From a phage, in the NCBI GenBank assembly GCA_004257845.1, contig GCA_004257845.1_4800.1: a DNA stretch of 64,000 bases. The stretch is one strand, 5' to 3'. Shown here piece after piece: positions 1-64,000 of this stretch. Both the position numbers and the translations under genes were made by a program. Numbering within the stretch: position 1 is the first letter of the stretch; each line of letters starts with the position of its first letter. The notes under the pieces are model-generated. The model did no database searches, was not told the origin of the DNA, and worked only from the letters and a program-made list of their open reading frames with translations.

Positions 1-798
1 CGCGGCAGTCCGATAATCCCATCAAACGCTATTGCGATGGCCTACCGTCGTGAGATGAAAGGTCTTTGCTATGCGATGATTGATGACTATCAGGCAGGAA
101 TTTCAGAGTGGCTTGAAAAGAAGCAGGTGCAGAAGTTCTTTGCGCAAGACTCTGCTGATTCAACATTCCAAACTCTTATGAAACGTCTGCAGCTGAAATG
201 GGCAAAGGCGTTTGCTCGTGTTGGGTCGAAGATTGCCGCTGATTTTATCAAGTCGGTTGAAAAGGGCGCTACTTCTGCTACATTTGCAAGTCTTAAGTCC
301 GCAGGCATAGAAGCGCCAAAGGCCACATATAACAAATTCGTTGAGAACACTCTTAGAACAAGCGAGACGTTCAACACGACTCTAGTGACTAAGGTTGGCG
401 AGGATATTCACAACAGAGTGTACGAAGCAGTCATGCTTTCGCTGACTTCGCCCGACCCAGCCCAGCAAGGCACGTCAGGCATTCAGGCGGCGCTGCGAAA
501 CGTAAAACACTTCTCTGCAAAGAGAGTCGACTTAATCGCTAAAGACCAGACAAGCAAATTGTATTGCGTTCTAAGCGATGAAAGGATGCGACAGAATGGA
601 GTTGAAGAATTTGAATGGTCGCACTCAGGAGCAGGGAAGGAGCCGCGAATCTCTCATGAACATGTCGACGGAATGAGATTCAAACTTGATGACAAGCGTC
701 TATGGGAAGTGGGCGGAGAGTTGAAGTTCAAAAAGGGTGACATCGGCCCTCCTGGATGGGCGATACGCTGCAAGTGCAGAAAAATACCAATCATTTGA
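1..798 (+). CDS. head morphogenesis protein, Mu F / SPP1 gp7-like C-terminal domain (5' end outside window)
   Basis: Frame is open from position 1 (no stop before first ATG at 37), so the gene probably starts upstream; C-terminal motif ISHEHVDGMRF...PPGWAIRCKCR resembles the conserved H..DG...PP.H.NCRC signature of Mu F-like head morphogenesis domains. Confidence 0.6.
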   Translation, partial: RGSPIIPSNAIAMAYRREMKGLCYAMIDDYQAGISEWLEKKQVQKFFAQDSADSTFQTLMKRLQLKWAKAFARVGSKIAADFIKSVEKGATSATFASLKSAGIEAPKATYNKFVENTLRTSETFNTTLVTKVGEDIHNRVYEAVMLSLTSPDPAQQGTSGIQAALRNVKHFSAKRVDLIAKDQTSKLYCVLSDERMRQNGVEEFEWSHSGAGKEPRISHEHVDGMRFKLDDKRLWEVGGELKFKKGDIGPPGWAIRCKCRKIPII

Positions 799-805
799 GG
801 TCATT

Positions 806-1726
806 ATGACGATACCAATCAGCACGTTTCCTCTATCTGGACAAACGCCAGTATTACCTGCTGTATATGCGAACGGTTTGGCGATTGTTTCAGAATTTAC
901 ATCCGATAAAAATTTGATTGTTCCATTGAGTCCGCCATTGGCATCTGGATACAATTCAGTCGGACAATTCTTTATGATTGGCAATGATGGCGATTCGACC
1001 AGCAAGCCTAATCTGACATTGTCTGTACCTAAGATGGACATCACAGATGTTCAAACTGGCTTGACTGCATCAACAATCACCATTGCTTTTGGAGAAGCGG
1101 TGATTATAGGAATGGAGTCTGGAGGGTCCAAGAATGCTGTCGCCGTTAAGGTAGTCAAATCCAGCGACAACCAATACACGTTACCAGCTGCGACGGCTTC
1201 CGTTCTCGGCGGCGTCAAAATAGGAAGCGGAATAAGCGTCGCAGGTGACGGTACAATTAGCGTTACTCAATACTCATTGCCGATTGCGTCAGCATCTACT
1301 TTAGGCGGCGTAAAGGTCGGTACAACTCTATCAATTGATGGTTCCGGTGTGCTTAACGCAGCGGAAAGCACCGTCCAGAATGCCATGAACAGTGTTAGCA
1401 ATCCTCCAACCACTTTGGTTAATCTGGCAACCTTAAACCTTCCTGCAGGAAAGTGGCTTGTGACGGCAAGTCAGTTGACTGTCGCGACAGCAGGAATTCA
1501 AGCGAATACCGGAATTACAGCCAAATTGTCAACAAGCGATTCAGATATTACGGATGATGCATTTACGATGTCAGCTGGCATTCGGGCTGCAGGTCGTTTC
1601 GGCGGCAATATTCCAACAAAGATAATTACTCTTGCCGCGCCTGGCAACGTGTATCTAAACTATCAATGCACAGATGCGTTGACATCTACCGTTTACGGAC
1701 AGATCACCGCAATTAAGCTGAACTAA
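806..1726 (+). CDS. virion structural protein with internal tandem repeats (possible head fibre/decoration)
   Basis: ATG at 806 preceded by GAGG; internal repeat YTLPAATASVLGGVKIGSGISVAGDGTISV / YSLPIASASTLGGVKVGTTLSIDGSGVLN; position between head morphogenesis and capsid genes. Confidence 0.4.
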   Translation: MTIPISTFPLSGQTPVLPAVYANGLAIVSEFTSDKNLIVPLSPPLASGYNSVGQFFMIGNDGDSTSKPNLTLSVPKMDITDVQTGLTASTITIAFGEAVIIGMESGGSKNAVAVKVVKSSDNQYTLPAATASVLGGVKIGSGISVAGDGTISVTQYSLPIASASTLGGVKVGTTLSIDGSGVLNAAESTVQNAMNSVSNPPTTLVNLATLNLPAGKWLVTASQLTVATAGIQANTGITAKLSTSDSDITDDAFTMSAGIRAAGRFGGNIPTKIITLAAPGNVYLNYQCTDALTSTVYGQITAIKLN

Positions 1727-1736
1727 AGAGGAAGTT

Positions 1737-1874
1737 ATGCAAAAGATTATTCAGTCACGTTATGTTAAAGTGCGAAATATTAATTGCAACTCTTTGCTTT
1801 CTTGGAAATGGGCTGTTTACGACTCGATGTTAATTGGCGTTTTAGTTGCAGGAGTGCTATTTAATATTCACTGA
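1737..1874 (+). CDS. small hydrophobic protein (45 aa), hypothetical
   Basis: Not in ORF track (below 60 aa); ATG at 1737 preceded by AAAGAGGAAG; C-terminal hydrophobic segment SMLIGVLVAGVLF; stop TGA at 1872-1874. Confidence 0.3.
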   Translation: MQKIIQSRYVKVRNINCNSLLSWKWAVYDSMLIGVLVAGVLFNIH

Positions 1875-1904
1875 ATTCATCGGCAAAGGATTGCCGCGAG
1901 TTTT

Positions 1905-2190
1905 ATACGTATAATGACGTATCATACGTATCAAGTAAGTTATTGTTTTCAAAAGAATCTTACGGATGATACGGATGATACGCGTTGCCGCCGTACTATA
2001 TAGGAATTCAAATAAATTAATTTAAAATTATATATCTAATTTAATTTTATTTTTTTATAAACTCTTATATATGAAAAGTATCCGTATCATCCGTATCATC
2101 CGTAGCACACCAGTGATAGCGCGGCTTATACACCGATACGGATAAAAATACGCCTCATTTTATCCGTATCATCCGTATCACACTAATAAA
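1905..2190. repeat. iteron-like region 1: tandem 9-mers (ACGGATGAT) in direct and inverted orientation flanking an AT-rich core
   Basis: TACGGATGATACGGATGATACGCGT at 1961-1985; inverted copies GTATCCGTATCATCCGTATCATCCGTAG at 2078-2105 and TATCCGTATCATCCGTATCA at 2161-2180; AT-rich stretch about 2000-2070; box CGTATAATGACGTA at 1908-1921. Confidence 0.7.
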
Positions 2191-2237
2191 GGCGCGGCTA
2201 TATCGGTTGTTATACATATTCAAACCATAATTATTGT

Positions 2238-2266
2238 TTGCCTAAGTTTTTTTCATTAGATATAAT
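2238..2266 (+). promoter_or_regulatory. sigma70-like promoter (TTGCCT-17 nt-TATAAT) upstream of scaffold/capsid genes
   Basis: -35 TTGCCT 2238-2243, 17-nt spacer, -10 TATAAT 2261-2266, about 24 nt before start codon at 2290. Confidence 0.5.
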
Positions 2267-2289
2267 ACACAATACTTATTTGAGGGTGG

Positions 2290-3708
2290 ATGCGAATGCA
2301 AACGGCACGCGAAATTGACAAAAATGGATTCTTGACGATTATGGGTTGTCCAATTTCGTCATTTGGCATTTTTGATTATTCTGCTGGTCAAGTTGGTCTT
2401 GATGGTGATCCGAATCGCATCGTAAAAGTCTATCGCCCTGAGTCAGCGGTGAAAGACCCCGAAGCGATAGATTCATTCAAAAATATCCCTTTCATCGACA
2501 ATCACGAAATGCTTTCTGGATTTGAAGGTGATGAGGATAACACAGCACCCGAAGAGTATGGAGTTGATGGCGTTCTGACTGGCAATGTTTATTATGACAA
2601 GCCATGGATGCGCGGCGACCTTAAAGTGTTTAGCCGTCGTCTGAAGAAGGCCATTGATTCTGGAAAGGTTGACTTGTCTTTGGGCTATGACTGTGAATTC
2701 ATCATACAGTCTGGAGAGTTTGACGGGCAGCCGTATGAAGTGGTGCAGACAACTCTTCGCGGCAACCACATTGCTCTCGTGGACGTTGGTCGAGTACCAG
2801 GTGCACGGGTGCTGGATGGTCGTTGCTTTGACCATCTTTGTTTGACGACTGTAACACCATCCAACGAGGATTTAGACATGCCAAAACCGTTAAAAGGTAA
2901 AGCGCGTGATAATGCTGTTGAACAGCTGAAATCACTGATCCCTGCGCTCGAACAATTTCTGAATGAAGAGAGCACTGAAGCTGCTCATCAGGACGAAGTT
3001 GAAGTGAAAGCAGAAGAGAAGGACTCAACCGAAAATCGTGAAGAAGTAATGGTTGATCCAGAAGTCAAGGCAGAAGCAGAAGAAACCCCAGAAGGTGAAG
3101 AGAAGTTTGAAGTTGAAACTGAATCTAACGCTGGCGGCGAACTTCCGCAATTGATCAGCCAAATCGAAGCACTTATTGCAAAACTGAAAGGTGGCGCGGT
3201 AGGTGATGAAGAAGAAGTTGAAGCCGAAGTCAAAGACGAAGAAGTTGAAGTCAAGGCTGAAGATGTATCACCTTGCGACAAAGCTGAAGATGTGGTTAGC
3301 GGCCTGCAAAACAGCAACGTAAAGGGGGCTTCGGTCGAAAAAGATGACAAACCGACAAAAGCGGCGAAAGCGTCGCCAGGTCCAGCAAAAGGGGAACACT
3401 CAATGGCATCTGATTCAGCAGTTGCTGCTTTCTACGCTGATTCTGCTCGTAAGAATAGCCTCTACCAGCGCCTGTCTAAAGTTGTTGGTGCCTTTGATCA
3501 TGCAACTATGGACTCCAAGTCCGTAGCGAAATATGGCGCTAAAAAGTTAGGCTTGAAGTGCGTTGATGGCGCTGAGTTTGACGTGGTGGATAACTATCTG
3601 CGCGGCGTTGAACACGGTCAAAAACAGCGTGTAGTCGCAAAACAAAAGGCCGCTGCGGATTCTGCAGCAACTGACGAAGCATTTGAAGCTTGGTTGAAAG
3701 GGGAATAA
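2290..3708 (+). CDS. prohead scaffold / prohead protease-like protein
   Basis: Immediately upstream of capsid gene; long acidic low-complexity central region (EEVEVKAEEKD..., EEVEAEVKDEEVEVKAED) typical of scaffolding proteins; RBS GAGGGTGG before ATG. Confidence 0.45.
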   Translation: MRMQTAREIDKNGFLTIMGCPISSFGIFDYSAGQVGLDGDPNRIVKVYRPESAVKDPEAIDSFKNIPFIDNHEMLSGFEGDEDNTAPEEYGVDGVLTGNVYYDKPWMRGDLKVFSRRLKKAIDSGKVDLSLGYDCEFIIQSGEFDGQPYEVVQTTLRGNHIALVDVGRVPGARVLDGRCFDHLCLTTVTPSNEDLDMPKPLKGKARDNAVEQLKSLIPALEQFLNEESTEAAHQDEVEVKAEEKDSTENREEVMVDPEVKAEAEETPEGEEKFEVETESNAGGELPQLISQIEALIAKLKGGAVGDEEEVEAEVKDEEVEVKAEDVSPCDKAEDVVSGLQNSNVKGASVEKDDKPTKAAKASPGPAKGEHSMASDSAVAAFYADSARKNSLYQRLSKVVGAFDHATMDSKSVAKYGAKKLGLKCVDGAEFDVVDNYLRGVEHGQKQRVVAKQKAAADSAATDEAFEAWLKGE

Positions 3709-3710
3709 AC

Positions 3711-4328
3711 ATGACTTTCCAAACTAGTGTAGGCCGTCAATATACAACTGGCTTTCCTGGCGACATCGTTCGCGACGGCCCACAGCGTGGGAAGCCAGGT
3801 CGAATCGTTAGCGCCAACGAAGGTGCAAACGTAAACGCCATCAGCCGTGTGTTTGGTTTTAAAGCTGACGTATCTTTAATGGGCACTGGCCAAACCAAAA
3901 CCTTGGGCGCGCAGGACTTTGAAGTTGAACTGGGCGGCACCAATTACTATGGCATCCTTGGCAACAGCAAGCGTTACGCTCTGTATGGCAACTCTACTGG
4001 GCCTTTGGGTGCCAGCATGGTTCTGCCTCAATATAGCGAAGGCGAGTTTTACGATATGTGCACGGGCCTCGTAGTTGAAGTATTCAACCCTGGCACCAGT
4101 CCGCAGACGCTGAACTACGGCGACCTGCTCGCTTATGTACCTAAAGGCATTTCCAGCGGCAACAACCCGAACAACTTGCCTATCGGTGCAATTATCGCCT
4201 ATACTGGCTCACTGCCAACTGGCATGGCTGCCATTCCAGGCGGTATCGTGATTGACCCGACTGCTATTGCCCTTTCCGGCCCAAGCGTCCAGTCTTCCAC
4301 TTATACCATTGTACAATTGACTCGTTAA
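3711..4328 (+). CDS. capsid-associated structural protein (possible decoration protein)
   Basis: ATG at 3711 preceded by AAAGGGGA; Gly/Thr/Ser-rich; sits between scaffold-like and major capsid genes. Confidence 0.4.
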   Translation: MTFQTSVGRQYTTGFPGDIVRDGPQRGKPGRIVSANEGANVNAISRVFGFKADVSLMGTGQTKTLGAQDFEVELGGTNYYGILGNSKRYALYGNSTGPLGASMVLPQYSEGEFYDMCTGLVVEVFNPGTSPQTLNYGDLLAYVPKGISSGNNPNNLPIGAIIAYTGSLPTGMAAIPGGIVIDPTAIALSGPSVQSSTYTIVQLTR

Positions 4329-4342
4329 TAGGCAGGTGAATA

Positions 4343-5482
4343 ATGACTCGCATTAGCCAAACACACTCTCGCCTCCCAGCGAGCAAGGTGCGCCCTTTTG
4401 ATATGCAATCCGTTACCGACGCGGCTGTTTCCCAGCTTGCTCGTATCGGTATTGTGTTTGATTCCGCGATTGTGCGTGATCAGATTGAGCACTTAAACCG
4501 TGCAGGCGCTTTCCGCGTAGGTGATGCCGCGTTTACTGCGCCGCAGACCACTCCGTCAATCCCGACCCCGTTGCAGTTCCTGCAGCAGTGGTTGCCTGGC
4601 TTCGTCAAAATCATGACCGCCGCTCGTAAAATCGACGAGCTGGTTGGTATTGATACCGTTGGTCAGTGGGAAGATGCAGAAATCGTTCAGGGTATCGTTG
4701 AACCAGCTGGCACCGCAGTTGAATATGGTGATTTCACCTCTATTCCTCTGGCAAGCTGGAACGTAAACTTTGAACGTCGTTCTATCGTTCGTGGCGAAAT
4801 GGGCATGGCAGTTGGTATGCTGGAAGAAGGCCGCGCGTCTGCGATGCGTCTGAACTCCGCAGAAACCAAGCGCCAGCAGGCTGCTGTATCTCTGGAAATC
4901 ATGCGTAACGCAATCGGCTTCTATGGCTGGTACAACGGGAACAACCGTACATTCGGCTTCCTGAATGATCCAAATCTGCCAGCGGCGATGACTTCCAACA
5001 CCACTTCCGGCTGGGCTACTGCGACCTTCCAACAGGTGACTGCAGACATCCGTTTGATGGTTCGTCAAATTCGTGTGAACTCTCAGGACCAGATTGATCC
5101 AGAGAAGGTTGACATGACTCTGGCACTGCCGACCAACTCTATCGATTGGCTGTCCAACACCACTGACTTCGGTATTTCTGTACGTGACTGGATCACCCAG
5201 ACTTATCCGAAGATGAAGATCAAGTCTGCACCGGAACTCAACGGCGCACTTGGCAGCGACCCGACTTTCTTGAACGTGGCATACCTGTACGCTGATCACA
5301 TCGATTCCTCAATCGATGGTTCAAGCGATGATGGTTCCGTATTCAGTCAGCTGGTTCAGACCAAGTTCATGACTCTGGGCGTTGAAAAGCGTGCTAAGAG
5401 CTACGTCGAAGACTACGCAAACGCAACAGCAGGCGTTCTGCTCAAGCGTCCTTTCGCAGTCGTCCGTATGACTGGTATTTAA
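4343..5482 (+). CDS. major capsid protein (putative)
   Basis: 379-aa ORF following scaffold-like gene; RBS AGGTGAA before ATG; followed by GC-rich stem-loop; position and size typical of major capsid genes. Confidence 0.5.
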
Positions 5483-5509
5483 TTGCTGTGATTACACAGT
5501 AAAACACAT

Positions 5510-5535
5510 GGGGCGTGGTCGAAAGGCTTCGCCCC
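5510..5535 (+). terminator. GC-rich stem-loop after capsid gene (possible terminator/RNA-stabilising hairpin)
   Basis: GGGGCG(5510-5515)...loop...CGCCCC(5530-5535); no clear T-run downstream. Confidence 0.35.
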
Positions 5536-5597
5536 ATATCAATAGACCTCAAGGGCTGTAGGGGCTTATCTGAGGCTTATATAAATAGGACTACAAA

Positions 5598-6062
5598 ATG
5601 TCAAAATACATCGTTTCAACTATGTCTATGTCAGTAAACTACACCTTCTATACGGAAGTGAAAGAAAACCCGAATGCAAAAGCTGGTTCAGGCGCTCTTC
5701 CAAATATTCGCAAACAGATTCTAATCAAGGGCGGCGCTGGTCTTACTTCAGCAACTTCCGGCTTTGGTGAAATGGCAAAAGGCGCTGACGGTGCACCTTT
5801 GTGGACTCCTGAAGGAATCGTCACCGTTGTAAGCGATGCAGATTTTGAGCATCTGAAAGATCATCACGTATTTAAGCAGCATCTTGAAAAAGGTTTGGTG
5901 AAAGTCGTAAATCACGACATTGTTGGCAATCACAAAGCCGTCGCTAAAGAAGTTCGCGGCATGTCAGACGACCCGTTTGCGCCTATGACGCGCGAAACTG
6001 CTGACAAGCGCATCAAGGTGAAATTGAGCGGCGACCAAGAAGATGATTTATTCCGCGTTTAA
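5598..6062 (+). CDS. hypothetical virion protein
   Basis: ORF in same-strand morphogenesis array after capsid gene. Confidence 0.4.
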   Translation: MSKYIVSTMSMSVNYTFYTEVKENPNAKAGSGALPNIRKQILIKGGAGLTSATSGFGEMAKGADGAPLWTPEGIVTVVSDADFEHLKDHHVFKQHLEKGLVKVVNHDIVGNHKAVAKEVRGMSDDPFAPMTRETADKRIKVKLSGDQEDDLFRV

Positions 6063-6076
6063 ATAAGGTGAATGCC

Positions 6077-6532
6077 ATGTCATTAGATTACGAAAAGTTC
6101 AGAATTAAATTTCCACAGTTTGCTGATCAGGTTAAATTCCCTGACACAACACTTCAAGTATTCTATGACATGGCATGTGAATTTATTGAATCACAAGACA
6201 GTCCTTGTCGTGTTTTAAATGGCAGTAAATTGGAGCTGGCATTGGAATATATGACGGCTCATCTTTTATGCATAGCCGCAGACCAACAAGTGTCTGTGTC
6301 TTCTGGTGACGGAGTTGAACAAAGCGGCTTCGTGACTGGCGCAACAATTGGTGATATCACAGTGAACAAAGTCGCGCCGCCTGCAAGTGATGGTTGGGAA
6401 TACTGGCTTTCAAGCACTCCTTATGGCATGGCGCTGTGGGCGCTTCTTCAAGCACTGGCCGTTGGCGGCTTGTCATTCGGCGGTCTTCCAGAGCGTGAAG
6501 GATTCCGTAAAATTGGTGGGGTATTCTGGTGA
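6077..6532 (+). CDS. hypothetical head-tail joining region protein
   Basis: ATG at 6077 preceded by AAGGTGAA (track ORF begins at a GTG at 6068); stop overlaps next start. Confidence 0.4.
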   Translation: MSLDYEKFRIKFPQFADQVKFPDTTLQVFYDMACEFIESQDSPCRVLNGSKLELALEYMTAHLLCIAADQQVSVSSGDGVEQSGFVTGATIGDITVNKVAPPASDGWEYWLSSTPYGMALWALLQALAVGGLSFGGLPEREGFRKIGGVFW

Positions 6533-6915
6533 GGATTCCTGGCGTAAACTTATATCGAGTTGCGACAAAGGTTATCGGTCGCCAACCGATTCAATATTAC
6601 ATGTACAAGGGGCGCACCCTTGATAAGATGCGCAACTATGTCACTACATATGAAGAACCAATCACCTTACTTGCTTCGGTGCAGGCTGTACTTCGAAACC
6701 AATACGTTGAGCTTGGATTAGAGCTTCAAAAGAACTATGTCAAAATCTGGGTGGACAAAGACATTGTTGACCTTGACCGCGACGCTTCCGGCGACTATTT
6801 TGTGTTTGGTGGCAAAACGTACAAGATGGAAGATGAAACGACATGGTTTGACCAAGATGGTTGGACGTCTTGCCTTGCCGTGGAAGTAAAACAAAGCTTT
6901 CCAGTGTCTACTTGA
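6529..6915 (+). CDS. hypothetical head-tail joining region protein
   Basis: ORF with 4-nt start/stop overlap with neighbours. Confidence 0.4.
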   Translation: MRIPGVNLYRVATKVIGRQPIQYYMYKGRTLDKMRNYVTTYEEPITLLASVQAVLRNQYVELGLELQKNYVKIWVDKDIVDLDRDASGDYFVFGGKTYKMEDETTWFDQDGWTSCLAVEVKQSFPVST

Positions 6916-6916
6916 G

Positions 6917-7498
6917 GTGTATATGACAGATGTCGACCTGATTGACATGCTGGCAACGCGAATTGAAGAAGGTCTGGCGGCGTATAGTCGTGCAGACCTT
7001 TCTGCTGTTCCGGTCCAGAAAAAATACCAACCGACTCAACAGGGCATTCCGACTGGTGATCAGATTTGGTTTAACCTTTTATTCTCAGTTCCATTCGGTT
7101 GGTCGATGAGAAAGAATGAATTTGTCAATGATGAATCTCAATTCGTTAATGGCAAATTTAAAGATATTGAAGATCAGATATATGCAACACGTTTTCAAAT
7201 TAGCGGCTTATTTCCAGAAGTCCCTGGCAATCCAGAAAAGCCTACGGCTAATGACGTTTTGACTTATTTAGCAAGATTCATAACCCACAAGGCTAATTTG
7301 AGGGATTGGTTTAAAAGGCATCAAGCTTCAGTATATAGAGTCGACATGAACAACAATGAAAAGTTCTATGACGACATGTCTCAGTTCGAATCGTTTCCTT
7401 CTTTTGATTTGGTAATCCTTCACAGAAACGCAATTTCAATTGACACGCCTGCTGTTGCAAGAGCTGTTAATAATGATTTAGGCGATATTCCGGTGTGA
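6917..7498 (+). CDS. hypothetical neck/tail completion protein
   Basis: ORF in morphogenesis array; RBS-like GAGGTG before ATG. Confidence 0.4.
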   Translation: MYMTDVDLIDMLATRIEEGLAAYSRADLSAVPVQKKYQPTQQGIPTGDQIWFNLLFSVPFGWSMRKNEFVNDESQFVNGKFKDIEDQIYATRFQISGLFPEVPGNPEKPTANDVLTYLARFITHKANLRDWFKRHQASVYRVDMNNNEKFYDDMSQFESFPSFDLVILHRNAISIDTPAVARAVNNDLGDIPV

Positions 7499-7499
7499 T

Positions 7500-7985
7500 A
7501 TGACAAAATCAAAAATGATAGAAAAACAGATAAAGGCGCTTCAATCGATGAAGGGTCTTACTGTAGAGGCAGGATGGTTTGATTCTACCAGATACCCTTC
7601 AGAAACTGGTGGAGAAGGGATGTTGGTGTCAGAAGTCGCGCGACTTAATGAATTTGGTCACATAGCCGTTTTGAACTTTGGACAAGGTCCAGTCAGGGTA
7701 GAAGTGCCACCCAGACCATTCATGAGATATGCCTATGAATTATTCGTTAGTGAGCGCAGTGAAATAGAGAATAAAATTGCTAAAAAGATTTTTTCCGGTA
7801 AAATAGACGCTAGACAGGCATTAGGTCAGATTGGGCTTGCGATGGAAGCAAAGATTGTCGAATCAATTAAAAACGGACCTTGGCAAAGAAACGCCAGATA
7901 TACCGTGCGTGTGAAAGGATTCGACAAACCTTTAATTCACAGCAGCCTTATGTGGCAATCTGTCAACAGCCAAGTCATTAAATAA
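7500..7985 (+). CDS. hypothetical neck/tail completion protein
   Basis: ORF in morphogenesis array. Confidence 0.4.
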   Translation: MTKSKMIEKQIKALQSMKGLTVEAGWFDSTRYPSETGGEGMLVSEVARLNEFGHIAVLNFGQGPVRVEVPPRPFMRYAYELFVSERSEIENKIAKKIFSGKIDARQALGQIGLAMEAKIVESIKNGPWQRNARYTVRVKGFDKPLIHSSLMWQSVNSQVIK

Positions 7986-7997
7986 GAGGACACCGAC

Positions 7998-9536
7998 GTG
8001 ATCAGTCAATCTCGTTATATTAAAATTGTATCAGGGGTCGGAGCAGGCGCGGCTGTTGCAGTTCGCAAACTGTCGCTTCGCATCATGACTTCCAATACAG
8101 TTCTGCCGCCTGGCATTGTAGCAGAATTTTCAACTGCTGATGCCGTTGGATCATATTTCGGTTTTTCTTCCGAAGAATACAAGCGTGCAGCACTGTATTT
8201 CGGATTCATCAGCAAGCAAATCAACTCGCCTGATTCAATCAGCTTTTCTCGCGTTGTATCCACGGCGATTCCTGCAATGGTTATCGGCGACACTGAGCCT
8301 AAAACGCTTGCTACTTTCCAGGCATTCACTGGCGCTATCTTAAGCATCACTTATGACGGCACAGACTACCTGACTGACGCCATCAACCTTTCAGCGGCAA
8401 CAAGTCTTGCCAACGTAGCGGAACTTTTGGAAACGGCAATCAACACCAAGTTTGCAGCAGAAGGTGGCACGTCGGTGCCTGCACTTGCTGATGCAGAAGT
8501 GTATTGGAATGCCAACACCCAGCAGTTCACTTTGGAAGCCGCTCCGTCGACCGCTGGTGCTGGAAACCTTTCGATTAACGTCACAGGTCAACCGACAGAC
8601 CCATCTCAGGCGCTTGGTTGGACGACTACTGGCACCGTTACGGTTGCTGGACAGGGTGTAGCAAGTCCGGTAGAAGCCATCGCGGCATCTGTGGAGATTT
8701 CCAACAACTTTGGCTCATTCCTTTTCGCTGGAGCAGACCGAACGCTGGAAGAAATCACAGCCGTTGCAGCTTGGACTCACTCGCAGAACAACATGTACAT
8801 GTATCTGTTCTCGACTGCATTCGCCAACATCGGCTCATACTATACCGCGTTGAAAGGTTACTCAGGCGTTGGTATGATGATCCGTGCAACTAACCTCGCG
8901 AATGATTACATCGACCAGGCACCTGCTGAAATTCTTGCGGCGACAAACTATAACACTGTAAATGCAACTCAAAACTACATGTATTATCAGTTTGAAACGC
9001 GAAATGTAACCGTATCGACTGATTCACGCGCAGATACTGCTGATCAAAACCGTGCAAACTATATCGGTGCGACTCAGCAAGCTGGTCAAACTCTCGCGTT
9101 CTTCCAGCGTGGTGTTCTGATGGGCGGGTCTACCGCAGCAGTTGACATGAACACTTATGCCAACGAGATGTGGCTTAAATCTGCTATCACTTCTCAGCTG
9201 TTCAGCATGTTCTTGAATCTTGGTCGCGTGCCTGCAAACGAAGAAGGCAAAGCGACTGTCCAAGCCATGATTCAAGTTGCTGTTGACAATGCGAAGGTTA
9301 ACGGCACCATCTCTGTCGGTAAGGCGCTGACGGAAATTCAGAAACAGTACATCACGCAAACCTCCGGTGACAACACTGCTTGGCGGCAGGTTGAGACTAT
9401 CGGTTATTGGTTGACTGTCGATTTTGACACTGAAACCACTTCCGATAACCGCACCGAATACTATGCAACATACACGCTAATCTACTCTAAAGATGATGCT
9501 GTGCGTCGCGTTGAAGGTCGTGACGTTCTTATTTAA
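7998..9536 (+). CDS. tail sheath-like protein (putative)
   Basis: 512-aa ORF with GTG start preceded by AAGAGGA; directly upstream of a tube-like ~155-aa gene and separated from it by a GC hairpin, an arrangement typical of contractile tails; call by position and size only. Confidence 0.4.
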   Translation: MISQSRYIKIVSGVGAGAAVAVRKLSLRIMTSNTVLPPGIVAEFSTADAVGSYFGFSSEEYKRAALYFGFISKQINSPDSISFSRVVSTAIPAMVIGDTEPKTLATFQAFTGAILSITYDGTDYLTDAINLSAATSLANVAELLETAINTKFAAEGGTSVPALADAEVYWNANTQQFTLEAAPSTAGAGNLSINVTGQPTDPSQALGWTTTGTVTVAGQGVASPVEAIAASVEISNNFGSFLFAGADRTLEEITAVAAWTHSQNNMYMYLFSTAFANIGSYYTALKGYSGVGMMIRATNLANDYIDQAPAEILAATNYNTVNATQNYMYYQFETRNVTVSTDSRADTADQNRANYIGATQQAGQTLAFFQRGVLMGGSTAAVDMNTYANEMWLKSAITSQLFSMFLNLGRVPANEEGKATVQAMIQVAVDNAKVNGTISVGKALTEIQKQYITQTSGDNTAWRQVETIGYWLTVDFDTETTSDNRTEYYATYTLIYSKDDAVRRVEGRDVLI

Positions 9537-9542
9537 ATAATT

Positions 9543-9560
9543 GCCGCCGTAAATGGCGGC
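9543..9560 (+). terminator. stem-loop between sheath-like and tube-like genes
   Basis: GCCGCC (9543-9548) ... GGCGGC (9555-9560); no T-run. Confidence 0.3.
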
Positions 9561-9583
9561 CATCTCTCTGAGAGGAATCTGTA

Positions 9584-10051
9584 ATGATTAACGTTTCCGG
9601 TTTTGGCGCTTCGATTCGTTTGGTAGCATCAAACACTTTTCCGAATGGTGTGACTCTTTCTGATTTTGCAGATGATGCTGATCCGATTGACGCGCCGGAC
9701 CTGCAAATCTCTGAGGCTGCAATGGGCCTTAACGGTGACTTAGTAGTATGGAACCGTGCAAACCCGCTTGAAGTAGGTGTGAACATCATCCCTACTTCTG
9801 AAAGTGATGTCAACTTGGACGTTCTTGCAGCTGCAAACCGCGTAGGCAAGCGTAAGAACTCTGCAAAAGACGTGATCACACTTGTGCTGACTTATCCTTC
9901 TGGAATGGTTATCACGCTAAACAAAGGCACCTTGACAACTGGTTCAGTAATTCCTGGCATCCAGTCTCAAGGTCGTGTGAAAACACGCCAATATCGCTTC
10001 AAGTTTGAGAACGTAGTCAAAACTGGCGTGAGCAACCAAGAGATTTTATAA
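9584..10051 (+). CDS. tail tube-like protein
   Basis: 155 aa; strong RBS GAGAGGAA; paralogous to product of 11002-11499 (MINVSGFGASIRLVA... vs MVNISGFGTSIRIVA..., shared ITYP.G..., KTR/KTNRY motifs). Confidence 0.45.
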   Translation: MINVSGFGASIRLVASNTFPNGVTLSDFADDADPIDAPDLQISEAAMGLNGDLVVWNRANPLEVGVNIIPTSESDVNLDVLAAANRVGKRKNSAKDVITLVLTYPSGMVITLNKGTLTTGSVIPGIQSQGRVKTRQYRFKFENVVKTGVSNQEIL

Positions 10052-10380
10052 TGTATCAAATACCACTTGACAGCGTACCTAACCAGAATATCAGCTTTAA
10101 CGTTGACGGTGCATATTGGCAGTTGCACATTTTTGCTGCTATCGAGCACATGTGCGCCGACGTATACCGCAACGGTGAACTTTTGATTCAAGGGGTGCGC
10201 TGTTTTGGTGGTATCCCAATGGTGCCTTATAAGTATCTCATGATTGGGTACGGTAATTTCATTTTCGACAGCGTACCTGATTATGAAAGTTTTAACTCTG
10301 GCGGCTGTAATCTATATTACATGTCAGAATCTGAGTTGGCTGAATTCCAGGCAACTGCTGAAGCGGAGTTTGCAATTTGA
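10051..10380 (+). CDS. hypothetical tail protein
   Basis: ORF, start overlaps previous stop. Confidence 0.4.
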   Translation: MYQIPLDSVPNQNISFNVDGAYWQLHIFAAIEHMCADVYRNGELLIQGVRCFGGIPMVPYKYLMIGYGNFIFDSVPDYESFNSGGCNLYYMSESELAEFQATAEAEFAI

Positions 10381-10733
10381 CAACTCTAACAATTGAAGTT
10401 AACGAAAATAATGACCTTTTTCTGCCTGATGGAAGAAACTTAAATATTCTTTCAGGAGAAAAAGCGATGGTGCAAGTAATCAAGGCCGCGCACCAGATGC
10501 GACTTGGTGAAGACTTGTACGATATAGAAAACGGTGTCGATTATTTGGGGACCGTTTTCAAGTCGCCCGTTGACGAAGACGGTGCGCGAAAGTCGATTGC
10601 AGATGCTATTCTGAAGAAAGCAGACGTTGCCGGAATCGACTCATTGACTGTCACCATCCAAAACGGTATCCTTGGATTCACTGCAGAAGTGGTGACTATT
10701 TATGGCGAACGTATAAAGGTGAGTAATCAATAA
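10377..10733 (+). CDS. hypothetical tail protein
   Basis: ORF, 4-nt overlap with previous gene. Confidence 0.4.
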   Translation: MTTLTIEVNENNDLFLPDGRNLNILSGEKAMVQVIKAAHQMRLGEDLYDIENGVDYLGTVFKSPVDEDGARKSIADAILKKADVAGIDSLTVTIQNGILGFTAEVVTIYGERIKVSNQ

Positions 10734-10999
10734 TGGCACAAGTAATTCATTTTGCAAATGGCGTCATGAAATTTGGCGAAAAATTTGAAGACGCATCAGA
10801 GCTGTTTAATAAGAAGGTTGAGCCTGTTGCAGAAATCAAAGAGCAGGTCGAAGAAAAATCCGTTGAACAAAAACTAGATTTTGATTCCATGAGCGTTTCA
10901 GAATTGAAGTCTTATGCTAAAGAAAATGGCATTGACATCAAGGGTCTTTCTTATAAGGATGAAATTCTTGCTGCAGTTAAATCTGCATCTGCGGAGTAA
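10733..10999 (+). CDS. hypothetical protein
   Basis: ORF, overlapping start/stop. Confidence 0.4.
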   Translation: MAQVIHFANGVMKFGEKFEDASELFNKKVEPVAEIKEQVEEKSVEQKLDFDSMSVSELKSYAKENGIDIKGLSYKDEILAAVKSASAE

Positions 11000-11001
11000 A
11001 C

Positions 11002-11499
11002 ATGGTCAATATTAGTGGATTTGGCACAAGCATTAGAATTGTCGCTCTTCAATCTTTTCCTGTTGGGCTGAATATCAGTTCTTTGTCTGATGACCAGGAT
11101 TCGCTAATTATTGAGGAAGTTGAATCAGTAGGTTATCAACTTACTTACGACGGCGGCATTTGCATATACGACAAAGCCGCCGTCGTTCGCGTATCCATTG
11201 CGGTCATTCCAAACACTGAAGACGACATAAATCTTAAGCTTTTATTATCTGCCCGTAAAGGTGGATTCAAGTGGTTGCCAATTCAGGATGTGACATCGAT
11301 GCTCATTACATATCCTGACGGTGGAAGGGTGGCATTCTCTAACGGAACGATAATCAGCGGTCCGCTTGGTGACTCCATAGAGCAATCAGGCCGTCGCAAG
11401 ACAAACCGATACACATTTGTGTTTGCCAGCTACGGTGGCGCACAGAGCACGTCTCAAATTGCCAAGGGCGTGGTGCAGAGCATATTGGGGTCCATTTAA
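11002..11499 (+). CDS. tail tube-like protein, second paralog
   Basis: 165 aa; clear sequence similarity to product of 9584-10051. Confidence 0.45.
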   Translation: MVNISGFGTSIRIVALQSFPVGLNISSLSDDQDSLIIEEVESVGYQLTYDGGICIYDKAAVVRVSIAVIPNTEDDINLKLLLSARKGGFKWLPIQDVTSMLITYPDGGRVAFSNGTIISGPLGDSIEQSGRRKTNRYTFVFASYGGAQSTSQIAKGVVQSILGSI

Positions 11500-12032
11500 T
11501 GGCTATCGATTTACTGTCATATAGTCTATCAAACAGAAGCTTCACGATAAAGAGCTTCAACCTTGGAGAAGTATCCACGCTTGGATGGGCCATAGTCAAC
11601 GTCAAAATAAGACTCCAAGCGAAGATATTCAAAAACCAAAGGGAAGACGGCAGCTATATTGTCGATGGCAGAGTAAAGATGCCGCGAATACTCACTGTCA
11701 CCGTGATAGCTCAGACGAAAAGCGCATCAGATGCAATAGCTAAGATGTTGCAAAACAGGTCGACTATATACACAATTAATTCCCGTGGTCTAATATTCGA
11801 ACGTATGGTGCTGCAAAATAACAACTTCAGCCAGGACGCTGACAATATAACGTCTCAGCCCATACAATTGGTCTTCCATGAGATATTAACACAGCAGGAT
11901 GTGTCTATTCAAACAGCGCAGGCAGGCGACTCAACAGTAATAGAGCGCGGCATTGCATACATAAAAGAAACTTCTGCCAGCGTCACTGGCGTCGCTACAA
12001 AGGTGATGAATGGTATCAAGGGGATGTTCTGA
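11499..12032 (+). CDS. hypothetical tail protein
   Basis: ORF, start overlaps previous stop. Confidence 0.4.
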   Translation: MAIDLLSYSLSNRSFTIKSFNLGEVSTLGWAIVNVKIRLQAKIFKNQREDGSYIVDGRVKMPRILTVTVIAQTKSASDAIAKMLQNRSTIYTINSRGLIFERMVLQNNNFSQDADNITSQPIQLVFHEILTQQDVSIQTAQAGDSTVIERGIAYIKETSASVTGVATKVMNGIKGMF

Positions 12033-12592
12033 TGGACTTCGTTTCGATTCTGCTTTCTGGTCAATCTTTGACCATAACGAATGAGTCAACAGGTCTTCCT
12101 GTCTGGACAAGGCTTTCACCTGTTTCTGCAGAAATAACATCCCCAGCAGAAACAACTCAATTCCCTCTTGCTGGTACAGCCATGCAGGTTGTCGAAGTAT
12201 CAAGCACGTCATCAGTAAGCAATTTACAGGCGGCAAAGGTTGTAATGCCAGCCCATATGGCGTTAAACGTAATTTGCAATGACCAGTCTACAATTGAAAA
12301 TATCATAAATTCATTTGATGATGACGAAGTCACATTTTCAATAACTTCTCGAAGCATCATTGCCAGTAAAATGTCGATGTCCGACGTTGAAATAACCCAG
12401 TCAGAAGAAAACTTGAATGGAGTCTCAATAGTAATAACTTTCGAGCAAACGTCATTTAGCATTCAAGGAAGCTTCGACCCTAAACAATCTGCAGACGAAT
12501 CATCAAATGGTGTTGCCATTAAAGAACCAGTCAGTTTGACTACAACTGTGAGTTCGTTATATAATAAAATAAAATCAACAGTAGGAATATAA
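12032..12592 (+). CDS. hypothetical tail protein
   Basis: ORF, start overlaps previous stop. Confidence 0.4.
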   Translation: MDFVSILLSGQSLTITNESTGLPVWTRLSPVSAEITSPAETTQFPLAGTAMQVVEVSSTSSVSNLQAAKVVMPAHMALNVICNDQSTIENIINSFDDDEVTFSITSRSIIASKMSMSDVEITQSEENLNGVSIVITFEQTSFSIQGSFDPKQSADESSNGVAIKEPVSLTTTVSSLYNKIKSTVGI

Positions 12593-12593
12593 A

Positions 12594-13010
12594 ATGAAGA
12601 TCACCAACAAACAAACTGGTCGTACAGTAGAAATTAAAATCAGCAAAATGACTGCGATGGAAGGCTGGAATATTCAGCGTCGATTCGTAGAATTTGCAAT
12701 GTCGAAAGACCCTGCTTTTCGTTCAGAGTATACGATGGAAGTGTTGGGCTTTGCAAAAGTCGAGCTTGACGTGGGACAAGAAATCCCATTAAGCACTGGT
12801 GCACTAATTGACAACCATCTTGGTGACTGGGAAAACCTTAAAGAAGTATTTGAAGCAGTTCTCATGGAGAACGGTATAAACCCAGACACCCACGCCGAGC
12901 GTGAAGGCTACTGGGAACAAGCTGGCGGCGAAATGGCTGCAGCATTCATCGGCGAATCGATGCGATTAATCGCGCCATTCCTCAGCGGCGAGACTCCAAA
13001 CAAGGGGTAA
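12594..13010 (+). CDS. hypothetical protein (tail assembly chaperone position)
   Basis: ORF immediately upstream of tape measure gene. Confidence 0.35.
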   Translation: MKITNKQTGRTVEIKISKMTAMEGWNIQRRFVEFAMSKDPAFRSEYTMEVLGFAKVELDVGQEIPLSTGALIDNHLGDWENLKEVFEAVLMENGINPDTHAEREGYWEQAGGEMAAAFIGESMRLIAPFLSGETPNKG

Positions 13011-13013
13011 ACT

Positions 13014-15194
13014 GTGTCTGACTCATTAGAAAAATTTGTGCTTCAATATACGGTGGACTTGAAAGAGTCCATCAATCGTCTTGAGCAATTGCAAGATAAG
13101 GTTGATCAGACAAACAAAAAGGCAAAATCCGCTGGCAAAGATTTCTCTGGAGCATTCAAAGATGTTTTTGGCGAGCTAAAGCCGCTTACTGGTGAGCTAG
13201 GGTCAATTGACGGAATACTTGCGCGGCTGACATATCGTTTTGCCGCGCTCGTTCCTGTTGTCGCAGGATTGGCCGTCGTCGTCAAATCCATCGTTGATGT
13301 TCGAAAAGAATACGAAGCGCAAAGAAAGCTTGGTTTTGAAGCCGGACTCTCTCCAATGGGTGTCGAACAACTACAACGACAGTTGAATGAAAGTTCAGGT
13401 GGCATCCTTGGCGCACAGGGGTCGCGAGACTTAATCAGCAAAGCTTCTAATCTGGCATTCAATGCATACACCAACCCCGATGTGATGAACAAGGACAACT
13501 TGTTGTTGAACAAGATGGGGACAAGTCCTTTCAACAGTAACGGCGGCATCAAAGACACGAATCAGCTGCTTGATGAAATTGGAACAAAGCTGAGAAGTGT
13601 GAATGAGCAAACCGCTCGTGCTATTGGTGCCCTGGCAGGTTTTACCGCCGATGAAGTCCGCGCCCTTCGTGAGCGCAACCAGTCTGTGAAAGAAAGCACG
13701 CGCATAAGCGACGAAGAAACCGCGAAGCTGCAAAGACAGCAAGCTGCTCTTGAGACTATACGAAATAGTATGGGGCAAATTCAAGAAGATTGGCGGCGTA
13801 TTGAGTTGGTAATTGGTGAAAATGTCATGCCTGCATTCTCGACTCTTGTCAGCAAAACTGCTGATACAGTCGAAGGATTCCAGATGATGTTTCAGAGAAT
13901 GTCTGACGGATGGAGCGAATTTGTCGACAACTTCATCGCTGACTTGAAACATCCGTTCGACAAGCAGGCCGCTGTCAACGAACGTCACGAAAGAGCGGTT
14001 GACCGATGGATCACCCAAATGGCTGATGGCGATGTTAAACGCCAAAGGAATCAAGAACAGAACGCCGCTGAACAACGTTCTGCACAGGCTCTTTTTACTC
14101 GTGACATAAATCTTTTTTCAAGTGCTGTGTCAACCTTTGCTGGCGTGATTGATGAGCGTCAAGCTTGGGCGGCATGGGCAGGTGAAATCGGGCGCAGCGC
14201 AGGGCAATCCGCGATGCCTGGAACACCAGCATTGAATACTGGCGCGACCGTAGGGAATAATCTTGGGTCAGGGAATCCGACAGCATATGACTCAATATAT
14301 GAGGAAGCTTCAAAACGCTATGGCATACCTGTAGCAATGATGAAGGCTGTAACTGAAGTCGAATCTGGATTCAATCCAAATGCTGTGAGCGGAGCAGGCG
14401 CGACTGGTTTGATGCAAATCATGCCTTCTAACTTCAAGGGTCTTGGTATCACAGACGGCAACGACCCTAGACAAAACATTATGGGCGGCGCTCAACTGTT
14501 GAAAGAGTATTTAAACGCTGCCAACGGCGATTGGAATCTTGCGCTGACGATGTATCACGGTGGCTACGACCGCAGCGGCTGGGGCAAGAATACACGCGCT
14601 TATCCTGGAAAGGTCATGGCTGCTCTCGACCGACAATCCAATGGTGAGTATGCCACGGCAGCGCCGCAAGGTGCACCAGTTACTCCAGTACTTAGCGGTA
14701 GCGGAGCGGAAGCACCAAAGGGCCGTTATGCACCAGTACAAGGTCAATCGCGCCAAACGGTGCAATACAGGCAATTGCAAGAAGCCATTGCAGGATACCT
14801 GAACGTACCAGTTGAGCAGTTGATGCAGGGACAAGTCAACAAAGGTGATATTGACTTTGCTCAAACTTACCTTAAGCTCGGAACGCAAAGGGATTATATT
14901 AAAAATATGCAGCTGGCTTCAACTCCAGGTGTAAGACCGAACATTCAAGCCGAAGCGATGAAAAACGCTCGTCTTGCTGCATTCCAACTTGAAGCGTTCC
15001 AGAAATATGGCGGCGACCTTTCCGCGAATAGTCGACCTGGTGGGCGTGATATTACTATGGGTCAGAAAAACGTTGTCATCAACGTCAACGGCGCCCAAGA
15101 CCCACGCAGCACGGCATTCGAAACGAAACGGGTGCTTGAACAAGATGATATCAACGACATAAACAACCTTACTGCTACACCTTTGAAGTGGTGA
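13014..15194 (+). CDS. tail tape measure protein with lytic transglycosylase (SLT) domain
   Basis: 726 aa, GTG start after AAGGGG; coiled-coil-like N-terminal region; SLT motifs EVESGFNPNAVSGAGATGLMQIMP and MYHGGY (about nt 14300-14580). Confidence 0.7.
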   Translation: MSDSLEKFVLQYTVDLKESINRLEQLQDKVDQTNKKAKSAGKDFSGAFKDVFGELKPLTGELGSIDGILARLTYRFAALVPVVAGLAVVVKSIVDVRKEYEAQRKLGFEAGLSPMGVEQLQRQLNESSGGILGAQGSRDLISKASNLAFNAYTNPDVMNKDNLLLNKMGTSPFNSNGGIKDTNQLLDEIGTKLRSVNEQTARAIGALAGFTADEVRALRERNQSVKESTRISDEETAKLQRQQAALETIRNSMGQIQEDWRRIELVIGENVMPAFSTLVSKTADTVEGFQMMFQRMSDGWSEFVDNFIADLKHPFDKQAAVNERHERAVDRWITQMADGDVKRQRNQEQNAAEQRSAQALFTRDINLFSSAVSTFAGVIDERQAWAAWAGEIGRSAGQSAMPGTPALNTGATVGNNLGSGNPTAYDSIYEEASKRYGIPVAMMKAVTEVESGFNPNAVSGAGATGLMQIMPSNFKGLGITDGNDPRQNIMGGAQLLKEYLNAANGDWNLALTMYHGGYDRSGWGKNTRAYPGKVMAALDRQSNGEYATAAPQGAPVTPVLSGSGAEAPKGRYAPVQGQSRQTVQYRQLQEAIAGYLNVPVEQLMQGQVNKGDIDFAQTYLKLGTQRDYIKNMQLASTPGVRPNIQAEAMKNARLAAFQLEAFQKYGGDLSANSRPGGRDITMGQKNVVINVNGAQDPRSTAFETKRVLEQDDINDINNLTATPLKW

Positions 15195-15198
15195 TAAT

Positions 15199-16071
15199 TT
15201 GAAAAAGAGAATCCTTAAAGTCACCTTATCTATGCCGGATGGCACAAGCCAAGTGCTTGATGAAGGATTGATGCTCAGATGCCGAATCAAAAAGGCAGCA
15301 CTTTCCGTGCAGAATAAGGCCACAATCGAAGTTGCAGGATTGACAGGGTACTTGAGAGAGTACCTGCTTTCCAACTTCACGGCATTCAACAAACGTCTGC
15401 GTGATCAAGGCCAGTTGGCGGAGAACTATGTCAACGTGACTATTGAAGCTGGGTACAGAGAGGGGAACGTAATCAGCAGCAACTTGGTATACAAGGGACA
15501 GGTGACGACTGTCGAGATAACAGCGCCGCCGCCGAACATCGTCATACGCATCACTTGCTACACCAACCAGATAAACAGGACTAAGTTTATCACTCAAGCT
15601 GCACCGTCAAACCCAACCTTCAAAGAGTTTGTGGAGTGGTCAGCAAAGCAAATGGATATTGATACTGTTATATGCGATACGTCGATTAACAATCAACGCC
15701 TTGTGAACCCAGGCCGAACAACATATGTTGCAGCTGCCTTGCTGCTTGAGATTCAGAACTATCAAAGGAACTCTATTGCGGCATATATTGATGATGATAC
15801 GCTAATCGTCAAGGATAAAGACAAAATTCTGAATCCAGAACAGATAACGGTGATTGAGGAATTTGTCGGAATACCGATGTGGAACGAGTGGGGCGCTGAC
15901 TTCACTTGCATGTATAACGCGGATTTGAAGCTTGCCCAAGGTGTGAAATTCAAATCAGTCTTAAACCCAAGCTTGAACGACACCACATTCGTCATCATGC
16001 AACTTGAATATGATTTAGCAAGTCGTGATGACATATTTACGGTGACGGGCGGCGTTGCACCATCGGCCTAA
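15199..16071 (+). CDS. distal tail / baseplate hub protein (putative)
   Basis: ORF directly after tape measure gene (TTG start in track); call by position. Confidence 0.35.
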   Translation: MKKRILKVTLSMPDGTSQVLDEGLMLRCRIKKAALSVQNKATIEVAGLTGYLREYLLSNFTAFNKRLRDQGQLAENYVNVTIEAGYREGNVISSNLVYKGQVTTVEITAPPPNIVIRITCYTNQINRTKFITQAAPSNPTFKEFVEWSAKQMDIDTVICDTSINNQRLVNPGRTTYVAAALLLEIQNYQRNSIAAYIDDDTLIVKDKDKILNPEQITVIEEFVGIPMWNEWGADFTCMYNADLKLAQGVKFKSVLNPSLNDTTFVIMQLEYDLASRDDIFTVTGGVAPSA

Positions 16072-16073
16072 AT

Positions 16074-16595
16074 ATGAGAAAGAATAAAGTAATTGATCTG
16101 TTTGGAGTCACTTATGAAATACATCAATTCAGCGCAATAGATGCGTTTGAAATGGTTGATGCGATAAGCATATTAACTCCACTTGAATTATTAAGTGAAT
16201 GTCATGTTATCAAATATGACGGAACTAAAGTCAGGTTAAACTCTGAGAAGGCAATAAGTGAAGAAGTGAAAAGTGTGCCAAATCATTTGCCGCCCAACCT
16301 TGTATTGAAAGTTCTAATGGAAGCGGTAAAGAAGCACAATTTTGGATTCCTCAGCGATTGGAAAGGTACTAAGATTCCAAATAGATTCTTGGCTGACGTT
16401 CCGACCGTAGAGCCTAATTATCTTGAGCCGATGGTTGCAAGCCTAATAAACAATGGTCTTGCTTCGTTAAAAGAATTGGAAGAATATTATTCATTGCGTG
16501 ATGCATTCGCTATGTTTGATGGACTAATAGCAAAATCACTTAATGAAGCCTACTCAAACGAAGCTGCCATTAAAGAATCAAAGTCAAATCGCTAA
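16074..16595 (+). CDS. hypothetical tail/baseplate protein
   Basis: ORF in tail array. Confidence 0.4.
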   Translation: MRKNKVIDLFGVTYEIHQFSAIDAFEMVDAISILTPLELLSECHVIKYDGTKVRLNSEKAISEEVKSVPNHLPPNLVLKVLMEAVKKHNFGFLSDWKGTKIPNRFLADVPTVEPNYLEPMVASLINNGLASLKELEEYYSLRDAFAMFDGLIAKSLNEAYSNEAAIKESKSNR

Positions 16596-16599
16596 AATA

Positions 16600-16628
16600 T
16601 TGCTTATAGACTCCTTATAGATTATAAT
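16600..16628 (+). promoter_or_regulatory. sigma70-like promoter (TTGCTT-17 nt-TATAAT)
   Basis: -35 TTGCTT 16600-16605, -10 TATAAT 16623-16628, upstream of RBS AAGGAG and ATG at 16653. Confidence 0.4.
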
Positions 16629-16652
16629 TTGTTGATCAGATATAAGGAGTCT

Positions 16653-17381
16653 ATGATGGCAGAAAAGTTAACCCAACTTACAAGCCCCAACCAAACTGAC
16701 AAATCAAGTATGTTTGCCGCGCTGCAGGGAATGCTGGACCGTGGCAAGTATACCACTGACGGCATGATTCCTGCACAAGTAATATCTTATGACCGCAAAC
16801 AGAATTTAGCAGTCATAAAGCCTGTTATTCATTTCGTAAGTCTTGATGATAAACCAGTGGAGCGTCAACCTTTGGTGTCAATTCCTGTATTGGCAATCGG
16901 CGGCGGCGGCTTCGTAATCAACTTTCCTCTGAAAGAGGGTGATTTGGGCTGGATATTCGCTGGCGACCGCGAGTTGTCGACATTCCTTGAAGAATTGAAG
17001 CCGACCGCGCCTACCAATGGCCGTGCGAAAACTTTCGCTGATGGACTGTTCATACCGGATGTATTTCGAAAATACACCATAAGCGGAGAGGATGCAGGCT
17101 CAATGGTAATCCAGTCACTCAGCGGAGATGTCCGCATCGCATTAAGTGATGACTCGATAAACATAACTGCATCGGCTGGAGTAAATGTGAAAACACCAAT
17201 AACCACTATCGACCAACAATTGATAGTTAATGGAAAGGCAACGTTCAATGGTGGTATAGAAGGGAAAGAAGGAACGACGGCAACGCTTCCGACTGGCACA
17301 ACAATCGGCGGCACAAATGTATCCACTCACGGTCACATAGGTAACGGACCTGGAAACAGAACTGGGGATATGATAGAATGA
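16653..17381 (+). CDS. baseplate spike/needle-like protein (putative)
   Basis: ATG 16653 after AAGGAG; Gly-rich C-terminal region; position before baseplate-like genes. Confidence 0.35.
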   Translation: MMAEKLTQLTSPNQTDKSSMFAALQGMLDRGKYTTDGMIPAQVISYDRKQNLAVIKPVIHFVSLDDKPVERQPLVSIPVLAIGGGGFVINFPLKEGDLGWIFAGDRELSTFLEELKPTAPTNGRAKTFADGLFIPDVFRKYTISGEDAGSMVIQSLSGDVRIALSDDSINITASAGVNVKTPITTIDQQLIVNGKATFNGGIEGKEGTTATLPTGTTIGGTNVSTHGHIGNGPGNRTGDMIE

Positions 17382-18649
17382 GTGCACAATATTCTTACAT
17401 AGTAAGCACTGGTGTAATAACCATCGACACAGCCGATTTGCTGGCTGACGTTCAAAGTGAATGGATTGAGTCATTAGGGGTCGGGCTTGACGTTGATGCA
17501 TCGACACCGCAAGGCACCCTAATCGCGACAGAGACTTTGGCAAGAACTTCAGTCATGAAGAACAACGCCGAGCTGGGAAGTCTCATCAACCCTAATTATT
17601 CATATGGCGTATACCTTGATGCCATCGCGGCATTGCTTGGGATTGAGCGAACTAAAAACATCAGCACGATGCTAAAAGGAATTACCGCAGAAGGAACGCC
17701 GCTGTTGGAAATTCCTGCTGGAAGTTTGCTGACGGATTCAAACGGCACATACTGGTATGTTCTTGAAGACGTTCAAATCACTTCGACTGGCAAGACAAGC
17801 AACATGACTCTTGCATCAAAAGATTATGGCTCATTTACGGTTGCCCCTGATGAAGAGTTTACCGTGGTGCAAGGTTATGACGTCATCGGATGGTCAAGAA
17901 CGTATTCAACATCAGCAACGACGACCGTACCAGGTACGCAATACATGGGCGACGGAGCGTTAAAGGCCGCTCGCGTTAAGCGCCTTTACCAGCAGGGAAT
18001 TGCATCGCTTGGTGCTATTCGCGCTCGCGCCATGTCGGTCGACGGCGTGGAATCGGTGATGGTAGTGGAGAATGACACGGGATTGCCTGGAACGGTGCGC
18101 GGCATCACCTTTTCAACGCCTAACGGTGTCTGGGTGTGCGCAAGCGGAACGTTCGATAAGCAAGTTTTTGCTGAGACTATTTTCAAGGCAAAGATGGGCG
18201 GCCAGCCGTGGGACTTTGGTGCTGCCAACCAGGGTGATCCAGTCAACTCGCCTGATGGAATAGAAGTTGTCGACGAAGAATCGCAACTGTCTTATTTCGT
18301 AAAGTTCAACACTGCTGTCATATATGACTTGTATGTCGATATTACTGTTGTAAGAGGCACCGCAACCGCCGATGCCGAATCTATTATTGCCGCTGTGTTG
18401 AATTACGGTAATGGAAATTTTAACGGCGAGCAAGGATATGCAGTGGGCCAATCTCAATCTTCTTTTGAGATTGCTTCAGCAGTGTCTTGCGAGTATCCAG
18501 GCTTGTATATTAAAGATTGCAAAATTGCAGCAGTTAAAAGCGGACAGGCAGCGCCAAATTATCCATCCGATTACGGCAGCGAGTGGATTGCCAATCCTTG
18601 GGATAAGGCGAATACTATGCGCGGCTTCATCAACGTTAAATTTGTGTGA
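17378..18649 (+). CDS. baseplate wedge protein (J-like position), putative
   Basis: 423-aa ORF with 4-nt overlap to previous gene; call by position. Confidence 0.35.
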   Translation: MSAQYSYIVSTGVITIDTADLLADVQSEWIESLGVGLDVDASTPQGTLIATETLARTSVMKNNAELGSLINPNYSYGVYLDAIAALLGIERTKNISTMLKGITAEGTPLLEIPAGSLLTDSNGTYWYVLEDVQITSTGKTSNMTLASKDYGSFTVAPDEEFTVVQGYDVIGWSRTYSTSATTTVPGTQYMGDGALKAARVKRLYQQGIASLGAIRARAMSVDGVESVMVVENDTGLPGTVRGITFSTPNGVWVCASGTFDKQVFAETIFKAKMGGQPWDFGAANQGDPVNSPDGIEVVDEESQLSYFVKFNTAVIYDLYVDITVVRGTATADAESIIAAVLNYGNGNFNGEQGYAVGQSQSSFEIASAVSCEYPGLYIKDCKIAAVKSGQAAPNYPSDYGSEWIANPWDKANTMRGFINVKFV

Positions 18650-18655
18650 GGAACT

Positions 18656-21394
18656 ATGCAAAAGTTTGACACAAACCTGTTGCAAAACCTTAAGTGGATG
18701 CAGAACAATGCACCAAACATTACATCTTTGGTGCAAAAGAAAAGTGACTGGTATGAAAGATACCAAGATCAGTTTTGGACTGACTGGTACAATAACATTT
18801 TTAACATTGACACTTGTGATGCAATGGGCATTTATATTTGGTGCGACATTCTTTGCATACCAAGAGACTTTGTGGACTTAAGCAATTATGAGCACAACTG
18901 GGCGTTTGGACCGACGCGCGACAACTTTGAAGGTGCGGACAACATCGGCGGCAACTTCTTTGGTGCTGGCGGGAAGGTTGTAAAGAATATCGAAGAAGCG
19001 CGCATACTTCTTAAGCTTCGTTATCTGACGCTTACAAGTGATGGCCGCATCGAAAGTATCAACCGCATGCTTAAGTGGATTTTTAACCGTGGAGAGGCTT
19101 GGGATTACTCTTCATCACGCTACGCATATGTGACCGACAATACTCAAGGTGCGGTGTCTTCATCTGAATCAACAAATGGCTCATTCCTTCTGTACGACTG
19201 GCAAGGGTCAACTGAGATTCAGCATGATTATAAGCAGATACTTTTAAGCCATGGCAACAATGCCGGGCTGACCATCAGCGGAGTGTCAGGCACCGTGTCA
19301 CGGATGGCGCACCCAGATTGGTACTCATGGGGAAATGGTTCCGGCACAGGGCTTGTCGGCGGCGACACCAGACAGTATGGTGGGCCTGATTACTATGGGC
19401 AGTTGTGTGGTGATTACCCAGGCGAGGCCATAGAGAATTTTGCCAACGCAGTAAGGGTCATCAAGACGGCTTCAAGCGGTGAGCCTGTGTATTCTTTGGC
19501 CAATAATCCAAGTGCCAAATCAATTTCGCTTCCTTCGCAGGCTGGCGTCAACGTTTGCTATAGCTTCTACATAAAGGTGCTTTCTGAAAATGTCGCTTCT
19601 GTTTCTGTTACAGAGAATAGTGATGCATCGAGTAATGGAAAGCTGTTTGACCCCGTCACTGGACAGTTCAACTTAGACTCGTCCTTGAGTTATTTCATCA
19701 CAGGCAAGTTTGATGGGGTGAGAAGGGAATCAAGCCGTGGTGGCATAAAAGCAATCGGCGGCGATTGGTATCGAATCTGGATTGTAGAGCAGACGGCAAC
19801 CGATGCTTCTGGAGTAAGTACCAGCTTTTCAATAGAGTTGAAGGCAACTGCCGCTGGATCAACTCAAACTCGTGAATTGCCTGAAGGGTCTGACGCTCTT
19901 TTGTTTGGATACTCGATTTGCGTCTGCGACCCTGTTCAGAATCCAAATGGACCTGAGCCTTATTTTTATGGAACGCAAAACCCTCCTTCTGACGGAACAG
20001 CAATCCTGTCTGTAACGGCGGGAACGCTCAATAACATCTCCTGTGCAAACGGACCGCTGACGACAAGAAACGGTGTAGTTGGCGAGTCATTCATGCAACC
20101 TGGCTCATCACTTGCATACTCTGGCTCAATCGGCGGCTACCCGTACCCAGGGAACGCCACGCTGATTGCAGAGACTGATGGAATCAGACGCTCATGGAAC
20201 GTTAGCAGGCTGGATGGAGCACCGCCGCCGCCGACCGCCGACTATTACATGGAATACGTCATCGGACCTTATTTCGCCAACAACCTGTCTGACAACTTTA
20301 AGACGCTAGTTGGCGACAGGAATGAAGGATTCTTGCCAGCAAATGCCGGAATACGCTGGCAGCTTTACCAAGAAGTCGCAGACTTATCTGATATTGATTT
20401 GACTGTCAGCGACATAACGGACACGCGAGTAGGATTTGAAACGGAAGGTGTTGCGTGGATTAACACTGATGGCATCATCAGAGTTGGCGGCATTAACGAG
20501 TGGCCACTGAACAACTTCAACGGTGTGATACGCCAACTTGAATCTTTGAAAGGTGTTAACCAAGTCGTCGATGGCGCTTTTGTCAACGACTATTCAATCT
20601 CCAAGGCTTCTCGCGATGACTTTGGCCGTGAAATACCGCGCGCAGCCATCACAAACTATTGGCGATATACTCAGCCTAATGATGGAACTTCATTTGGCAA
20701 TATCATTGAGGATGGCGCAAACACTGTCACAGCGACGCCAATCAGCGGTGTGCCCAACCAGTTCCCATCATTCAAGCTTTCCGCTACAATAGGGACTGTG
20801 CCAGCATCCGGTTATGCACGCGCTGTACTTGCTACTAAATACACTGGCACCCTGACTGGCCCTTTGTCATTTATCGCAATAGTCAAAAACAACACGGTTA
20901 ACGGTCAAAAACTTTTTGTAACTGTACCGGATGGGATGGGTGGCTATATCCCTAAATTCTACAACATAGGCGCAGGTGATTTGCAACGTATCGAAATTGA
21001 CCTTGCCGCTGAGATTGTTGAAGGCGCTACCTGGGATGGATCAACAGGCGGCATCAGCATCGGTTTGATATCAGGGAAAGACTTGCCGACCGAAGTTGGT
21101 ACGACTCTTGAACTTGATATTTTAAGCTTGATGCTTGTGTCTGGTAATACGATGAATGCGCTTGCAATTTCAACAAGCGAAGATTTCGCAAAGAAAACTG
21201 CGACTTCTATATACATCAAAAACCCAGGATCACTTGCCACTGGAGTTCAATTGATTGCTTCTAATGGTGATGTTGTAGCAACAGTAAACTTTCCGAGAAG
21301 TGCTGCTGGTGGTTATGTTTCAAGCATGAACATAACTGACTTAACTGGTGATTGGGCATCAACCCTTTTATCAAAAATTAAATACATCGTGTAG
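18656..21394 (+). CDS. large baseplate/tail fibre-associated structural protein
   Basis: 912-aa ORF after GAGGAA RBS; Gly/Ser/Thr-rich; upstream of tail fibre gene. Confidence 0.45.
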   Translation: MQKFDTNLLQNLKWMQNNAPNITSLVQKKSDWYERYQDQFWTDWYNNIFNIDTCDAMGIYIWCDILCIPRDFVDLSNYEHNWAFGPTRDNFEGADNIGGNFFGAGGKVVKNIEEARILLKLRYLTLTSDGRIESINRMLKWIFNRGEAWDYSSSRYAYVTDNTQGAVSSSESTNGSFLLYDWQGSTEIQHDYKQILLSHGNNAGLTISGVSGTVSRMAHPDWYSWGNGSGTGLVGGDTRQYGGPDYYGQLCGDYPGEAIENFANAVRVIKTASSGEPVYSLANNPSAKSISLPSQAGVNVCYSFYIKVLSENVASVSVTENSDASSNGKLFDPVTGQFNLDSSLSYFITGKFDGVRRESSRGGIKAIGGDWYRIWIVEQTATDASGVSTSFSIELKATAAGSTQTRELPEGSDALLFGYSICVCDPVQNPNGPEPYFYGTQNPPSDGTAILSVTAGTLNNISCANGPLTTRNGVVGESFMQPGSSLAYSGSIGGYPYPGNATLIAETDGIRRSWNVSRLDGAPPPPTADYYMEYVIGPYFANNLSDNFKTLVGDRNEGFLPANAGIRWQLYQEVADLSDIDLTVSDITDTRVGFETEGVAWINTDGIIRVGGINEWPLNNFNGVIRQLESLKGVNQVVDGAFVNDYSISKASRDDFGREIPRAAITNYWRYTQPNDGTSFGNIIEDGANTVTATPISGVPNQFPSFKLSATIGTVPASGYARAVLATKYTGTLTGPLSFIAIVKNNTVNGQKLFVTVPDGMGGYIPKFYNIGAGDLQRIEIDLAAEIVEGATWDGSTGGISIGLISGKDLPTEVGTTLELDILSLMLVSGNTMNALAISTSEDFAKKTATSIYIKNPGSLATGVQLIASNGDVVATVNFPRSAAGGYVSSMNITDLTGDWASTLLSKIKYIV

Positions 21395-21404
21395 AGGAAC
21401 GGCA

Positions 21405-23192
21405 ATGCCAACACTTATTAACAGACCTTTCGCGCAAAGCGGTGATGTATCCGTGGTGCCGGATGCAAGTCCAAGCGGTTATGTGAACTTCCAGCGCGGC
21501 TACACCCCTGACTATGCACTTGCCCTGGAAGCCGGAAACGTCGCCGCGAAAGCGGTTGAACGTGAGTCGATGAACTGGTTGCTGAATCTGATCACCGACA
21601 ACCTTATGTTCATCCAGGACCACGGCGCTCAACAGTATTTCTCGTCTGACTTGAAGCCAGACGGATACCCGAAAAATGCCATCGTTGTCAGCAACTCTGG
21701 CACCCCTTCAGCGCCTGAATGGCGCATTTTCCAGAGTGCGGTAGACGGCAACACCAGCGCAGTCCCAGCTAACGGCGAAACGGAATCTTGGCAGGAATTG
21801 ACGCTGCCTAGCGAAGCGAGAAAATATATTCCTATGCCTGCTGGCGGCGATGCGCAAAACCCGTATTTTGTTCGCGGACTGATTTCAAACTTTGTGGACT
21901 TTGATAATATCACGACTTCCACAACTATTGTCATTCAATCTGATGCCGTTGCCGCTCTCTGCTCTAACATCCCGAACGCGGTTGGTGCGACGAAGGTTGC
22001 AGGCCGTCTCCAGGTTTGCGCTTGGCAGGTTAATGCGCAGACTTTCGCCCTGCAACAATACACGTCAATGAACGGATATGTTTTCACCCGCTCTTATACT
22101 TCTGGTGCTTGGAGTGCCTGGATTCAAAATGCTACTGTTCAAGACGTGCAAATTGGAACGCCGAATCTTGCATCAGGTAAAGGCGCACAAGATATAATCC
22201 TTACCGTTCCAGCAGGTTATTCATGGCCTCCGTCAGCAGGTAGTCGCCTGACCATCGTTAATGATGTCACGACCACCGGACCTGTCACCGTGACCATTGG
22301 TGCAAACAAAGTTGCAGTCCTTGGATTCGACGGCGGCGAGCTGCCAGCAGGGTCCATCGTCGGTCTTCTTCCTTTTACTATTATTTATGACGGCACCGTT
22401 TGGCGTCTTCTTCAAGCGTTCGGCGCGGCGCAAATCGGTGTCGATGCTAGTGAGCCGCAACAGTTTGTTACAAAGCGCCAACTCGATGCTTTGGCCGCGA
22501 AGTTGATCACTATGGGTGATGTGTTCGAAGTCGGTGAGACTCGATTCTTGACTAATGGCACCAACCCAAATACTAAACTGGGCGCTTACGGTCAGGTATG
22601 GACCAGGTTGCCTGATAACATGGTCATCAGGACGTCTGGCACGGCAAGAAACGGTCTTGACACTGGAGGTGCAGACTCTGTTACTCTTACCGCCGCCATG
22701 CTTCCTCTGCACAATCACAGCGTGAACATAACTACGCGACAGAGTGGTCCATGGTCCAATACCACTGGAGACGCAGGCAACCATAACCACACAGGCGATA
22801 CCAGTCAAAACGGTGCTCACGTGCACGGAATGGATTCAGCAGGCAACCACCACCATGACAGTAGCTGGGGTGAATCAAATACGACTGATGCGCGGTATGG
22901 CGTGTATGATGGGACGCACAACAACTTCGGAAGTCGAAAGGGTGGCGACTGGGACAACTATAAATACAACACCTCAACTAACGGCAACCACGTTCACAAT
23001 ATTCAATCTTCTGGGTCACACACTCATGGGTTGAATATAAATTACGCTGGCAATCACAGCCATGGATATACCCTCCCAGCTCACACTCACGATGTGGTCG
23101 GTAACACTGGCGATGCAGGGCAGGCCGTCCCAACGGCTGTTTCAACTCTGCCGCGATATGTCGTCTTGAACGGCTGGTACAGAAGCGCATAA
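21405..23192 (+). CDS. tail fibre protein with histidine-rich HxH repeats
   Basis: ATG at 21405 after GAGGAACGG; C-terminal repeats NHNHTGD, AHVHG, NHHHD, HVHNIQSSGSHTHG, NHSHGYTLPAHTHD resembling metal-coordinating HxH motifs of tail fibre tips. Confidence 0.55.
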   Translation: MPTLINRPFAQSGDVSVVPDASPSGYVNFQRGYTPDYALALEAGNVAAKAVERESMNWLLNLITDNLMFIQDHGAQQYFSSDLKPDGYPKNAIVVSNSGTPSAPEWRIFQSAVDGNTSAVPANGETESWQELTLPSEARKYIPMPAGGDAQNPYFVRGLISNFVDFDNITTSTTIVIQSDAVAALCSNIPNAVGATKVAGRLQVCAWQVNAQTFALQQYTSMNGYVFTRSYTSGAWSAWIQNATVQDVQIGTPNLASGKGAQDIILTVPAGYSWPPSAGSRLTIVNDVTTTGPVTVTIGANKVAVLGFDGGELPAGSIVGLLPFTIIYDGTVWRLLQAFGAAQIGVDASEPQQFVTKRQLDALAAKLITMGDVFEVGETRFLTNGTNPNTKLGAYGQVWTRLPDNMVIRTSGTARNGLDTGGADSVTLTAAMLPLHNHSVNITTRQSGPWSNTTGDAGNHNHTGDTSQNGAHVHGMDSAGNHHHDSSWGESNTTDARYGVYDGTHNNFGSRKGGDWDNYKYNTSTNGNHVHNIQSSGSHTHGLNINYAGNHSHGYTLPAHTHDVVGNTGDAGQAVPTAVSTLPRYVVLNGWYRSA

Positions 23193-23200
23193 GGTGATTT

Positions 23201-23845
23201 ATGATTAATGCAAACGTAATATCTAAAGGGACCGGATGCAGCATGGATGTTGCTGAAAAATGGGTCGACCCCTTCAAGCAGGCTTGTGAGCACTACGGAA
23301 TCAAAAGCAAGAATGCCATCGCGGCGCTGCTTGCAAACGTAGGAGTGGAAACAGGCAGCCTGAAGACCTTTGTGGAAAACCTGAATTATTCCGCTCAAGG
23401 TCTTGCTAATACGTGGCCTAGCCGTTACAGCGCCAGCGGTCGTTTCGGTGGCGCACCAAACTCCTTGGCATTGTCGATTGCCCGTAAACCAATGGAAATC
23501 GCCAATAATACATATGCAAACCGAATGGGAAATGGTTCGGTAGCATCTGGCGACGGTTGGAAGTACCGTGGCCGTGGTGCCATTCAGCTGACTGGAAAGG
23601 CTAACTATGCAGAGTATTCAAAGCAATCAGGGTATGACGCATTGAATAACCCTGACATTTTGACTGAGCCGAAATACATCGCTGACAGCGCGGCGTGGTT
23701 CTTCAAGAACAGCGGTTGCATTCCACTTGCCGATGCGGGTGCATTTGATTCGACCGTGAAGCGGATTAACGGGGCCGCGCCGAATACGGCTAACCATGGG
23801 GATTTGCGACGGAAGCGTTACAAGGATGCACTAGCAGTTATGTAA
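23201..23845 (+). CDS. endolysin, glycoside hydrolase family 19-like
   Basis: Motif WKYRGRGAIQLTGKANY matches the GH19 chitinase/lysozyme signature; RBS AAGGTGA; located at end of late operon. Confidence 0.75.
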   Translation: MINANVISKGTGCSMDVAEKWVDPFKQACEHYGIKSKNAIAALLANVGVETGSLKTFVENLNYSAQGLANTWPSRYSASGRFGGAPNSLALSIARKPMEIANNTYANRMGNGSVASGDGWKYRGRGAIQLTGKANYAEYSKQSGYDALNNPDILTEPKYIADSAAWFFKNSGCIPLADAGAFDSTVKRINGAAPNTANHGDLRRKRYKDALAVM

Positions 23846-23848
23846 GAA

Positions 23849-23868
23849 AAAGGCCCATATGGGCCTTT
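23849..23868. terminator. bidirectional intrinsic terminator between convergent genes
   Basis: Perfect palindrome AAAGGCCCATATGGGCCTTT with A/T runs on both sides, between endolysin stop (23845) and minus-strand gene end (23871). Confidence 0.6.
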
Positions 23869-23870
23869 GT

Positions 23871-24101
23871 TTATTTTACGGCTTCAACCTGGACGGGCGG
23901 CGCGGAACTTGTATCAATGTCTGGCAAGTCGAAGTAATACCCCGCCATGCCAATCACGCCAACAATCGCGGCCCGTGCCACCTTGTTGCTAATTGACTCC
24001 CCAATAAGCTTTACCAACAGGGACAAGATTTGAGACGTCAAAGCCTTTTTCAGCCTTTTGTTTTCTTCCAAATCTTTCTGCATAACTACCACCCATGTCA
24101 A
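23871..24101 (-). CDS. small protein with C-terminal hydrophobic segment, hypothetical
   Basis: ORF; segment AAIVGVIGMAGYYF. Confidence 0.35.
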   Translation of the reverse strand: MTWVVVMQKDLEENKRLKKALTSQILSLLVKLIGESISNKVARAAIVGVIGMAGYYFDLPDIDTSSAPPVQVEAVK

Positions 24102-24640
24102 CGCACATCCTGTGTCTTAACATTACCTGAAGCATCTCTTAAGGGCAGTGGATAGTAGGCCATTTGGTAGTCTGATACGCCTTCAACATGATAAAACACG
24201 ATTACGTCTTTGCTGTTGATGAGCATGTTAACGACATCTGATTTATCTTCTGGAGTGAGTATGAGTGCGCCGCCTGTCCTGCTGTCTACTGCAACAGGGT
24301 ATGTCTTGTCGACAAGGCCGCTGTCCAATGTATTATACCTGACAACGATTTCAGCGGCATCAACTTTTGCAATTGACATTCCGAACACAAACGAAACGAC
24401 TTGGCGACCGCGATCATTCATTACGCACATCTTTTCCTTATCAAACCTTTCCTTTATCACATCATATTTGTTCCAGCAAAATTCGAACGATTGGCCGTTG
24501 TTAAAATATCTCGTTAACACTTTGGCATTACTATTTGGCGGCGTAAACATACTTTCAGCCGCTGCACTTTTGGTGAAGAACAAGACTGTCAGCATAGCCA
24601 TGATGGTGATCAAAACAATCTTTAAAGTTTTCGATTTCAT
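24098..24640 (-). CDS. secreted/periplasmic protein, hypothetical
   Basis: N-terminal signal-peptide-like sequence MKSKTLKIVLITIMAMLTVLFFTKSAAAE. Confidence 0.45.
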   Translation of the reverse strand: MKSKTLKIVLITIMAMLTVLFFTKSAAAESMFTPPNSNAKVLTRYFNNGQSFEFCWNKYDVIKERFDKEKMCVMNDRGRQVVSFVFGMSIAKVDAAEIVVRYNTLDSGLVDKTYPVAVDSRTGGALILTPEDKSDVVNMLINSKDVIVFYHVEGVSDYQMAYYPLPLRDASGNVKTQDVR

Positions 24641-24723
24641 TATAATTCACCTTTTGATTACGAATATTAATAGTATAGGCCGAAGGTTTTGAAAGTAAAT
24701 AAGGCGAAAGGTAAATAAAAGAA

Positions 24724-24743
24724 AAGCCGGAGATTTCCGGCTT
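24724..24743 (-). terminator. intrinsic terminator downstream of ligase-like gene
   Basis: Stem AAGCCGGA / TCCGGCTT with 4-nt loop; T-rich tract follows on the minus strand. Confidence 0.5.
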
Positions 24744-24816
24744 TATGTATACACTGTATATTAAATTCTATAAAACGACGCGATAGATTATCCGCACCAA
24801 TTATTTATCTAGTGTC

Positions 24817-25779
24817 TTAAAAATACTCCATATCGGTAATATCACGGAAGCATTTATACAAAGCAGAGCGCGGCACGTCGACGATGCCAAAGTTAAAGAA
24901 TTTATACGTTAGGTATTTATCGCGATAGTTCTCGCGATTCTCCCAAAGCATTTTACGCTCTGCCATAGGCATTGAACCAGCGGAGACGCGGAAAGGAATC
25001 ATTTCACCTTTCTCATCCACATATTTTGGATTGACGACTACGAATGAGCCAAGGTATCCTTTCGCAACTAAACCTTCAGCCTCTTTTGAACGCTTGGTGC
25101 GACCCAATTCGTCAATGAATGCTTCGTTGTTGTTCTCCATCATCTCAACGAAGTCTATGATCAACCCTTCTTCATCGGTCCACGGCTTGTCCTTCCACAC
25201 ATCACGTGACTTCGGCGTCGCGCGGCCATGCTTATATTTGCCCGTCCAAGACTTGCCATACAAGCCTTCATATCCAAGCTGGTCTGCTTCGATTTGCATC
25301 GCCGCGTACTGTTCCATATTTTCGATGTTTCGATATTCGAGAGCGCGAAGGAATGGGCGTCGACCATGGTTGATGAGATGTTGATTAACTTCAGCAACTC
25401 TAGCTCGATAGTTTGCATAACGCTTTTCAAAAGGCAGATCAGGGTCGCTGAAGTCATCAAACACCCACCATGTAAAGTTAGTGATTGCATCAGTATTCAT
25501 GCATGCAGTATAGGCCTGTTGCATGACGTTCTTATCATTTGGATTGCCGTCGATTAGCTCTCCATCAAGTCCGTGAATTAGTTCACCCAAAAAGAGGAAC
25601 TCTTTTTTGATTTGAACGTTGCGCAACGGCATGCCGGAAGTGCCCATTGGCAAGTTGTCATACGCCATTGCACGTATGCCATCGACCTTGAATGACAGTC
25701 CGCAAGGCAGCGGCACGTCCTCGCCGCGCTCGATAATCTGCTTACGTTGGCAACCCTTCATTGGTTTTAATGCTGTCAT
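24817..25779 (-). CDS. ATP-dependent polynucleotide ligase (DNA or RNA ligase), nucleotidyltransferase superfamily
   Basis: Motif I KVDGIR (KxDGxR), motif III-like FLGELI, motif IV-like EEGLIID. Confidence 0.5.
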   Translation of the reverse strand: MTALKPMKGCQRKQIIERGEDVPLPCGLSFKVDGIRAMAYDNLPMGTSGMPLRNVQIKKEFLFLGELIHGLDGELIDGNPNDKNVMQQAYTACMNTDAITNFTWWVFDDFSDPDLPFEKRYANYRARVAEVNQHLINHGRRPFLRALEYRNIENMEQYAAMQIEADQLGYEGLYGKSWTGKYKHGRATPKSRDVWKDKPWTDEEGLIIDFVEMMENNNEAFIDELGRTKRSKEAEGLVAKGYLGSFVVVNPKYVDEKGEMIPFRVSAGSMPMAERKMLWENRENYRDKYLTYKFFNFGIVDVPRSALYKCFRDITDMEYF

Positions 25780-25781
25780 AA

Positions 25782-26405
25782 TTATTGTCCTGTAACTTCT
25801 CTGATCACACGGTCTTCAAGTTCCAGCTTCTTTACCATTTTGCAGGAGTGCTCATAAGCTGGATCAGTAGATTTGATGAACGTTCCGTTGTACATGACAC
25901 CTTTGCGGTCCTTGATGTCTTCGTAGGCCGCTTGCGCACAGTCGGATAAGCGAAGGCCATAATCATGAGCTACGCCGGAAAGGTAATCGACTGCGGCCAT
26001 GATGGTGACGTCAATATCCATGGTCTGATTCTTAGCAATAGCATCACCAAGCCGTCCAAGGGTCTTTGCCAGGCGAAGGATGAATGAATGAGGGTGAGCG
26101 CCTTTATCAGCACAACCGCCGCCATTAATGTTTTCGATTTCAGTACCGTTTTGCGCCGCCAGGATGGTCAACACAACAAGACAATCGCCAATGTCGTCCT
26201 TGATTGCAGCTTGCAAGTCACAGATGGCCTGCTCTGTATATCCAATTTCAGGGTCGAAGAACACAAGGTCATGGAGTTGATCAACGTGGTCGGTTAACTC
26301 CCCAAACTCGCTGATAAGCTTCGGGTATTGGTCCTTAAGGTCGCAACCTTGGATGATGTTACGGTCAGAAGCCCACTGGCGAATGTTTGCATAAATCTGT
26401 TTCAT
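25782..26405 (-). CDS. MazG-like nucleotide pyrophosphohydrolase
   Basis: EFGELTD ... DDIGDCLVVL arrangement resembling the ExxE ... ExxD metal-binding motifs of MazG/NTP-PPase domains. Confidence 0.45.
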   Translation of the reverse strand: MKQIYANIRQWASDRNIIQGCDLKDQYPKLISEFGELTDHVDQLHDLVFFDPEIGYTEQAICDLQAAIKDDIGDCLVVLTILAAQNGTEIENINGGGCADKGAHPHSFILRLAKTLGRLGDAIAKNQTMDIDVTIMAAVDYLSGVAHDYGLRLSDCAQAAYEDIKDRKGVMYNGTFIKSTDPAYEHSCKMVKKLELEDRVIREVTGQ

Positions 26406-26921
26406 TTATTTTTCCTTTGATGCATTGAATTGATCGATTTTTATTTTAGCCTGATTATAAGTATCAATCAAGCTATTAACTTTCTCTTTTAATCGATTTG
26501 TTTCTGCGGCGAACTGAACAAGAAATCTGACATCCTCTTCTGATAGTCCACAGTTTCCTTCTGGGATAGAGAGGCGTCCAGTGGTCGCAGAGTCGGGCAC
26601 ACTCCTGAGTAACTCACGGGAGCAGCTGAGTTGCTCGCGCAACTTGACATTCCCAGACTTGTAACGAGCAATAGTGTCATCAGCAACCAGTTGCGCTTCC
26701 TGGCGACCCTTCTCATATGCCGATGCCGATTCAACCTGTAAAGTTGCAATTTGCTCTTCGAGTGCATTTATCTTGTCCTTACGCTCATTAAGCGATGTCA
26801 GATATTGATTATCCTTGGCCAGTGATGCGTTGGTTTGCTGCAGGTCTTCAACGTATGATCCAGCGGCAAACGCGCCAACAAGGGCCAGAATCTTCAGGAG
26901 CGGTACAATTCTTTCTATCAT
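26406..26921 (-). CDS. membrane-anchored coiled-coil protein (i-spanin-like)
   Basis: N-terminal hydrophobic segment IVPLLKILALVGAFAAGSY followed by heptad-rich region; alternate-frame ORF inside it has a signal/lipobox-like LLLVTSLGMSSC. Confidence 0.3.
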   Translation of the reverse strand: MIERIVPLLKILALVGAFAAGSYVEDLQQTNASLAKDNQYLTSLNERKDKINALEEQIATLQVESASAYEKGRQEAQLVADDTIARYKSGNVKLREQLSCSRELLRSVPDSATTGRLSIPEGNCGLSEEDVRFLVQFAAETNRLKEKVNSLIDTYNQAKIKIDQFNASKEK

Positions 26922-26978
26922 GATGCACCAGATAAATAAAAGGCCGCCAAACGGCAGCCTTGTTGATTTGATTGTCGA

Positions 26979-27839
26979 TTAAAACTCTTCTGCGTCGGTC
27001 GGAGTTTCATTGACAGGACCAGCGGCACCGCTTGCTTCTTCCTGCTTGCTGCGGTCGATGTTAACGTTACCGCCAACTACGTCGTTGCGGAATGCCTTGG
27101 CGACTTCGTACAGACCTTTGTCCTGCACCAGACCTTCCAGCTCAAACTTCAGAACGGACCAGGTGTTGCCGTCTTTGGACTGGGATGCAGTACCCATGCG
27201 AACGATGTTCATAAAGGTCGGCGGCGTTTTCAAACCTTGCGGAGTTTGAACTTTCTTCTGCTGCAGCGCGGTCATCAGCATACGAGACGGCTTGATCATC
27301 GAAGAAGTCAAAGACAGCATGGCACTGCCAAATTCACCCGTTTCTTCGTTCAACAGAATCACGAAGTGGTTACGTGTATCTGCATAGTAAGGAGATTTCT
27401 TCTCGTGCACTTTGCCGTTTTCGTCCGGCACAAATACCTTACCGTTGATCTCAACAGCGCGGCCTGCCGCGACTTCTGCATCAACGTGCTCTTTGGTGAA
27501 TTCACCTTTAAAGCCTTTATCGTCGGACTCGCGACCGCCCCAAAGGATGAAGGTGCGTTTGAATGCGCAAGGGATGATCTGCACGCCTTTCTTGCCGTCA
27601 TACAACTCACCAGTAACGGTGTTGTAAAGCATGCCAGCTTTTGCACCAGGAACGTGTTTTGGATCATCTTCGTCGACCATAGGAGACATCTTCTGCAGGA
27701 CGACGATAAAAGGAATGGCATACGCATCGGCATCGGCACCTTCAAAACCAGCGCCAAAATCGGTCATGTCGACAAAATCAGCCATAGCGGACATCTGGGT
27801 GTTTTTCACTGCAACTTCGGTGGTTTCTTTCTTAGACAT
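26979..27839 (-). CDS. ssDNA-binding protein (T7 gp2.5-like), putative
   Basis: Acidic C-terminal tail ending ...TDAEEF (terminal aromatic), as in gp2.5-type SSBs; located in replication module. Confidence 0.4.
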   Translation of the reverse strand: MSKKETTEVAVKNTQMSAMADFVDMTDFGAGFEGADADAYAIPFIVVLQKMSPMVDEDDPKHVPGAKAGMLYNTVTGELYDGKKGVQIIPCAFKRTFILWGGRESDDKGFKGEFTKEHVDAEVAAGRAVEINGKVFVPDENGKVHEKKSPYYADTRNHFVILLNEETGEFGSAMLSLTSSMIKPSRMLMTALQQKKVQTPQGLKTPPTFMNIVRMGTASQSKDGNTWSVLKFELEGLVQDKGLYEVAKAFRNDVVGGNVNIDRSKQEEASGAAGPVNETPTDAEEF

Positions 27840-27898
27840 TTGATATTTTCCTATAGTATCAAGTTTCGTGGCAACCTGATTTCAAGATAAAGGTTAAA

Positions 27899-28456
27899 TT
27901 ACTTTTTGCTTTTAGGCAAGGTTATTTTAGCTTCTTTGTATTCAAAAACGCTAATATCTTCACTAACTGGATTGCCCGCTTCCAGCTGTTCTTTTACAAA
28001 CGACTTCAGTGTAGCAGAATGAACGCCTTGTTTCAACGTGGCTTCAACACCATCTTCACGCAGCGCGGCAACAATCTCTTGCGCCTGTTCGATTTCTTCG
28101 CGACCGAACTCAGCCGTGACGCTGGACTTGATCAAGCCGCCGTAACCGTTGTTGACAAGCCAATCGAAAACTTTTAATTCGTTTTCTTTCTTGATTGAAG
28201 CGTTCACCTTGGACTCGACCTTGATTTTGGTCTTGTCCTCAAGCTTGATTTCGGACACGCCAAGCTCATCCATAACGCCAGGAAGCAGAACAGTTTTGAT
28301 TTCACTGATTCGCTGCTTTTGCATATCAGCTTCATCTTCAAGCTCTGTCAAAGCTTCTTGGCGTTCTGCCAGTTCAGATACTAAGCGCGCAAGGCGCTCT
28401 TGAATGCTCTCAGGAGCGACCTGCGGCAAATCATCTTCCCAATTAATATTGCTCAT
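27899..28456 (-). CDS. acidic coiled-coil protein, hypothetical
   Basis: ORF; 4-nt overlap with downstream gene. Confidence 0.4.
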   Translation of the reverse strand: MSNINWEDDLPQVAPESIQERLARLVSELAERQEALTELEDEADMQKQRISEIKTVLLPGVMDELGVSEIKLEDKTKIKVESKVNASIKKENELKVFDWLVNNGYGGLIKSSVTAEFGREEIEQAQEIVAALREDGVEATLKQGVHSATLKSFVKEQLEAGNPVSEDISVFEYKEAKITLPKSKK

Positions 28457-28716
28457 ATTTTACCTTCTTGCATTAGCCCTTCAACACGGGTCATTTGATA
28501 ACGTTCAGGTTTCCAAGCCGCCAAAGCCTTCTCAGCGCCTTTCAAGGTTTTATATGCCTTGATGCCAGGCATAATAACGGTATTCACCCCAGCACCGTTG
28601 CCATAATCAAACTCTTTAACAACGCGGAACATCCCGTCAATTTCTTTGACCAAAAGACGTTTGAAAGCGATTGCACCAGTAGCTTCATTTTTGTAACGTT
28701 CAAGGATGCGTACCAT
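28453..28716 (-). CDS. hypothetical protein
   Basis: ORF; sigma70-like promoter just upstream. Confidence 0.4.
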   Translation of the reverse strand: MVRILERYKNEATGAIAFKRLLVKEIDGMFRVVKEFDYGNGAGVNTVIMPGIKAYKTLKGAEKALAAWKPERYQMTRVEGLMQEGKI

Positions 28717-28748
28717 TTTGTATTCCTCTGTTTCGTTTCGATGAAGTA

Positions 28749-28777
28749 ATTATGACTCATCTTCCGTGACAAGTCAA
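28749..28777 (-). promoter_or_regulatory. sigma70-like promoter on minus strand (TTGACT-17 nt-CATAAT)
   Basis: Minus-strand -35 TTGACT (plus coords 28772-28777), -10 CATAAT (28749-28754). Confidence 0.4.
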
Positions 28778-28790
28778 ATTATTTTTGATA

Positions 28791-30314
28791 TTAATTCATC
28801 TTTTTGCCGTCGAGGATGTGATCAGCAAGCATAGACTTCATACTTAATGAACGCTGAATTTCTTCATCGATGGTATCAACACCAATAAAATCAACATACA
28901 GCACACTTGATTTGGTGCCGATGCGGTGATTTCGGTCTTCGGATTGTTTGCGCAACTCGTTGTCATAGTTGCAAGAATAATAGATTGCCAAGTCGGCGGC
29001 GGTAAGCGTGATACCGATTCCTGCCGCTGCAGCGTGACAAACAAGCACTTGCGTCCCACCGTTCTCGACTGTGTTCTTCTGGAAGTCATCAATCAAGAAC
29101 TCACGCTGCTCTTTTGACGTCTCACCGTTATATACACCAGTGACCACGCCTTCAGACTCAAGCCAGTCCTTAATCTGGTTCATTTCTTCCTTAAAGATGG
29201 CCCAAACGATGAATTTGCGCTCTGGGTCGTCTTCCAGCACCCCTTCCACATAATCCTTAAAGGCCGTGAATCGTGGGTTGTCTTCCATGTAGACCATCTC
29301 ATCATACACCTTGACAAAGCCGGATGTAACCTGCTTCATCTTGGTGCGCGACGCGATCATCTCAAACTTGACGTTTTCTTCTTCGCCCTTGTATTCCATC
29401 AAATAGTTGTACTCATTCTTGAGTTCATCGTAGACATCGCGTTGTTTAGGCGACAGCTCGAAGTCGATAAACTTATACACCTTCTCTGGAAGGTCAGGCA
29501 AGTATTCCGCTTTTGTCGCACGAAAATAGTGCGGTTCCATCAGCCGGATAAGCTTGTCAAGGTTTTTGTACATCGGTCGGCCAAACTGGTCTTTGCGCGG
29601 CACTTGCGGAATCCCATAGCCATTGCCGCCGATTTTCTTGAGGATGGCTTGCATTTCTGGGTCGTGCGCTTCAAGTAGCACAGTGAATTCAGAGTTGAAG
29701 GCGCGGAAAGATTTGGTGCCGAGCAAGCCTGCTTCAAGGAAGTGATATTGCATGTAAATATCCGCAGGCGAGCGCGGCAACGGCGTGCCAGAAAGGATTC
29801 GACGGGCCTTTGCCAGCCGACCCAATTCCACGACCTTGATGGAGCGTTTTGCTGTGTTATTTTTGATGCGAGTCGATTCATCAATGATCATCAGGCAGCG
29901 GTATTTCTTCAAGACCGACTCGATGTGTTGATAACCTACTGGTGTGTTGACGGTATCGATGTTGAATGAGAAGATGCGCGCAGGCACTTCGCCTTCAGGG
30001 TAGTGATCAGCAAACATCTTCTCCCAAAGCGCCTTGCCCTTTTTAGTCTTCATCTTGTCGTTGCCGCGCCAGTAGTGCCCAATCCACTTGATGGAAAGGT
30101 GTTCTGGTGCTTCACGACGAATCCAGTTGGAGTGGACACCGTTTGGAGCGATGACGACCATGGCATCGAACGCGCCAGCAGTGAAGTGCTTTTCAAACTC
30201 TGCCAAAGCGGTCCAAGTTTTACCAAGACCCTGTTCCATGAAATAGGCAAAGTATTTTCTGCGGCCTGCTTTATCAAGCGCCAGAAGCTGGTGGCGCATC
30301 CCTTGTGTTTTCAT
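28791..30314 (-). CDS. SNF2-family DNA helicase
   Basis: Motif I GLGKT, motif II IIDESTRIKN, C-terminal helicase motifs HAAAAGIGITL. Confidence 0.75.
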   Translation of the reverse strand: MKTQGMRHQLLALDKAGRRKYFAYFMEQGLGKTWTALAEFEKHFTAGAFDAMVVIAPNGVHSNWIRREAPEHLSIKWIGHYWRGNDKMKTKKGKALWEKMFADHYPEGEVPARIFSFNIDTVNTPVGYQHIESVLKKYRCLMIIDESTRIKNNTAKRSIKVVELGRLAKARRILSGTPLPRSPADIYMQYHFLEAGLLGTKSFRAFNSEFTVLLEAHDPEMQAILKKIGGNGYGIPQVPRKDQFGRPMYKNLDKLIRLMEPHYFRATKAEYLPDLPEKVYKFIDFELSPKQRDVYDELKNEYNYLMEYKGEEENVKFEMIASRTKMKQVTSGFVKVYDEMVYMEDNPRFTAFKDYVEGVLEDDPERKFIVWAIFKEEMNQIKDWLESEGVVTGVYNGETSKEQREFLIDDFQKNTVENGGTQVLVCHAAAAGIGITLTAADLAIYYSCNYDNELRKQSEDRNHRIGTKSSVLYVDFIGVDTIDEEIQRSLSMKSMLADHILDGKKMN

Positions 30315-30733
30315 GACAATTCCTCTAAATACTTGATGATGTGATGGATGGACCCGCTCGCGGCGACCATAGCCAGAATCTCATGCTTAGTATATTCTTT
30401 TAATCGCAATGAAGGGTGAACTAAATAATAAGCCTTTTCAGAGTCCACCTTCAGCAACACGAATGACGAGAATTTCCAATCACTCCAAGAAGTCAAAAAG
30501 CTTTGTTGACCTTTCTCAAATGCGCTCTTGAAAGGAAGAGTGGTGGCCCTTGCAGGCCACGATTCAAAGAACTTCATTTCAAGCCAAAAGCCGCGCCCTT
30601 TCCGGTTGGTGCCGATTACGTCCGGCACACCATCACCCGTCATTGATTCGATTCTTTGAAGCTTCAAGATTGATTCTGAATGCTTCTTCAAAGGCACGAA
30701 TATGTATTTCTGTTCACGGTTATTTGTTGCCAT
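30311..30733 (-). CDS. VRR-NUC domain nuclease
   Basis: PD-(D/E)xK-like GVPDVIG...WLEMKF; 4-nt overlap with SNF2 helicase gene; start taken at internal Met just after polymerase stop. Confidence 0.5.
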   Translation of the reverse strand: MATNNREQKYIFVPLKKHSESILKLQRIESMTGDGVPDVIGTNRKGRGFWLEMKFFESWPARATTLPFKSAFEKGQQSFLTSWSDWKFSSFVLLKVDSEKAYYLVHPSLRLKEYTKHEILAMVAASGSIHHIIKYLEELS

Positions 30734-33617
30734 CTGGATACACCTGTTTGATAACGTCGACGATGAACATGTCAATGCCTTCAAGTTTGCGGCCTTTCAT
30801 CAGGAAGAATGCGCCGTTCCCGACGTTCTCTGCAATGTATTTCCCGTATTTCTGGAACTTCTCTGGACGAATCCTGAAGCGCATTGGCGAGTCGGTCGAA
30901 TCGTCCTTGCACATAAGGTCAATGAACTGAGTCTCAAGCTTGTTTCCATACTGGTCAAACTCTGCGTAGCGGCCATCAGCTTGAAGACCCTTTTTAAGTT
31001 TGCCGTGCTTTGTATAAATGCCGCGCTCAAGACGTTTACGGATGCGTGTCGCTTCGTTCTCGTCAGCCAGCACTTTCTTGGTCAACTTGCCGATCACTAT
31101 TGCACGCTCGTCATCGCCGACTTCCTTCATCTGGCGTATTGAAGCACCGGAAGTAACGCCAATCAGATAGGGGTCATTATATGCCCATCCGAACTTTGTG
31201 TGCATCTCTGTAAGGTCGCCGTATTTGACTTCAGCATTGGCCAATGCATCCTTTTGCTTTTGCGTTAAGGTTCCGGCTTCACGTGCTTCGATATACTTCA
31301 TCGCCTTCACCATGCCATATCCTTTTGCGTTCATGATGCCGCCGATTAGCTTTCCGTTAGCGATGGTCCAGTTCATTGAAGAGTGATCAGGGTCGATTGG
31401 CACATAATCCACGCCTTCCTTCGCAAGTTCACGTAATATCGCAATCGTCTGGTCTTCGTCCTTAGCAGCGCGTAAGCAAGCAGCGGCAAATTCCAACGGG
31501 TAGTGTCGCTTAAGCCACAAGGTCCAGTAGGTCACGACCGCGTATGATACGGAGTGTGACTTGTTAAAGCCCCATGACCCGAACGTCGCCATCGCTTGCC
31601 AAAGCTTTCTTGCATCCGCTTCCGGTACGCCGTTATTTATTGCTCCTGCAACGAAGTCTTCGCCAAGCTTGTTAAAGTATTCCTCACCCTTACGACCTGA
31701 CATCGCCTTACGTACAGCGGATGTTTTCGCCCAGTCAAATGAACCAATCTCTTTGACCACGGCCATGATTTGCTCTTGGTAAAGAAACACGCCGTAAGTC
31801 TCTTTTAAGTACGGCTCAAGCTGCGGCACGTCGTACTCAATCGGCGCACGTCCTGCCGCGCGTTCAATGTATTTCTGGGCCATACCGGACGACAACGGGC
31901 CAGGTCGGCCAAGTGCTGTCAGGTTATCGATTTTGTTAAAGTTATCAACGTGCACAAAGTTGGTTACTGAGCGTACAGCGTCGCCTTCAAACTGGAAGAT
32001 GCCTGACATCTTGTTTTCGTTAAGGATGTCAAGGACGCTTTGGTCATCAAGCTTGATTCCGTACAGCGTTTCAGCATCTATCACGCCAGTATCAGAAATG
32101 ATTCCGAGAGTACGAAGGCCCAGCGCATCAAGCTTCAAAAGGTTTAGGTATTCGCTGTCAGGCTTATCGATTTGCGCAATCCCTTCTGCAGTTACAGTAC
32201 AGTAATCAGAGATTGGGTCATTACACACAATGATTCCCGCTGCGTGAACACCTGTGTGAGACGGGTGAATCTCAAGGTCACCCATGCAACGCGCGGCGTC
32301 AGGATATTTCGCCACGAACTCTTGGCCCGTGGTCGTTGTTGCAAAGGTATCCTCCAGGCCGTGACCATAACGGGCGTCACCGGATGAGTATTCAAGCAGT
32401 GCGTTTTTAATGTTGGCTGTTTCGTGGTATCCAATGTTGAACTTCTTACCAACTTGAGCCATTACTGAGTTGGCCTTAAGCGTGTTGATGTTGCCAAGCT
32501 TTGCAACGTTCATTTCGCCGTATTTCTCTTTAAGATAATCAAACACCATATAGCGTTTGGTATCTTCAAAGTCGATGTCGATGTCAGGAAGGTCGGCGCG
32601 GCTTACGTCGATGAATCGGGCAAACAGTAGCTTATACGGGATTGGGTCCACTTCCGTGATGCCGAGGCAATAGCAAACAAGTGAACCAGCCGATGAGCCG
32701 CGAGCAGGACCGACGAGCATTTTTGTTTTTGCGAATCGTACAAGGTCTGCTACCACCAGAAAGTATGAGTCGAAATCTTTCAGCTGAATCTGGTGAATTT
32801 CTTCGTTGAAGCGGTCCTCGTATTCCTGAGTCCATTCTTTGATGTGACCTGCTTTGAGACGGTACTCCATGCCCTCACGCGCAAGCTTTACCATGTCACC
32901 AGCAAGGTGAATAATCGGTGCCTTACGCAATTTCAGGTCAAGTCCGACTATGCCGTTTGCTATGTCAACAGCATTGGCCGTTGCCTGATTGAGCTCATCT
33001 TCAGTCAAGATGCCTTTAAGCTGTTTTCGCAAGTCTTCCGCGTCAACGATGCAATGCGGCTTCACCGTGTCGCGCACTTCCCAAGCATAAGCAAAGTCAA
33101 CGTGCTCAGGTGAAGGCATGTGGTTGTATCCGGTTAAAACCAGCGGCCTTCCACCACTACGATGAGCCAACACCTGGCGCTTTGCCAAAAGGAACGACGA
33201 TGGGTTGACGTCTATATAGTCGTAGTCCTCTGGCCGCAGCAGTTCCACGGCACCGCCACAGAATTTAACGACGCCATCGAGCGCCCCGAACTCTGCACGG
33301 GTAAGACCACCACGCTGCGTTGCAAGTGTTGTAGCGTTGTAAAAAGATTTTAAGTCAAGGGCCAATATCCAAGCCTTCGGTTTGAATCCCTTTTTCGGGT
33401 CCGCATCAGGGTCGATGATTGGAATCTCCATTCCAAACATAGGATTAATATCATTTTTCTGGCATTCCTTTTCCCAGCGAACGTGACCCCATGTGTTGTT
33501 ATCAACTAATGCCGCGACTTCGCAGCCCAACTCTTTGAGCCGTGCTATAATTTCAGGATGCCGTCCATAAACTTCTTTGAACGTGTAACCGCTGCGAACT
33601 CTCAATTGTGGAAACAT
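30720..33617 (-). CDS. dnaE: DNA polymerase III alpha subunit-like (DnaE-type) replicative polymerase
   Basis: Catalytic palm motif LPDIDIDFED, FNKSHSVSYAVVTYWTLWLKRHYPLEF, GRPGP; N-terminal PHP-like region. Confidence 0.8.
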   Translation of the reverse strand: MFPQLRVRSGYTFKEVYGRHPEIIARLKELGCEVAALVDNNTWGHVRWEKECQKNDINPMFGMEIPIIDPDADPKKGFKPKAWILALDLKSFYNATTLATQRGGLTRAEFGALDGVVKFCGGAVELLRPEDYDYIDVNPSSFLLAKRQVLAHRSGGRPLVLTGYNHMPSPEHVDFAYAWEVRDTVKPHCIVDAEDLRKQLKGILTEDELNQATANAVDIANGIVGLDLKLRKAPIIHLAGDMVKLAREGMEYRLKAGHIKEWTQEYEDRFNEEIHQIQLKDFDSYFLVVADLVRFAKTKMLVGPARGSSAGSLVCYCLGITEVDPIPYKLLFARFIDVSRADLPDIDIDFEDTKRYMVFDYLKEKYGEMNVAKLGNINTLKANSVMAQVGKKFNIGYHETANIKNALLEYSSGDARYGHGLEDTFATTTTGQEFVAKYPDAARCMGDLEIHPSHTGVHAAGIIVCNDPISDYCTVTAEGIAQIDKPDSEYLNLLKLDALGLRTLGIISDTGVIDAETLYGIKLDDQSVLDILNENKMSGIFQFEGDAVRSVTNFVHVDNFNKIDNLTALGRPGPLSSGMAQKYIERAAGRAPIEYDVPQLEPYLKETYGVFLYQEQIMAVVKEIGSFDWAKTSAVRKAMSGRKGEEYFNKLGEDFVAGAINNGVPEADARKLWQAMATFGSWGFNKSHSVSYAVVTYWTLWLKRHYPLEFAAACLRAAKDEDQTIAILRELAKEGVDYVPIDPDHSSMNWTIANGKLIGGIMNAKGYGMVKAMKYIEAREAGTLTQKQKDALANAEVKYGDLTEMHTKFGWAYNDPYLIGVTSGASIRQMKEVGDDERAIVIGKLTKKVLADENEATRIRKRLERGIYTKHGKLKKGLQADGRYAEFDQYGNKLETQFIDLMCKDDSTDSPMRFRIRPEKFQKYGKYIAENVGNGAFFLMKGRKLEGIDMFIVDVIKQVYPDGNK

Positions 33618-34159
33618 TATTTACTCCAGATGTCATATACGCCAATTTGTTGGCAGACTTTGTGCAGTAATATTACGTCGTCTAATGCACGGTGTTTCTG
33701 TTCATATTTTCCGAAATATAATTCATACAGCTCTTGAAGCTTAACTCTTCGGCCAAAAATAGGCAAGGTTTGCTCAACTGTACAAATGTTTATTTCTGGA
33801 AAATTAACATCATCAAGCGTAAGTCCTTCGCGCTGTAGTGCATAATCAAGAATGTTTTTATCGAACGCATGGTTGTGCGCGATAGTTGCATCAGTCTTCT
33901 TGAAGATTTCTTTTAGCTGCGGGACGAAATTGATGAACGGTGGATTGCACTCAAGGTCTTCATTTGTTAATCCGGTAATCTTTGTGATAATTTCTTCAAT
34001 CACGATTTCAGGATTAATTATGAATTCAAACGTTTCAAGAATCTCTTTGCCGTCTGTCAACAGACCTGCAAATTCAATAGGGCGCGGCTGCATCCCAAGC
34101 GGCGCTTTCGGGTGCACGGTCAATCCGGTTGTTTCGAAGTCATAAGGGAGAAATAACAC
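33617..34159 (-). CDS. dnaQ: DnaQ-like 3'-5' exonuclease (DEDDh)
   Basis: Exo I YDFETTGL, Exo II IAHNHAFDKNIL, Exo III HRALDDV. Confidence 0.75.
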   Translation of the reverse strand: MLFLPYDFETTGLTVHPKAPLGMQPRPIEFAGLLTDGKEILETFEFIINPEIVIEEIITKITGLTNEDLECNPPFINFVPQLKEIFKKTDATIAHNHAFDKNILDYALQREGLTLDDVNFPEINICTVEQTLPIFGRRVKLQELYELYFGKYEQKHRALDDVILLHKVCQQIGVYDIWSK

Positions 34160-34213
34160 ATTAGCCTCCTACAAAAAGGCCGCCCATTAGGACGGCCACA
34201 GATTCACGATTCG

Positions 34214-34765
34214 TTATACAGTGTACGGAGTACCGTCTTGATTCAAGCGCACGATAAACTTCAAATCAACGCCGATGATTTCACGCGTATCAAAGATCAC
34301 ATAGTTGTAACGACGTTGACCAGCAATGTTCGGGTTGGTATGAGAGTCAGTTACAACTTCCTGTGCAACCTGAATGCCTTCTTCGCTAAAGAACTTACGC
34401 CATTCAGCAAGTTCAGCGGCAGTTACGTGCATACCAAGATGGCTAACCTGATTGTCATGCGCATCGATATATTCGATGTTTTCGTTAATCCAGTTGCAGC
34501 CCATTGTGTAGTCAAGGATTTCAAGCTCAAGAGGCTTACCAGCGCCGCCATCAGTACCGTTGCCAGCCTGATAGTTGAAGCGCAAGTCAGCTTCATTGGT
34601 GCAATCGTCGCGACGACCTTTAAAGTCATCAGCTTCAAATACGCGACCAGTAGCAACAACATGATCATGGAACCATTCTGTCAGGCCGATTTTAGCCAAG
34701 AAATCCTGTGCGCGCTGAGCATCTGGAATTGACAGGGCGATTTGTTCAATTTTAAAATGTGGCAT
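34214..34765 (-). CDS. hypothetical protein (possibly VOC/glyoxalase-like)
   Basis: ORF; weak resemblance only. Confidence 0.3.
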   Translation of the reverse strand: MPHFKIEQIALSIPDAQRAQDFLAKIGLTEWFHDHVVATGRVFEADDFKGRRDDCTNEADLRFNYQAGNGTDGGAGKPLELEILDYTMGCNWINENIEYIDAHDNQVSHLGMHVTAAELAEWRKFFSEEGIQVAQEVVTDSHTNPNIAGQRRYNYVIFDTREIIGVDLKFIVRLNQDGTPYTV

Positions 34766-34861
34766 TTTGTTTCCTTAATTAAATATTATTGATTAATTAC
34801 TGTGTTGTCTTCGTCCTGTTTCTTTTCAGGAGCGGGTGTGACAACTTCAAATGTTCGTGAT

Positions 34862-35545
34862 TTATTTACCAAATGGAATATCAGTACCAGACATAAAGCG
34901 CCATGCGCCAGTAATTAAGATATGGCGAATGAAGTCAGCAATTACTTGCGGCTCAGTCTCCAATCCATTCATCAATGCCTTTTTCTGGTATTCAGCAGCG
35001 TATTCAGGAGTCCAGCCGCGAGTCGCGCAAACGGCATCTTCAATCTGTTTAGACATGCCAGTGCCGCGCAACTTGTTAGGACTAATAGAGAATACCGTGA
35101 TGCCGTACTTAGGCGTAAGTTCGTGAGCCATCTGCTTGCTGATCATAAGCGCAGCAGCCTTGGATGCATTATAACACAAGCTGGACGTCATAGGAATATG
35201 CGCAGCGTTGGAAACGATGTTGATCACAAAGCCTTTGTTGTCGATAAGACTTTTCAGCGCAGCCTGAGTCGTGTTAACGAAAGAGAATGCGTTGGTGTGC
35301 ATAACGCGGTTAAACTCTTCATAGTTTACATCTTCAAACCAATTGTTAGAGTTGACACCAGCACAGTTGATCAAGCCTTCAACATCATATGGGCTTAAAA
35401 TTTCTTTCATCTGTTTAGCATCGCGGACGTCATATCCGTATGCTGAATCGATGCCAAGCACGTTATGACCGTAAGCGCCAAGGGTGTCAAAAATAGATTT
35501 ACCAAGACCGGAATTGGAACCTGTTACAACAATTACTTTTTTCAT
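34862..35545 (-). CDS. short-chain dehydrogenase/reductase (SDR)
   Basis: TGSNSGLGKS (TGxxxGxG), NCAG, catalytic YNASK (YxxxK). Confidence 0.7.
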   Translation of the reverse strand: MKKVIVVTGSNSGLGKSIFDTLGAYGHNVLGIDSAYGYDVRDAKQMKEILSPYDVEGLINCAGVNSNNWFEDVNYEEFNRVMHTNAFSFVNTTQAALKSLIDNKGFVINIVSNAAHIPMTSSLCYNASKAAALMISKQMAHELTPKYGITVFSISPNKLRGTGMSKQIEDAVCATRGWTPEYAAEYQKKALMNGLETEPQVIADFIRHILITGAWRFMSGTDIPFGK

Positions 35546-35610
35546 TTATTTATCCTTTTTGGACTTCGTTTCGATGAGGTAAATATAACTCATCGAAACG
35601 CACAAGTAAA

Positions 35611-36483
35611 CTATTTATTGAAATTAATATTATGGGTGTTTACAAGACGTTCACACATGGCGCTATAAACACCATCGTCGTGTATTGAGTCTTCGTGCTT
35701 CAGGCCGCTGATTGCGAAGCGTGTAAGCTTGACAATCTTAAGCTCGAACAGATGCCACATGTGGTAGTCTTCCGGCGTTTTCAGCGTCACGCCATTAGGG
35801 AACAACACCTGCATAACCTGACCTACCATCACAGCGTTATCGCCATAAACGGCATTGCGCTCACGGAAGGTCGCGGCCATCGCATCAAGAATATCGGCGG
35901 CAGTTGCCGGAGATTGTTCAACTTCCACAGCCTTAGTCTCTTCTTGCCCTGTTGCGCTTGGATCAATTGCTAATTGTTGCACCACTTCACCTGCTTTGCA
36001 AAGATTAAATGTAAAAGCGATTTTATTTTGAGCAACGGAGTTATAATACAATGCTTCATCTTGCATCCGCGCGAGTACGTCTTGTCGGTCGTCGAATACA
36101 TTGATGATTCGATAATCGCCGTGCCGCAAAGCGTGCGATAGCCATGCAGATTTCATAATAGTTGATGGACGTTTGTCGCCATAGTCTCTCATCTTGATTG
36201 TAAATTCATCAAAAGGGAAAACATTGTCCAGACGTTCAAAAGTCACTTGTCTGTATTTTTCTGGCCTTGCAGTCCAATATTCAACCGCCTCACCGCGAAG
36301 AGATGCCGACTCTACTGCTGATGCAATGTGAGGATAGAACTGATCATAACCAATACCGCTGTGATAGTCATCATAGTCTGACAACGGACCTGCCACCTTG
36401 ATGCGGTCTAAGCGCCAACGGTCATCAAACAGCGTTCCGTCAAGGTCGAATACGTTTAAGATTTCGCTGTTTTTAATGCTCAT
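35611..36483 (-). CDS. HAD-superfamily phosphatase-like protein
   Basis: Motif I VFDLDGTLFD; later INVFDD. Confidence 0.5.
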   Translation of the reverse strand: MSIKNSEILNVFDLDGTLFDDRWRLDRIKVAGPLSDYDDYHSGIGYDQFYPHIASAVESASLRGEAVEYWTARPEKYRQVTFERLDNVFPFDEFTIKMRDYGDKRPSTIMKSAWLSHALRHGDYRIINVFDDRQDVLARMQDEALYYNSVAQNKIAFTFNLCKAGEVVQQLAIDPSATGQEETKAVEVEQSPATAADILDAMAATFRERNAVYGDNAVMVGQVMQVLFPNGVTLKTPEDYHMWHLFELKIVKLTRFAISGLKHEDSIHDDGVYSAMCERLVNTHNINFNK

Positions 36484-37283
36484 CCTTTTGATACTCCATC
36501 TTTAGCAACTGGATTGTTGGTGATTGGCATTGCACTCCAAAACTGGATGCGCAACTCTTCTTGCTGTGCCGTGGTATCCATCCAATCACGATACCAAGGG
36601 CAATGGGCTTTGCCATGACGAGGAAACGCGCACTTACCCATACCGATGCACTGAGGCTGTAGTAAAGGATTGGCCCACGGGTGCACCTTAAGGACTTCCG
36701 CAACCATTGCACGGAATACTTCTTGATACTCGCCTTGAGTACGCGTGCACAAGCGGTTAGAGGCCATTTGTTGCAGAGTGCGCAAGTTGAACTTTGCCAT
36801 GATATGCGTTTGCATATTAGAAGGCAACACGGCACGTGCATCTTGAATCTCTGCGCCAGCCGCGCGAAGTTCTTGGTATAGGGCGTCAATGGTTGCCATT
36901 GCATCATCCCATTTCTCTGCCAGTTCAGCAGCCTTCTCGTCATGACGAGTCCATCCCTTTGGATCATCCTCTGGGTAAGTAAATTTGGCAGGACGAATCG
37001 CATCAAATGCTGACGACTCCTGAGCGCGGCTTGTGCGTTCTTGATATGCACCTGTGCGTGTGCGCACCATCTGATGAGTCATATTCTTTGATACATCAGT
37101 GATGTCAAAGATATAGTCCACAAAGTCAAAAGGCGACTTGATTGTATCAAGCATGTAGCGCCAGTGCTCTTGCTTCTCTGATTCTGTCATCTCAGAGACT
37201 GGCTTACCAGTCATGCGCGTGTTCTTTGTTTCCAGCAAAAGGTCAAGTGCATCTTGGGTGTATCGAATTAATTCAACTTTCAT
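36480..37283 (-). CDS. thyX: flavin-dependent thymidylate synthase (ThyX)-like protein, RTR variant
   Basis: THQMVRTRTGAYQERTSR aligns with ThyX signature (Q..RHR..SY.E.S.R) but has Thr in place of His in RHR. Confidence 0.55.
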   Translation of the reverse strand: MKVELIRYTQDALDLLLETKNTRMTGKPVSEMTESEKQEHWRYMLDTIKSPFDFVDYIFDITDVSKNMTHQMVRTRTGAYQERTSRAQESSAFDAIRPAKFTYPEDDPKGWTRHDEKAAELAEKWDDAMATIDALYQELRAAGAEIQDARAVLPSNMQTHIMAKFNLRTLQQMASNRLCTRTQGEYQEVFRAMVAEVLKVHPWANPLLQPQCIGMGKCAFPRHGKAHCPWYRDWMDTTAQQEELRIQFWSAMPITNNPVAKDGVSKG

Positions 37284-37296
37284 TTTAATTATCCTA

Positions 37297-37743
37297 TTAA
37301 CGGTAATTCACTAGTTGCTGATCACCAGAGAAGGTGCAATGATAAACGAATTGTGCGTTATAAAGCAACTGAAAACTTTTCTTTGGTTCATTATTAGAAC
37401 TCATTGATGTAAAGATTTCTGCACCAGAACGGTTTTCACCAATCAGGTTAATAAAGCCGCCAGTTGAACGAGGCTGAACGAAAGTGAAACGCTGCATCCA
37501 CGGAGTCCGGTTGGCACCTTTTCCAGTGAATCCCTGAATCTGAATATTCAGACCTTCTTGCTCGTTCACACCGATGTAAGTGGTAATTGTTGCGCCAGTC
37601 GTCGCTGCGGTCTTGCCGTCCATCGCTTCGCAATCGTAAACAGCGATTGAATCGGAAGTACGGACAGCGGCTTCAGTCGCTTCCATATACATGGTTCCGA
37701 GAATAGCAGTCGCGGCAAGCGCGATTCCAGTGATGCGTTTCAT
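37297..37743 (-). CDS. secreted protein, hypothetical
   Basis: Signal-peptide-like N-terminus MKRITGIALAATAILGTMYMEA. Confidence 0.4.
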   Translation of the reverse strand: MKRITGIALAATAILGTMYMEATEAAVRTSDSIAVYDCEAMDGKTAATTGATITTYIGVNEQEGLNIQIQGFTGKGANRTPWMQRFTFVQPRSTGGFINLIGENRSGAEIFTSMSSNNEPKKSFQLLYNAQFVYHCTFSGDQQLVNYR

Positions 37744-37808
37744 TTTCGTTTCCTCTATGAGTTCTGCTTCAATGATTAAAGTATACGCCCATTGAAGCAG
37801 AAAGCAAA

Positions 37809-38804
37809 TTATTTATTAGCAATATAAGCAAATTTTTGATAGTTATTTGCTTTGATGAGTTTTTCAACTTCAGCAAGGTCATGAGCGACGTCATCAAGCA
37901 AAATGTTTCGCCAAGTAGCGAATCGACCGACACTAAATACGTTCAAATCCATAGTCAACTGGAGCAGTAAGGCGTGGCGCAAGTCTTTCGGAATGTCGAC
38001 AATTTTGCCATACTTCTGGTCAACCTTTTCAACTTCTTCCAAAGAGATGTCATTCCATGAAAGACCAAAAGCGGTAAGAACTTCATCCACTTCTGCACGC
38101 AGCTTCATGTCGCGATAACGGGTAATGCCGCCAGCGGCTTCAACTGCTGCCGCGCTGACGCTTACCAATGGAATTGTTTCAATGATCAGCGTGTCACCAG
38201 TGATTGATGCGCGGTAAGTCCTTACAGAATAGTCAGGGAAGTAAATTGTTTGATAAAGTTCACACTTGCGCTTAATCTTAAAACGATAAACGCGAATATT
38301 TGCCTTATCAAACGAGAAGTCGAGTTTTTGATCAATACCAGCAAGCTTCATCATGACTGGCAGCGGCGATGTGTTGATGATTGGCGTCTCGCTATAGCCG
38401 CAAAGCGTGTCGACCGGAGTATTAAAGAATATACGGTCACCCAGTTTATCGACAAGTTGATCATAAAAGTCATCCGGCGCTATGTAGCGCGTAGCAGTTT
38501 GAAGCTTCATGATTGAGCGGCTGCCAAACTGGTTGGTGACTTTCATAGAGTACATGTTGGCAAGGTTAATCGGGCAGTGGTCGTGATAGTAGTTGCCGCG
38601 AAAATACACAGCCTTATCGACTGTCACGGCCTTAAAGGGGATTCCGGTAATACGGCTTACTTCTTCGCCGCGAAATCGTAGCAGCGCCTTGTGCTGCGCG
38701 ACGCGTTCGCCTGCTTCGTACACAATAGAGTTCGGAAAGTGACAAGCCGTGATAAGTCCTGCCAGTCCGCCGCCGATAATCATTACAGGTTGTTTCATGT
38801 TCAT
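37809..38804 (-). CDS. FAD/NAD(P)-binding Rossmann-fold oxidoreductase-like protein
   Basis: N-terminal VMIIGGGLAGLITA (GxGxxG) followed by IVYEAG. Confidence 0.5.
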   Translation of the reverse strand: MNMKQPVMIIGGGLAGLITACHFPNSIVYEAGERVAQHKALLRFRGEEVSRITGIPFKAVTVDKAVYFRGNYYHDHCPINLANMYSMKVTNQFGSRSIMKLQTATRYIAPDDFYDQLVDKLGDRIFFNTPVDTLCGYSETPIINTSPLPVMMKLAGIDQKLDFSFDKANIRVYRFKIKRKCELYQTIYFPDYSVRTYRASITGDTLIIETIPLVSVSAAAVEAAGGITRYRDMKLRAEVDEVLTAFGLSWNDISLEEVEKVDQKYGKIVDIPKDLRHALLLQLTMDLNVFSVGRFATWRNILLDDVAHDLAEVEKLIKANNYQKFAYIANK

Positions 38805-38888
38805 TTGTCCTTTGTGGGTGATATGATAAGTATAATAGCTAAATTATCTTACAGCAACAAGTCATTTTATTTAGTACAGACGAAAAAA

Positions 38889-38909
38889 GACCCACAACTG
38901 GTGTGGGTC
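38889..38909 (-). terminator. intrinsic terminator downstream of Lys/Ala/Glu-rich protein gene
   Basis: Stem GACCCACA / TGTGGGTC followed on the minus strand by TCTTTTTTC. Confidence 0.65.
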
Positions 38910-38937
38910 AATTACCGCTACATAACCGTCCTAGAGG

Positions 38938-39786
38938 TTATTCTGCTTGATCGTCGTGCTCTTCGGCATCTGCTTCGGATTCAACATCGATGAACTCGAT
39001 GTGGCCCATCTCTTCCAGTTTGCTCAGGTAAGAGCGAACTGAAGCGCCAAACAGCTGATCTTTAACTTTTTCACCCAGCTCGTCGATAGACTGCGGCTGA
39101 CCGATTTCACCTTCTTTGATCGCAGCCAGTACGCGACCACGGGTGGAATGTTCTTGCGGCTGGCTCAGGCCGTTTCCGGTGTAAACAAAGTGAGTTGCTT
39201 TAGCGCGACGCTGACCATTAGCTTTCTTGGCGGCTTTACGCTCTGCAATCGCTTTGCGACGCTCTTCAGCTTCTTTCTTACGCTGTTCTTTCTGTTGTTC
39301 TGCAGCTTCTTTCGCCGCAATCTTAGCAGCTTCACGCTCTGCCTTGCGTTTCGCTTTCGCTTCTTCTTTAGCCTTTTCTTTTTCGGCTTTCGCTTCTGCA
39401 CGGGCCTGATCACGTTCAGCCTTTTTCGCCGCAGCTTGTTCAGCTTTCAGGCGCTTGGCTTCTTCTTTCGCCTTTGCCTTTTCAATTTCTTTAGCGGCTT
39501 TAGCGGCTTCACGCTCTGCCTTCTTAGCAGCAGCCTTTTCAGCACGCTCTGCAGCCTTCTTAGCGGCTTCTTCAGCACGCTTCTGAGCCTTCTCGTCAGC
39601 AGCCTGCTTGCGTTTCAGCGCAGCTTCTTCACGCTTGGCTTGTTTTTCCTGCTCACGCTTCTGGCGTTTTTCTTCGGCTTCTTTCTTTTTAGCCAGGCGT
39701 TTTTCTTCAGCCACGCGACGACGTTCTGCTGCAGCTGCTTGTTTTTCTTCTTTAGATAATACTTTGATTGCTTCGGCCATATTCAC
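38938..39786 (-). CDS. Lys/Ala/Glu-rich low-complexity protein with C-terminal globular domain (histone H1-like composition)
   Basis: About 190 aa of KAE-rich repeats (KKAAERAEKAAAKKAEREAAKAAKE...) then non-repetitive C-terminus; strong terminator downstream. Confidence 0.5.
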   Translation of the reverse strand: MNMAEAIKVLSKEEKQAAAAERRRVAEEKRLAKKKEAEEKRQKREQEKQAKREEAALKRKQAADEKAQKRAEEAAKKAAERAEKAAAKKAEREAAKAAKEIEKAKAKEEAKRLKAEQAAAKKAERDQARAEAKAEKEKAKEEAKAKRKAEREAAKIAAKEAAEQQKEQRKKEAEERRKAIAERKAAKKANGQRRAKATHFVYTGNGLSQPQEHSTRGRVLAAIKEGEIGQPQSIDELGEKVKDQLFGASVRSYLSKLEEMGHIEFIDVESEADAEEHDDQAE

Positions 39787-39939
39787 AGTCCTTAAATAAA
39801 TTAGTTTATTTTATATTCCCCGTTTGGGATAACTTAATTGTGCCTTAAGTCGCCGCCAGTAGCAACTAAAAACTATGGCGGAAATGCCACTTTAATTAAA
39901 CTGATTTTCAGTTTTATTTTTCGTAAATTTACGTCAACA

Positions 39940-41124
39940 TTAACGCGCTTTCAAATCACGGTACACGGTCAGATTCTTCTTAGCACGGGTGATAGCTGTG
40001 TACATCATCTTGGAGTACGGAACGCCGCGCAAGATTTCTTCCAGCACGCACACATTGTCCCACTCGCTGCCTTGCGATTTGTGCACCGTGATGACATAGC
40101 CATAATCCATCCCGCCAACAGCGCGTTGGGCCTCTTTGCGCACTTCCTGATCAGTAGAGAAGGAAAGAGGATTAATCTTAACCTTTATATCTTTGCCATC
40201 GGTAAGCGAGCGCAAATTGACATACATGATTTCATTGGACTCGTCTTCGTCCCTTTCAAAGTCCGGCACTGGTTCATAGCTAATAACAATCCCTTGCTCG
40301 CCATTACAGAATCCTGGCCCGTGCTGGTTGAAGGTGCAAATAACTTTCTCGCCGATTCCTGGCATTGGCGTTATACGTCCGCTCACTTGCCGTAATAATG
40401 AATTCCATTTATCTTTGGTGCTATTATAGGAGCAAATAATTTGATCATCTTCGCCCATGAATTTCTTCAATGCAGTAACGCGCGGCGATTCTGCCAGAAC
40501 TTTTACATCGTCGTATTCACGCGGAGGAAGGCGGTTGCCTTGGCGCACGAAGAAGGAGGCGCGGATGATGTTGGACTCTTTCCCTTGGCGCATGATTTCT
40601 GTTAACAGTACGTCAACGGCTTCTTCGGTAAAGTAGGCGGCGGCTTTTACCGGAGGGACTTGTCCAATGTCGCCTAATGCCAGGACAGGGATGCGGTGAT
40701 CAAGAAGGCGCTCTGTGTCCCACTCGCCAACCATTGACGCTTCATCAAGAACAACAAGGAGCGGCTTTTCGTCCAGCTTTGACTTTCTCGAGAATATTGG
40801 CTCATTGTCGTCATTTACGCCGCGCACGTTATAGATGAACTGGTGAAGGGTCTTAGCTCCACGACAGCCTTTTTGCTTTAATCGGCTTGCAGCCTTTCCG
40901 GTAGGCGCAATATAGATAGCGCCGTACTCACCGACACAGCGGCGCACAATCTCGCGAGCAATAGAGGTTTTACCAGTCCCTGCATAGCCAGCGATGAAAA
41001 ACACGCGCTTCGTCGTTTTACCGTCCTGCAATCGCTTGTACCATGCAACGGCCTTCTCGATGGCATCGATTTGTTGCGCGTTAAACTGAATCACTGGCTC
41101 ATCATTAAATTCTGGAATGTTCAT
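39940..41124 (-). CDS. SF1 DNA helicase, RecD/Dda-like
   Basis: Walker A GYAGTGKTS, VVLDEASMV, C-terminal TVHKSQGSEWD. Confidence 0.75.
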   Translation of the reverse strand: MNIPEFNDEPVIQFNAQQIDAIEKAVAWYKRLQDGKTTKRVFFIAGYAGTGKTSIAREIVRRCVGEYGAIYIAPTGKAASRLKQKGCRGAKTLHQFIYNVRGVNDDNEPIFSRKSKLDEKPLLVVLDEASMVGEWDTERLLDHRIPVLALGDIGQVPPVKAAAYFTEEAVDVLLTEIMRQGKESNIIRASFFVRQGNRLPPREYDDVKVLAESPRVTALKKFMGEDDQIICSYNSTKDKWNSLLRQVSGRITPMPGIGEKVICTFNQHGPGFCNGEQGIVISYEPVPDFERDEDESNEIMYVNLRSLTDGKDIKVKINPLSFSTDQEVRKEAQRAVGGMDYGYVITVHKSQGSEWDNVCVLEEILRGVPYSKMMYTAITRAKKNLTVYRDLKAR

Positions 41125-41450
41125 TATAACTCCACTACGCTTTCAAGGTCCAGATATACTGGAATAAAATGGCAATCTTCTTTTCGTTCAAACATCTCAC
41201 CATCAACATGGCTGAAGAAAACAGTCGTGTTTGGTATCTTCCATCCTTTCTCGTCGCGCACTAAGTACGCCATGGATTCAACAGGGATGTACAGAGATAC
41301 CGGATTTGCGGCAAAAATAAATTTGATTCTGTCTGGTTGACCCAGGAATCGCATGATTGTTAGGCTTGAATTCAATCTTGTATTAAGGAAGGACTCAACG
41401 ATTCCGACGTGTGTTGCACGTTCGCGTTGCTTCGTCTCTTTTTCGTTCAT
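41124..41450 (-). CDS. hypothetical protein
   Basis: ORF; start overlaps helicase; minus-strand promoter upstream. Confidence 0.4.
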   Translation of the reverse strand: MNEKETKQRERATHVGIVESFLNTRLNSSLTIMRFLGQPDRIKFIFAANPVSLYIPVESMAYLVRDEKGWKIPNTTVFFSHVDGEMFERKEDCHFIPVYLDLESVVEL

Positions 41451-41488
41451 TTCAGGCGACCTTTGTTAGTGCGGAAATATTTTCTGAT

Positions 41489-41517
41489 AGTATAATTGCA
41501 GATATAGTATAAAGCAA
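41489..41517 (-). promoter_or_regulatory. sigma70-like promoter on minus strand (TTGCTT-17 nt-TATACT)
   Basis: Minus-strand -35 TTGCTT (plus 41512-41517), -10 TATACT (plus 41489-41494); divergent from + strand promoter. Confidence 0.4.
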
Positions 41518-41553
41518 AGTAAATCGAAATTGTGAACTAAATGGTAAATATTG

Positions 41554-41581
41554 TTGACTTTGTATCACTCAATATTATACT
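41554..41581 (+). promoter_or_regulatory. sigma70-like early promoter (TTGACT-16 nt-TATACT)
   Basis: -35 TTGACT 41554-41559, -10 TATACT 41576-41581, upstream of RBS GAAGGAAAG and ATG at 41611. Confidence 0.5.
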
Positions 41582-41610
41582 GCAGGTATTGATCACCGAA
41601 GGAAAGAAAG

Positions 41611-42693
41611 ATGGCTAGTTTAAGAGAAGAAGCAAAAATAATTGAAGAGTTTTTAACAGAACTCCAAAGAGGCATCCCAGAAGATGAGCGCGTCATGACG
41701 GTGTTTGCTCCTGAAGCAACGGTGCAGACCGACGAGCGCGGCAAGAAGATCAACAGCAGCTTCTGGCCTAAGCCTTGGAAGTTGGGCAAGCCGCTCATGC
41801 AGCACCAAAACGGCTATGCATGCATCAGTTCAATGCGTAAGTCTCCCAACCCAAAGACGGGTGAGATGCGATACTGGCGTACAGAGTCGGCCTTTGGTCA
41901 CGGCATGGCGATGATGGTCGACGACATCGGTCACGGTAAAGGTTCCAAAGGCGATTTAGATTTGGAATTCTTTTTTGAGCGACTGAAGCCGACTGTCATC
42001 GTCGAGACTTCACCGAACAACCACCAGCTTTGGTACTTCTTTAAAGAACCGATTGACCATCTTATTCAGTTCAAAGCGTTCCTTGGGTCTTTCGTTAACA
42101 TGGTACTCAAGAAGGGCGGCGACAACACGATTAAAGACGTAACGCGCGTGGGTCGTGTTCCTGGGTGCATCAACAACAAGCGTGTGACTCACGACGGCCC
42201 CTATAAATATGTCGATGAGAACGGCGACCCGTTCCGCTGCCGACTTGTCCATGCAGACTACTCATTGCGCTACACCATCGAAGACATTTGTCAGGCATTT
42301 GGCTTTCACGTCGTCATGCCACAAAATCGTGAGATTCAAATTGACGTCGATGAATACAAGTATGATGCTGTTTGGTATAAAATAGCCCAGCAGATTCTAT
42401 CGCGCAACAAGATGGGTGAAGGGTCTGATGGCGACGTCATCGAGAATATGTCAGGCAAGTGCCGCATAATCTGTCCTTGGGGTGAAGAACACACCAACGG
42501 CGACCCGTATGGCGCTTACTTTCGCGGCCCTATCCCTGGTGCAGAACATGAGTTTGTGTTCGGTTGCGCCCACGACTGTCACCGGAAAGGGGAAGGCAAG
42601 AAAGGTTGGACTGCTTTTGTTGAAGCAATCGTCATGCCTTATATTGAGAATCAACTTGACATGATAAATCGTCGTGCAGGTGGCATAAAATAG
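41611..42693 (+). CDS. AEP-type primase-polymerase-like protein with C-terminal zinc-binding motif
   Basis: MMVDDIGHG (acidic motif), ETSPNNHQLWYFF (SxH-like), C-terminal Cys/His cluster CPWGEEH...GCAHDCH. Confidence 0.45.
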   Translation: MASLREEAKIIEEFLTELQRGIPEDERVMTVFAPEATVQTDERGKKINSSFWPKPWKLGKPLMQHQNGYACISSMRKSPNPKTGEMRYWRTESAFGHGMAMMVDDIGHGKGSKGDLDLEFFFERLKPTVIVETSPNNHQLWYFFKEPIDHLIQFKAFLGSFVNMVLKKGGDNTIKDVTRVGRVPGCINNKRVTHDGPYKYVDENGDPFRCRLVHADYSLRYTIEDICQAFGFHVVMPQNREIQIDVDEYKYDAVWYKIAQQILSRNKMGEGSDGDVIENMSGKCRIICPWGEEHTNGDPYGAYFRGPIPGAEHEFVFGCAHDCHRKGEGKKGWTAFVEAIVMPYIENQLDMINRRAGGIK

Positions 42694-42751
42694 TTTGCTT
42701 TTATTTTCATAGCAACTATAATCATTTTATGAACTGAAGCAGAGGTGATTT

Positions 42752-42898
42752 ATGCAAAGCGAAGAATTGAAAATCGAGGTTGAATGTCTGTTAAAGTCGT
42801 TAGAACCTAAACCAGCAGAGCTTCCGACCCTTCAAGGAGTCATGGCTCACCATCAAGCGGCTGCGGCCAAACACTACTCTGAATTTGTTAAGGAATAA
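42752..42898 (+). CDS. small protein (48 aa), hypothetical
   Basis: Not in ORF track; ATG 42752 preceded by AGAGGTGA; stop at 42896-42898 adjacent to next gene start. Confidence 0.35.
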   Translation: MQSEELKIEVECLLKSLEPKPAELPTLQGVMAHHQAAAAKHYSEFVKE

Positions 42899-42900
42899 AG

Positions 42901-43191
42901 ATGAACGAACCAAAAATGATGACCGTTGAAGAAGCGCAAAAGCTTCGTGTTGAAAACGAGCTTAAGCTTGTCAACCAGATTCTTCCTTTGTTTGCAGGCT
43001 ACGCAGTGGAGGAAGTTGTTGGGGCAATCCTTAACGTATCCACGCATGTCGCTATGAATCTTCAGGCCGAGCGATTCAACACACTGCTGACTATTAAAGA
43101 CCTTACCGTCAGCGCAACGTTCACTGTTGAGCCAGTCAATTTTGACGAAGCTTCAGCCGCGATTCAACAGCAAAGAGATCAAGAGGTGTAG
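42901..43191 (+). CDS. hypothetical protein
   Basis: ORF in early array. Confidence 0.4.
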   Translation: MNEPKMMTVEEAQKLRVENELKLVNQILPLFAGYAVEEVVGAILNVSTHVAMNLQAERFNTLLTIKDLTVSATFTVEPVNFDEASAAIQQQRDQEV

Positions 43192-43192
43192 C

Positions 43193-43456
43193 ATGGGTGC
43201 TTTCCGTAACGAGTTCATCTGGAACGTTACCAGCAATCTCTCGACTTGTCCTAACTGTGCGAGCGATGTTATCAAGGTGCGGCAGCATCGCAACGCGGAG
43301 AAGGGTGCATGGGAAGATGGCGACCTTGTAGAGTGCCAGTGCTGCTCTCATGAAGGTGTTGTTGAGCTTCAAGCTGGTGAAGGTTGCCCACCAGCAGAGC
43401 GCACAGCACGCGTTGAATGGGATGCAACAGACTCCATTGGTGATCCTCAACAGTAA
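43193..43456 (+). CDS. four-cysteine zinc-ribbon protein, hypothetical
   Basis: ATG 43193 after AGAGGTG; CPNC...CQCC. Confidence 0.4.
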   Translation: MGAFRNEFIWNVTSNLSTCPNCASDVIKVRQHRNAEKGAWEDGDLVECQCCSHEGVVELQAGEGCPPAERTARVEWDATDSIGDPQQ

Positions 43457-43474
43457 ATTTAGGTATAGATACTT

Positions 43475-43579
43475 ATGAAAGCCGTAAAGAAATACACATT
43501 AATCATTTCCCTTGTCATCATCCTGGGGCTATTATATGTATTGGATATGGCATATTATTTGGCAGGGGTGAGTGGATGA
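43475..43579 (+). CDS. small hydrophobic peptide (34 aa), hypothetical
   Basis: Not in ORF track; MKAVKKYTLIISLVIILGLLYVLDMAYYLAGVSG; stop overlaps next ATG (ATGA). Confidence 0.3.
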   Translation: MKAVKKYTLIISLVIILGLLYVLDMAYYLAGVSG

Positions 43580-43866
43580 ATATTGTAATTCTTTATGGTG
43601 AAAATATCAGCGATGACGACATCGAAGTTGCCGTTGATGTTTACGGTATCGATGAGGTGAAACGTGTTGAAGAAATTAGTGGCGCAAATCTCAATGAGAT
43701 TGTCAAAGAGGCTGGCTGTCCTTCGGAAGAGATTCTGGTGGTTACTAACGATGACCTGTCTTCTATGGATCATTTGCGCCGCATCTTCACCGATTGCCAA
43801 TACCTTCATGCTGTTCAATCAGTAAACAAATTGAGAAAGGCATACGCCAACCAATTTCCTTGCTGA
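43576..43866 (+). CDS. hypothetical protein
   Basis: ORF in early array. Confidence 0.4.
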   Translation: MNIVILYGENISDDDIEVAVDVYGIDEVKRVEEISGANLNEIVKEAGCPSEEILVVTNDDLSSMDHLRRIFTDCQYLHAVQSVNKLRKAYANQFPC

Positions 43867-44002
43867 TAGTTCACCAGTTATATTGCTTTAAATTGAGTTT
43901 TACTATATTAATATACAACGCCAGATTTCTGGCGTTTATTTACCGCACCCTGAAAGGATATATCCATGCAACAATATAACAAAGCCGTATCAGGAGGATT
44001 AA

Positions 44003-45673
44003 ATGTCAATTAATAATGACAATCTTCCAGAGGATACAGGTGATGAATTTGGTGCAATCTTTGACGAAATTCAAGATGCAGGTGTTTCGGAAGAAATGCA
44101 GGCAGCAGAGCAGCAAGGCACCAGAGCTAAAATCAGCCTTCAACACAAAGCTGTTGAAAAAGATTCAGAGCGCATGGAATGCTACGGTGAAGAAGACTTG
44201 GTTGAAAGAGCACGCTTGCTCGCCTCACTTCAGGTAATCAAGTTCCCTCACTACAAGCCTACCAAAGATGACTTCGTTCTACAGGCAGACCGGACGAGTG
44301 ACATGAACCGTTATGCGGTTTTCGACGCGTTGTTTGATAAGGGAAGTGGCATTGTTCCATTCCCTCACAAAGATACTTTTCGTGGGCGCTTAGTCGACCA
44401 TCGCGGCGAAACATTCACTGACCGTACCTTGGAAGTCACAGAGATAGTCGCTGCTGTCGACGCAGCAGGGTTGTCCAACCCAAACTCACGTCAGGTCGCT
44501 CAATCCTATAAGGAATGGGCCATGCGTTATCAGCGTGACGACCTGATGGACTTCTTCTACAAGAAGCTGCCTGAATGGGACGGTACTGCGCGCATCGAGA
44601 AATACCTTATCGAGCTATTCCGACCGTTCGATACAGAGTTAAACCGACAAATCGGTGTGTATTTTTGGCTATCGCTCTACAACCGCCTGACCAACCCTGG
44701 CTGTCAAGCGCCAATCTCCATCGCGCTAATCGGCGGCCAGAACGCAGGGAAGAGTTATTTTAGCAAGCTGCTTTGCGAAGCTATTATGAACGACCGCCAC
44801 GCAACACCGATTCCGTTGAACTTAGCCGCGCAAAACTTCAACCCGTTCTTGCGAGCTATTACGGGTCGCTCAATTATCGCGAACGTTGGCGAGATGACAG
44901 GCTTTAAAAAGGCCGACATCGAAAACATGAAAGCATTCCTGACTAAGACGGAAGATGACCTGGACTTCAAATTTGAAGATACGCAGGTTAAACCACGCCA
45001 GTGGATTGCCATCATGGACGGCAACGAATACGCAGGCATGCAGCGTGACGATACGGGCAACCGTCGTGTTTACCCTATCTTTGTTGGCCAACTTGCTGAC
45101 AAGGACGGGCAACCGAACTGGTCTAAAGACTTCCAAGCTGACCTTTCCACTTTGAAAGAAGATGTTTGGCAGCTTATGGCTGAGTGCGCTGCGTGGATGG
45201 AGAAGCACGGCGAAGCAGGCTATAACGCGTTTGTTGGTGAAACATCTCGCATGCTTACTGAGTTCAGTAAAAACGAAATGGAACGTGCACGCGGCGTTAT
45301 CCGTGATGAGATGGTCGACAACGACCTTGTTGAAGTCGTCATCACCGCGCCTTATGACCGACATCACAGCGGACGCTGGCACATCACAAGTGGTGCTATT
45401 GCTATGGGATTCAGAGCGAAGTGCGGCAAGTCGCCTTTCTCTCGTACCCTTGCGCCGCACATGTCGAAGCTTGGCTTTGAGCCTGCGACCTATCGCAACC
45501 AGCGCGGCTACTTTACGCCGCTGATTAAGAATGAAGCAGGGGAATACATTTCTGATCTGATGACCATCTTAGCGTATCTTATCCGCGATGAGTCTGACCC
45601 TGAAGATATTGAATTCTTGAAGAAGGTTATTGAGCGTAAACGTTCTTTGGGAAGAGATAAGGATGAATTCTGA
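44003..45673 (+). CDS. P-loop NTPase, primase-associated/D5-like helicase family (putative)
   Basis: Walker A LIGGQNAGKSYFSKLL; Walker B-like IAIMDGNE; RBS AGGAGG. Confidence 0.5.
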   Translation: MSINNDNLPEDTGDEFGAIFDEIQDAGVSEEMQAAEQQGTRAKISLQHKAVEKDSERMECYGEEDLVERARLLASLQVIKFPHYKPTKDDFVLQADRTSDMNRYAVFDALFDKGSGIVPFPHKDTFRGRLVDHRGETFTDRTLEVTEIVAAVDAAGLSNPNSRQVAQSYKEWAMRYQRDDLMDFFYKKLPEWDGTARIEKYLIELFRPFDTELNRQIGVYFWLSLYNRLTNPGCQAPISIALIGGQNAGKSYFSKLLCEAIMNDRHATPIPLNLAAQNFNPFLRAITGRSIIANVGEMTGFKKADIENMKAFLTKTEDDLDFKFEDTQVKPRQWIAIMDGNEYAGMQRDDTGNRRVYPIFVGQLADKDGQPNWSKDFQADLSTLKEDVWQLMAECAAWMEKHGEAGYNAFVGETSRMLTEFSKNEMERARGVIRDEMVDNDLVEVVITAPYDRHHSGRWHITSGAIAMGFRAKCGKSPFSRTLAPHMSKLGFEPATYRNQRGYFTPLIKNEAGEYISDLMTILAYLIRDESDPEDIEFLKKVIERKRSLGRDKDEF

Positions 45674-46320
45674 TGAATAAAGCAATCAACATCGCTAAAT
45701 TCTTTCAACATCTTGGTGAACTGAACAAAGAGAGTGATGTTCACGGCGAAGAAATGAACCGGATGATTTCAACAGTGTTGCGCGGCTTTGGTTATGATAA
45801 GGACTCAATCACTTGCAAGCGCACAAAGCTTGTCGATGAGTCTTATCTTTACTACGTAGAGCTGCGCATTGGTAAAGATGTAATGATCATTGACCCTAAA
45901 CTGGAAGGGGCACACTGTTTTGGCGCTCATCCTCGTGCGAGTGAATTCAAGGGTCGCGGTCGCAACCGAATCCAGAAGCTTGATGACGCAGGCGACTTGA
46001 ACATCGCAATGTTCCTTAAAGAGTTCCTTGCGCTACCGAAGGTTGCATCATCCACGGGCCGTGATGACCCTTGCAAGATTGGATTCCGAACTAAAGATTT
46101 GCGCAATGCGCTACGCAAGAAGGGATTTGTGCCTTCTTATGACAATGTCGCCGCGCTGATGGCTTCAATGGAGGAAGCTGAAGCGATGGACAAGGTACGC
46201 GGCTATTTCCTGAATACAGGCTTCACCATGTATGAATGGCACACGAAGGGATTGACTGTCGCCGACTTCATCTATTCATTAGAGCAGAAGTATGTACGCA
46301 ATATGCAGGCCACAGGATAA
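45673..46320 (+). CDS. hypothetical protein
   Basis: ORF; ATGA overlap with previous gene. Confidence 0.4.
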   Translation: MNKAINIAKFFQHLGELNKESDVHGEEMNRMISTVLRGFGYDKDSITCKRTKLVDESYLYYVELRIGKDVMIIDPKLEGAHCFGAHPRASEFKGRGRNRIQKLDDAGDLNIAMFLKEFLALPKVASSTGRDDPCKIGFRTKDLRNALRKKGFVPSYDNVAALMASMEEAEAMDKVRGYFLNTGFTMYEWHTKGLTVADFIYSLEQKYVRNMQATG

Positions 46321-46359
46321 TCATCATCAAAATATTTGCTTTTCTGACGAGGTGATATT

Positions 46360-46584
46360 ATGATTAATTTAGACAGGATTGAGTTAGCACTTAGTACCTT
46401 AATCAAATATTACCAGTTTGCTTTTAAGGCTAGTTTGTTTGGCTTGTTCAATCCTCATCAAGCAGCAAAGGCGCGAAGCAATGCCAACCGCCTGCGCTGC
46501 ACTGGTATAGTCATCCATGACCGGATATTGACAGAGGGTAGATTCAGCCATGAATACACAGTGGAGAATAACAAATCAACGTAG
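46360..46584 (+). CDS. hypothetical protein
   Basis: ORF preceded by GAGGTGA. Confidence 0.35.
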   Translation: MINLDRIELALSTLIKYYQFAFKASLFGLFNPHQAAKARSNANRLRCTGIVIHDRILTEGRFSHEYTVENNKST

Positions 46585-46759
46585 GGCTTTACAAGTCCTC
46601 ATCCACTACCTGTCACGCCTTTATCCAACGGCGCACGAGCAGAATCCAGCAACTGGTCATCTGTTTAAGCGCCGTAACCTTTCGCTAAAAACATTCGCTT
46701 TAATCCAATATGACCGCTACCTGGACGGGCGCTACTGCGGCCCGAAGGATTCTCTATGA
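46550..46759 (+). CDS. hypothetical protein
   Basis: ORF preceded by GAGGGTAG; overlaps previous ORF by 35 nt. Confidence 0.3.
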   Translation: MNTQWRITNQRRALQVLIHYLSRLYPTAHEQNPATGHLFKRRNLSLKTFALIQYDRYLDGRYCGPKDSL

Positions 46760-47034
46760 TTACTACATACAAAGTATTCTTTGTCAAATGCACATCATCT
46801 ATTGATGACCAATTTACTGCTGGCAAGAATTATCCCGTGATTTCTGAGTCAAAGCTAGATATAATCTTGAACGATCATGAAATCTATGAGCCGATGCCAG
46901 CGACTGCGTTTGATGTTATCGGTCACGTTCGGATTAAGACGAATGTTGAGACGATGCACGATCCGTTGTTCAAGAAGCAAATCAAGAATGCCATGCAAGA
47001 CTTTTGCGCGGCTATGTTTAAATATTATAAGTGA
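46756..47034 (+). CDS. hypothetical protein
   Basis: ORF with 4-nt overlap. Confidence 0.4.
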   Translation: MITTYKVFFVKCTSSIDDQFTAGKNYPVISESKLDIILNDHEIYEPMPATAFDVIGHVRIKTNVETMHDPLFKKQIKNAMQDFCAAMFKYYK

Positions 47035-47041
47035 GTTGAAG

Positions 47042-47263
47042 ATGAGCAAGAAAACCCTTAAGGCTGGCGACCGTATCCGTTGGATGTCAGGACAGAATAT
47101 GCGCGCAGGCACCATCCTTGAGCTGGACCAATACCTTACTGATTCACGCGGTCGCAATCATTACCGTGTAAGAATCGATACGGTAAAAGAAGATGACAAG
47201 TCACTGGTTGGTGAAGTCGTCATCGTAACTCCACGTCAAATCAAGGCGGCTTGTGAAGCATGA
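47042..47263 (+). CDS. hypothetical protein
   Basis: ATG 47042 (internal Met of track ORF 46877-47263) preceded by GAAGATGAG. Confidence 0.35.
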   Translation: MSKKTLKAGDRIRWMSGQNMRAGTILELDQYLTDSRGRNHYRVRIDTVKEDDKSLVGEVVIVTPRQIKAACEA

Positions 47264-47415
47264 ATAAATATCAATTTAGCGATAATAAAATCAGTAAGGC
47301 AGACGCAATCAAGCAGCTTCGCCGCGTACTTGAAGCCAGCGGCCATACGAAAGAGCGCGCACGCGTCCTGGCCAAAGAGCATTATAAACGTTTCGTGTCA
47401 CAAATCAGAGGTTAA
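47260..47415 (+). CDS. small protein (51 aa), hypothetical
   Basis: Not in ORF track; ATGA overlap with previous stop; stop at 47413-47415 just before next ATG. Confidence 0.3.
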   Translation: MNKYQFSDNKISKADAIKQLRRVLEASGHTKERARVLAKEHYKRFVSQIRG

Positions 47416-47417
47416 TT

Positions 47418-47909
47418 ATGATCATCCATCGCCCTTTAATGTTAAACAAAGAAGAAGCTAAAGAAATTTTACACGCATTGAGACGTGCAGAAGCAGATGT
47501 TAACCTTCGCGTAAAGGTAAGAGACTTCATTATGAAGCAGTTCGAAAGTTATGATGTTGACTATGCCATCGATGAATTACTGAAGCGAAACGTCAAGGGT
47601 GCAACAAGACCTATTCACCATCAATCACGTTGCGTAAGAGTTCCTATTAAAACTTATGTTGATAAAAAGCCGCGCCTTAAGCCAATTGACATATTTGACA
47701 TAAAGAACGGCGACTCAATCATAAGCAAGGACGCGGAAGAGGGTGCAATTCCTGTCAATGGCCGAGTGATTTACGTGTCGCATGACGCTGATCAGACTTT
47801 AATTCAATGGGTAAGGTTTGATAACACCGGCGGCGGCAAATATCGCTACTATGGCGACGAGCGATTCACCACTAAATTCTATAAGGTACTCGACCATGGC
47901 TCATGTTAA
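47418..47909 (+). CDS. hypothetical protein
   Basis: ORF in early array. Confidence 0.4.
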   Translation: MIIHRPLMLNKEEAKEILHALRRAEADVNLRVKVRDFIMKQFESYDVDYAIDELLKRNVKGATRPIHHQSRCVRVPIKTYVDKKPRLKPIDIFDIKNGDSIISKDAEEGAIPVNGRVIYVSHDADQTLIQWVRFDNTGGGKYRYYGDERFTTKFYKVLDHGSC

Positions 47910-48243
47910 AGACGAAGTGTTGTTTGGCGCAGAGATTAAGAAACGTGTCAGAGAAATGGCAGGAGAAGAAAGAATGAAGTCGCTGCGAAAAGGTTTTGAT
48001 CACATCAATGGCGTATCCGGCACGAAGGAGATGGGCGTGTTGGTAAAAGACATTCGCATTGGCGATGTCATGGTCATCGACCGACAAGCGCGCGTCGTTA
48101 TCCAGGTACAGCCGAACGATGATGAAGGTTGTGTCCTATTGAAGTTGAAGAAGCTTTCATCAAGCCCAGCGAAGGCCGTCATCAAGAAGGTATGGCCCGA
48201 AGGATTACGCAAACTCATTCGTCGACCAGTGGAGAATGTATAA
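47896..48243 (+). CDS. hypothetical protein
   Basis: ATG 47896 (internal Met of track ORF) overlapping previous stop. Confidence 0.35.
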   Translation: MAHVKDEVLFGAEIKKRVREMAGEERMKSLRKGFDHINGVSGTKEMGVLVKDIRIGDVMVIDRQARVVIQVQPNDDEGCVLLKLKKLSSSPAKAVIKKVWPEGLRKLIRRPVENV

Positions 48244-48479
48244 TGGAAGATTATATCAATGCTATGTATATGGCATTCTATGTCGTGCAACTTCCGAATG
48301 GCGCGGTATTCTATGGCGAGTATACCTTTGACGTTCAATATGACGTTTCAGAGCGTACAGTGTTAACAAGGGAGTTGATTGCTGACCTTAAGGACGACAT
48401 CAAACGCGTCGCGCGGCAGCAGTTCAATTTGGATGACACCGTCATCGTTCGAATTACTGGAATAACAGAGGTGCAGTGA
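48243..48479 (+). CDS. hypothetical protein
   Basis: ATG 48243 (internal Met of track ORF 48129-48479). Confidence 0.35.
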   Translation: MEDYINAMYMAFYVVQLPNGAVFYGEYTFDVQYDVSERTVLTRELIADLKDDIKRVARQQFNLDDTVIVRITGITEVQ

Positions 48480-48808
48480 TGACCCGTGATCAGATACTTG
48501 CCGCGTATGAGCGTAGGAAGGTGAACGAAATCTGGAAAAGACACAACGCCTTTGCCGAGTCCTATTACTTCTTAAAGAGGTGCATAAAAGAGAATGTGAG
48601 GATGGGCGATACCGTTTTGACATTTAACATTTTGTCTTATGGTAATAAGCTTAATGCAATATATGCTTGTCGACTAGCCAACATGAAGTTCGATAGAGGA
48701 GGTGACGGAGAGTTGACCATCTATCGATTCTCTCACCGGACGGGTGATACAAAGATAACAAGGACACGTGACCAGATAGAGATTGACCTACTCCACTATG
48801 TAAAATGA
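48476..48808 (+). CDS. hypothetical protein
   Basis: ORF with 4-nt overlap. Confidence 0.4.
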   Translation: MMTRDQILAAYERRKVNEIWKRHNAFAESYYFLKRCIKENVRMGDTVLTFNILSYGNKLNAIYACRLANMKFDRGGDGELTIYRFSHRTGDTKITRTRDQIEIDLLHYVK

Positions 48809-48826
48809 ATATCAAAAAGGTGATTT

Positions 48827-49021
48827 ATGAGTGTTAAACTAGACATACAGAAAACTCTTGATAAGGCCGCTGCAATAAAGAACTTCATGGATTGTTACGC
48901 CAGTTGCACGCTTTATGGAAGCGTTCCAAACGGCGACGTAAGACCGGAAAGTATGCTTGAGTGGCTTGTTGAGCATCGCTACATAATCGACATAGTTGAT
49001 GAATACATAAAGCAGAAATGA
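48827..49021 (+). CDS. hypothetical protein
   Basis: ORF preceded by AAAAAGGTGA element. Confidence 0.4.
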   Translation: MSVKLDIQKTLDKAAAIKNFMDCYASCTLYGSVPNGDVRPESMLEWLVEHRYIIDIVDEYIKQK

Positions 49022-49106
49022 ATATCAAAAAGGTGAGCTAAATGCTTGCCTTTTCTTTTATCAATATTTATACTCTTTTCATCAATACGAACAAGTGAGG
49101 TGAATT

Positions 49107-49424
49107 ATGATTTACTTAGGCATCGACAAGGAACAGGACGAGCGGTTAGGAAGCGTGTTAAACGTAGACTTGAACACAGCTGTACACACCAAGCCTTGGC
49201 CAGAGGGCCACCCCGACGTAGTTGTACCCGTTGCACCTTGGACGCGTTACGTGGCCATTGACGATAACGGCCTTGTTCATTGTTACTCAGAAAAGCCGAC
49301 ATACTTCGAAAAGTATCACCAATGGCTCATGACTGGATGGGCAAAGGTGCGCTGTTGCGGCGAAGTCGGTCTGGATGGCTGGAGCTTCGAGGCTAGTGAA
49401 TCGTGTGTCGAGGTGCAATTATGA
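49107..49424 (+). CDS. hypothetical protein
   Basis: ORF preceded by AGTGAGGTGA. Confidence 0.4.
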   Translation: MIYLGIDKEQDERLGSVLNVDLNTAVHTKPWPEGHPDVVVPVAPWTRYVAIDDNGLVHCYSEKPTYFEKYHQWLMTGWAKVRCCGEVGLDGWSFEASESCVEVQL

Positions 49425-49639
49425 ATGCCGCGCTGGGTAAGTTGTCTTTTAATAAGCGCAATGAGTTGCGTATGGTGTCGGCTTTTCAGCGCACCCTTAA
49501 TGCCATGTCAAGCATTGCAATGACAATTCTTCGTGCCGATTGTCCTGAAGAAGAACGTGAGTGCTTGTACGCAAGACACAAACAACTAAACAAAGCTGCA
49601 TTCAAGTTGCAGCAATATGCTATGGAGTATGCGAAATGA
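49421..49639 (+). CDS. hypothetical protein
   Basis: ATG 49421 overlapping previous stop (ATGA). Confidence 0.35.
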   Translation: MNAALGKLSFNKRNELRMVSAFQRTLNAMSSIAMTILRADCPEEERECLYARHKQLNKAAFKLQQYAMEYAK

Positions 49640-50019
49640 GAATGAAGCGTTGCCCTTACTGCCACGATGTGATGCACCTTCCACACGAAGAGTTTGTGCA
49701 GCACATGACTGACTGTGATAAGAATCCTAATAGCGAAAGCCAACTTGAAGAAAGAATGTTCTTGGTGTCATTCAAAGCTTCTGCTTATGAAGTGCAACGT
49801 TCTTACGGCGCACCAAGTACGATTTACTGTCCAACAACATTGAGAAGCGACATCGACTCAATTCAGCTTGCGGCCTGGATTAACGTTAAGGAAGGAATCA
49901 CGCCGCACTTTATTGCGCGCATCCAATCTCAGATTCTACAAATCAAGCGCGAATACAACCGTGACATCACTGAAGTGAAGGTGTTGTCTATCACGCCGAT
50001 GAATAAGGAGTTGCCGTGA
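49636..50019 (+). CDS. putative zinc-binding protein, hypothetical
   Basis: ATG 49636; N-terminal CPYCHDVMHLPHEEFVQHMTDC. Confidence 0.4.
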   Translation: MRMKRCPYCHDVMHLPHEEFVQHMTDCDKNPNSESQLEERMFLVSFKASAYEVQRSYGAPSTIYCPTTLRSDIDSIQLAAWINVKEGITPHFIARIQSQILQIKREYNRDITEVKVLSITPMNKELP

Positions 50020-50276
50020 ACAAGGGTCCGATGACCAAGTTGGCCGTTGGCGCGCGGAAGCTTCGACAAGCCGTTAATGGGTCGCGGCCCGTGGCGTTAA
50101 CACTAGACGATGCAAAGGCACTGGTAGAGCTACTCGACGAGCACAACCGACGCAAGAATCTGGAGAACACATTACGCTGGCGCGTTACTCCGAAAGGGCG
50201 GGAGAGCGAAAAGAAAGCTTACTTGCGACGCAAACTAAGGTCGGTCGGCCTTCACGAAGAGGCGAAGAAGATTTGA
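50016..50276 (+). CDS. basic small protein, hypothetical
   Basis: ORF with 4-nt overlap. Confidence 0.4.
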   Translation: MNKGPMTKLAVGARKLRQAVNGSRPVALTLDDAKALVELLDEHNRRKNLENTLRWRVTPKGRESEKKAYLRRKLRSVGLHEEAKKI

Positions 50277-50348
50277 TTCAAAAAGGTGAGCTAAATGCTT
50301 GCCTTTTTATTTACCTGTATTATACTTAGTTCATCAAGCAAAGGAGAA

Positions 50349-50657
50349 ATGATTATGAGTTACGACGAAAGGTTTGGCAGAAGCGGATTATTTCATGACG
50401 CTGTACACAAAGACAGCAAAGATGTTGTCTGCGCATTCAAGGTTGATTCTTACGGTACGCTGAAACCTTTTAAGGTCGGCGAAACATACAAGCTGTTTCA
50501 CGGATGGTTAACGCGTCGCAACAACTTGCCTGACATGGAAGTCTGGTGGATAGAATACAATGGTCAGGCTCATCGGTGCAAGGTTGTAGAGGTGCGCGGC
50601 GTGACCTACTACCAATCTGTTATCAGCGGCTTTGTTTTTAAAGAGGGTGAGTTATGA
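50349..50657 (+). CDS. hypothetical protein
   Basis: ATG 50349 preceded by AAGGAG. Confidence 0.4.
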   Translation: MIMSYDERFGRSGLFHDAVHKDSKDVVCAFKVDSYGTLKPFKVGETYKLFHGWLTRRNNLPDMEVWWIEYNGQAHRCKVVEVRGVTYYQSVISGFVFKEGEL

Positions 50658-50959
50658 GCACCAAAGCGATGAAGATTAAGTTGTTGAAGGTGATGCAGGC
50701 CGCTGTAGAGTGCGGCGCTATTCAGGAGTTCAAAGAGACTCAAGAAGGCGGTGAGCCAGTATTCTTCTTTAAGAATAAGAAAGGTGCGGCAGTTGCGTTG
50801 ATGCTCTTGAAGAACAGCGACACGACCTTTATTCTTTGCGCAGGCGGTTATGACCTTGTTGCCGATGACGCTTACATCACCTGCGCGACGGGCCTTAATC
50901 CTATGTTAACGTTCGAGCGTCGCGGTATTCGTGTTGCGACATTTGGAGGCTGTTTATGA
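50654..50959 (+). CDS. hypothetical protein (N-terminal module shared with 51469 product)
   Basis: KLLKVMQAAVECGAIQEFKE resembles QLEAVLEMAVKAGAIKSWRRE of the 51469-51972 product. Confidence 0.4.
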   Translation: MSTKAMKIKLLKVMQAAVECGAIQEFKETQEGGEPVFFFKNKKGAAVALMLLKNSDTTFILCAGGYDLVADDAYITCATGLNPMLTFERRGIRVATFGGCL

Positions 50960-51252
50960 AACTAAGTTTAGCACAAGTCCAAACATTATACCGTATGGAA
51001 GACGGGACGCGATATATGTTGCGTGGCGATTGCAAGAAGGCTCATGAGAAGCGCCCATCGCTGTTTCATGACGTCAATGCACCATCAATCCCTGTTTTGT
51101 TTCGCCTTGGGCTTGTTGATTGGGCGGTTCAAGGAGAAAAAGACCCAAGGCTATATTCATTTGTGGTGATGACAAAGAAGGGTCGCGAGGCATTACAAGG
51201 AATTAAAGAGAATATGAGAGGAGGAAAATACTATTATGACATCCAACCTTAA
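50956..51252 (+). CDS. hypothetical protein
   Basis: ORF with 4-nt overlap. Confidence 0.4.
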   Translation: MKLSLAQVQTLYRMEDGTRYMLRGDCKKAHEKRPSLFHDVNAPSIPVLFRLGLVDWAVQGEKDPRLYSFVVMTKKGREALQGIKENMRGGKYYYDIQP

Positions 51253-51472
51253 AGCCCGTTTGTTATTCATCAAGCCACATATGCCTTATAAGATTAGTAA
51301 ACGCACCTGGCTCAACATCTACAACCGCAGCGGCGACCGTTGCTTGTACAAGGCGAAGCGACGCAAGAAGGTATATTTAAAAGCGGTGATGTCGCAGCCA
51401 GTCGATGCATTCATCATCGGAGAAAATGAATTGTCAGTAGGACATCAAATCGAACTCGGAGCAAAGAAATGA
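51236..51472 (+). CDS. hypothetical protein
   Basis: ORF in early array. Confidence 0.35.
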   Translation: MTSNLKARLLFIKPHMPYKISKRTWLNIYNRSGDRCLYKAKRRKKVYLKAVMSQPVDAFIIGENELSVGHQIELGAKK

Positions 51473-51972
51473 AAATCGAACAACTCGAAGCAGTATTGGA
51501 AATGGCTGTTAAAGCAGGCGCAATCAAAAGCTGGCGTCGCGAGAAGTCGGATGACGCCGCGCACTTTTGCCGCAACTTCTATATTGTCGGCAACCTTAAC
51601 GACCACTACACCATCGAGTGGTATACTAATATGATGACGCTTAAGTCGCGCACCATGGAGCTTTGGTGCAATGACATTTGCTTATCCAACACTCATCCAT
51701 CCTACGACGTTGCATTGGCATTCTATCACGGAAGTCATCAACCAGTAGCCCACATTGGTGAGAAGCACGAATACCTGAAGGCGGGACCAGAAGATCCAAT
51801 GGAAGGTTGGATTGAATGGTCTGGCGGCAAGAATCCGGTGCCTGGTAAAAAGGTCATGTTGATGTGGAGGAATGGCGCAAAGTCATCATACGCTTTCAAT
51901 TCAAAAGGATACATATGGACTCACGACGGAAGCACCCATGACATCATCGCTTATCGCGTCGTGGAGGAATAA
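51469..51972 (+). CDS. hypothetical protein with shared C-terminal module
   Basis: C-terminal WIEWSGGKNPVPGKKV...IIAYRVVEE similar to C-terminus of 53118-53537 product. Confidence 0.4.
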   Translation: MKIEQLEAVLEMAVKAGAIKSWRREKSDDAAHFCRNFYIVGNLNDHYTIEWYTNMMTLKSRTMELWCNDICLSNTHPSYDVALAFYHGSHQPVAHIGEKHEYLKAGPEDPMEGWIEWSGGKNPVPGKKVMLMWRNGAKSSYAFNSKGYIWTHDGSTHDIIAYRVVEE

Positions 51973-52313
51973 TGGAAGAGCAAGAAGGCCGTGAGCTAAC
52001 GTTCGACGAGCAGATGCAAGAGCTTCAGCGCACATCGCCGCTGCGCGGTAAGGTTGTTGACATCGAGGCGAGAGAATCCAATCTCACCCAGTGGCGGCTC
52101 AAGTGCACCAGCGCAAGCAAGGATATGTTAAGCTTCAAAGTCGGTCAGACCTATTTGCTTTATGAGGCAAAAGGACTTATTATTGATGGAAGGCAAATTG
52201 TCTTCACGGTCGTCAGCGGAATGCGTTGGTTTGTGAAGCGTGATGTCGAGGGCCGTGACATGTTTGTCGCAGGCTTTCCAGCAACAAGATTCCAATTGGA
52301 GAAGGTTGAATGA
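51972..52313 (+). CDS. hypothetical protein
   Basis: ORF, overlapping start/stop. Confidence 0.4.
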   Translation: MEEQEGRELTFDEQMQELQRTSPLRGKVVDIEARESNLTQWRLKCTSASKDMLSFKVGQTYLLYEAKGLIIDGRQIVFTVVSGMRWFVKRDVEGRDMFVAGFPATRFQLEKVE

Positions 52314-52633
52314 AGTCTCTTCAACTGCACGCGCAATCGCTTGCATCTAAGTTCGGATTCATGGATGGTGACATCGTGTCACTTTTCTGTGAAGAAAATA
52401 ATATTGAATCAGAATTAAAGGACAAAGACTCCCACGACGTTTTAATCAAATTAGTAAGGAAGCACCTTTTGCCGCTGGTAAGTCACGTTGAGGTGTTTGA
52501 AATATCAACGATGCACAACCCGATACGTTGTGAAGATGAATTCATTGATGATATGCGTCAAAGCGATGTGCAAGTTGAAGTTGGCATCAAAGAAGTATTA
52601 CAGTGCATTAAAGAAACGGAGAAATTTGAATGA
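52310..52633 (+). CDS. hypothetical protein
   Basis: ORF with 4-nt overlap. Confidence 0.4.
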   Translation: MKSLQLHAQSLASKFGFMDGDIVSLFCEENNIESELKDKDSHDVLIKLVRKHLLPLVSHVEVFEISTMHNPIRCEDEFIDDMRQSDVQVEVGIKEVLQCIKETEKFE

Positions 52634-53121
52634 CTAACAAAACGCAGCGCATCAATTTTGAAGGTAAAGAATACGAAATAGACGCTCGTGCAAGATTTGT
52701 TGCGCGCGATTCTAACGGAACCATCTGGGCGTATGAGGGGAAACCTGCATGGAACGATTGGCGCGGCCAGTGGGGATACGAAGTCGGCGATTCGCTTTGG
52801 TGCAAGCAAATTGGTGATGGAAAGATGTTTGAAGAGAACAGACCCGCATCACGCGATTCATTGAAGGAAGTGGCAGAAATCAAAATCCAGGACCCAACGC
52901 CGTCGACCGATAATCAATACGCAGTCGGGCAACGTGACATCGAGCAACTCGACGAGGGCGGCTATTATACGCGCCACATCTATGCTATGACTCAAGAAGG
53001 ACTTTACAGCAAGTCGGACATTGCCGCTGAACTGGCCCATCGTGACTTGCAAATTGACCTGCTCAAGATAGAAGTGCAAAACTTACGCAACACCCTTTTA
53101 AATACCTGGAGCTTAAAATGA
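52630..53121 (+). CDS. hypothetical protein
   Basis: ORF with 4-nt overlap. Confidence 0.4.
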   Translation: MTNKTQRINFEGKEYEIDARARFVARDSNGTIWAYEGKPAWNDWRGQWGYEVGDSLWCKQIGDGKMFEENRPASRDSLKEVAEIKIQDPTPSTDNQYAVGQRDIEQLDEGGYYTRHIYAMTQEGLYSKSDIAAELAHRDLQIDLLKIEVQNLRNTLLNTWSLK

Positions 53122-53537
53122 TACAGCGTTACGATGTTGATTATTGCACGCAGCACGCTTGCACTTGTGAAGTTGTAAAGGATGATGAAGGCGGCTATGT
53201 TGAATATGAGGACTATGAATCACTACTCAAGCTTAATGAGTCGCTAACAAAAGAGATTGAGCAATACCGCGAGCGCATCAAAGTCGCTGAAGATATTATC
53301 AAGCTTTTTAGCGAGGCTGTTGAGAAATACAAGGAGCGCAACGTACCGATTAAGGAGGAAGCGTGGACCGTGTGGTTTGGTGGCGTGAATCCGGTGCCTG
53401 GGAAGATGGTTGAGTTTGAATTACTCAACGGTTATAAATCAAAAGGTGCTGTTCCTTCGGATAGTTTGACATGGGATAAAGTCACAAGCCCGACTGGTGC
53501 AAAGATTGTTGCTTATCGGGTCGTTAAGGAGGGGTGA
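53118..53537 (+). CDS. hypothetical protein with shared C-terminal module
   Basis: C-terminal WTVWFGGVNPVPGKMV...IVAYRVVKEG similar to 51469 product. Confidence 0.4.
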   Translation: MIQRYDVDYCTQHACTCEVVKDDEGGYVEYEDYESLLKLNESLTKEIEQYRERIKVAEDIIKLFSEAVEKYKERNVPIKEEAWTVWFGGVNPVPGKMVEFELLNGYKSKGAVPSDSLTWDKVTSPTGAKIVAYRVVKEG

Positions 53538-53986
53538 TGGGTAAACGGCTTATCGCCGCTGGTTGGGCCATACCGAAGTGGGGCCATCGTGCGCATTACT
53601 TTGACGAAGGAGAAGTGCAAAGCCTTTGTGGTCGCGCAACATACTTCGGTGATGAGCGCGTCAGCGGCGATTACATCGACTCGCTTTTAGGCAAAGGTGA
53701 TTGCAAGAAATGTCAGGATATATTAAGAGATATTCTTACGCAAAGAGGATTGCTTGAGCTTGATGAATCGGAGGAAGTAATTGAACTTAAGCTTGAAGCG
53801 AATTACCTTATTTATACGTTCAAGAACTATTACGCAACTAATATGCGCTCAAAAATGAGCGAGGAAGTAATAGAAAAGGTGTTCACCTACAATCCGCTAA
53901 GGATGAATAAAACTAAATTGAAGAAGTTTAATATAATGTTAAGGAAAGAATTTAAAAGGCTTGGAGTGAAGAATTTTATATTTTAA
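53534..53986 (+). CDS. hypothetical protein
   Basis: Last ORF of early array, followed by strong terminator. Confidence 0.4.
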   Translation: MMGKRLIAAGWAIPKWGHRAHYFDEGEVQSLCGRATYFGDERVSGDYIDSLLGKGDCKKCQDILRDILTQRGLLELDESEEVIELKLEANYLIYTFKNYYATNMRSKMSEEVIEKVFTYNPLRMNKTKLKKFNIMLRKEFKRLGVKNFIF

Positions 53987-54003
53987 TAGTGATTAATGTT
54001 AAG

Positions 54004-54027
54004 AGGGCCGATTGGCCCTTTTTGTTT
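54004..54027 (+). terminator. rho-independent terminator ending the + strand early gene array
   Basis: Stem AGGGCC / GGCCCT with 4-nt loop followed by TTTTTGTTT. Confidence 0.65.
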
Positions 54028-54312
54028 GCCTGTGGAATGTGAGGCTTTATTATCGGATAAAGCGATTGATTTGTGTAAATCTATTAGAGGGTCGTGGGTA
54101 GTAAGGATTGTGACGTGAATTTTGTGTCTTGAATATGTGTGCGAATTTGGAAGAATATTGTACTGTGGTGCTGTGGGATTGGAGAGGGAATCACTAGGAA
54201 TTGGAGCGTGTACCGTGGTGTGTGGTCCTGTAGGCTGCGCCGTATATGGGATTGTCGCTTGAAACTAAAAAGGAGATATAGTTAGCTGGCTAACCTTACG
54301 CATAGAATTTAA

Positions 54313-54604
54313 GCGTATAATGACGTAAGATTTGGACCTATCCGTAGTTCACTCCACACACTTCTATGGTGCGCCGCGACTGGGTTCAGTGGTACATCTT
54401 ACGGATGATACGGATGATACGCGTCGCCGCTATACTTTATACAACTTTGAAAAAACAATTAACTCCATTTTGAATTAATTTAAATTAATTTTTTTCTACA
54501 TCCTCATACTTATACTAAACTTATATTTATACGTATTATCCGTAAGATATAAGTAAAAACAAAGACTTGCGGCAATACGGATGATACGTCATGATACGCT
54601 TCGA
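54313..54604. repeat. iteron-like region 2 (diverged paralog of region 1)
   Basis: GCGTATAATGACGTA at 54313-54327; TACGGATGATACGGATGATACGCGT at 54400-54424; AT-rich stretch about 54430-54530; inverted TATTATCCGTAAGAT at 54533-54547; ACGGATGATACGTCATGATACGC at 54578-54600. Confidence 0.7.
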
Positions 54605-54710
54605 CCAGCCAGCAGCGGCTAAGTCATTGATTTGCATAACAAGCGGCGAAAGGGATGGATTTCTTTTATACGTATCAAACAGTACACCACGCACCACGGT
54701 CCGCAATCCT

Positions 54711-56283
54711 ATTTGCACTATGATTTGTGTACGTTTATAGCCATAATGAACATCAATCTGCACTTGAATATAATGTCCATCCATTGTATAATTCACACTA
54801 TTAATTTGCACTATGGGATTTTGCACTATGAGTCAAGATTATGTAGCGATGCCTGAAGACTTTGAAGACCCGCGATTCGCAGAGCACAATCAGGCTTTAT
54901 TCGATGAGTTCATTGACCTTGTTATTCAGGGCCATGACATGCGCGCAGCTTTTGCACTAGTATTTGGAATGGAAGTTGCAACGGATAACTACACTGGCCA
55001 GCGAATCCTTTGCGCACAACGCAATCCGTACTACAAAATGCGCTTCAAAAAGCGTATGGAAGAGATGCCACTCAAGGATTTGTGGAGCGTAAAAGGTGCA
55101 ATTCACAATTTGGTCAAGCTTGTGCGTGATCCAGAAGTCGCGGCGTCAGCCAAGCTTAATGCTATTCGTGAACTGAATATCATCTACGGCATCACGATGA
55201 TTGATGAAAACGGCAATAGTAAAATGGGCCGTTCCATGGACGATTTCTACAAGGATTTTGGAGAGGCAGCCAAAGAAGGTGAGCAATTCTCCCGCCACTA
55301 GCCAATTTGCACTATAAAACGGCCCTAGAACACATTTTCTCCACTTCTAGGGCCATCGGTAATACGACGGGGAAGGTTACAACCGTAAACGCGTTAGAAA
55401 GTGTATTATTATAAGTCATCTTTTAGTCACTTTACGTAACAATTTACGACCTTCAACCGTCCAATCGAACGACTCCACCAGCAGATTTGCACTATAACCT
55501 AAGACGATGCGCCCTTTCTCGTTATCGACCCGCCAACAAGTCTCGAATAGCATTCGATTTGCACTATTAACTATTGCCGCAACTCGCGTAGGATAAGCGC
55601 AATTTGCACTATGGTCGTAAAGGGATAAGGTGCGACCACTTCCGATGGACAACGTAGCGATGAGAATGAGTGTATTCATAAGCCACCAATTTGCACTATG
55701 AAAAGCGACCCCGAAGGGCCGCCATTCGATTAGATAATCTGGAAGGTGTAGGACTTGTTGCCGAACTCGAAGTTTAAGCGTCCAGCTTCCTTAAGCTTCA
55801 TGCGGAAGCGAATGTGCTTGCTATCCGGTAAGCCCAGCGCGGCGAACGCTACGCGGACCGATTTGAACTCGCCTACACCCTCGACCATGACACCGTTACG
55901 GGTAAGACGCTTTTGCGCCACTTCCTTATTATCCCAACTTTTTGCAATACCTTCGCTATTCGAACGGCGATGGGATGGAGTTCCATTTTGCACTACGCAA
56001 TTTGCACTATCGTTTAAACCGCTCTTAACGAAGGCTTCATACTCTTCGTCGGTCATCGCGTCGAGTTCTTCCTGGGTCGGCTCGGACTTTTTAACGACCG
56101 CACGCGCCTTATGCGTTTTTACATCGTTGGGCACTTCCTCGCGCGACTTCGCGTCTGGGATGGGCGACTCGTTGGACGGCTCATCGAGCGCGTTTAAGGA
56201 CTCGATTAACGCTATTACGCGAGTCTCGGCGGTCCGGCGGTCCGCAAATTTTTTGATCGGCTTCGAACCGGAATTTGCATTAT
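54711..56283 (+). repeat. dispersed same-orientation array of 12-bp motif AATTTGCACTAT (at least 11 copies including variants)
   Basis: Copies at about 54711, 54803, 54819, 55304, 55485, 55557, 55601, 55688, 55985, 55999, 56272, all on the + strand; several lie antisense within minus-strand ORFs. Confidence 0.75.
54813..55301 (+). CDS. hypothetical protein
   Basis: ORF; start could be ATG 54813 or 54828 (no clear SD for either); followed by hairpin 55321-55354 (10-bp stem GGCCCTAGAA / TTCTAGGGCC). Confidence 0.4.
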   Translation: MGFCTMSQDYVAMPEDFEDPRFAEHNQALFDEFIDLVIQGHDMRAAFALVFGMEVATDNYTGQRILCAQRNPYYKMRFKKRMEEMPLKDLWSVKGAIHNLVKLVRDPEVAASAKLNAIRELNIIYGITMIDENGNSKMGRSMDDFYKDFGEAAKEGEQFSRH

Positions 56284-56356
56284 AAAATGCAACGAGGTCG
56301 GCGGTCTTAGTTGCGATAACGTCGCCGCTAGTCGAGAAACGATTTAAGCTAACCAT
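55730..56356 (-). CDS. hypothetical protein (CpG-rich island)
   Basis: 208-aa ORF with distinct codon usage; contains antisense motif copies encoding SANCVVQNG. Confidence 0.4.
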   Translation of the reverse strand: MVSLNRFSTSGDVIATKTADLVAFYNANSGSKPIKKFADRRTAETRVIALIESLNALDEPSNESPIPDAKSREEVPNDVKTHKARAVVKKSEPTQEELDAMTDEEYEAFVKSGLNDSANCVVQNGTPSHRRSNSEGIAKSWDNKEVAQKRLTRNGVMVEGVGEFKSVRVAFAALGLPDSKHIRFRMKLKEAGRLNFEFGNKSYTFQII

Positions 56357-56436
56357 AATGAACTCCTATTTGTTAGGGCGCTAGGCGCGAAAGAATTTTA
56401 TTAAAGCGCCGCGCACGACGCTCTAAAAATCCTCTC

Positions 56437-56721
56437 TTACGCTTCGACGAGGGAGAAGGTCTCAAATTCTTCTTCGCCCATAACGAGTAAGATGTTACCG
56501 ATTTCGACCGCTTCGAAGAAGTATCCGTTAACGTTTACTTCGAAGGCTTCGCGGTCCGATTCCGGTAACGCCGCGTAAAGTTTAAAAGCCTCGGCGACCG
56601 TAACCCCACCCGCCTCGATAGTTTGGTCTACGTTCGCGGCGTAGACTTCGGATAAAATTTGTTTTACGCCGTAGTTCTCGACGATAGCGTTACGGATAGA
56701 AGAAACGTTAAGAATAGCCAT
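56437..56721 (-). CDS. hypothetical small protein, paralog A
   Basis: 94 aa; similar to product of 57355-57645 (SIRNAIVE/AIRSARVE, VYxxNVDxTIE, NGxxxxxxEIG). Confidence 0.45.
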   Translation of the reverse strand: MAILNVSSIRNAIVENYGVKQILSEVYAANVDQTIEAGGVTVAEAFKLYAALPESDREAFEVNVNGYFFEAVEIGNILLVMGEEEFETFSLVEA

Positions 56722-56945
56722 TTTAAACTCCTAGTTGGGAGAGGCGTTAACGACCTATTCGTTAACTCATCCCGTCCCGATATGAGTACATTATAATATA
56801 GTGTAGAAAAAAGTAAAGCACTTTTTCGATAAAGATGAGATAAATTATTTTATCTTTTTTCTTTACTTCTTCGTACACTCGCGTATACTTGTTTATATCG
56901 AGACGGGCGATGACCCTTTCTTTTACTACCATCGGGAGTTTTATT

Positions 56946-57248
56946 ATGGCTACTTTAATTTCTTCTCTTCTTACTTACGACGAAGACCGCTTAACCGTCG
57001 CTTCTCTTCTTAAAGCCGTTAACGCAGAATTAGACGGGACCGCTATTAAGGTCCGCGCGTTCGCCTTCGTCGGCCTTTCCTTCGACGATATGAAGTACGT
57101 CGAACGTAGCGCCATCCGCTTCGCGAAGACCGACGACGAAGCCGTTACCCTTATCGAAACCGTAACGCCGCGCGGCGAAGCGCTAATTATCGTCGAGTAT
57201 CTCGATATAGAAGGCTATAAAGCTTATAAACATTTTATCGCAAAATAA
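56946..57248 (+). CDS. hypothetical small protein
   Basis: ATG 56946 preceded by GGGAG; CpG-rich codon usage. Confidence 0.4.
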   Translation: MATLISSLLTYDEDRLTVASLLKAVNAELDGTAIKVRAFAFVGLSFDDMKYVERSAIRFAKTDDEAVTLIETVTPRGEALIIVEYLDIEGYKAYKHFIAK

Positions 57249-57354
57249 CGAAAAGTGCTTTACTTCTTCGTACACTAAGACTATAATGTTTTATATCGAG
57301 AGGGGATGAGGTAGCGAATAGGTCGCTACCCGCCCGACCAACTAGGAGATTATT

Positions 57355-57645
57355 ATGATTACTTTAGCCGCTATCCGTTCCGCTCGCGTCGAGACTTCCG
57401 AAAACTCTAACGTATTTGGCGAAACCTTAGAGAGCGTTTATCTCTCTAACGTAGACGCAACTATCGAATCTATTTATGAGCCGATCAACTTCCTCGACCT
57501 TTACAAGTATCGCGATGAGGACATCGTATCTTGCCGCGTAACCATCAACGGCTTCGTCTATACGATTACCGAAATCGGCGGCGAATATCTCGCGGTCCCG
57601 CAACTCGGCGGCGAAGTAACTTTCTTTAAAATCGTAAGCCTGTAA
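57355..57645 (+). CDS. hypothetical small protein, paralog B
   Basis: 96 aa; similar to product of 56437-56721 but on the opposite strand; RBS AGGAGA. Confidence 0.45.
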   Translation: MITLAAIRSARVETSENSNVFGETLESVYLSNVDATIESIYEPINFLDLYKYRDEDIVSCRVTINGFVYTITEIGGEYLAVPQLGGEVTFFKIVSL

Positions 57646-57656
57646 GGAGAAGGAAG

Positions 57657-57866
57657 ATGACTAATATGAATAATTCTCTTAACGCGCGCGCCCATCGTAC
57701 CGCCGTAATCGATATGTTCCGCGAGCTTAAGGAATTATGCGATAATATGAACGCGATGTTATCCATCGGCGGCTGGGGATACGAAGAAGAGGTTAAATAC
57801 GCGGTTATGCGTCGCCGTCGCGATAACGTCCTTGGGCAAATTAAACGCGCCGGATTATTCCTTTAA
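57657..57866 (+). CDS. hypothetical small basic protein
   Basis: ORF preceded by GGAGAAGGAAG. Confidence 0.4.
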   Translation: MTNMNNSLNARAHRTAVIDMFRELKELCDNMNAMLSIGGWGYEEEVKYAVMRRRRDNVLGQIKRAGLFL

Positions 57867-57892
57867 TTATAATTACCAACAGTTACTAATAG

Positions 57893-57914
57893 GCCGCGCT
57901 TAGTCGCGGCTTTT
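57893..57914 (+). terminator. rho-independent terminator
   Basis: GCCGCG (57893-57898), loop CTTAGT, CGCGGC (57905-57910), then TTTTCTT. Confidence 0.6.
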
Positions 57915-58036
57915 CTTCGCCCCTATCTCGATGCGCTTCTCCGCGAAAACTCCTTTATCCTTCCCTTCGTCGTCGCATAATCTTCGTCGAGATGCTCCTT
58001 AGTTCGTATAACGGGTATTACGTTAAATGGAGAACA

Positions 58037-58110
58037 TCGCGTAAGTCCTTGTTTTATATAGACACCTATATCGGACCGTTAGGGCGGGTCGCGTAAGTCG
58101 TTGTTTTATA
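58037..58110 (+). repeat. 22-bp direct repeat pair TCGCGTAAGTC(C/G)TTGTTTTATA
   Basis: Copies at 58037-58058 and 58089-58110, one mismatch, in a non-coding CpG-rich stretch. Confidence 0.6.
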
Positions 58111-58386
58111 AAGGCGCAAAACTTTCCCTTCGTTCCGAACTAAAACGAGGAATATGCCGACCCTTCGTCCGAAAATAGTACGCATGCGAAATTACATGCA
58201 TCTCGAATAATTCCCACCGATATTATCCTACAAGCAATCATTCTCTTTCGAATCATTATGCTTCATATTATTATGCGTCGAATCATTCGCTTTCGAATTG
58301 TAACGCTGGAAACTGTAACGGCGATTGATTATTGCGTTCGTGTGGTTTTTAGGGCATGGGTCTTTTGGTGCGTTTTGGTACTTGAT

Positions 58387-58500
58387 GAAATTTGCAGTAC
58401 ACTAATCAAAATACGACACATTTGGTCCACTAACTTTTCAAAGAAAAAGTCCTGGACAGTACCGTACTATTTTGTACCCACAGGAAATTTGCAGTACACT
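58387..58500 (+). repeat. two exact 17-bp copies GAAATTTGCAGTACACT
   Basis: 58387-58403 and 58484-58500; share AATTTGCA core with the upstream motif array. Confidence 0.6.
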
Positions 58501-58571
58501 CCTGCGCGCCAGGCAAAATAAAGGGCCGCACTAAGCGACCCACGATTCACGGTTAAGGCAACATCCACCCA

Positions 58572-59018
58572 CTATTCACTCTTATGGGCATCACCAAAGC
58601 CATCCGCAATCTGGCTGATCAACGACTCAATGGACACAGTCTTACCAATTGATCGAGCGGTTATGGCGAGCATATTATCAATCAAACCGTGATTAACACA
58701 ACACTCTGGAGATTTAGAGTCATCTTCAGAACAACCAAAAAGCTGGTCGCGCAGACTTTCAAGAGAACGCTCAATATTTTCCAACTTCTCTTCTAAATCG
58801 GATTGGCGACGTAAAACCCATGTCAAGTCACGGTTGCCAACTTCCAATCCATCAGAATAGCAAGGTGGAGCGTCAATTTTGATACTGGAGCCAAAAGCGG
58901 TGCCGCTGCCTTTAGTATATGTGTGGCTCATAGAATCATTTTTATTTGACATATCATTACCTTTAATATTTGGGTGATTAACAATAACTATAATAAAGCC
59001 GCATAGCGCGGCATTCAA
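58572..59018 (-). CDS. hypothetical protein
   Basis: ORF; true start may be an internal Met. Confidence 0.35.
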   Translation of the reverse strand: MNAALCGFIIVIVNHPNIKGNDMSNKNDSMSHTYTKGSGTAFGSSIKIDAPPCYSDGLEVGNRDLTWVLRRQSDLEEKLENIERSLESLRDQLFGCSEDDSKSPECCVNHGLIDNMLAITARSIGKTVSIESLISQIADGFGDAHKSE

Positions 59019-59027
59019 ATCGATTTA

Positions 59028-59276
59028 TTAATTGTGACGATTGGATTCATCAATCGATACCAATTGTGCAGGGTCGCCGGATACCGTTGCGCCGATGATT
59101 CCCATCTGAGAGAAAAATTCTGAATAAACTTCTTTCCAGTACTTGCGCGCAGCTTTCTGGGCCTGCCCTTTGCGCTTGTAACTTTTTCCTTGAAAGATGA
59201 AGCGGTCTTTTGGAGCGTGATACTCCACCACACCTTCCAGCCATTGTAAGAATGCTACTGATTCATTTTGATTCAT
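59028..59276 (-). CDS. hypothetical protein
   Basis: ORF. Confidence 0.35.
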   Translation of the reverse strand: MNQNESVAFLQWLEGVVEYHAPKDRFIFQGKSYKRKGQAQKAARKYWKEVYSEFFSQMGIIGATVSGDPAQLVSIDESNRHN

Positions 59277-59283
59277 ATAATCC

Positions 59284-59679
59284 TCAATATTTTAATAAGA
59301 AAGCACCCAACCAGCTTTCCTCAATCTCGCGGCCAGTGGCCAAACGGTCGGTCTTGGCTATGGGTCTGGATTCGCCGCAGGGCAATCCGTCCTGTAGATG
59401 TGTACTATTGCCAATTCTCACCATGACCTTTCCATCAGGGTCGATATAAGCGCGACAACCCATAATTTCGAGTCGTTGTAGACACTGGCGAATCATTTTC
59501 AGCTTCTCACCTGACCGGATAGAGCGCGGTCGCGACCGCTGACCGTTCTTATTCACTGTACGCTTGAAAACCGGAATATCATTGGTGCGTTGCGGCTTGG
59601 GTCGGTAATAAGCCTCTTCGCCAGGAGTTGCACCTGGTGTCAGTTCGCGCTTGAGCGCCTTTTCAATATCAATGATCAT
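59284..59679 (-). CDS. hypothetical basic protein
   Basis: ORF. Confidence 0.4.
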   Translation of the reverse strand: MIIDIEKALKRELTPGATPGEEAYYRPKPQRTNDIPVFKRTVNKNGQRSRPRSIRSGEKLKMIRQCLQRLEIMGCRAYIDPDGKVMVRIGNSTHLQDGLPCGESRPIAKTDRLATGREIEESWLGAFLLKY

Positions 59680-59773
59680 AATTTATGCCGCAGCAGCATG
59701 GATGATTGCGTAAACAATTCCAAACAGGGCGACAACACAAACAGTGCCCCAAAATGCAAAGCGCCGTGCCTCT

Positions 59774-59980
59774 TTATCCATTGTCCACCGCCCCAATATC
59801 AGTTAAGAACTCGTGCAACGCACCTTTCTTATTGAGCTTTTGCATCGTTTTGATATCATCAAGTGATATACTTTGATCGCTTTGCTGTTTATCGATGCAA
59901 ACGAGACTGCCTTTGGCCTTGATGGTCATGCCTTTGGCTTCGATACTTTTTACAAAATCGGACAACACTTTAATTTCCAT
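59774..59980 (-). CDS. hypothetical protein
   Basis: ORF; overlaps upstream gene end. Confidence 0.35.
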   Translation of the reverse strand: MEIKVLSDFVKSIEAKGMTIKAKGSLVCIDKQQSDQSISLDDIKTMQKLNKKGALHEFLTDIGAVDNG

Positions 59981-60272
59981 TAGAGCCTTCTCCGCTGTTA
60001 ATGTTGTCCAGAATCAAGGTTGGAATTTCATCTTGAGTCCTGACTTTGTAATGCGAAGGCATTTTGCTTTCTAACAATGCCTGTTCAGCTTCTCCCTTTG
60101 TTTCAAAGAGCGGGATGCACCAATCAACTGCATTGCCGTGTTCATCACCCTTGACGGCCTTCAAAAAGACAAGACGCTTGTCCGCAGGGTCGATGCCGCA
60201 AATTAAGTATTTTGGAAGAGCCTTTGCTTTCTGAGCTTTATCAATATCTTCAAATTTCATAAAACACCTCAC
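59970..60272 (-). CDS. hypothetical protein
   Basis: ORF immediately downstream (minus strand) of fibre gene. Confidence 0.4.
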   Translation of the reverse strand: MRCFMKFEDIDKAQKAKALPKYLICGIDPADKRLVFLKAVKGDEHGNAVDWCIPLFETKGEAEQALLESKMPSHYKVRTQDEIPTLILDNINSGEGSNGN

Positions 60273-60314
60273 TTGTTAACGTATAATGAGTATAACTTAA
60301 TAGCGCATAAAGTA

Positions 60315-60334
60315 AAGGCGCTTTTCAGCGCCTT
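60315..60334 (-). terminator. stem-loop downstream of fibre gene (possible terminator)
   Basis: AAGGCGC / GCGCCTT stem with 6-nt loop, 8 nt beyond stop at 60342. Confidence 0.45.
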
Positions 60335-60341
60335 GAGTGAA

Positions 60342-62690
60342 TTATTTCGCTGCTTTCAGCGCGGCTATCTCTGCCTTGAGTTCATCAATCTGATCCATCA
60401 ATGCGAGAATAGCCTCGTGGTGCAATGCCGCTGCAACACCTGGAGTGTTTACTGACTTTACGTCGTCCAGAATTGAACCATCGCGCAGGGTGACTGGTGA
60501 AGACTTCGTTTCTGATACTGCTTCAGGAAAATCTTTCTCTACGTCCTGCGCGATGAATCCGTATCCTATTGAGCCATTGGTTTCCAGAACCCATGTGACT
60601 CCTTTGATGTTTCTCATCTTGGATAGTGGATTACTGATACGCTCAATGTTGCTTTTAATTCTTTCGTCAGATGTGTTTCGCCATTCTTGGCATCTTGCTA
60701 TACCATCAGCACCAAATAAATAAGATGCGCTGCTTCCAGTGCCACTTAAAATGTTAAGTTGCGCGCGGTCCAATGCTGTCGTGCCACTTCTGACCCCTCC
60801 GAGCATCCAAGTTCCATCGTACCAGTCGCCGCCAACAGAGTTAATATAGCCTCCTTCTGGTACATTCGCGTAGTTGATCATCCTGATGGCATTTCTTTCT
60901 GAAGCCGCTACCCCAACTGAGTTTAACGGTTGTGCAACGACATCCTTGGGTCTGACGTATGCATCAATATGTAATGCGCCATCAGGTCTTAGTGTGCCAA
61001 TTTGAGTCTCTGCGCCTGGAAAGTACAAAGTCCCAGCTTGGTTGAATGACCATTCTTGCACCCCATTAGATATCACAGCACCTTGTTCAGACGTTAATCC
61101 ATCAATCTTACCGTATGCTTGCAAGAATGCTTGATACGCAATGTTGGTGCCAATTTTATATTCAGATTTTACACTGCCGCCTCTGACAAACGTTCCGGTT
61201 GCAGGTTTTACTGCGTCACCATTAATAACGCTCCAAGTCGTATTCGCAGCAACGAACCCACCAGATGCACGGATTACCCAGACGCCGACAAAACTTGCGG
61301 GAAGCACTTCGTTGTTGGCACCACCATAAATGTTGTTGTATTTGTTGGCGTCAAAAACAGCTTCGCCATAGGACGTTGCACCTGTGGAAATAGCCCTTGT
61401 CTGATACCTTGTTTGTGGGTTTGCAGGACTAAACACCCCAGATGCCCCAGACATTGCTGTCGCGCCCGATCCACCTGTATCAGTTCCGTGAAAGGTGACT
61501 GTACCTATAATGTTTGGCAATCCAGGCTTGGTGATTCTTCCGTCAGTATTACTAAGCCCTTTGTCTCCGCGCGCGAACAAGCCTGCAACAGAACCAGTCT
61601 GCACGCCATTTCTGTCAGGTACACGGAATGTGGTTGATCCATCACCAAGGGAGTATTTGCCTCGTTGAGAATAATCAGCAAGCCAGTCTGCATCGGCGAT
61701 AGGTGACAGCATTTGCGCATACGCCCAAAGCTCAGGCCAGTCAGCACGGTTGAGTAATTGACCATCAGCAACAACTTCATACGGCTGAATATAGGCGCGA
61801 CTATCTCGTAAGTGAAAGTCACCAACGCCATAGTTCATTACGCCGTTCATGCTTGGGCCAACGGTGCCAGTATTTACTAAGTTCTCAACCCAACACTTCG
61901 TCGCGGCATCATAATCATTAACAGGGTCGCCAGCCAGTGGTGTTGGGCCTTGTGGACGAATATTCAACCATGCTTGCGCATTGTCTGCTGATCCGGTGCC
62001 GCCCATGGAAGTTGGAACGATGCTTTGATCAGCAACAGGGCCAAATCCAAAGGCATCTTTCATTCCCTGAATAGTCGTTTGTCCTGTGCCGCCGTTGGAT
62101 ACTGGGATGACAGTTCCAGCATTATATAATTGCGCCCATGGGCTCCAAACTCCATCTACCGCGTTATAAGTCCTTTGGTGTGTAATGTTTTCGTAGTACG
62201 TTGAGTATCTTTGAACGCAACTTTCTATTGATGGTCCAGTTTTTAGGACTTCAAGGACTCCTGCTTGCGCCACTGGGTAATTAAGAGCAAGTTGAGCACT
62301 AGCATTAAAGTCTTGGAAATACTGCCCAAACCAAGAGCCTGTCAGCAAGTTCAGATTTATCCCAGAAGGAAGCACTCCGTAATTCCTTACAGTTCCTGTC
62401 AATGTTGCGGCAGTAGTTCGAATGGAAAGCATGTCACCAGCAGCCCATGCACGCGCTGCAGTCCCTTCCTGTGCACGCTGAACGGTCAGGACATCACCAA
62501 CGACGGCTGTTACTGTGATGATTTCGAATTGGAGGCCTGTTGCAGCGTCTACGATTGTCGCCACTACACGCTCGTTTGCAGCCAAGGTCGGAAAGCCCGA
62601 CCCTGAGCGGATTGTGATTGTGGTGTCTGAAGTCGTCGTTGGCTGAGCGAGCGCGACCTCAAAGTTGTTTTTGAATATTAGCCTTGGCAT
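60342..62690 (-). CDS. tail fibre/tailspike protein with C-terminal intramolecular chaperone (peptidase S74-like) domain
   Basis: C-terminal SDERIKSNIERISNPLSKMRNIKGVTWVLETNGSIGYGFIAQDVEKDFPEAV...coiled coil matches the auto-cleaving chaperone domain of phage fibres/endosialidases; Gly/Thr/Ser-rich body. Confidence 0.65.
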   Translation of the reverse strand: MPRLIFKNNFEVALAQPTTTSDTTITIRSGSGFPTLAANERVVATIVDAATGLQFEIITVTAVVGDVLTVQRAQEGTAARAWAAGDMLSIRTTAATLTGTVRNYGVLPSGINLNLLTGSWFGQYFQDFNASAQLALNYPVAQAGVLEVLKTGPSIESCVQRYSTYYENITHQRTYNAVDGVWSPWAQLYNAGTVIPVSNGGTGQTTIQGMKDAFGFGPVADQSIVPTSMGGTGSADNAQAWLNIRPQGPTPLAGDPVNDYDAATKCWVENLVNTGTVGPSMNGVMNYGVGDFHLRDSRAYIQPYEVVADGQLLNRADWPELWAYAQMLSPIADADWLADYSQRGKYSLGDGSTTFRVPDRNGVQTGSVAGLFARGDKGLSNTDGRITKPGLPNIIGTVTFHGTDTGGSGATAMSGASGVFSPANPQTRYQTRAISTGATSYGEAVFDANKYNNIYGGANNEVLPASFVGVWVIRASGGFVAANTTWSVINGDAVKPATGTFVRGGSVKSEYKIGTNIAYQAFLQAYGKIDGLTSEQGAVISNGVQEWSFNQAGTLYFPGAETQIGTLRPDGALHIDAYVRPKDVVAQPLNSVGVAASERNAIRMINYANVPEGGYINSVGGDWYDGTWMLGGVRSGTTALDRAQLNILSGTGSSASYLFGADGIARCQEWRNTSDERIKSNIERISNPLSKMRNIKGVTWVLETNGSIGYGFIAQDVEKDFPEAVSETKSSPVTLRDGSILDDVKSVNTPGVAAALHHEAILALMDQIDELKAEIAALKAAK

Positions 62691-62728
62691 TTTACGGTCC
62701 TCGTTTTGTCGACAACCGTATTATAACC

Positions 62729-63070
62729 TTAATTTCTTTTGAGAGGAATATGACGGTTGTTGTCATTATTTGGTTTAATAATGAGCATAAAAACGATTAG
62801 AAAGATGATGGCTGATATACTTAATTCAATCAGCGCGGCTTGAGATATAGATTGATCTTCATGATACTGCTTTTGCATTTCTGCTTTCTTCTGAGCGCAA
62901 ACTTCAGGCGATATATAATCACCTTTTGAGTTGCCATAATAAATTTCGCCGTTTTCAGAAATCAGCCTGCCGCAAATATCCGTTTCAGCCTTTGCACTTG
63001 ACATCATAATAACGGTGCCGATGATAGCGGCGATAGTCCAGATTAGCAGTTGTGATAAAGTGTTGTTCAT
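62729..63070 (-). CDS. membrane protein with signal peptide and C-terminal transmembrane segment
   Basis: Start at internal Met (MNNTLSQLLIWTIAAIIGTVIMMSSAKA) preceded by AGAGG; C-terminal ISAIIFLIVFMLII. Confidence 0.4.
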   Translation of the reverse strand: MNNTLSQLLIWTIAAIIGTVIMMSSAKAETDICGRLISENGEIYYGNSKGDYISPEVCAQKKAEMQKQYHEDQSISQAALIELSISAIIFLIVFMLIIKPNNDNNRHIPLKRN

Positions 63071-63266
63071 GATAACCTCTTTAAATTCCCTTCCCATTTC
63101 GGGAAGGGCGATGATTATTTTACGCGAAAGAATAGGCGCGTGCCACACAGCGAGTCCCAACGGCCTTCGCCATCCCATACCGACACAACGCCAGCGGTGA
63201 TGACACCAGCAGAATTGGCGGCATTGGCCCAGGCAAGACGTTTCAACTTCCAACTGCACCAACGAT

Positions 63267-63518
63267 TCACAGTTCGTCTCCAGATTGCAAAATAAGACCT
63301 GTATAGAGGATTGCCAGAGCTAAAGGCGCACCGCTTCCAGCCTCTCTATTCTCTTTAATTTGAAGCGTGTCCTTAAGGAATTGCAATTGAACGTTAAATT
63401 CATTTTCAATCCCAAGCACCACGGCCAATTCTTTTACAGAATCTGCATATGCCTTATCTAGCACTTCTTTTGGTACTTTTAAAGTTAATTCACTTGCCAT
63501 TTTCTTTCCACTCCACAA
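63267..63518 (-). CDS. hypothetical protein
   Basis: ORF. Confidence 0.35.
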   Translation of the reverse strand: MWSGKKMASELTLKVPKEVLDKAYADSVKELAVVLGIENEFNVQLQFLKDTLQIKENREAGSGAPLALAILYTGLILQSGDEL

Positions 63519-63711
63519 ATGTGCTGCCGATTGTTTCTCTGTTTAGCAGGTATCTGCCGCGCATTCCATGAAGGCTAAACTCAACCGTCGATGGATTAGA
63601 TTTTGAAAGCCACATCGCTTGACCGTCGAATGGACCGCCTACGCATGTATATTTCGCTTTTGGCTCACTCCTTTTGGGACGTTTTGCCCGCTCTTTGATT
63701 GATAGTCTCAT
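63490..63711 (-). CDS. hypothetical protein
   Basis: ORF overlapping neighbours. Confidence 0.3.
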   Translation of the reverse strand: MRLSIKERAKRPKRSEPKAKYTCVGGPFDGQAMWLSKSNPSTVEFSLHGMRGRYLLNRETIGSTFVEWKENGK

Positions 63712-63926
63712 CAGTCTTCACCTTGAGATTCCAGACAAGTAAGGACAAGCCACGTCATCGGAAGAATCAAAACCAGAGAAATGAGGGACCAGATAGACCA
63801 GCACAAGATGACAGACTTGAATGTGTGAACGTCGCCAAACGCAGCAGTAAAACAGAATCCCATAACAAATGCAATAGCGGTGGAATGGTTGTCTATGGCT
63901 TTGATGGCACGGTCGATGAGTTTCAT
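63711..63926 (-). CDS. small two-transmembrane protein (holin-like topology)
   Basis: 71 aa with two hydrophobic segments AIAFVMGFCFTAAF and ILCWSIWSLISLVLILPMTWLVL and a charged C-terminus. Confidence 0.35.
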   Translation of the reverse strand: MKLIDRAIKAIDNHSTAIAFVMGFCFTAAFGDVHTFKSVILCWSIWSLISLVLILPMTWLVLTCLESQGED

Positions 63927-64000
63927 ATTACCTCCGGTTTTGAGTTAATATGATTATAACGCAGAGTCTCAGAAAGGCAAACTTTTTGTGAATTTTAATC

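Follow-up and report, generated by a model that had tools for sequence, protein, structure and literature searches.

The presence of six genes for putative small-molecule and nucleotide enzymes among the replication genes of a phage raises the question of what these enzymes make. The window, i.e. the whole 64,000-nucleotide stretch of DNA analysed here, belongs to an Escherichia coli phage of the genus Wifcevirus and is 95.7% identical to BASEL phage Bas101. An earlier note on this stretch had described six co-oriented genes between a DnaQ-like exonuclease and a RecD-like helicase, and had suggested that they could encode an undescribed nucleotide or DNA-modification route. On balance, we consider it probable that the cluster is the biosynthetic module for thymidine hypermodification in TG context, the Wifcevirus version of the sugar-bearing thymidine of Pbunavirus.

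Layout and conservation of the cluster

All six open reading frames (g1 to g6) were found where the earlier note had placed them, on the minus strand between positions 34214 and 38804, and its domain calls are borne out: a methylmalonyl-CoA-epimerase-like VOC protein, a classical SDR, a HAD phosphatase (carrying DUF6378 in addition), a divergent ThyX-like protein, a secreted protein and a FAD protein of UGM/PPOX fold. The placement needs a small correction, as the cluster is separated from the RecD/Dda-like helicase by a seventh gene (g7, 38938-39786), which codes for a K/E/A-rich protein of 282 residues. The nearby ligase and MazG-like genes of the earlier note are annotated in Bas101, but among the window ORFs Pfam gave weak ligase matches only and none for MazG. 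The strongest two minus-strand terminator-like hairpins enclose exactly g1 to g6: one upstream of g6 (38909-38889; an 8-bp stem followed by TTTTTT) and one downstream of g1 (34197-34178; an 8-bp stem with 7 GC pairs, followed by TTTTTGT), both annotated as terminators in phage Mansfield. The DnaQ-like exonuclease (33617-34159, minus strand; RNase_T, E=9.6e-22) and the DnaE-type polymerase (30720-33617, minus strand), which together span 30720-34159, are always directly downstream of the module.

Synteny was studied in 80 IMG/VR loci, from diverse viral contigs with a g6 homologue. The ThyX-like gene follows the g6 homologue in 76 of these, and then come the HAD (67 loci) and DUF6378 (68 loci) domains and the SDR and VOC genes (48-50 loci). 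DnaQ is present in 57 of the 80 and DnaE in 52, contig-end cuts not being counted, and many of the absences are attributed to loci ending at contig ends. The recurring order is FAD protein, ThyX-like protein, HAD-DUF6378, SDR and VOC where present, DnaQ and DnaE. The functional unit thus departs somewhat from the six genes: it has a core of g6, g4 and g3, in conserved order directly upstream of DnaQ and DnaE, and g2 and g1 as an optional pair, all in tight linkage with these two replication genes. It does not extend to g5 (37297-37743, minus strand), a small secreted or lipoprotein-like ORF with an N-terminal signal-like sequence, located between g6 and g4. This ORF has no family match, and its homologues occur in 3 of the 80 loci, all from Wifcevirus; it is specific to this genus and probably outside the pathway.

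In the sister genus Pbunavirus, g7, g6, the ThyX-like gene, HAD-DUF6378, DnaQ and DnaE are arranged as in the window, except that the SDR and VOC genes are missing and five small ORFs separate g6 from the ThyX-like gene. The stop codon of g4 overlaps the start of g3 by 4 nt in the window, and start/stop overlaps are found at g6/ThyX and ThyX/orf32 in the Cronobacter podovirus Ss1. The only parts of the window that the latter shares according to BLAST are the FAD protein g6, the ThyX-like g4, DnaQ, DnaE and a piece of a fibre gene, though below BLAST sensitivity small or fast-evolving shared ORFs could lie. It also carries MazG and, beside ThyX, an analogous HAD-DUF3310 protein. The same families adjoin DnaE in Microbacterium, Mycobacterium and Gordonia phages, and a published pham table has the actinophage families co-distributed in clusters D, DV and EF. 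Comparison of the actinophage "oxidoreductase" with g6 by hhalign covered the dinucleotide-binding motif only (probability 58%), and homology is unproven.

Proteins of the core and of the optional pair

The g6 product (37809-38804, minus strand) is a FAD-binding protein of the UGM/PPOX/amine-oxidase (GR2) fold and the founder of phrog_4828, a family outside Pfam. The three-domain FAD fold of UGM is present and the dinucleotide-binding motif is intact; there is no GLF domain and no Pfam or NCBIfam match, and neither single-sequence nor profile searches of PDB sequences recovered any solved UGM. The nearest system at the level of the fold is UDP-galactopyranose mutase (Glf), including the bona fide phage UGM of Rhizobium phage RL38J1. 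With 17% identity and no match at the sequence level, g6 is a distant structural relative of UGM, which weighs against the hypermodification reading. Of the 362 phage records in which it was found, nearly all have the same ThyX subfamily as well.

The latter is represented by g4 (36480-37283, minus strand), a divergent ThyX-like flavoprotein. It passes Pfam Thy1 (PF02511) with 107.1 bits against a gathering cut-off of 24.8, and falls below the NCBIfam thyX equivalog cut-off (TIGR02170; 83.1 vs 87.9 bits). Like canonical ThyX, it has the Thy1 fold and every dUMP-binding residue (R74, R76, R86, R150, R177 and Q71, invariant in the alignment of phage homologues), and since none of the nucleotide-binding Arg and Gln residues has been lost, g4 is predicted to have retained the binding of dUMP/dTMP. 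Unlike canonical ThyX, it carries the motif RTRTGAYQERTSR instead of RHRxxSxxxxSxR, the subfamily having R[T/N/Q]R in place of RHR. His53, Tyr91, Arg165 and His178 (T. maritima numbering) are all substituted, H53 (the folate/NADPH-stacking His) by Ile and Y91 by Ala, with identical swaps in six of six aligned phage homologues. An additional C-terminal Cys cluster and the obligatory pairing with g6 further set it apart. Its full mononucleotide site would be in keeping with an ordinary synthesis of dTMP, and is an awkward fit for a sequence-specific reaction at the DNA level.

The third core gene, g3 (35611-36483, minus strand), codes for a HAD-DUF6378 fusion. The N-terminal domain (35941-36483) is a HAD phosphatase of the PNKP/NT5C type, with DLDGT (DxDxT) and DD motifs and a HAD_PNKP score of 33.5 bits vs a cut-off of 27.6 (E=5.4e-8). 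Unlike full PNKP, the protein has no P-loop kinase domain; its C-terminal half (35611-35940) belongs to the all-helical DUF6378 family, PF19905 being matched by 43 of 51 family members. In about 20 loci (e.g. L035, L041 and L059) DUF6378 starts at a different position from the HAD ORF, and is thus read as a separate ORF. A homologous domain is present in TinyMiny gp59 and in EVB95_204 of a Rhizobium phage, and the actinophage counterparts of the HAD domain are NT5C-like.

As for the accessory genes, g2 (34862-35545, minus strand) is a classical SDR (adh_short, E=2.6e-31) with the signatures VTGSNSGLG (TGxxxGxG), S112 and Y125-x3-K129 (YxxxK). It is about 20 residues shorter than FabG and far under every NCBIfam equivalog cut-off, the best FabG model giving 74.7 vs 222 bits, and its protein has been seen by mass spectrometry in a preparation of phage ECML-117. 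It occurs in 50 of the 80 loci, nearly always with g1, the few exceptions including loci truncated at a contig end. The VOC-fold protein of g1 (34214-34765, minus strand) is of the methylmalonyl-CoA-epimerase type and has the paired beta-alpha-beta-beta-beta fold; it scores 17.8 bits with Glyoxalase_4 (cut-off 27), and its invariant residues (Q8, E82, H109, H113, H142 and D167) are not the textbook H/E/H/E ligands. The best reading of g2 and g1 is that of an accessory, lineage-specific sugar tailoring.

A TG-sparing signature and the chemistry of Pbunavirus

Restriction-site avoidance in the window depends on whether a site contains TG. Among 6-bp palindromes, 21 of 48 without TG are strongly depleted, against 1 of 16 with TG (p=0.0048), and of the 57 avoided hexamers just 2 contain TG or CA (P=1.9e-16). 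AGATCT, CGATCG and GGATCC are each absent, while TGATCA occurs 47 times; altogether 99 of the 102 GATC sites are TG-flanked, vs 52% expected (binomial p=1.7e-24). The same applies to 14 of 15 EcoRI sites and to each of the 5 EcoRV sites, and TG occurs within the EcoKI site. Avoidance is precise with regard to the site, as seen from the CCGG contexts, where CCSGG, RCCGGY and TCCGGA are avoided. The signature is also present in Pbunavirus F8, although the palindrome test alone is marginal there (p=0.055), and in Ss1, where every one of the 51 GATC sites has a TG flank (binomial p=7e-13). The shares of TG/CA among avoided hexamers (2/57 in the window, 1/23 and 4/26) compare with 35-40% in the controls T7 (27/67) and N4 (22/62), in which the signature is absent and 8 of 16 TG palindromes are depleted. 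In every module-bearing contig with clear GATC depletion, the surviving GATC sites are essentially all TG-flanked; the k-mer signal of the actinophages is no stronger than that of N4. The window's own sequence points to a protection from restriction enzymes wherever T precedes G.

A chemical counterpart has been described in Pbunavirus. In the virion DNA of phages F8 and 14-1, about one quarter of T is replaced, at the TG motif, by previously undescribed thymidine derivatives with masses of 362 and 390 U (Yee et al., bioRxiv 2025.03.31.646159), in agreement with the share of TG among all T (26.4% in the window, 27.4% in F8). The adducts were described as a tetrose sugar-alcohol derivative and a circularised aldopentose derivative; the related Pseudomonas phages of that preprint are therapy phages, and neither it nor later papers name biosynthetic genes. 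Both F8 and 14-1 encode the core genes. Their adducts differ, yet between the two phages the module proteins share 81-97% identity and show no evident switch in specificity, which counts against the module reading. EcoRI cuts F8 DNA, but in vivo Wifcevirus withstands both EcoRI and EcoRV, its remaining sites being T-flanked; because of this difference, the Wifcevirus adduct is probably another derivative than those of Pbunavirus. Unmodified, PCR-derived DNA of phage vB_Eco4M-7 reboots normally, and the modification is therefore not needed for replication itself.

The known 5-hmdU pathways (M6, ViI, PhiW-14, SP10 and PaMx11) resemble the proposed system in the partial, context-dependent replacement of T and in a bulky C5 adduct that blocks restriction, and a flavoprotein can be involved, as with PaMx11 gp47 (Lee et al. 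2018, 2021). In contrast to the sugar-like adducts of Pbunavirus, theirs consist of amines or amino acids. Their own enzymes, i.e. the dUMP hydroxymethylase of ThyA type, the P-loop kinase for 5-hmdU DNA and the aGPT-Pplase amino-acid:DNA transferase (AADT), were detected neither in the cluster, nor in 20 other window ORFs scanned, nor in the Bas101 annotation. Neither glycosyltransferase, kinase, TET/JBP nor methyltransferase was found in these 20 ORFs, about 50 small ORFs being outside the individual scan. A system of the base J type was rejected, as the scanned ORFs have no Fe/2OG dioxygenase (JBP/TET) or glycosyltransferase. In Bacillus phage SP-15, 5-(4',5'-dihydroxypentyl)uracil carries a five-carbon polyol on uracil C5 and is reportedly made at the nucleotide level. 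To our knowledge, this base is the chemically closest precedent for the 362-U adduct, if the latter is read as tetrahydroxypentyl-dU.

Proposed function and its alternatives

The suggestion of a route unlike those of ThyA or dCMP hydroxymethylase has good support in the conserved syntenic core, the Pbunavirus chemistry and the TG signature absent from T7 and N4. The link from genes to chemistry is a putative one, of guilt by association and elimination. In the proposed module, g4, which no longer has the His residues with which canonical ThyX touches folate, NADPH and FAD, would bind dUMP or dTMP and would act together with g6, whose UGM relatives activate the anomeric carbon of a sugar through N5 of the reduced flavin. 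The two may add a sugar-derived chain to the pyrimidine C5 or C5-methyl by the flavin N5-iminium chemistry common to UGM and ThyX. The g3 phosphatase would strip phosphate from the sugar-phosphate moiety, or remove competing dTMP/dTTP, and g2 and g1 could give a lineage-specific variant by oxidation/reduction and epimerisation of the sugar chain. The modified T beside G would then block restriction enzymes sterically. TG specificity would, in our preferred view, be set on DNA after replication, or alternatively by the dedicated DnaE/DnaQ; that neither a glycosyltransferase nor a sequence-reading DNA-binding domain can be recognised as its source counts against the module reading.

The location within the replication module, and beside genes for dUTPase and RNR in a Rhizobium jumbo phage, would also suit an ordinary supply of nucleotides, an explanation that we regard as rather unlikely. 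Here g4 would be a working flavin-dependent thymidylate synthase with g6 as its flavin/NAD(P)H reductase, offsetting the lost NADPH-site His; HAD-DUF6378 and MazG would shape the dUMP/dTMP/dNTP pools for a fast DnaE replicase, the SDR and VOC proteins would be unrelated auxiliary metabolic genes, and any modification would come from other genes. This is in line with g4 being a clear Thy1-family member with its dUMP site conserved, with the binding of NAD(P)H by eukaryotic UGMs (PDB matches 5vwt and 5vwu), and with HAD deoxynucleotidases and MazG-type pyrophosphatases being common pool-sanitising enzymes of phages. However, canonical ThyX works without a partner, and phages that have it lack g6; g4 misses the equivalog cut-off and has lost both the RHR/Ser motif and His53; the GR2/UGM fold is unusual for a flavin reductase; and the SDR and VOC genes follow the module across phyla. 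Nucleotide supply would also leave no candidate enzymes for the proven hypermodification of Pbunavirus and the TG signature, although by BLAST Ss1 has only these genes, DnaQ, DnaE and the fibre fragment in common with the window.

That the core makes the base while the SDR-VOC pair and g5 form an independent moron (host metabolic takeover, detoxification or cell-envelope chemistry), with no part in tailoring the adduct, appears very unlikely. Pbunavirus makes its adducts with neither SDR nor VOC, only about 60% of module loci have the pair, and PHROGs places the SDR under "moron, auxiliary metabolic gene". Against this, the nearly always paired genes have a constant insertion point between HAD-DUF6378 and DnaQ, lie inside the same terminator-bracketed unit as the core and adjoin the same partner families in actinophages, and an oxidoreductase with an epimerase-type VOC protein is a natural pair for sugar tailoring. 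It is scarcely credible that Wifcevirus DNA is unmodified, TG-sparing stemming from composition or codon constraints or from the hosts' repertoire of restriction enzymes, and resistance from protein inhibitors. TG/CA is somewhat under-represented among avoided hexamers in T7 and N4 too, the F8 palindromes alone are marginal, and we know of no base modification in T5-like phages, which resist restriction. The avoided-hexamer effect is nonetheless far larger than in these controls, the flanking of GATC in the window and Ss1 and the precision in CCGG contexts speak against such constraints, and F8, with a measured TG modification, has the same signature.

Within the preferred reading of a hypermodification module, we can tentatively imagine, as a decidedly long shot, a joining of sugar and pyrimidine that is free of glycosyltransferases and purely flavin-based. 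A sugar iminium at flavin N5 of g6 would alkylate dUMP C5 through g4, replacing flavin-N5=CH2. The HAD protein would then take off the phosphate, SDR and VOC would tailor the product in phages that have them, and the co-inherited DnaE/DnaQ would incorporate or keep it solely 5' of G. C-C-linked 1-deoxyalditol-1-yl or C-glycosyl deoxyuridines are the expected products, and the masses fit these (362 = dU + pentose - O; 390 = dU + hexose - H2O). If this is true, a large class of TG-modified phages has so far gone unrecognised and would be marked by the module, spanning the PB1-like phages of Escherichia, Serratia, Pantoea, Xanthomonas and Pseudomonas, some podoviruses and possibly the DnaE-encoding actinophages.

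The six-gene cluster and its conservation

The window comes from a Wifcevirus, a myovirus of E. coli and a distant relative of the Pseudomonas PB1-like phages. Over 6.2 kb surrounding the cluster, it is 95.7% identical to the BASEL phage VerenaGrendelmeier/Bas101, and 92–95% identical to about 28 further records. The six minus-strand ORFs reported in the earlier note (g1 to g6, 34214–38804) are all present as described and are exactly enclosed by the two best terminator hairpins of that strand. Its domain calls were also borne out, g2 being a classical SDR, the N-terminal part of g3 a HAD phosphatase with a DLDGT motif, and g4 a member of the Thy1/ThyX family; the C-terminal half of g3 is DUF6378. 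The products of g1 (VOC) and g2 have been found by proteomics in relatives. The family of g6, an FAD protein with a UGM (UDP-galactopyranose mutase)/PPOX fold, is without a Pfam model and has members in 362 phage records and 1919 protein clusters. Searches of the PDB by sequence and profile with g6, g1 and g3 and their family profiles returned nothing useful, and the POU-domain and HAD matches obtained were judged to be due to chance. The gap between g1 and g2 (34766–34861) is a small indel hotspot within the cluster, at which several BLAST matches are split and where an additional ORF of 71 aa is present in phage Mansfield (CPT_Mansfield_067) as well as in some further relatives.

Gene order and strand downstream of g6 were compared across 80 IMG/VR loci encoding a g6 homologue (39–98% identity). 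A ThyX-like gene lies just downstream in 76 of them, the other four being loci which end soon after the g6 gene. Next in order come the HAD and DUF6378 domains (67–68 loci, in some as separate ORFs), the SDR and VOC genes (48–50 loci, nearly always as a pair), and DnaQ and DnaE (52–57 loci). The secreted protein g5, which the earlier note had counted as part of the cluster, is limited to three of the 80 loci, all from Wifcevirus, and falls outside this module. Pbunavirus genomes have the core (g6, g4 and g3) and lack the SDR and VOC; in both F8 and 14-1, the g6, ThyX-like and HAD-DUF6378 genes lie directly upstream of DnaQ and DnaE. These two phages carry five small ORFs (68–88 aa, at about 3870–5000 of their own loci) between the g6 homologue and ThyX, at the place occupied by g5 in Wifcevirus, and these are the genes least conserved between F8 and 14-1 (78–95% identity). 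In Ss1, an unrelated Cronobacter podovirus, there is a 4-nt overlap between the genes for g6 and ThyX, and in a Rhizobium jumbo phage g6, ThyX and HAD-DUF6378 are found amid dUTPase and RNR genes. In the Pbunavirus vB_PaeM_FBPa24 (ON857934.1, 10274–10843), the match to the g6 homologue covers only 55% of its length, which may reflect either a naturally shortened gene or an error of assembly; this variant may be useful as a natural mutant.

The cluster is separated from the Dda/RecD-like helicase by the gene of a K/E/A-rich protein of 282 aa (38938–39786, minus strand), which is called "TolA" in relatives, is assigned to phrog_4765 and is kept in PB1-like phages (37 of the 80 loci). Two conserved minus-strand proteins (26979–28456), between the lysis/MazG/ligase genes and a SNF2-type helicase, match Pfam families named for the cyanophage Pam3 (gp34-like, E = 1.8e-85, and gp33-like DUF7307, E = 2.6e-37). 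The annotations of Bas101 and F8 make the ORF at 25782–26405 (minus strand) a MazG-like pyrophosphatase; it has no Pfam or NCBIfam match at E ≤ 0.01, so that the MazG call is one of PHROG-level or remote similarity.

The module families also adjoin one another beside DnaE in actinophages, and a published pham table has them co-distributed in clusters D, DV and EF. Microbacterium phage TinyMiny encodes an FAD/NAD oxidoreductase, a NT5C-like HAD, a SDR, a VOC (31% identical to g1) and a protein with the C-terminal domain of g3, and Mycobacterium phage Troll4 and Gordonia phage Ranch have a methyltransferase in addition. The actinophage oxidoreductase was considered as a g6 homologue but could not be established as one: hhalign (local, low-mact and global) aligns only the dinucleotide-binding motif, with a probability of at most 58%; several short motifs appear collinear by eye, and homology is not claimed. 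In TinyMiny, a glycosyltransferase gene (37996–39072) directly follows the split DnaE, and the ThyX-like gene (41247–42650) is unusually long (467 aa), which may reflect an intein.

A non-standard ThyX

The g4 protein passes the Pfam threshold for ThyX and, with 83.1 bits against a cut-off of 87.9, falls just under that of the NCBI thyX equivalog. When aligned to the T. maritima ThyX structures, it retains the dUMP-binding residues R74, R76, R86, R150, R177 and Q71. The RHR of the ThyX signature is however replaced by RTR and the first Ser of the motif by Ala, while His53, which stacks on the folate in the T. maritima enzyme, is replaced by Ile and Tyr91 by Ala. The six phage homologues aligned, from module-bearing lineages, all share R[T/N/Q]R, and in each of them the residue in place of His53 is hydrophobic. 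The nearest relatives of g4 in the phage collection come from almost exactly the phages that bear g6, followed by the actinophage groups. The g4 protein is a non-standard ThyX. Its C-terminal extension (about 60 aa, 36480–36680) contains a Cys cluster, CIGMGKCAFPRHGKAHC (C-x5-C-x9-C), which may be a metal site; it is conserved in the Pbunavirus, Troll4 and Ranch homologues, whereas neither canonical ThyX nor the versions of Ss1 and Rhizobium have it.

Thymidine modification in Pbunavirus and TG-sparing restriction-site avoidance

A 2025 preprint (PMC12191111) describes new nucleosides derived from thymidine, of 362 and 390 U, in the virion DNA of F8 and 14-1, which replace about a quarter of T and sit in a TG motif (T followed by G; CA on the complement). 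The adducts are given as a derivative of a tetrose sugar alcohol and a circularised derivative of an aldopentose, and sites containing TG are left uncut on these phages while EcoRI, HindIII, XbaI, DraI and BsaI do cut (PMC12191111). The preprint stresses the absence of known modification genes and does not name the biosynthetic ones (PMC12191111). Our literature search found no paper naming them, including after the preprint, and none analysing Wifcevirus DNA; the papers on vB_Eco4M-7 and WFC/WFH report no restriction digests of those phages.

Avoidance of restriction sites is strong in the window and precise as to the site, with twenty 6-bp palindromes present at 0–2 copies where 5–19 are expected. 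CTAG occurs 33 times (136 expected), and CCGG only as RCCGGA or TCCGGY, the exact remainder once CCSGG, RCCGGY and TCCGGA are removed. Conversely, HindIII (52), SalI (28) and TGATCA (47, against 24 expected) sites are over-represented. The avoidance spares TG: 21 of 48 palindromes without TG/CA are strongly depleted compared with 1 of 16 with it (Fisher p = 0.0048), and only 2 of the 57 strongly avoided hexamers contain TG/CA, the background being 53% (P = 1.9e-16). Around GATC, GGCC, GTAC and GCGC, the palindromes flanked by A, C or G are nearly all missing (AGATCT, CGATCG and GGATCC have no copy; CGCGCG, with 24, is the exception), and the T-flanked ones are normal or enriched. A TG flank is present on at least one strand at 99 of 102 GATC sites, where 52% are expected (p = 1.7e-24).

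The same pattern is seen in F8, in which the TG modification was measured, with 1/15 TG and 12/38 non-TG palindromes depleted and 22 copies of TGATCA against 0–2 for the other three; the share of T found in TG is also similar (27.4%, and 26.4% in the window). In Ss1, the corresponding fractions are 1/16 and 17/41 (p = 0.0085), and all 51 GATC sites are TG-flanked. For the controls, they are 8/16 and 27/48 in unmodified T7 (one TGATCA), and 8/16 and 19/33 in N4, taken as unmodified (no TGATCA). In each of the other module-bearing contigs with clear GATC depletion (Pantoea, Serratia and three uncultivated lineages), the remaining sites are almost all TG-flanked. The k-mer signatures of TinyMiny, Ranch and Troll4 point in the same direction as that of the window but are no stronger than that of the N4 control, and the palindromes depleted in TinyMiny (1/14 TG and 10/32 non-TG, p = 0.077) are suggestive only.

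The window pattern fits the phenotypes of the BASEL collection, whose authors noted an unexplained restriction resistance in Wifcevirus. The EcoKI site includes TG, and 14 of 15 EcoRI and all five EcoRV sites in the window are T-flanked, unlike in F8, which is cut by EcoRI and has 8 of 25 EcoRI sites so flanked. EcoP1_I, the sole system restricting these phages, recognizes a site that does not contain TG (AGACC, about 85–90 copies).

BLAST detects a homologue in Ss1 for only five of the window's 95 crude gene calls, namely DnaE, DnaQ, the ThyX-like protein, g6 and a tail-fibre fragment. Ss1 has an analogous protein with a weak HAD and DUF3310 after ThyX, and MazG beside DnaE. A further 20 ORFs of the window, scanned with Pfam, contained no glycosyltransferase, kinase, dioxygenase, methyltransferase or aGPT-Pplase. 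Considering how few genes are common to both phages and that known modification enzymes are missing from the scanned ORFs, TG protection in the three lineages would, if of common genetic origin, be encoded in the module or its polymerase.

A candidate route to the modified thymidine

The mass of the 362 U nucleoside fits dT + C4H8O4, equal to dU + pentose − O, and that of the 390 U nucleoside hmdU + pentose − H2O, equal to dU + hexose − H2O. Both masses agree with a C5 substituent bearing a sugar-derived chain, and are the same for C-C-linked isomers as for ether or glycoside ones. The two textbook cases of a reduced flavin whose N5 is a nucleophile and forms an iminium are UGM, with C1 of the sugar, and ThyX, with the methylene. 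This shared chemistry and the tight coupling of the UGM-fold and ThyX-like genes make the attachment of a sugar skeleton to the pyrimidine C5 chemically coherent. We propose that g6 and g4, the latter devoid of its folate and NADPH contacts, would carry it out jointly, while the HAD domain of g3 would strip a sugar phosphate or lower the amount of dTMP, and competing triphosphates would be trimmed by DUF6378 and MazG. In non-Pseudomonas lineages, the chain would be tailored anew by the SDR and the VOC of epimerase type. The TG specificity argues for a step on DNA, but no domain that would read the motif is apparent; as DnaE and DnaQ are strictly linked to the module, a route through the polymerase or its proofreading may also be considered. 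Since PCR-derived vB_Eco4M-7 genomes reboot normally, the proposed modification is protective and dispensable for replication. As for a specificity switch between 362 and 390 U, the module proteins of F8 and 14-1 are 78–97% identical and offer no clear candidate; the five small Pbunavirus ORFs are among the few differences which could be related to the two adducts.

According to the main rival explanation, g4 and g6 are the two components of an ordinary thymidylate synthase, assisted by helpers shaping the nucleotide pool, and the modification is encoded elsewhere. This explanation accounts for the dUMP site retained by g4, but leaves the adduct measured in Pbunavirus and the shared TG signature without candidate enzymes. 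We consider it less likely that the SDR and VOC are an unrelated moron, or that Wifcevirus DNA is unmodified. The earlier note had suggested that the cluster might be an undescribed nucleotide or DNA-modification route; its observation of the cluster stands, and its interpretation is supported in part, to a greater degree than could be foreseen at that stage. The reading we favor is a phage thymidine hypermodification made by enzymes new to DNA modification.

Pbunaviruses count among the Pseudomonas phages most used in therapy, yet their hypermodification was found only in 2025, with no genes assigned to it, and the module provides a short list of three core candidates. This has a practical bearing on the choice of restriction enzymes, sequencing chemistry and engineering strategies, and on foreseeing modification-dependent defences such as END nucleases. 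TG-sparing avoidance is a possible predictor of this modification from the genome sequence alone, and the prediction reaches Wifcevirus as well as Serratia, Pantoea, Xanthomonas and Cronobacter phages. In these phages, the module suggests that two flavoenzyme families with N5-iminium chemistry cooperate in DNA base modification, by a route which would do without the hydroxymethylase/kinase/transferase or glycosyltransferase logic of all known pathways.

Follow-up and report, generated by a model that had tools for sequence, protein, structure and literature searches.

The gene at positions 36480..37283 (minus strand) of the window, the whole 64,000-nt stretch of Wifcevirus DNA analysed here, encodes a genuine Thy1-family protein of 267 aa, by sequence and by fold. 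It is a member of a divergent ThyX subfamily whose informative differences from canonical flavin-dependent thymidylate synthases are the loss of the residues equivalent to His53 and Tyr91 of T. maritima, a site with four cysteines and the pairing with a second flavoprotein, rather than the replacement of histidine by threonine in the RHR motif.

Family membership and distribution

The reading frame, in what is an E. coli phage, starts with ATG, carries an AGGA ribosome-binding site 8 nt upstream and overlaps with its stop codon the start of the next gene as ATGA. The Pfam Thy1 profile (PF02511) matched the protein with E = 1.2e-30 and 107.1 bits (gathering cut-off 24.8 bits), covering profile positions 2–191 of 191. 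The protein also matched PHROG 85 ('thymidylate synthase'), and the clade profile matched 19 solved ThyX sequences. The TIGR02170 thyX equivalog of NCBIfam was narrowly missed (83.1 bits against a cut-off of 87.9), and there was no match to the ThyA family in Pfam. An AlphaFold model of moderate quality (pLDDT 77.6) matched T. maritima ThyX (1o26) in Foldseek with E = 2e-9, probability 1.0 and TM 0.46/0.55, and the top 50 PDB fold matches listed were ThyX chains throughout. The resemblance of the motif region to ThyX, from which the earlier note had started, thus extends over the whole length of PF02511, where the profile alignment was significant across the full domain, and to PHROG 85, the solved structures and the fold. 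The concern raised there that a divergent family had been mis-assigned does not hold for a clear Thy1 member with 107.1 bits.

From sequence comparison, the subfamily appears to be a large, unstudied, phage-only branch of the flavin-dependent thymidylate synthases, and we found no experimental report on this protein or any other member in the literature. A scan of species-representative genomes for cellular homologs returned only a 595-bp Xanthomonas contig; as the scan used patterns tailored to the close clade, this result says just that this clade is phage-borne. Long members contained either inteins or N-terminal extensions without a Pfam family, and fusion partners were therefore dropped as a clue to function. 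Metagenomic representatives lay on contigs too short for gene context. The ThyX-like gene and its partner are also widespread in phages without known DNA modification. Between Wifcevirus and Pbunavirus, the ThyX-like proteins are 49% and the partner proteins 41% identical. A tblastn search with E. coli ThyA that covered the window, F8, the half of 14-1 from 30 to 66 kb and the initial 50 kb of Bas101 found no ThyA-type enzyme (best E = 1.6), and no second thymidylate synthase accompanies the ThyX-like gene in the window or its relatives.

Active site and four-cysteine signature

The ThyX motif region, THQMVRTRTGAYQERTSR, is encoded at 37026..37079 (minus strand; coordinates confirmed by translation). 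In HMMER alignments its RTR (R74-T75-R76, 37056-37064, minus strand) aligned exactly with T. maritima R78-H79-R80, placing T75 at H79, so that the exchange of the RHR histidine for threonine was read correctly in the earlier note. Sixteen relatives with identities down to 59% all have RTR. The motif was not seen in the canonical studied enzymes that we checked (T. maritima and T. thermophilus in alignments, and gp48 of mycobacteriophage L5); it predominates only in the uncharacterised phage subfamily, in which the middle position was T in 69, H in 28, Q in 15, S in 8 and N in 6 of 130 representatives. Further along the motif, T84, S85 and R86 are retained. Thr84 aligns with T. maritima Ser88 and is followed by the invariant Ser85, an alignment that could shift by one residue in this loop. 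The active-site loop as a whole (residues 75–86) is divergent and was modelled by AlphaFold with low confidence.

The residues that bind dUMP and FAD are in place. Q71, R74, R76, R86, R150, N166, R168 and R177 correspond to T. maritima Q75, R78, R80, R90, R147, N163, R165 and R174, and the glutamine and arginines of this set (Q75, R78, R80, R90, R147, R165, R174) are 92–100% conserved among the 130 representatives. Two catalytic positions are changed. Directly outside the motif range, Ala87 (37023-37025, minus strand) stands at the catalytic Tyr91 of T. maritima, and in alignments to T. maritima ThyX Ile48 (37140..37142, minus strand) stands at His53. The Tyr91 position was Tyr in only 5 of the 130 representatives, and the His53 position was I, L or V in 114 and His in 2 of the 119 that cover it. 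In canonical ThyX, His53 stacks against both folate and flavin and forms a hydrogen bond with Tyr91, this H53–Y91 bond gates the active site, mutation of Tyr91 makes flavin oxidation 1000-fold slower, and Tyr91 and Ser88 have been called 'strictly conserved' and critical (PMC11940539). The tyrosine has further been described as a lid that keeps solvent from dUMP C5 and flavin N5 (PMC6514825), and the literature ties it to the methylene-transfer step itself.

The earlier note had offered altered chemistry as one reading of the change from RHR to RTR. The active site, and with it the protein, is indeed atypical, but the exchange of histidine for threonine is not itself the sign of altered chemistry: the RHR histidine contacts the FAD phosphate and ribityl rather than the reacting atoms (PMC6514825), the position is variable, and members that keep RHR show the same catalytic losses and have the partner gene in 31 of 34 cases.

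The protein also carries four cysteines (C179, C212, C218 and C228, encoded within 36600..36749, minus strand) that are invariant in its clade. C179 lies within R-L-C-x-R-T-Q-G-E at the position of T. maritima D176, and the others form C212-x5-C218-A-F-P-R ... C228-P in a C-terminal extension that is absent from canonical ThyX and was modelled at a pLDDT of about 90. Among the representatives, C212 and C218 were both present in 60 of the 73 with C179, against 0 of the 57 without it (Fisher p = 1.4e-24). The full signature occurs in about half of the subfamily, including the protein studied here, and the cysteines probably form a metal site, either Fe-S or Zn. The partner gene is also found beside members without the signature, and the cysteines therefore cannot be a general electron path.

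Partner flavoprotein and gene neighbourhood

The partner gene (37809..38804, minus strand; PHROG 4828) encodes a 331-aa, two-domain FAD-type flavoprotein with an N-terminal GxGxxG motif. Its AlphaFold model (pLDDT 84) matched two-domain FAD enzymes, best of all UDP-galactopyranose mutase (UGM), followed by protoporphyrinogen and amine oxidases; the FAD-binding Rossmann domain and the overall UGM-like fold are present, and structures of eukaryotic UGM with bound NAD(P)H (PDB 5vwt/5vwu) were among the matches. Searches against Pfam (E ≤ 1) and NCBIfam gave no match, the UGM family (GLF) included, and in PDB sequence searches only the dinucleotide-binding motif aligned. The many invariant arginines of the partner suggest a phosphorylated substrate of its own.

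A UGM-like gene was located immediately upstream of the ThyX-like gene, on one strand and often overlapping, in 149 of 160 viral loci. These comprised 80 loci seeded on the partner (75 paired) and 80 seeded on RHR-type ThyX-like proteins (74 paired), and all unpaired loci except one lay near a contig end. The pairing is thus near-obligatory and the two genes are genomically coupled. No UGM-like partner was found near gp48 of mycobacteriophage L5, and we know of no protein partner that canonical ThyX needs. In the partner-seeded sample, 65 of 65 neighbouring ThyX-like proteins had R-[T/S/N]-R, but the idea that RTR marks the partnered class was ruled out by the RHR-type control, in which 31 of 34 members were partnered as well; the partner tracks the subfamily and not the exchange of histidine for threonine. 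As for the suggestion that the neighbouring FAD-binding protein supplies or recycles flavin, the neighbour is real and functionally linked; supply or recycling is possible but has no specific support, since the closest structural match is UGM and not a flavin reductase. We also considered the actinophage 'oxidoreductases' Ranch gp69, Onyinye gp78 and Dryad gp60 as partner homologs but did not accept them as such: HHalign aligned the GxGxxG segment only, and their profile gave weak matches to 4 partner ORFs.

Between the partner and the ThyX-like gene lies a 148-aa ORF with a signal-peptide-like N-terminus (37297..37743, minus strand). It had no Pfam or PHROG match and no tblastn match in the loci of PB1-like (PA01), Ralstonia and Vibrio phages, so that it is Wifcevirus-specific by this comparison and its membership in the module is uncertain. 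The gene whose start overlaps the ThyX-like stop codon (35611..36483, minus strand; Pfam HAD_PNKP, E = 5e-8; PHROG 4889) encodes a PNKP-type HAD phosphatase fused to a C-terminal domain of ~100 aa, for which neither PDB nor Pfam gave a match. The fusion is conserved in PB1-like and Ralstonia phages. Further along the minus strand are two possible accessory enzymes, a short-chain dehydrogenase/reductase (SDR; 34862..35545; Pfam adh_short, E = 3e-31) and a weakly supported glyoxalase/VOC-like protein (34214..34765; Pfam Glyoxalase_4, E = 0.004, below the cut-off). Gordonia phage Ranch, likewise the carrier of a ThyX-like gene, encodes a homolog of the SDR with 31% identity (gp75) in its replication region.

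The replication core follows on the same strand, with a 3'-5' exonuclease (33617-34159) and a DnaE-type DNA polymerase III alpha (30720-33617). Identity of the polymerase falls from 61% in PB1-like to 41% in Ralstonia and 36% in Vibrio phages, and polymerase and exonuclease accompany the ThyX-like/partner pair even in distant phages; actinophage ThyX-like genes likewise adjoin a DnaE-like polymerase. The same minus-strand replication block contains a MazG-like nucleotide pyrophosphohydrolase (25782..26405; PHROG 1992, E = 3e-62) whose homolog in phage F8 is 33% identical. Once polymerase, helicases, primases and ligase are set aside, F8 has MazG, the HAD fusion, the ThyX-like gene and its partner as its only recognisable metabolic enzymes, and no enzyme domains were found in its early-region ORFs. 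In a comparison of F8 with 14-1 over the replication half, made to locate genes that set the adduct specificity, the most divergent proteins were ORF070 (56% identity) and the HAD phosphatase (80%), which is the most divergent enzyme of the module. ORF070 is coiled-coil/zinc-ribbon-like, has no enzyme domain and is absent from Wifcevirus.

DNA modification, possible functions and known systems

In Pbunavirus DNA, derivatives with masses of 362 and 390 Da take the place of about a quarter of the thymidines and have been described as a tetrose-alcohol and a cyclised pentose derivative; the authors report that known hypermodification genes are absent, and ThyX is not implicated there (PMC12191111). 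The 362 Da nucleoside was reported for phage F8 and the 390 Da nucleoside for 14-1, and the modification is partial (about 25%) and TG-specific. Nanopore sequencing of Pbunavirus requires prior PCR amplification and fails on the native DNA (bioRxiv 10.64898/2026.07.08.737226), and two preprints from 2025–26 indicate that the sugar-adducted thymidines block restriction enzymes and attract a new class of defence nuclease. Wifceviruses have been reported to be insensitive to all restriction systems tested except one, by a mechanism that is not known, and the papers on vB_Eco4M-7 contain nothing on DNA modification; a paper on PaP1 was set aside, as that phage is unrelated. EcoRV, BamHI, XbaI and GATC sites are depleted in the window, which retains 15 EcoRI, 5 EcoRV and 5 EcoKI sites. 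Because EcoRI and EcoKI sites remain, we rejected site avoidance as the explanation of this insensitivity; avoidance alone is insufficient, and anti-restriction proteins may play a part.

To our knowledge, every known thymidine-hypermodification pathway starts with a ThyA-type dUMP hydroxymethylase. Our best reading of the genes and their residues, to which we give about an even chance, is that such a pathway begins here with the ThyX-like enzyme and its partner. The ThyX-like protein would be the ThyX-fold half of a conserved two-flavoprotein module, with the UGM-like gene upstream. Reduced flavin would still stack on dUMP and pass a carbon unit from its N5 to uracil C5, as we infer from the retained binding residues. 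With the tyrosine lid and the histidine that stacks folate both gone, however, the reaction may not finish as a plain reduction to methyl, and an electrophilic 5-methylene intermediate could instead be trapped. Trapping by water, the simplest case, would yield 5-hydroxymethyl-dUMP and make the enzyme a flavin-dependent counterpart of the ThyA-type dUMP hydroxymethylases. The UGM-like flavoprotein and the translationally coupled HAD phosphatase, in Wifcevirus together with the SDR, might then process and attach a sugar-derived group while MazG trims the nucleotide pool. The product would be a sugar-adducted thymidine as in Pbunavirus DNA, and could explain the restriction insensitivity of Wifceviruses. 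Several points speak against such a pathway. Loss of Tyr91 could impair any C5 transfer and not just the final reduction, His70 or Arg181, both specific to the subfamily, might simply make up for the losses in what would be a normal thymidylate synthase, and the partner may serve solely as a flavin reductase. The partial, TG-specific modification of Pbunavirus moreover requires a step at the DNA level, beyond an enzyme built for a free 5'-monophosphate, and the gene pair is common also where no DNA modification is known.

UGM-type flavoenzymes form a sugar adduct in which the aldose C1 is held as a flavin-N5 iminium. Lacking both the histidine that stacks folate and the lid tyrosine, the ThyX-like enzyme might work without methylene-tetrahydrofolate: dUMP C5 would attack a sugar carbon, for example a partner-prepared aldose C1 of this kind, to yield a C-C-linked polyhydroxyalkyl 'thymidine' in one nucleotide-level step, with a four-cysteine Fe-S cluster keeping the flavin reduced. 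The mass arithmetic allows this, in that an aldopentose joined to dU (228) by reductive alkylation comes to the 362 Da of the F8 nucleoside and a cyclised hexose-derived analogue to the 390 Da of 14-1. Attachment to 5-hmdU through an ether is isomeric with the C-C-linked product and equally compatible with both masses, and we regard the one-step route as improbable.

A close rival to hypermodification is that the protein is a divergent but genuine dTMP synthase, an explanation that we take seriously while giving it rather less than an even chance. It would convert dUMP to dTMP with His53, His79 and Tyr91 functionally replaced (e.g. by His70 and Arg181), the UGM-like protein would act as a dedicated NAD(P)H-dependent reductase of its flavin, possibly with electrons passing via the four-cysteine site, and the benefit would be a raised dTTP supply in very fast replication. 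The strong Thy1 match, the ThyX fold, the full conservation of the dUMP/FAD-binding arginines and a score no more than 4.8 bits short of the thyX equivalog all fit, and Thr, Ser, Asn or Gln could substitute for an RHR histidine that touches only FAD phosphate and ribityl; the two residues called strictly conserved and kinetically critical are nevertheless missing. The NAD(P)H binding of eukaryotic UGM would suit a reductase, but the partner has a UGM/protoporphyrinogen-oxidase fold and not that of a known flavin reductase, its invariant arginines suggest a different task, members without the cysteines are partnered too, and an almost obligatory partner is not what canonical ThyX would lead one to expect. 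Many phages carry ThyX merely to raise dTMP, and with three quarters of Pbunavirus thymidines ordinary, a real dTMP supply would still be useful. The gene is the sole thymidylate-synthase-like gene in the window and relatives, it sits in a replication block beside the polymerase, and several members are interrupted by inteins, which favour essential replication enzymes. Counting against the need for such a supply, the E. coli and P. aeruginosa hosts already have ThyA.

Two further explanations appear very unlikely to us. The fold could act on another pyrimidine nucleotide such as dCMP or UMP, for which PolB, a streptomycete ThyX paralog with relaxed substrate choice that methylates UMP for polyoxin, is a precedent (PMC5954106), and the divergent, poorly modelled loop 75–86 would leave room for this. 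The counterparts of T. maritima R90, R147 and R174, which contact the uracil carbonyls and the phosphate, are invariant, however, with no acidic replacement of the kind that a cytosine amino group needs, the known modification of relatives is on thymidine and not cytidine, and the gene lies in a DNA-replication block. Alternatively, since residues held essential for turnover are lost, the protein could be a catalytically dead fold that binds nucleotide or flavin, regulates, or serves as a structural subunit for the partner. The (near-)invariance of ~12 active-site positions across sequences down to 30% identity instead argues for selection on catalysis and not on binding alone.

Pbunaviruses are among the phages most used therapeutically against Pseudomonas aeruginosa. 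As the source of their thymidine adducts, the ThyX-like and UGM-like genes form the most obvious candidate, a specific pair that is widespread but had gone unremarked, and one that carries the question to E. coli Wifceviruses, which grow on a tractable K-12-derived host. If hypermodification is the function, the pair would provide a flavin-dependent entry parallel to the ThyA-type hydroxymethylases, and hundreds of 'thymidylate synthase ThyX' database entries would be mis-named. If the protein is an ordinary thymidylate synthase, ThyX would work without residues held essential, aided by a second flavoprotein and perhaps by a metal cluster, which bears on ThyX mechanism and inhibitor design.

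Compared with known systems, the protein shares Pfam family, fold and the Arg/Gln set with canonical ThyX (T. maritima TM0449, M. tuberculosis, L5 gp48), and with L5 gp48 also the context of a phage replication module. Ser88 is probably replaced, conservatively, by Thr84, whereas RHR has become RTR, His53 Ile, Tyr91 Ala, R74 His, H178 Arg and D176 Cys, and the ~60-aa C-terminal extension, the four-cysteine site and the near-obligate UGM-like neighbour have no canonical counterpart. PolB is likewise a ThyX-fold enzyme outside housekeeping thymidylate synthesis, but it comes from bacteria, takes UMP/dUMP as substrate and remains a methylating enzyme (PMC5954106). The partner, with 331 aa and no Pfam match, is much shorter than UDP-galactopyranose mutase (365–510 aa), and the scores of protoporphyrinogen and amine oxidases come close to that of the mutase. 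The proposed logic would be like that of the ThyA-type dUMP hydroxymethylases of phages with bases derived from 5-hmdU (M6, ViI, SPO1 and phiW-14) and the dCMP hydroxymethylase of T4, in which hydration of the C5-methylene in place of its reduction opens base hypermodification (PMC8989533); their fold and mechanism are unrelated, as ThyA uses a cysteine nucleophile and folate as reductant. The flavin/folate-dependent enzymes TrmFO, RlmFO and MnmEG, which modify uracil C5 in RNA, use the same flavin-N5 iminium carbon relay as proposed here, although they differ in fold, act on polynucleotides and have no sequence relationship to the ThyX-like protein. In the case of MnmEG, a non-hydride nucleophile has been proposed to capture the exocyclic methylene (PMC8989533), which parallels the chemistry that we suggest for the ThyX-like enzyme.

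The ThyX-like gene and its subfamily

The window covers most of the genome of a Wifcevirus, a myovirus of E. coli/Shigella and a distant relative of the PB1-like Pbunavirus of Pseudomonas. The 5 kb surrounding the ThyX-like gene are 96% identical to VerenaGrendelmeier (Bas101) and 92–96% identical to ∼29 further records; GenBank entries already carry the name 'thymidylate synthase' for the gene. Its ORF (36480–37283, minus strand; 267 aa) is preceded, 8 nt upstream, by the ribosome-binding site AGGA, and its stop codon overlaps the start of the downstream gene. The earlier note had reported a ThyX motif with RTR in place of RHR; this observation was exact, since THQMVRTRTGAYQERTSR is encoded at 37026–37079 (minus strand) within the ORF. 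At the family level the protein is a ThyX: Pfam Thy1 (PF02511) matched it end to end with 107 bits (cut-off 24.8 bits), PHROG 85 'thymidylate synthase' gave E 5e-38, a clade profile matched 19 distinct solved ThyX sequences, and among the PDB matches listed for its AlphaFold model (pLDDT 77.6) there were only ThyX chains. The profile relationship that the note had proposed was therefore confirmed, and its concern about a mis-assigned divergent family can be set aside. In HMMER alignments, R74-T75-R76 fell on R78-H79-R80 of T. maritima ThyX, whose numbering is used below for canonical residues.

A profile built from 16 relatives and searched against 1.84 billion representative proteins gave 4,691 matches (E ≤ 1e-3), 87 of them with E ≤ 1e-30. 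We aligned the best 150 of the 4,691 to the profile and counted residues in the 130 that span both motif regions. Among these representatives, the middle residue of RHR was T in 69, H in 28, Q in 15, S in 8 and N in 6. The positions of R78, R80, R90, R147, R165 and R174 were 92–100% kept, whereas several other canonical residues were not: His53 was replaced by I, L or V in 114 of 119, Tyr91 by V, A, F, T or I (Tyr in just 5/130), R74 by His (111 representatives) and H178 by Arg, Gln or Lys. Given these counts, RTR predominates in a large and coherent subfamily, for which the RHR histidine is one among several canonical residues given up. The earlier view holds in part, in that the enzyme is atypical and altered chemistry plausible, but its emphasis on the His-to-Thr exchange was misplaced, as this is not the discriminating feature. 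Also in the divergent subfamily are ThyX-like genes from Gordonia phage Ranch (RQR) and, both with RSR, from Mycobacterium phage Onyinye and Streptomyces phage Dryad, together with those of podoviruses of Ralstonia (RTR, with Val for Tyr) and Vibrio (RNR, with Ile for Tyr). The canonical His/RHR/Tyr set is present in mycobacteriophage L5 gp48, a ThyX reported to be functional.

In canonical ThyX, hydrogen bonds run from the RHR residues to three parts of FAD, the AMP phosphate, the ribityl and the FMN phosphate; the first arginine additionally contacts the isoalloxazine and dUMP, and dUMP C5 and flavin N5 are covered by the conserved tyrosine as by a lid (PMC6514825). The RHR histidine is therefore a cofactor-anchoring contact for which Thr, Ser, Asn or Gln could plausibly stand in. 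Tyr91 and Ser88, on the other hand, have been called strictly conserved and critical; mutation of Tyr91 slows flavin oxidation ∼1000-fold, the stacking partner of His53 is the folate pterin or reduced flavin, and a His53–Tyr91 hydrogen bond acts as the gate of the active site (PMC11940539). Losing both His53 and Tyr91 bears on the chemistry directly, in line with a score slightly below the cut-off of the NCBI thyX equivalog model (83.1 versus 87.9 bits).

Several subfamily proteins (P0161, P0169, P0251) are interrupted by inteins directly before Thy1 profile position 71, near the R-x-R motif. A separate RQR/Phe branch (P0226 at L004 1454–3010; P0245–P0269) carries N-terminal extensions of 100–280 aa without a Pfam family, and a vWA-TerF-like gene adjoins one of its members. 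A 595-bp contig of Xanthomonas pisi DSM 18956 (NZ_JPLE01000216) encodes 55 residues with 95% identity to the ThyX-like N-terminus, probably phage DNA inside a bacterial assembly.

A four-cysteine signature and a flavoprotein partner

Four cysteines are invariant in the clade alignment. C179, within R-L-C-x-R-T-Q-G-E, occupies the position of D176, two residues past the catalytic R174; the other three, C212, C218 and C228, belong to a C-terminal extension that is absent from canonical ThyX and confidently modelled (residues 190–250, AlphaFold pLDDT ∼90). The resulting signature, R-L-C, 26–32 residues, C-x5-C-x-F-P-x-[YF]-x(1-4)-C-P, can be read as a putative metal site, Fe-S or Zn. C212 and C218 were present in 60 of the 73 representatives with C179 and in none of the 57 without it (Fisher p = 1.4e-24). 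As these non-Cys members have Ser, Gly or Asn at position 179 and no tail, the four-cysteine site belongs to one branch and not to the whole subfamily.

Upstream of the ThyX-like gene lies a 331-aa UDP-galactopyranose-mutase (UGM)-like flavoprotein gene (37809–38804, minus strand), an arrangement shared with a PB1-like phage and with podoviruses of Ralstonia and Vibrio, where the partner is 41%, 38% and 35% identical, respectively. In 75 of 80 diverse viral contigs retrieved via this partner, a ThyX-like gene followed downstream on the same strand, frequently abutting or overlapping; the other five contigs end within 1.9 kb. All 65 distinct ThyX-like neighbours in this sample read R-[T/S/N]-R. 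The idea that RTR marks the partnered class was nevertheless rejected: in a control seeded on RHR-type members, the partner was directly upstream in 74/80 loci, including 31/34 with RHR. Pairing is therefore a property of the entire subfamily, which bears out the suspected link between the ThyX-like gene and its flavoprotein neighbour. No such gene was found in the neighbourhood of the canonical L5 gp48. Three actinophages share an analogous gene order, a likeness of arrangement and not of established homology to the partner: a ∼265-aa Rossmann 'oxidoreductase', a phosphatase/PNK-like/pyrophosphohydrolase gene, a DnaE-type polymerase and then the ThyX-like gene. As far as our literature searches show, these proteins, already annotated as thymidylate synthase, had not been described as a distinct ThyX subfamily with a partner gene and a putative metal site.

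Between the two genes, a 148-aa ORF (37297–37743, minus strand) with a signal-peptide-like N-terminus matched no Pfam or PHROG family, and tblastn gave no match to it in the examined loci of PB1-like (PA01), Ralstonia and Vibrio phages.

The gene block and its possible link to thymidine hypermodification

Translationally coupled to the ThyX-like gene is a downstream fusion of a HAD/PNKP-type phosphatase and a C-terminal domain (35611–36483, minus strand), kept in PB1-like and Ralstonia phages. Its C-terminal domain (∼100 aa, residues ∼190–290; 46–48% identity in these phages) matched no Pfam family or solved structure. Wifcevirus adds a weak glyoxalase-like protein and a 'FabG-like' SDR (34862–35545, minus strand), with a homolog (31% identity), gp75 'oxidoreductase' (L013 19371–20063), in the replication region of Ranch, a phage that has a ThyX-like gene as well. 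The block further contains an exonuclease, a DnaE-type polymerase, helicases, a MazG-like pyrophosphatase and a ligase. A ThyA-type enzyme was not found in the window, in Pbunavirus F8, in the 30–66 kb half of Pbunavirus 14-1 or in the first 50 kb of Bas101. Two further replication-block genes resemble Pam3 gp34 (PF23977; 26979–27839, minus strand; 54% identity to PB1-like phages) and gp33 (DUF7307; 27899–28456, minus strand; 40%). A 282-aa Lys/Ala/Glu-rich protein (38938–39786, minus strand; PHROG 4765, 'TolA protein' in some records) is conserved with PB1-like phages only in its C-terminal ∼95 residues (50% identity).

In Pbunavirus DNA, about a quarter of thymidines are replaced by thymidine-derived nucleosides, of 362 Da in F8 and 390 Da in 14-1, which were taken to be tetrose-alcohol and cyclised aldopentose derivatives; the authors emphasise that genes earlier implicated in hypermodification are missing from Pbunaviruses, and do not mention ThyX (PMC12191111). 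Independently, a 2026 preprint reported a failure of native nanopore sequencing that was specific to Pbunavirus and was overcome by PCR (bioRxiv 10.64898/2026.07.08.737226). Arithmetically, the adduct masses equal 5-hydroxymethyl-dU (258) plus tetritol or pentose minus water, or, as an isomeric alternative, dU with a pentose- or hexose-derived alkyl chain at C5. Small-molecule enzymes recognisable in F8 are limited to MazG, the HAD fusion, the ThyX-like protein and its UGM-like partner. Between F8 and 14-1, the HAD fusion is the most divergent enzyme (80%). The coiled-coil, cysteine-rich F8 ORF070 (L015 23894–25090), absent from Wifcevirus, is only 56% identical to 14-1 ORF70 (L016 23997–25301), in a region where most other proteins are 90–99% identical, and may be a target of diversifying selection.

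Wifcevirus has been reported to be insensitive to the restriction systems tested, with EcoP1_I as the exception (PMC11990801). Site avoidance is not an obvious explanation, because 15 EcoRI, 5 EcoRV and 5 EcoKI sites remain in the window. GATC is strongly depleted across positions 1–64000 (102 observed versus 279 ± 17 expected in second-order Markov simulations), and BamHI (0 versus 9), XbaI (0 versus 4.5), EcoRV (5 versus 20) and SphI (8 versus 21) sites are low; HindIII and ApaLI sites are not depleted.

Possible roles of the module

We suggest, at about even odds, that this module is the missing entry point of Pbunavirus thymidine hypermodification. The ThyX-like enzyme would transfer a carbon to C5 of dUMP by way of flavin and leave a group other than a plain methyl there, with 5-hydroxymethyl-dUMP as the simplest product. 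The main competing explanation, which we consider a serious possibility though somewhat doubtful, is an ordinary dTMP synthase in which the canonical residues have been replaced and the partner serves as reductase; this would explain why the substrate site is conserved, why there is no second thymidylate synthase and why normal thymidines prevail in Pbunavirus. Either way, TG-specific, partial modification requires additional enzymes acting at the DNA level. An enzyme acting on a different nucleotide, or a dead one, is unlikely, since the uracil- and phosphate-binding arginines are invariant.

Which genes build the Pbunavirus thymidine adducts, and whether Wifcevirus carries them too, becomes directly testable with this finding. 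The proposed hypermodification role would have a parallel in the ThyA homologs of other phages, which became hydroxymethylases (PMC8989533); the ThyX-like enzyme may have taken an analogous path.

What the first reader, a model, noticed from the sequence alone, without database searches (positions are those of the whole stretch)
38938..39786. Lys/Ala/Glu-rich repetitive protein with a globular C-terminal domain
About 190 residues of KAE-rich low complexity (histone H1 / AlgP-like composition) followed by a non-repetitive C-terminus, on its own transcription unit with a strong terminator. Such proteins can coat DNA (nucleoid remodelling, anti-restriction or genome protection) or act as internal virion proteins. 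The opposite-strand ORFs here (39148-39759 etc.) are low-complexity artefacts.
Basis: partly seen in the sequence, partly recalled or inferred. Interest (0 to 1): 0.5.

Follow-up and report, generated by a model that had tools for sequence, protein, structure and literature searches.

The report
Abundant long-helix, winged-helix phage protein
This is a real, highly expressed gene of an E. coli phage related to the Pseudomonas therapy phages, encoding one ~27 nm charged helix ending in a small DNA-binding-type domain; its job is unknown, and the best guess is that it binds and organises phage DNA.

Summary
The minus-strand gene 38938..39780 (280 aa; the true start is the ATG at 39780, not the GTG at 39786) lies in a Wifcevirus genome. 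It encodes about 180 residues rich in Ala/Lys/Glu/Arg, a globular C-terminal domain and an acidic tail. It has a sigma-70-like promoter and a strong terminator of its own.

The "histone H1/AlgP-like" label does not hold:
- The region has 22% acidic residues and no Pro or Gly.
- It is predicted as one continuous helix.
- In orthologues it is nearly charge-neutral.
- The conserved feature is a Lys/Arg stripe with 11/3 periodicity, with Asp/Glu on the opposite face.
- It is under strong purifying selection (dN/dS about 0.02).

The C-terminal domain is a winged helix with a near-invariant third helix.

The family (PHROG 4765, function unknown) is confined to PB1-like phages: 357 phage records and 41 clusters among 1.8 billion proteins. 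It always sits in the replication and nucleotide-metabolism module.

Codon bias ranks second only to the major capsid gene. Published mass spectrometry found the orthologue in CsCl-purified Wifcevirus preparations.

The best reading is an abundant DNA-associated architectural or scaffold protein, analogous to KfrA (confidence about 0.35). Replisome adaptor, packaged genome-protection protein and transcription factor remain open. Interest is moderate.

The parts
38938..39780 (-). Coding sequence, 280 aa plus stop (stop codon 38938-38940). Orthologue of Mansfield gp73, Bas98_0054, vB_Eco4M-7 gp83 ('TolA protein'), Pbunavirus 14-1 ORF66 and SCUT-S1 ORF69.
39220..39753 (-). Residues 10-187: one continuous alpha-helix (about 27 nm if straight). 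It is rich in Ala/Lys/Glu/Arg, with Lys/Arg on one face at 11/3 (3.68-residue) periodicity and Asp/Glu about 180 degrees opposite. dN/dS is 0.02-0.03.
   Evidence: AF2 model; periodicity; selection; composition
39193..39219 (-). Residues 188-196 (NGQRRAKAT): conserved basic arm, G-x-R-R-x-K-A-T-H, between the helix and the domain.
   Evidence: alignments, (R of RR near-invariant); low pLDDT at 188-191
38986..39192 (-). Residues 197-265: winged-helix domain (strand, H1, strand, H2, H3, strand). Helix 3 (SVRSYLSKLEEMGH) is nearly invariant across genera.
38941..38985 (-). Residues 266-280: disordered acidic tail (net -8). The acidity is conserved (net -4 to -15 in six genera) but the sequence is not (dN/dS about 0.5).
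39789..39793 (-). Shine-Dalgarno AAGGA, 8 nt upstream of the ATG.
39837..39865 (-). Putative sigma-70-like promoter: TTGCTA, 17 nt, CACAAT. Similar TTGCnn-17-nAnAAT motifs lie upstream of the orthologues in the other genera. This is a consensus match only.
39875..39890 (-). Weak hairpin plus T-run after the upstream Dda-like helicase gene. It may be a partial terminator that separates the two units.
38879..38909 (-). Intrinsic terminator: GACCCACA-CCAGT-TGTGGGTC followed by TTTTTT.
   Evidence: conserved position in orthologues

Best explanation
The gene encodes an abundant, non-enzymatic protein of the replication and nucleotide-metabolism module shared by PB1-like myoviruses (Wifcevirus, Pbunavirus, Kylevirus, Bcepfunavirus, Carpasinavirus and relatives).

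Shown or predicted here: it has four parts.
- A continuous helix of about 178 residues, with a basic stripe and an acidic stripe on opposite faces.
- A short basic arm.
- A C-terminal winged-helix domain.
- An acidic tail.

Inferred mechanism:
- The winged helix and the arm bind nucleic acid, most likely phage DNA.
- The charge-striped helices associate with each other or lie along DNA. Many copies would then build a scaffold that organises or condenses replicating phage DNA.
- This resembles plasmid KfrA proteins, which have a winged-helix head and a long helical tail and polymerise on DNA.
- The acidic tail would modulate binding or recruit partners.
- Because the protein is abundant and DNA-associated, some of it travels with particles in CsCl gradients.
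For: Reality and expression:
- PHROG 4765, E 7e-83.
- dN/dS 0.02-0.05.
- Orthologue peptides were found by mass spectrometry: 7 peptides, 25.8% coverage, score 1197.6 against 1112.31 for portal (PMC7048862).

Abundance:
- Fop is 0.77, rank 1 of 60 ORFs. After correcting for amino-acid composition, z is 5.3, rank 2 behind the major head protein.
- The monocistronic layout, with a sigma-70-like promoter and a strong terminator, recurs in six genera.

Fold:
- AF2 gives a helix over residues 10-187 (model mean pLDDT 84.6) and a C-domain with pTM 0.68.

Nucleic-acid-type conservation:
- Invariant or near-invariant residues are the arm Arg, S-x-R at the start of H1, Arg at the start of H3 and K-L in H3.
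- Helix 3 aligns in register with the LexA recognition helix: Sporomusa LexA 49% identity over 47 aa, hhalign 94.9%.

The helix is functional:
- The K/R periodicity of 3.68 was reached by none of 300 shuffles in five of six genera.
- Opposite K/R and D/E faces appear in 22 family members.

Context:
- The gene always lies in the replication module, immediately after the Dda-like helicase in six genera.
- Even in a distant lineage it lies upstream of the same flavoprotein, ThyX and Pol III alpha block.

KfrA precedent: PMC7821693.
Against: - No DNA binding, oligomerisation or localisation has been measured for any family member.
- No Pfam wHTH or KfrA_N model is matched.
- The LexA resemblance is significant only for a sequence picked out by a pattern scan. 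E. coli LexA gives 0.9% probability.
- Most orthologues are net neutral or acidic overall, which is unusual for a DNA-coating protein.
- A monomer AF2 model cannot distinguish a single stable helix from a coiled coil.
Confidence: 0.35

Rival explanations
1. Replisome adaptor or spacer. The winged helix and acidic tail are protein-binding modules, as in RPA32C, archaeal PBP2 or SSB tails. They would dock on the Dda-like helicase, the Pol III alpha-type polymerase or a host factor. The rigid helix would act as a spacer or ruler of fixed length.
For: - Single family members give weak Pfam PBP2 (E 0.084) and RPA_C (E 0.25) hits.
- The domain core is acidic and the acidic tail is conserved.
- The gene always follows the Dda-like helicase in PB1-like phages.
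- Helix length is similar (about 165-180 residues) in five of the six genera compared.
- No SSB or loader is annotated in the genome.
Against: - Codon bias equal to structural proteins argues for stoichiometric amounts, not the catalytic amounts of a replisome accessory.
- In the distant lineage the upstream neighbour is DUF932, not the helicase.
- The residue-level constraint along the whole helix (dN/dS 0.02) and the charge stripes are more than a passive spacer needs.
Confidence: 0.2
2. Packaged genome-associated protein. It would be loaded into the capsid with the DNA and injected, protecting incoming DNA from restriction or other DNA-targeting defences.
For: - The orthologue was detected in CsCl-purified virions of two Wifceviruses, with a score comparable to portal in one.
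- It was absent from Pbunavirus SCUT-S1 'ghosts', whose DNA had been released and digested, as expected for a DNA-bound passenger.
- Wifceviruses resist almost all tested restriction-modification systems with no known protection mechanism (PMC11990801).
- The Wifcevirus version is unusually basic, net +14.
Against: - The same virion preparations contained a glyoxalase-like protein, a helicase and an endolysin (vB_Eco4M-7) or a reductase and an endolysin (ECML-117). The glyoxalase-like and reductase genes are among the most codon-biased non-structural genes, so carry-over of abundant proteins explains the data.
- The signal in ECML-117 is very weak: 2 peptides, score 3.2.
- The gene sits in the replication operon behind a sigma-70-type promoter, not in the structural module.
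- The main text of the Pbunavirus E217 cryo-EM paper mentions no mass spectrometry or proteomics, and the passages retrieved from the Pa193 cryo-EM/LC-MS paper do not mention this protein. Their supplementary tables could not be read.
- The adjacent flavoprotein/ThyX/PNKP/SDR module is an alternative explanation for restriction resistance.
Confidence: 0.12
3. Sequence-specific transcription regulator. A dimeric wHTH would switch on the phage-specific (non-sigma-70) promoters or repress early genes.
For: - The winged-helix fold resembles repressors (MecI/BlaI, Fur, ArsR, and LexA in register) and the T4 MotA N-terminal domain.
- Pbunavirus 14-1 has 11 promoters with a non-sigma-70 motif, whose activator is not established (PMC10914365).
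Against: - Regulators are not normally expressed at capsid-like levels.
- A 27 nm helix has no obvious role in a regulator.
- The authors of the 14-1 study favour gp12 for these promoters.
- Helix 3 is nearly invariant across phages of different hosts with unrelated intergenic sequences.
Confidence: 0.08
4. Unconventional single-stranded-DNA-binding protein. It would fill the apparent lack of an SSB in these genomes.
For: - No SSB is annotated.
- The hallmarks of phage SSB genes are present: a monocistronic unit, very high predicted expression, an acidic C-terminal tail and a position next to a Dda-type helicase.
Against: - There is no OB fold; the model is a helix plus a winged helix.
- Other uncharacterised abundant proteins exist, for example the Pam3_Gp34-family protein at 26979..27839.
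- The host SSB may be used.
Confidence: 0.05

Closest known systems
KfrA-type proteins of IncP-1/IncU plasmids (R751, RA3)
   Same: Both have a globular winged-helix-type DNA-binding head and a long, Ala-rich and charged alpha-helical tail. KfrA oligomerises and forms filaments on its DNA site (PMC7821693). Both are encoded by mobile elements, next to replication or partition functions.
   Different: - The domain order is reversed: here the helix is N-terminal and the winged helix C-terminal.
- There is no sequence relationship; Pfam KfrA_N is not matched.
- This protein has an acidic tail and a basic arm.
- It is encoded by lytic phages.
- No DNA binding or filament formation has been shown.
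TolA (the label carried by several database records)
   Same: A long Ala/Lys/Glu-rich helical segment, like TolA domain II. This composition is what attracts the annotation.
   Different: There is no N-terminal membrane anchor and no TolA C-terminal domain. The C-terminal domain is a winged helix. The gene context is cytoplasmic replication. The annotation is a low-complexity artefact.
Histone H1 C-terminal tail / Pseudomonas AlgP (KPAA repeats)
   Same: Richness in Lys and Ala. The Wifcevirus version is net basic.
   Different: It has 22% acidic residues and no Pro or Gly. It is predicted as a rigid helix rather than a disordered tail. Basicity is not conserved in orthologues.
Winged-helix DNA-binding domains of LexA / BlaI-MecI / Fur / ArsR type
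   Same: The same fold and register. Helix 3 (SVRSYLSKLEEMGHI) matches the recognition helix plus the 'L..LE..G.I' turn.
   Different: No Pfam model of these families is matched. The wing is short and acidic. An extra N-terminal strand is present. There is no effector or dimerisation domain of those families.
Hendecad (11/3) amphipathic helices: group-3 LEA proteins, apolipoproteins, alpha-synuclein (comparison from general knowledge)
   Same: An 11-residue periodicity places like charges in straight stripes along a long helix.
   Different: Those helices have an apolar face for membranes or self-association. Here the stripes are basic against acidic, with only a weak Ala face.

Membership tests
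PHROG 4765 (phage protein family of unknown function) | Full-length match to the family profile | tested here: met
   E 7.3e-83, residues 1-278 on profile positions 14-270 of 294. Distant members also match through the C-domain.
TolA | N-terminal transmembrane anchor (domain I) | tested here: not met
   The N-terminus is MAEAIKVLSKEEK. Only 11 LIVMFWY residues occur in the first 188, and there is no hydrophobic stretch.
TolA | C-terminal TolA domain III | tested here: not met
   No Pfam family matches at E up to 10. The C-domain model is a winged helix.
TolA | Long Ala/Lys/Glu-rich helical domain II | tested here: met
   AF2 predicts a helix over residues 10-187; composition. This is the only feature shared.
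Histone H1 / AlgP-like basic tails | Strongly basic with few acidic residues, a property conserved in relatives | tested here: not met
   42 Asp+Glu in 188 residues. The N-terminal part of orthologues is net +2 to +9, and whole proteins range from -23 to +14.
Histone H1 / AlgP-like basic tails | Pro-containing short repeats, intrinsically disordered | tested here: not met
   No Pro or Gly in the region. No tandem repeats. Predicted as a continuous helix with pLDDT above 90.
KfrA-type plasmid proteins | KfrA_N DNA-binding head (Pfam KfrA_N) at the N-terminus | tested here: not met
   No Pfam hit for the whole protein, the C-domain or 32 family members. The globular domain is C-terminal.
KfrA-type plasmid proteins | Architecture: winged-helix-type head plus long alpha-helical tail | tested here: met
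KfrA-type plasmid proteins | Oligomerisation and filament formation on specific DNA | not testable with these tools
   Needs SEC-MALS, EM and EMSA. No multimer prediction was available.
Winged-helix (wHTH) fold | H1-strand-H2-H3-strand(s) topology that superposes on solved winged helices | tested here: met
LexA_DNA_bind / MarR / other curated wHTH families | Significant match to the family HMM | tested here: not met
   None of 32 members reaches significance (MarR_2 E 0.13, one member; LexA_DNA_bind none). Sporomusa LexA gives hhalign 94.9% but was picked by a pattern scan; E. coli LexA gives 0.9%.
ER/K single alpha-helix (SAH) domains | Dense i to i+4 Glu-Lys/Arg pairs on the same face that stabilise a monomeric helix | tested here: inconclusive
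   The i+3/i+4 opposite-charge pair density is 0.39 per residue against 0.32 in shuffles (z 2.2). K/R and D/E sit on opposite faces, which is not the classical SAH pattern.
Phage SSB (T4 gp32 / T7 gp2.5 type) | OB-fold ssDNA-binding core | tested here: not met
   The model contains only a long helix and a winged helix.
Virion structural protein (the label in many Pbunavirus records) | Reproducible presence in purified particles | tested here: inconclusive
   From the literature only. Present in CsCl preparations of vB_Eco4M-7 (strong) and ECML-117 (weak), together with enzymes. Absent from the 31 proteins of SCUT-S1 ghosts.

The most novel reading that the evidence does not exclude
The protein is a phage 'chromatin' component. 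It would be made in capsid-like amounts and coat the phage genome through its winged helix, basic arm and the basic stripe of a 27 nm helix. Part of it would be packaged and injected with the DNA. This coating would then account for the so far unexplained resistance of Wifceviruses to most restriction-modification systems.
Probability: 0.1. Interest if true: 0.75.

Novelty: new variant of a known kind. Interest (0 to 1): 0.42.

Why it matters
Pbunaviruses are among the Pseudomonas phages most used for personalised therapy (PMC11990801). Wifceviruses are reported to replicate exceptionally fast and to resist restriction without a known mechanism.

This gene is conserved in all of them. By codon bias it is predicted to be the second most highly expressed gene in this genome. 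Yet it is labelled 'TolA', 'structural protein', 'transcription initiation factor' or 'hypothetical'.

Three results would be useful:
- Showing that it is a DNA-organising scaffold, or a genome-protecting passenger, would add a new type of phage nucleoid protein.
- It would explain part of the biology of a therapeutically important phage group.
- It would correct a widely propagated mis-annotation.

If the protein turns out to be a simple replisome spacer, the finding is of specialist interest only.

Tried and rejected
Searches that gave nothing:
- Pfam on the whole protein, the C-domain and 32 family members.
- PDB sequence searches. A single sequence gave only chance alphaRep/HEAT hits. The family profile gave only insignificant L18 and YejK hits.

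Leads rejected:
- YejK/NA37. Three weak signals came to only 27% probability in hhalign, so I rejected it as evidence.
- LexA. The match to Sporomusa LexA is strong. That sequence was picked by a scan for YLSKLEEM, E. coli LexA is not significant and Pfam LexA_DNA_bind matches no member. I kept it only as support for the register of the fold.
- TolA, H1/AlgP and classical SAH readings are rejected or left open in the membership table.
- A scaffolding-protein reading is rejected. The Pbunavirus scaffold candidate has been assigned elsewhere (Pa193 gp24), and this gene lies in the replication operon.

Technical limits:
- The first word-index protein search timed out. Later ones returned only fragments, so the structure alignments were shallow (8 sequences).
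- BFVD found only uncharacterised orthologues.

Literature that could not be read:
- Ceyssens 2009 (PB1-like virion proteome) is not held.
- The supplements of the Pa193 LC-MS paper and of the 14-1 ONT-cappable-seq paper are not held.
- The KTN6 and JG024 papers contain no proteome for this gene.
- The HiBiT-tagging study of vB_Eco4M-7 did not tag gp83.

The scan of bacterial genomes found no bacterial or prophage homologue, only a probable contaminant contig and LexA.

Full report
Where the window comes from. The 1.3 kb around the finding is 92-95% identical to 29 phage records, almost all of them Escherichia or Shigella phages of the genus Wifcevirus (TH32, WFH, WFC, FEC19, Mansfield, vB_Eco4M-7, BASEL Bas98-101). 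The gene lies on the minus strand between a Dda/RecD-like helicase gene (39940..41124) and a UDP-galactopyranose-mutase-like flavoprotein gene (37809..38804). This is inside the replication and nucleotide-metabolism block: ThyX, HAD/PNKP phosphatase, SDR, glyoxalase-like protein, epsilon exonuclease and Pol III alpha.

Checking the observation.
- ORF and start. The mechanical ORF is 38938..39786 with a GTG start. The ATG at 39780 has an AAGGA Shine-Dalgarno 8 nt upstream, and annotated orthologues start MAEAIKV, so the protein is 280 aa.
- Composition. Residues 11-200 are 30% Ala, 23% Lys, 21% Glu and 12% Arg. Residues 201-265 are ordinary. Residues 266-280 are acidic.
- Repeats. There are no tandem DNA repeats.
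- Terminator. A strong intrinsic terminator follows the gene, and equivalent terminators follow the orthologues in five other genera.
- Promoter. A sigma-70-like motif (TTGCTA, 17 nt, CACAAT, 39865..39837) lies upstream, with similar motifs in the other genera. This is a consensus match, not proof of a promoter.
- Antisense ORFs. The antisense and alternative-frame ORFs are Phe/Leu/Ser-rich mirror images and match no family.

The N-terminal part is not an H1-like tail.
- It has 42 acidic residues and no Pro or Gly in 188 residues.
- AlphaFold2 predicts a single uninterrupted helix from residue 10 to 187, with pLDDT above 90 over most of it. That is about 27 nm if straight.
- Strong basicity is a Wifcevirus peculiarity. 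The N-terminal part is net +23 here, but +9 in Pbunavirus 14-1, +8 in Kyle, +3 in BCSR52, +4 in FoX6 and +2 in Gekk3-15. Whole proteins in the family range from -23 to +14.
- The conserved feature is a pattern. Lys/Arg recur with a period of 3.68 residues (11/3). None of 300 shuffles reached this power in five of six genera.
- In all 22 family members examined, Asp/Glu lie roughly 120-180 degrees from the Lys/Arg face, near 180 degrees in most. The helix therefore carries a straight basic stripe and a straight acidic stripe.
- Between Wifcevirus isolates the helix shows 34-37 synonymous but only 3-4 non-synonymous differences (dN/dS 0.02-0.03). It is more constrained than the globular domain (0.05). 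The acidic tail is relaxed (0.45-0.54).
The 'low-complexity' region is thus a precisely conserved structural element. Whether it is a single stable helix, a hendecad coiled coil or a DNA-contacting surface cannot be decided from a monomer model. The classical ER/K single-helix pattern is only weakly present (z 2.2).

The C-terminal domain.
- Both AF2 models give strand, H1, strand, H2, H3, strand.
- Helix 3 (SVRSYLSKLEEMGH) is nearly invariant from E. coli phages to Pseudomonas, Burkholderia, Xanthomonas and Aeromonas phages.
- Across 32 diverse members, the invariant or near-invariant residues are an Arg of the preceding G-x-RR-x-K-A-T-H arm, S-x-R at the start of H1, a Gly before H3, Arg at the start of H3 and K-L within H3. 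I read this pattern (my inference from general knowledge of wHTH proteins) as typical of nucleic-acid-contacting wHTH domains.
- A scan of 185,579 bacterial genomes found no bacterial homologue. It did pick up Sporomusa LexA, whose DNA-binding domain aligns in register: 49% identity over 47 residues, hhalign 94.9%. E. coli LexA aligns in the same register without significance, and Pfam LexA_DNA_bind matches no member. This supports the fold and register, not family membership.
- Weak hits to the nucleoid protein YejK/NA37 did not survive a profile comparison (27%).

Distribution and context.
- The family is PHROG 4765, function unknown.
- tblastn with the C-domain finds it in 357 phage records: 293 Pseudomonas (Pbunavirus) records, Wifcevirus, and Serratia, Pantoea, Burkholderia, Xanthomonas and Aeromonas phages.
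- An exhaustive HMMER search of 1.84 billion cluster representatives finds only 41.
- In six genera the gene directly follows the Dda-like helicase.
- Distant members have a different, non-helical N-terminal domain and the same winged helix. They belong to another phage lineage, where the upstream neighbour is a DUF932 protein. The downstream genes are again a 38-40% identical flavoprotein, then ThyX, HAD-PNKP, SDR, glyoxalase, RNase_T and Pol III alpha.
The stable association is therefore with this replication and nucleotide module as a whole.

Expression.
- All 25 Arg codons are CGT or CGC, and 9 of 10 Leu codons are CTG.
- Fop is 0.77, the highest of 60 ORFs.
- After correcting for amino-acid composition the gene ranks second (z 5.3), behind the major head protein (z 8.1) and ahead of the tail sheath.
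- Together with the conserved monocistronic layout, this predicts a very abundant protein.

Published proteomics.
- The orthologue ('TolA protein', gp83) was found in CsCl-purified vB_Eco4M-7 with 7 peptides, 25.8% coverage and a score of 1197.6 (portal 1112.31). In ECML-117 the signal was weak (2 peptides) (PMC7048862).
- The same preparations contained a glyoxalase-like protein, a helicase and an endolysin (vB_Eco4M-7) or a reductase and an endolysin (ECML-117). The glyoxalase-like and reductase genes are among the other codon-biased non-structural genes. Carry-over of abundant proteins is therefore a sufficient explanation.
- In Pbunavirus SCUT-S1, the orthologue (ORF69, labelled 'putative structural protein' by homology) is not among the 31 proteins found in LiCl/DNase ghost particles. 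Its neighbours ORF70 and ORF72 were found at trace level (PMC6521218).
- Both results fit either a DNA-bound passenger or a contaminant.

Interpretation. The best-supported model is an abundant, DNA-associated architectural or scaffold protein. The winged helix and basic arm would bind DNA. The charge-striped helices would self-associate or line up on DNA. The acidic tail would modulate binding or recruit partners. The closest functional analogue is KfrA of IncP-1/IncU plasmids, which has a winged-helix head and a long helical tail and forms filaments on DNA (PMC7821693). The domain order here is reversed and there is no sequence relationship.
- Shown: gene structure, conservation, selection, periodicity and codon bias.
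- Predicted: the fold.
- Inferred: nucleic-acid binding, oligomerisation and role.
I put confidence at about 0.35.

Rival readings.
- Replisome adaptor or ruler (0.2). Winged helices such as RPA32C and PBP2 bind proteins, and the domain core and tail here are acidic.
- Packaged genome-protection protein (0.12). This reading is attractive because BASEL found Wifceviruses resistant to nearly all tested restriction systems without a known mechanism (PMC11990801). The adjacent flavoprotein/ThyX/PNKP/SDR module is an alternative candidate for that phenotype.
- Transcription factor for the phage-specific promoters seen in 14-1 (0.08).
- Unconventional SSB (0.05). No SSB is annotated.
- The TolA annotation is a low-complexity artefact: there is no membrane anchor and no TolA domain III.

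Verdict. This is a real and well-conserved but uncharacterised phage protein whose database labels are wrong or unsupported. Its H1/AlgP analogy is not supported. Its functional guesses remain possible but untested. I rate novelty as a new variant of a known kind (winged-helix head plus long helical tail) and interest as moderate (0.42).

Noticed in passing
window 30720..38804 (minus strand); L013 8666..16210: The block downstream of the gene runs in this order: UGM-like flavoprotein (37809..38804), a 148-aa ORF, ThyX (36480..37283), HAD/PNKP phosphatase, SDR (34862..35545), glyoxalase-like protein (34214..34765), epsilon exonuclease and Pol III alpha (30720..33617). It is kept in the same order in a distant phage lineage, where the flavoprotein is 38-40% identical. 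It could be a nucleotide or DNA-modification pathway. That would be relevant to the unexplained restriction resistance of Wifceviruses reported by the BASEL study.
   Followed up: partly
window 37297..37743 (-): A 148-aa ORF inside the nucleotide-metabolism operon has a signal-peptide-like N-terminus (MKRITGIALAATAILGTMYMEATEAA), matches no Pfam or PHROG family, and has fairly high codon bias (Fop 0.63). An exported protein is unexpected at this position.
   Followed up: no
window 26979..27839 (-): A 286-aa protein of the Pam3_Gp34 family (Pfam PF23977, PHROG 2402, function unknown) has the third-highest composition-corrected codon bias (z 5.1). Its orthologue (vB_Eco4M-7 gp70) was detected with 12 peptides in virion preparations. 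It is a second abundant protein of unknown function in the replication region.
   Followed up: partly
family members P0012, P0013, P0015, P0020, P0021, P0022 (metagenomic relatives): Six of 19 helix-type family members start with a His-rich segment (4-6 His in the first 25 residues, for example MSHGHHNHGVSDAGHSHN). This hints at metal binding at the far end of the helix. The window protein lacks it.
   Followed up: no
P0035, P0037-P0040, P0042; loci L013, L014, L017: Distant relatives keep the winged-helix domain but replace the long helix with a different globular N-terminal domain of about 60 residues (motif TYNALTGK..RF.SRAIAE.R; weak match to PHROG 4730) plus a linker. The helix and the winged helix are therefore separable modules.
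   Followed up: partly
L018 (Xanthomonas pisi DSM 18956, 506-bp contig NZ_JPLE01000168.1): A 506-bp contig in a Xanthomonas genome assembly encodes a C-domain 92% identical to this E. coli phage protein. It is most likely phage or cross-sample contamination of the assembly.
   Followed up: no
window 39926..39954 and 39875..39890 (-): A second promoter-like site (TTGAAA, 17 nt, TAAATT) overlaps the end of the helicase gene. A weak hairpin with a T-run follows it, upstream of the promoter proposed for the gene. This may reflect attenuation or read-through control between the helicase operon and this gene.
   Followed up: no
orthologues in L006 (BCSR52), P0011, P0023, P0026 compared with the others: The N-terminal helical regions measured (regex-delimited, in some members including a non-helical lead-in) range from about 120 to over 250 residues, with loose groupings near 121-124 and 155-180. 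The gap between those two groupings is roughly five 11-residue units.
   Followed up: no
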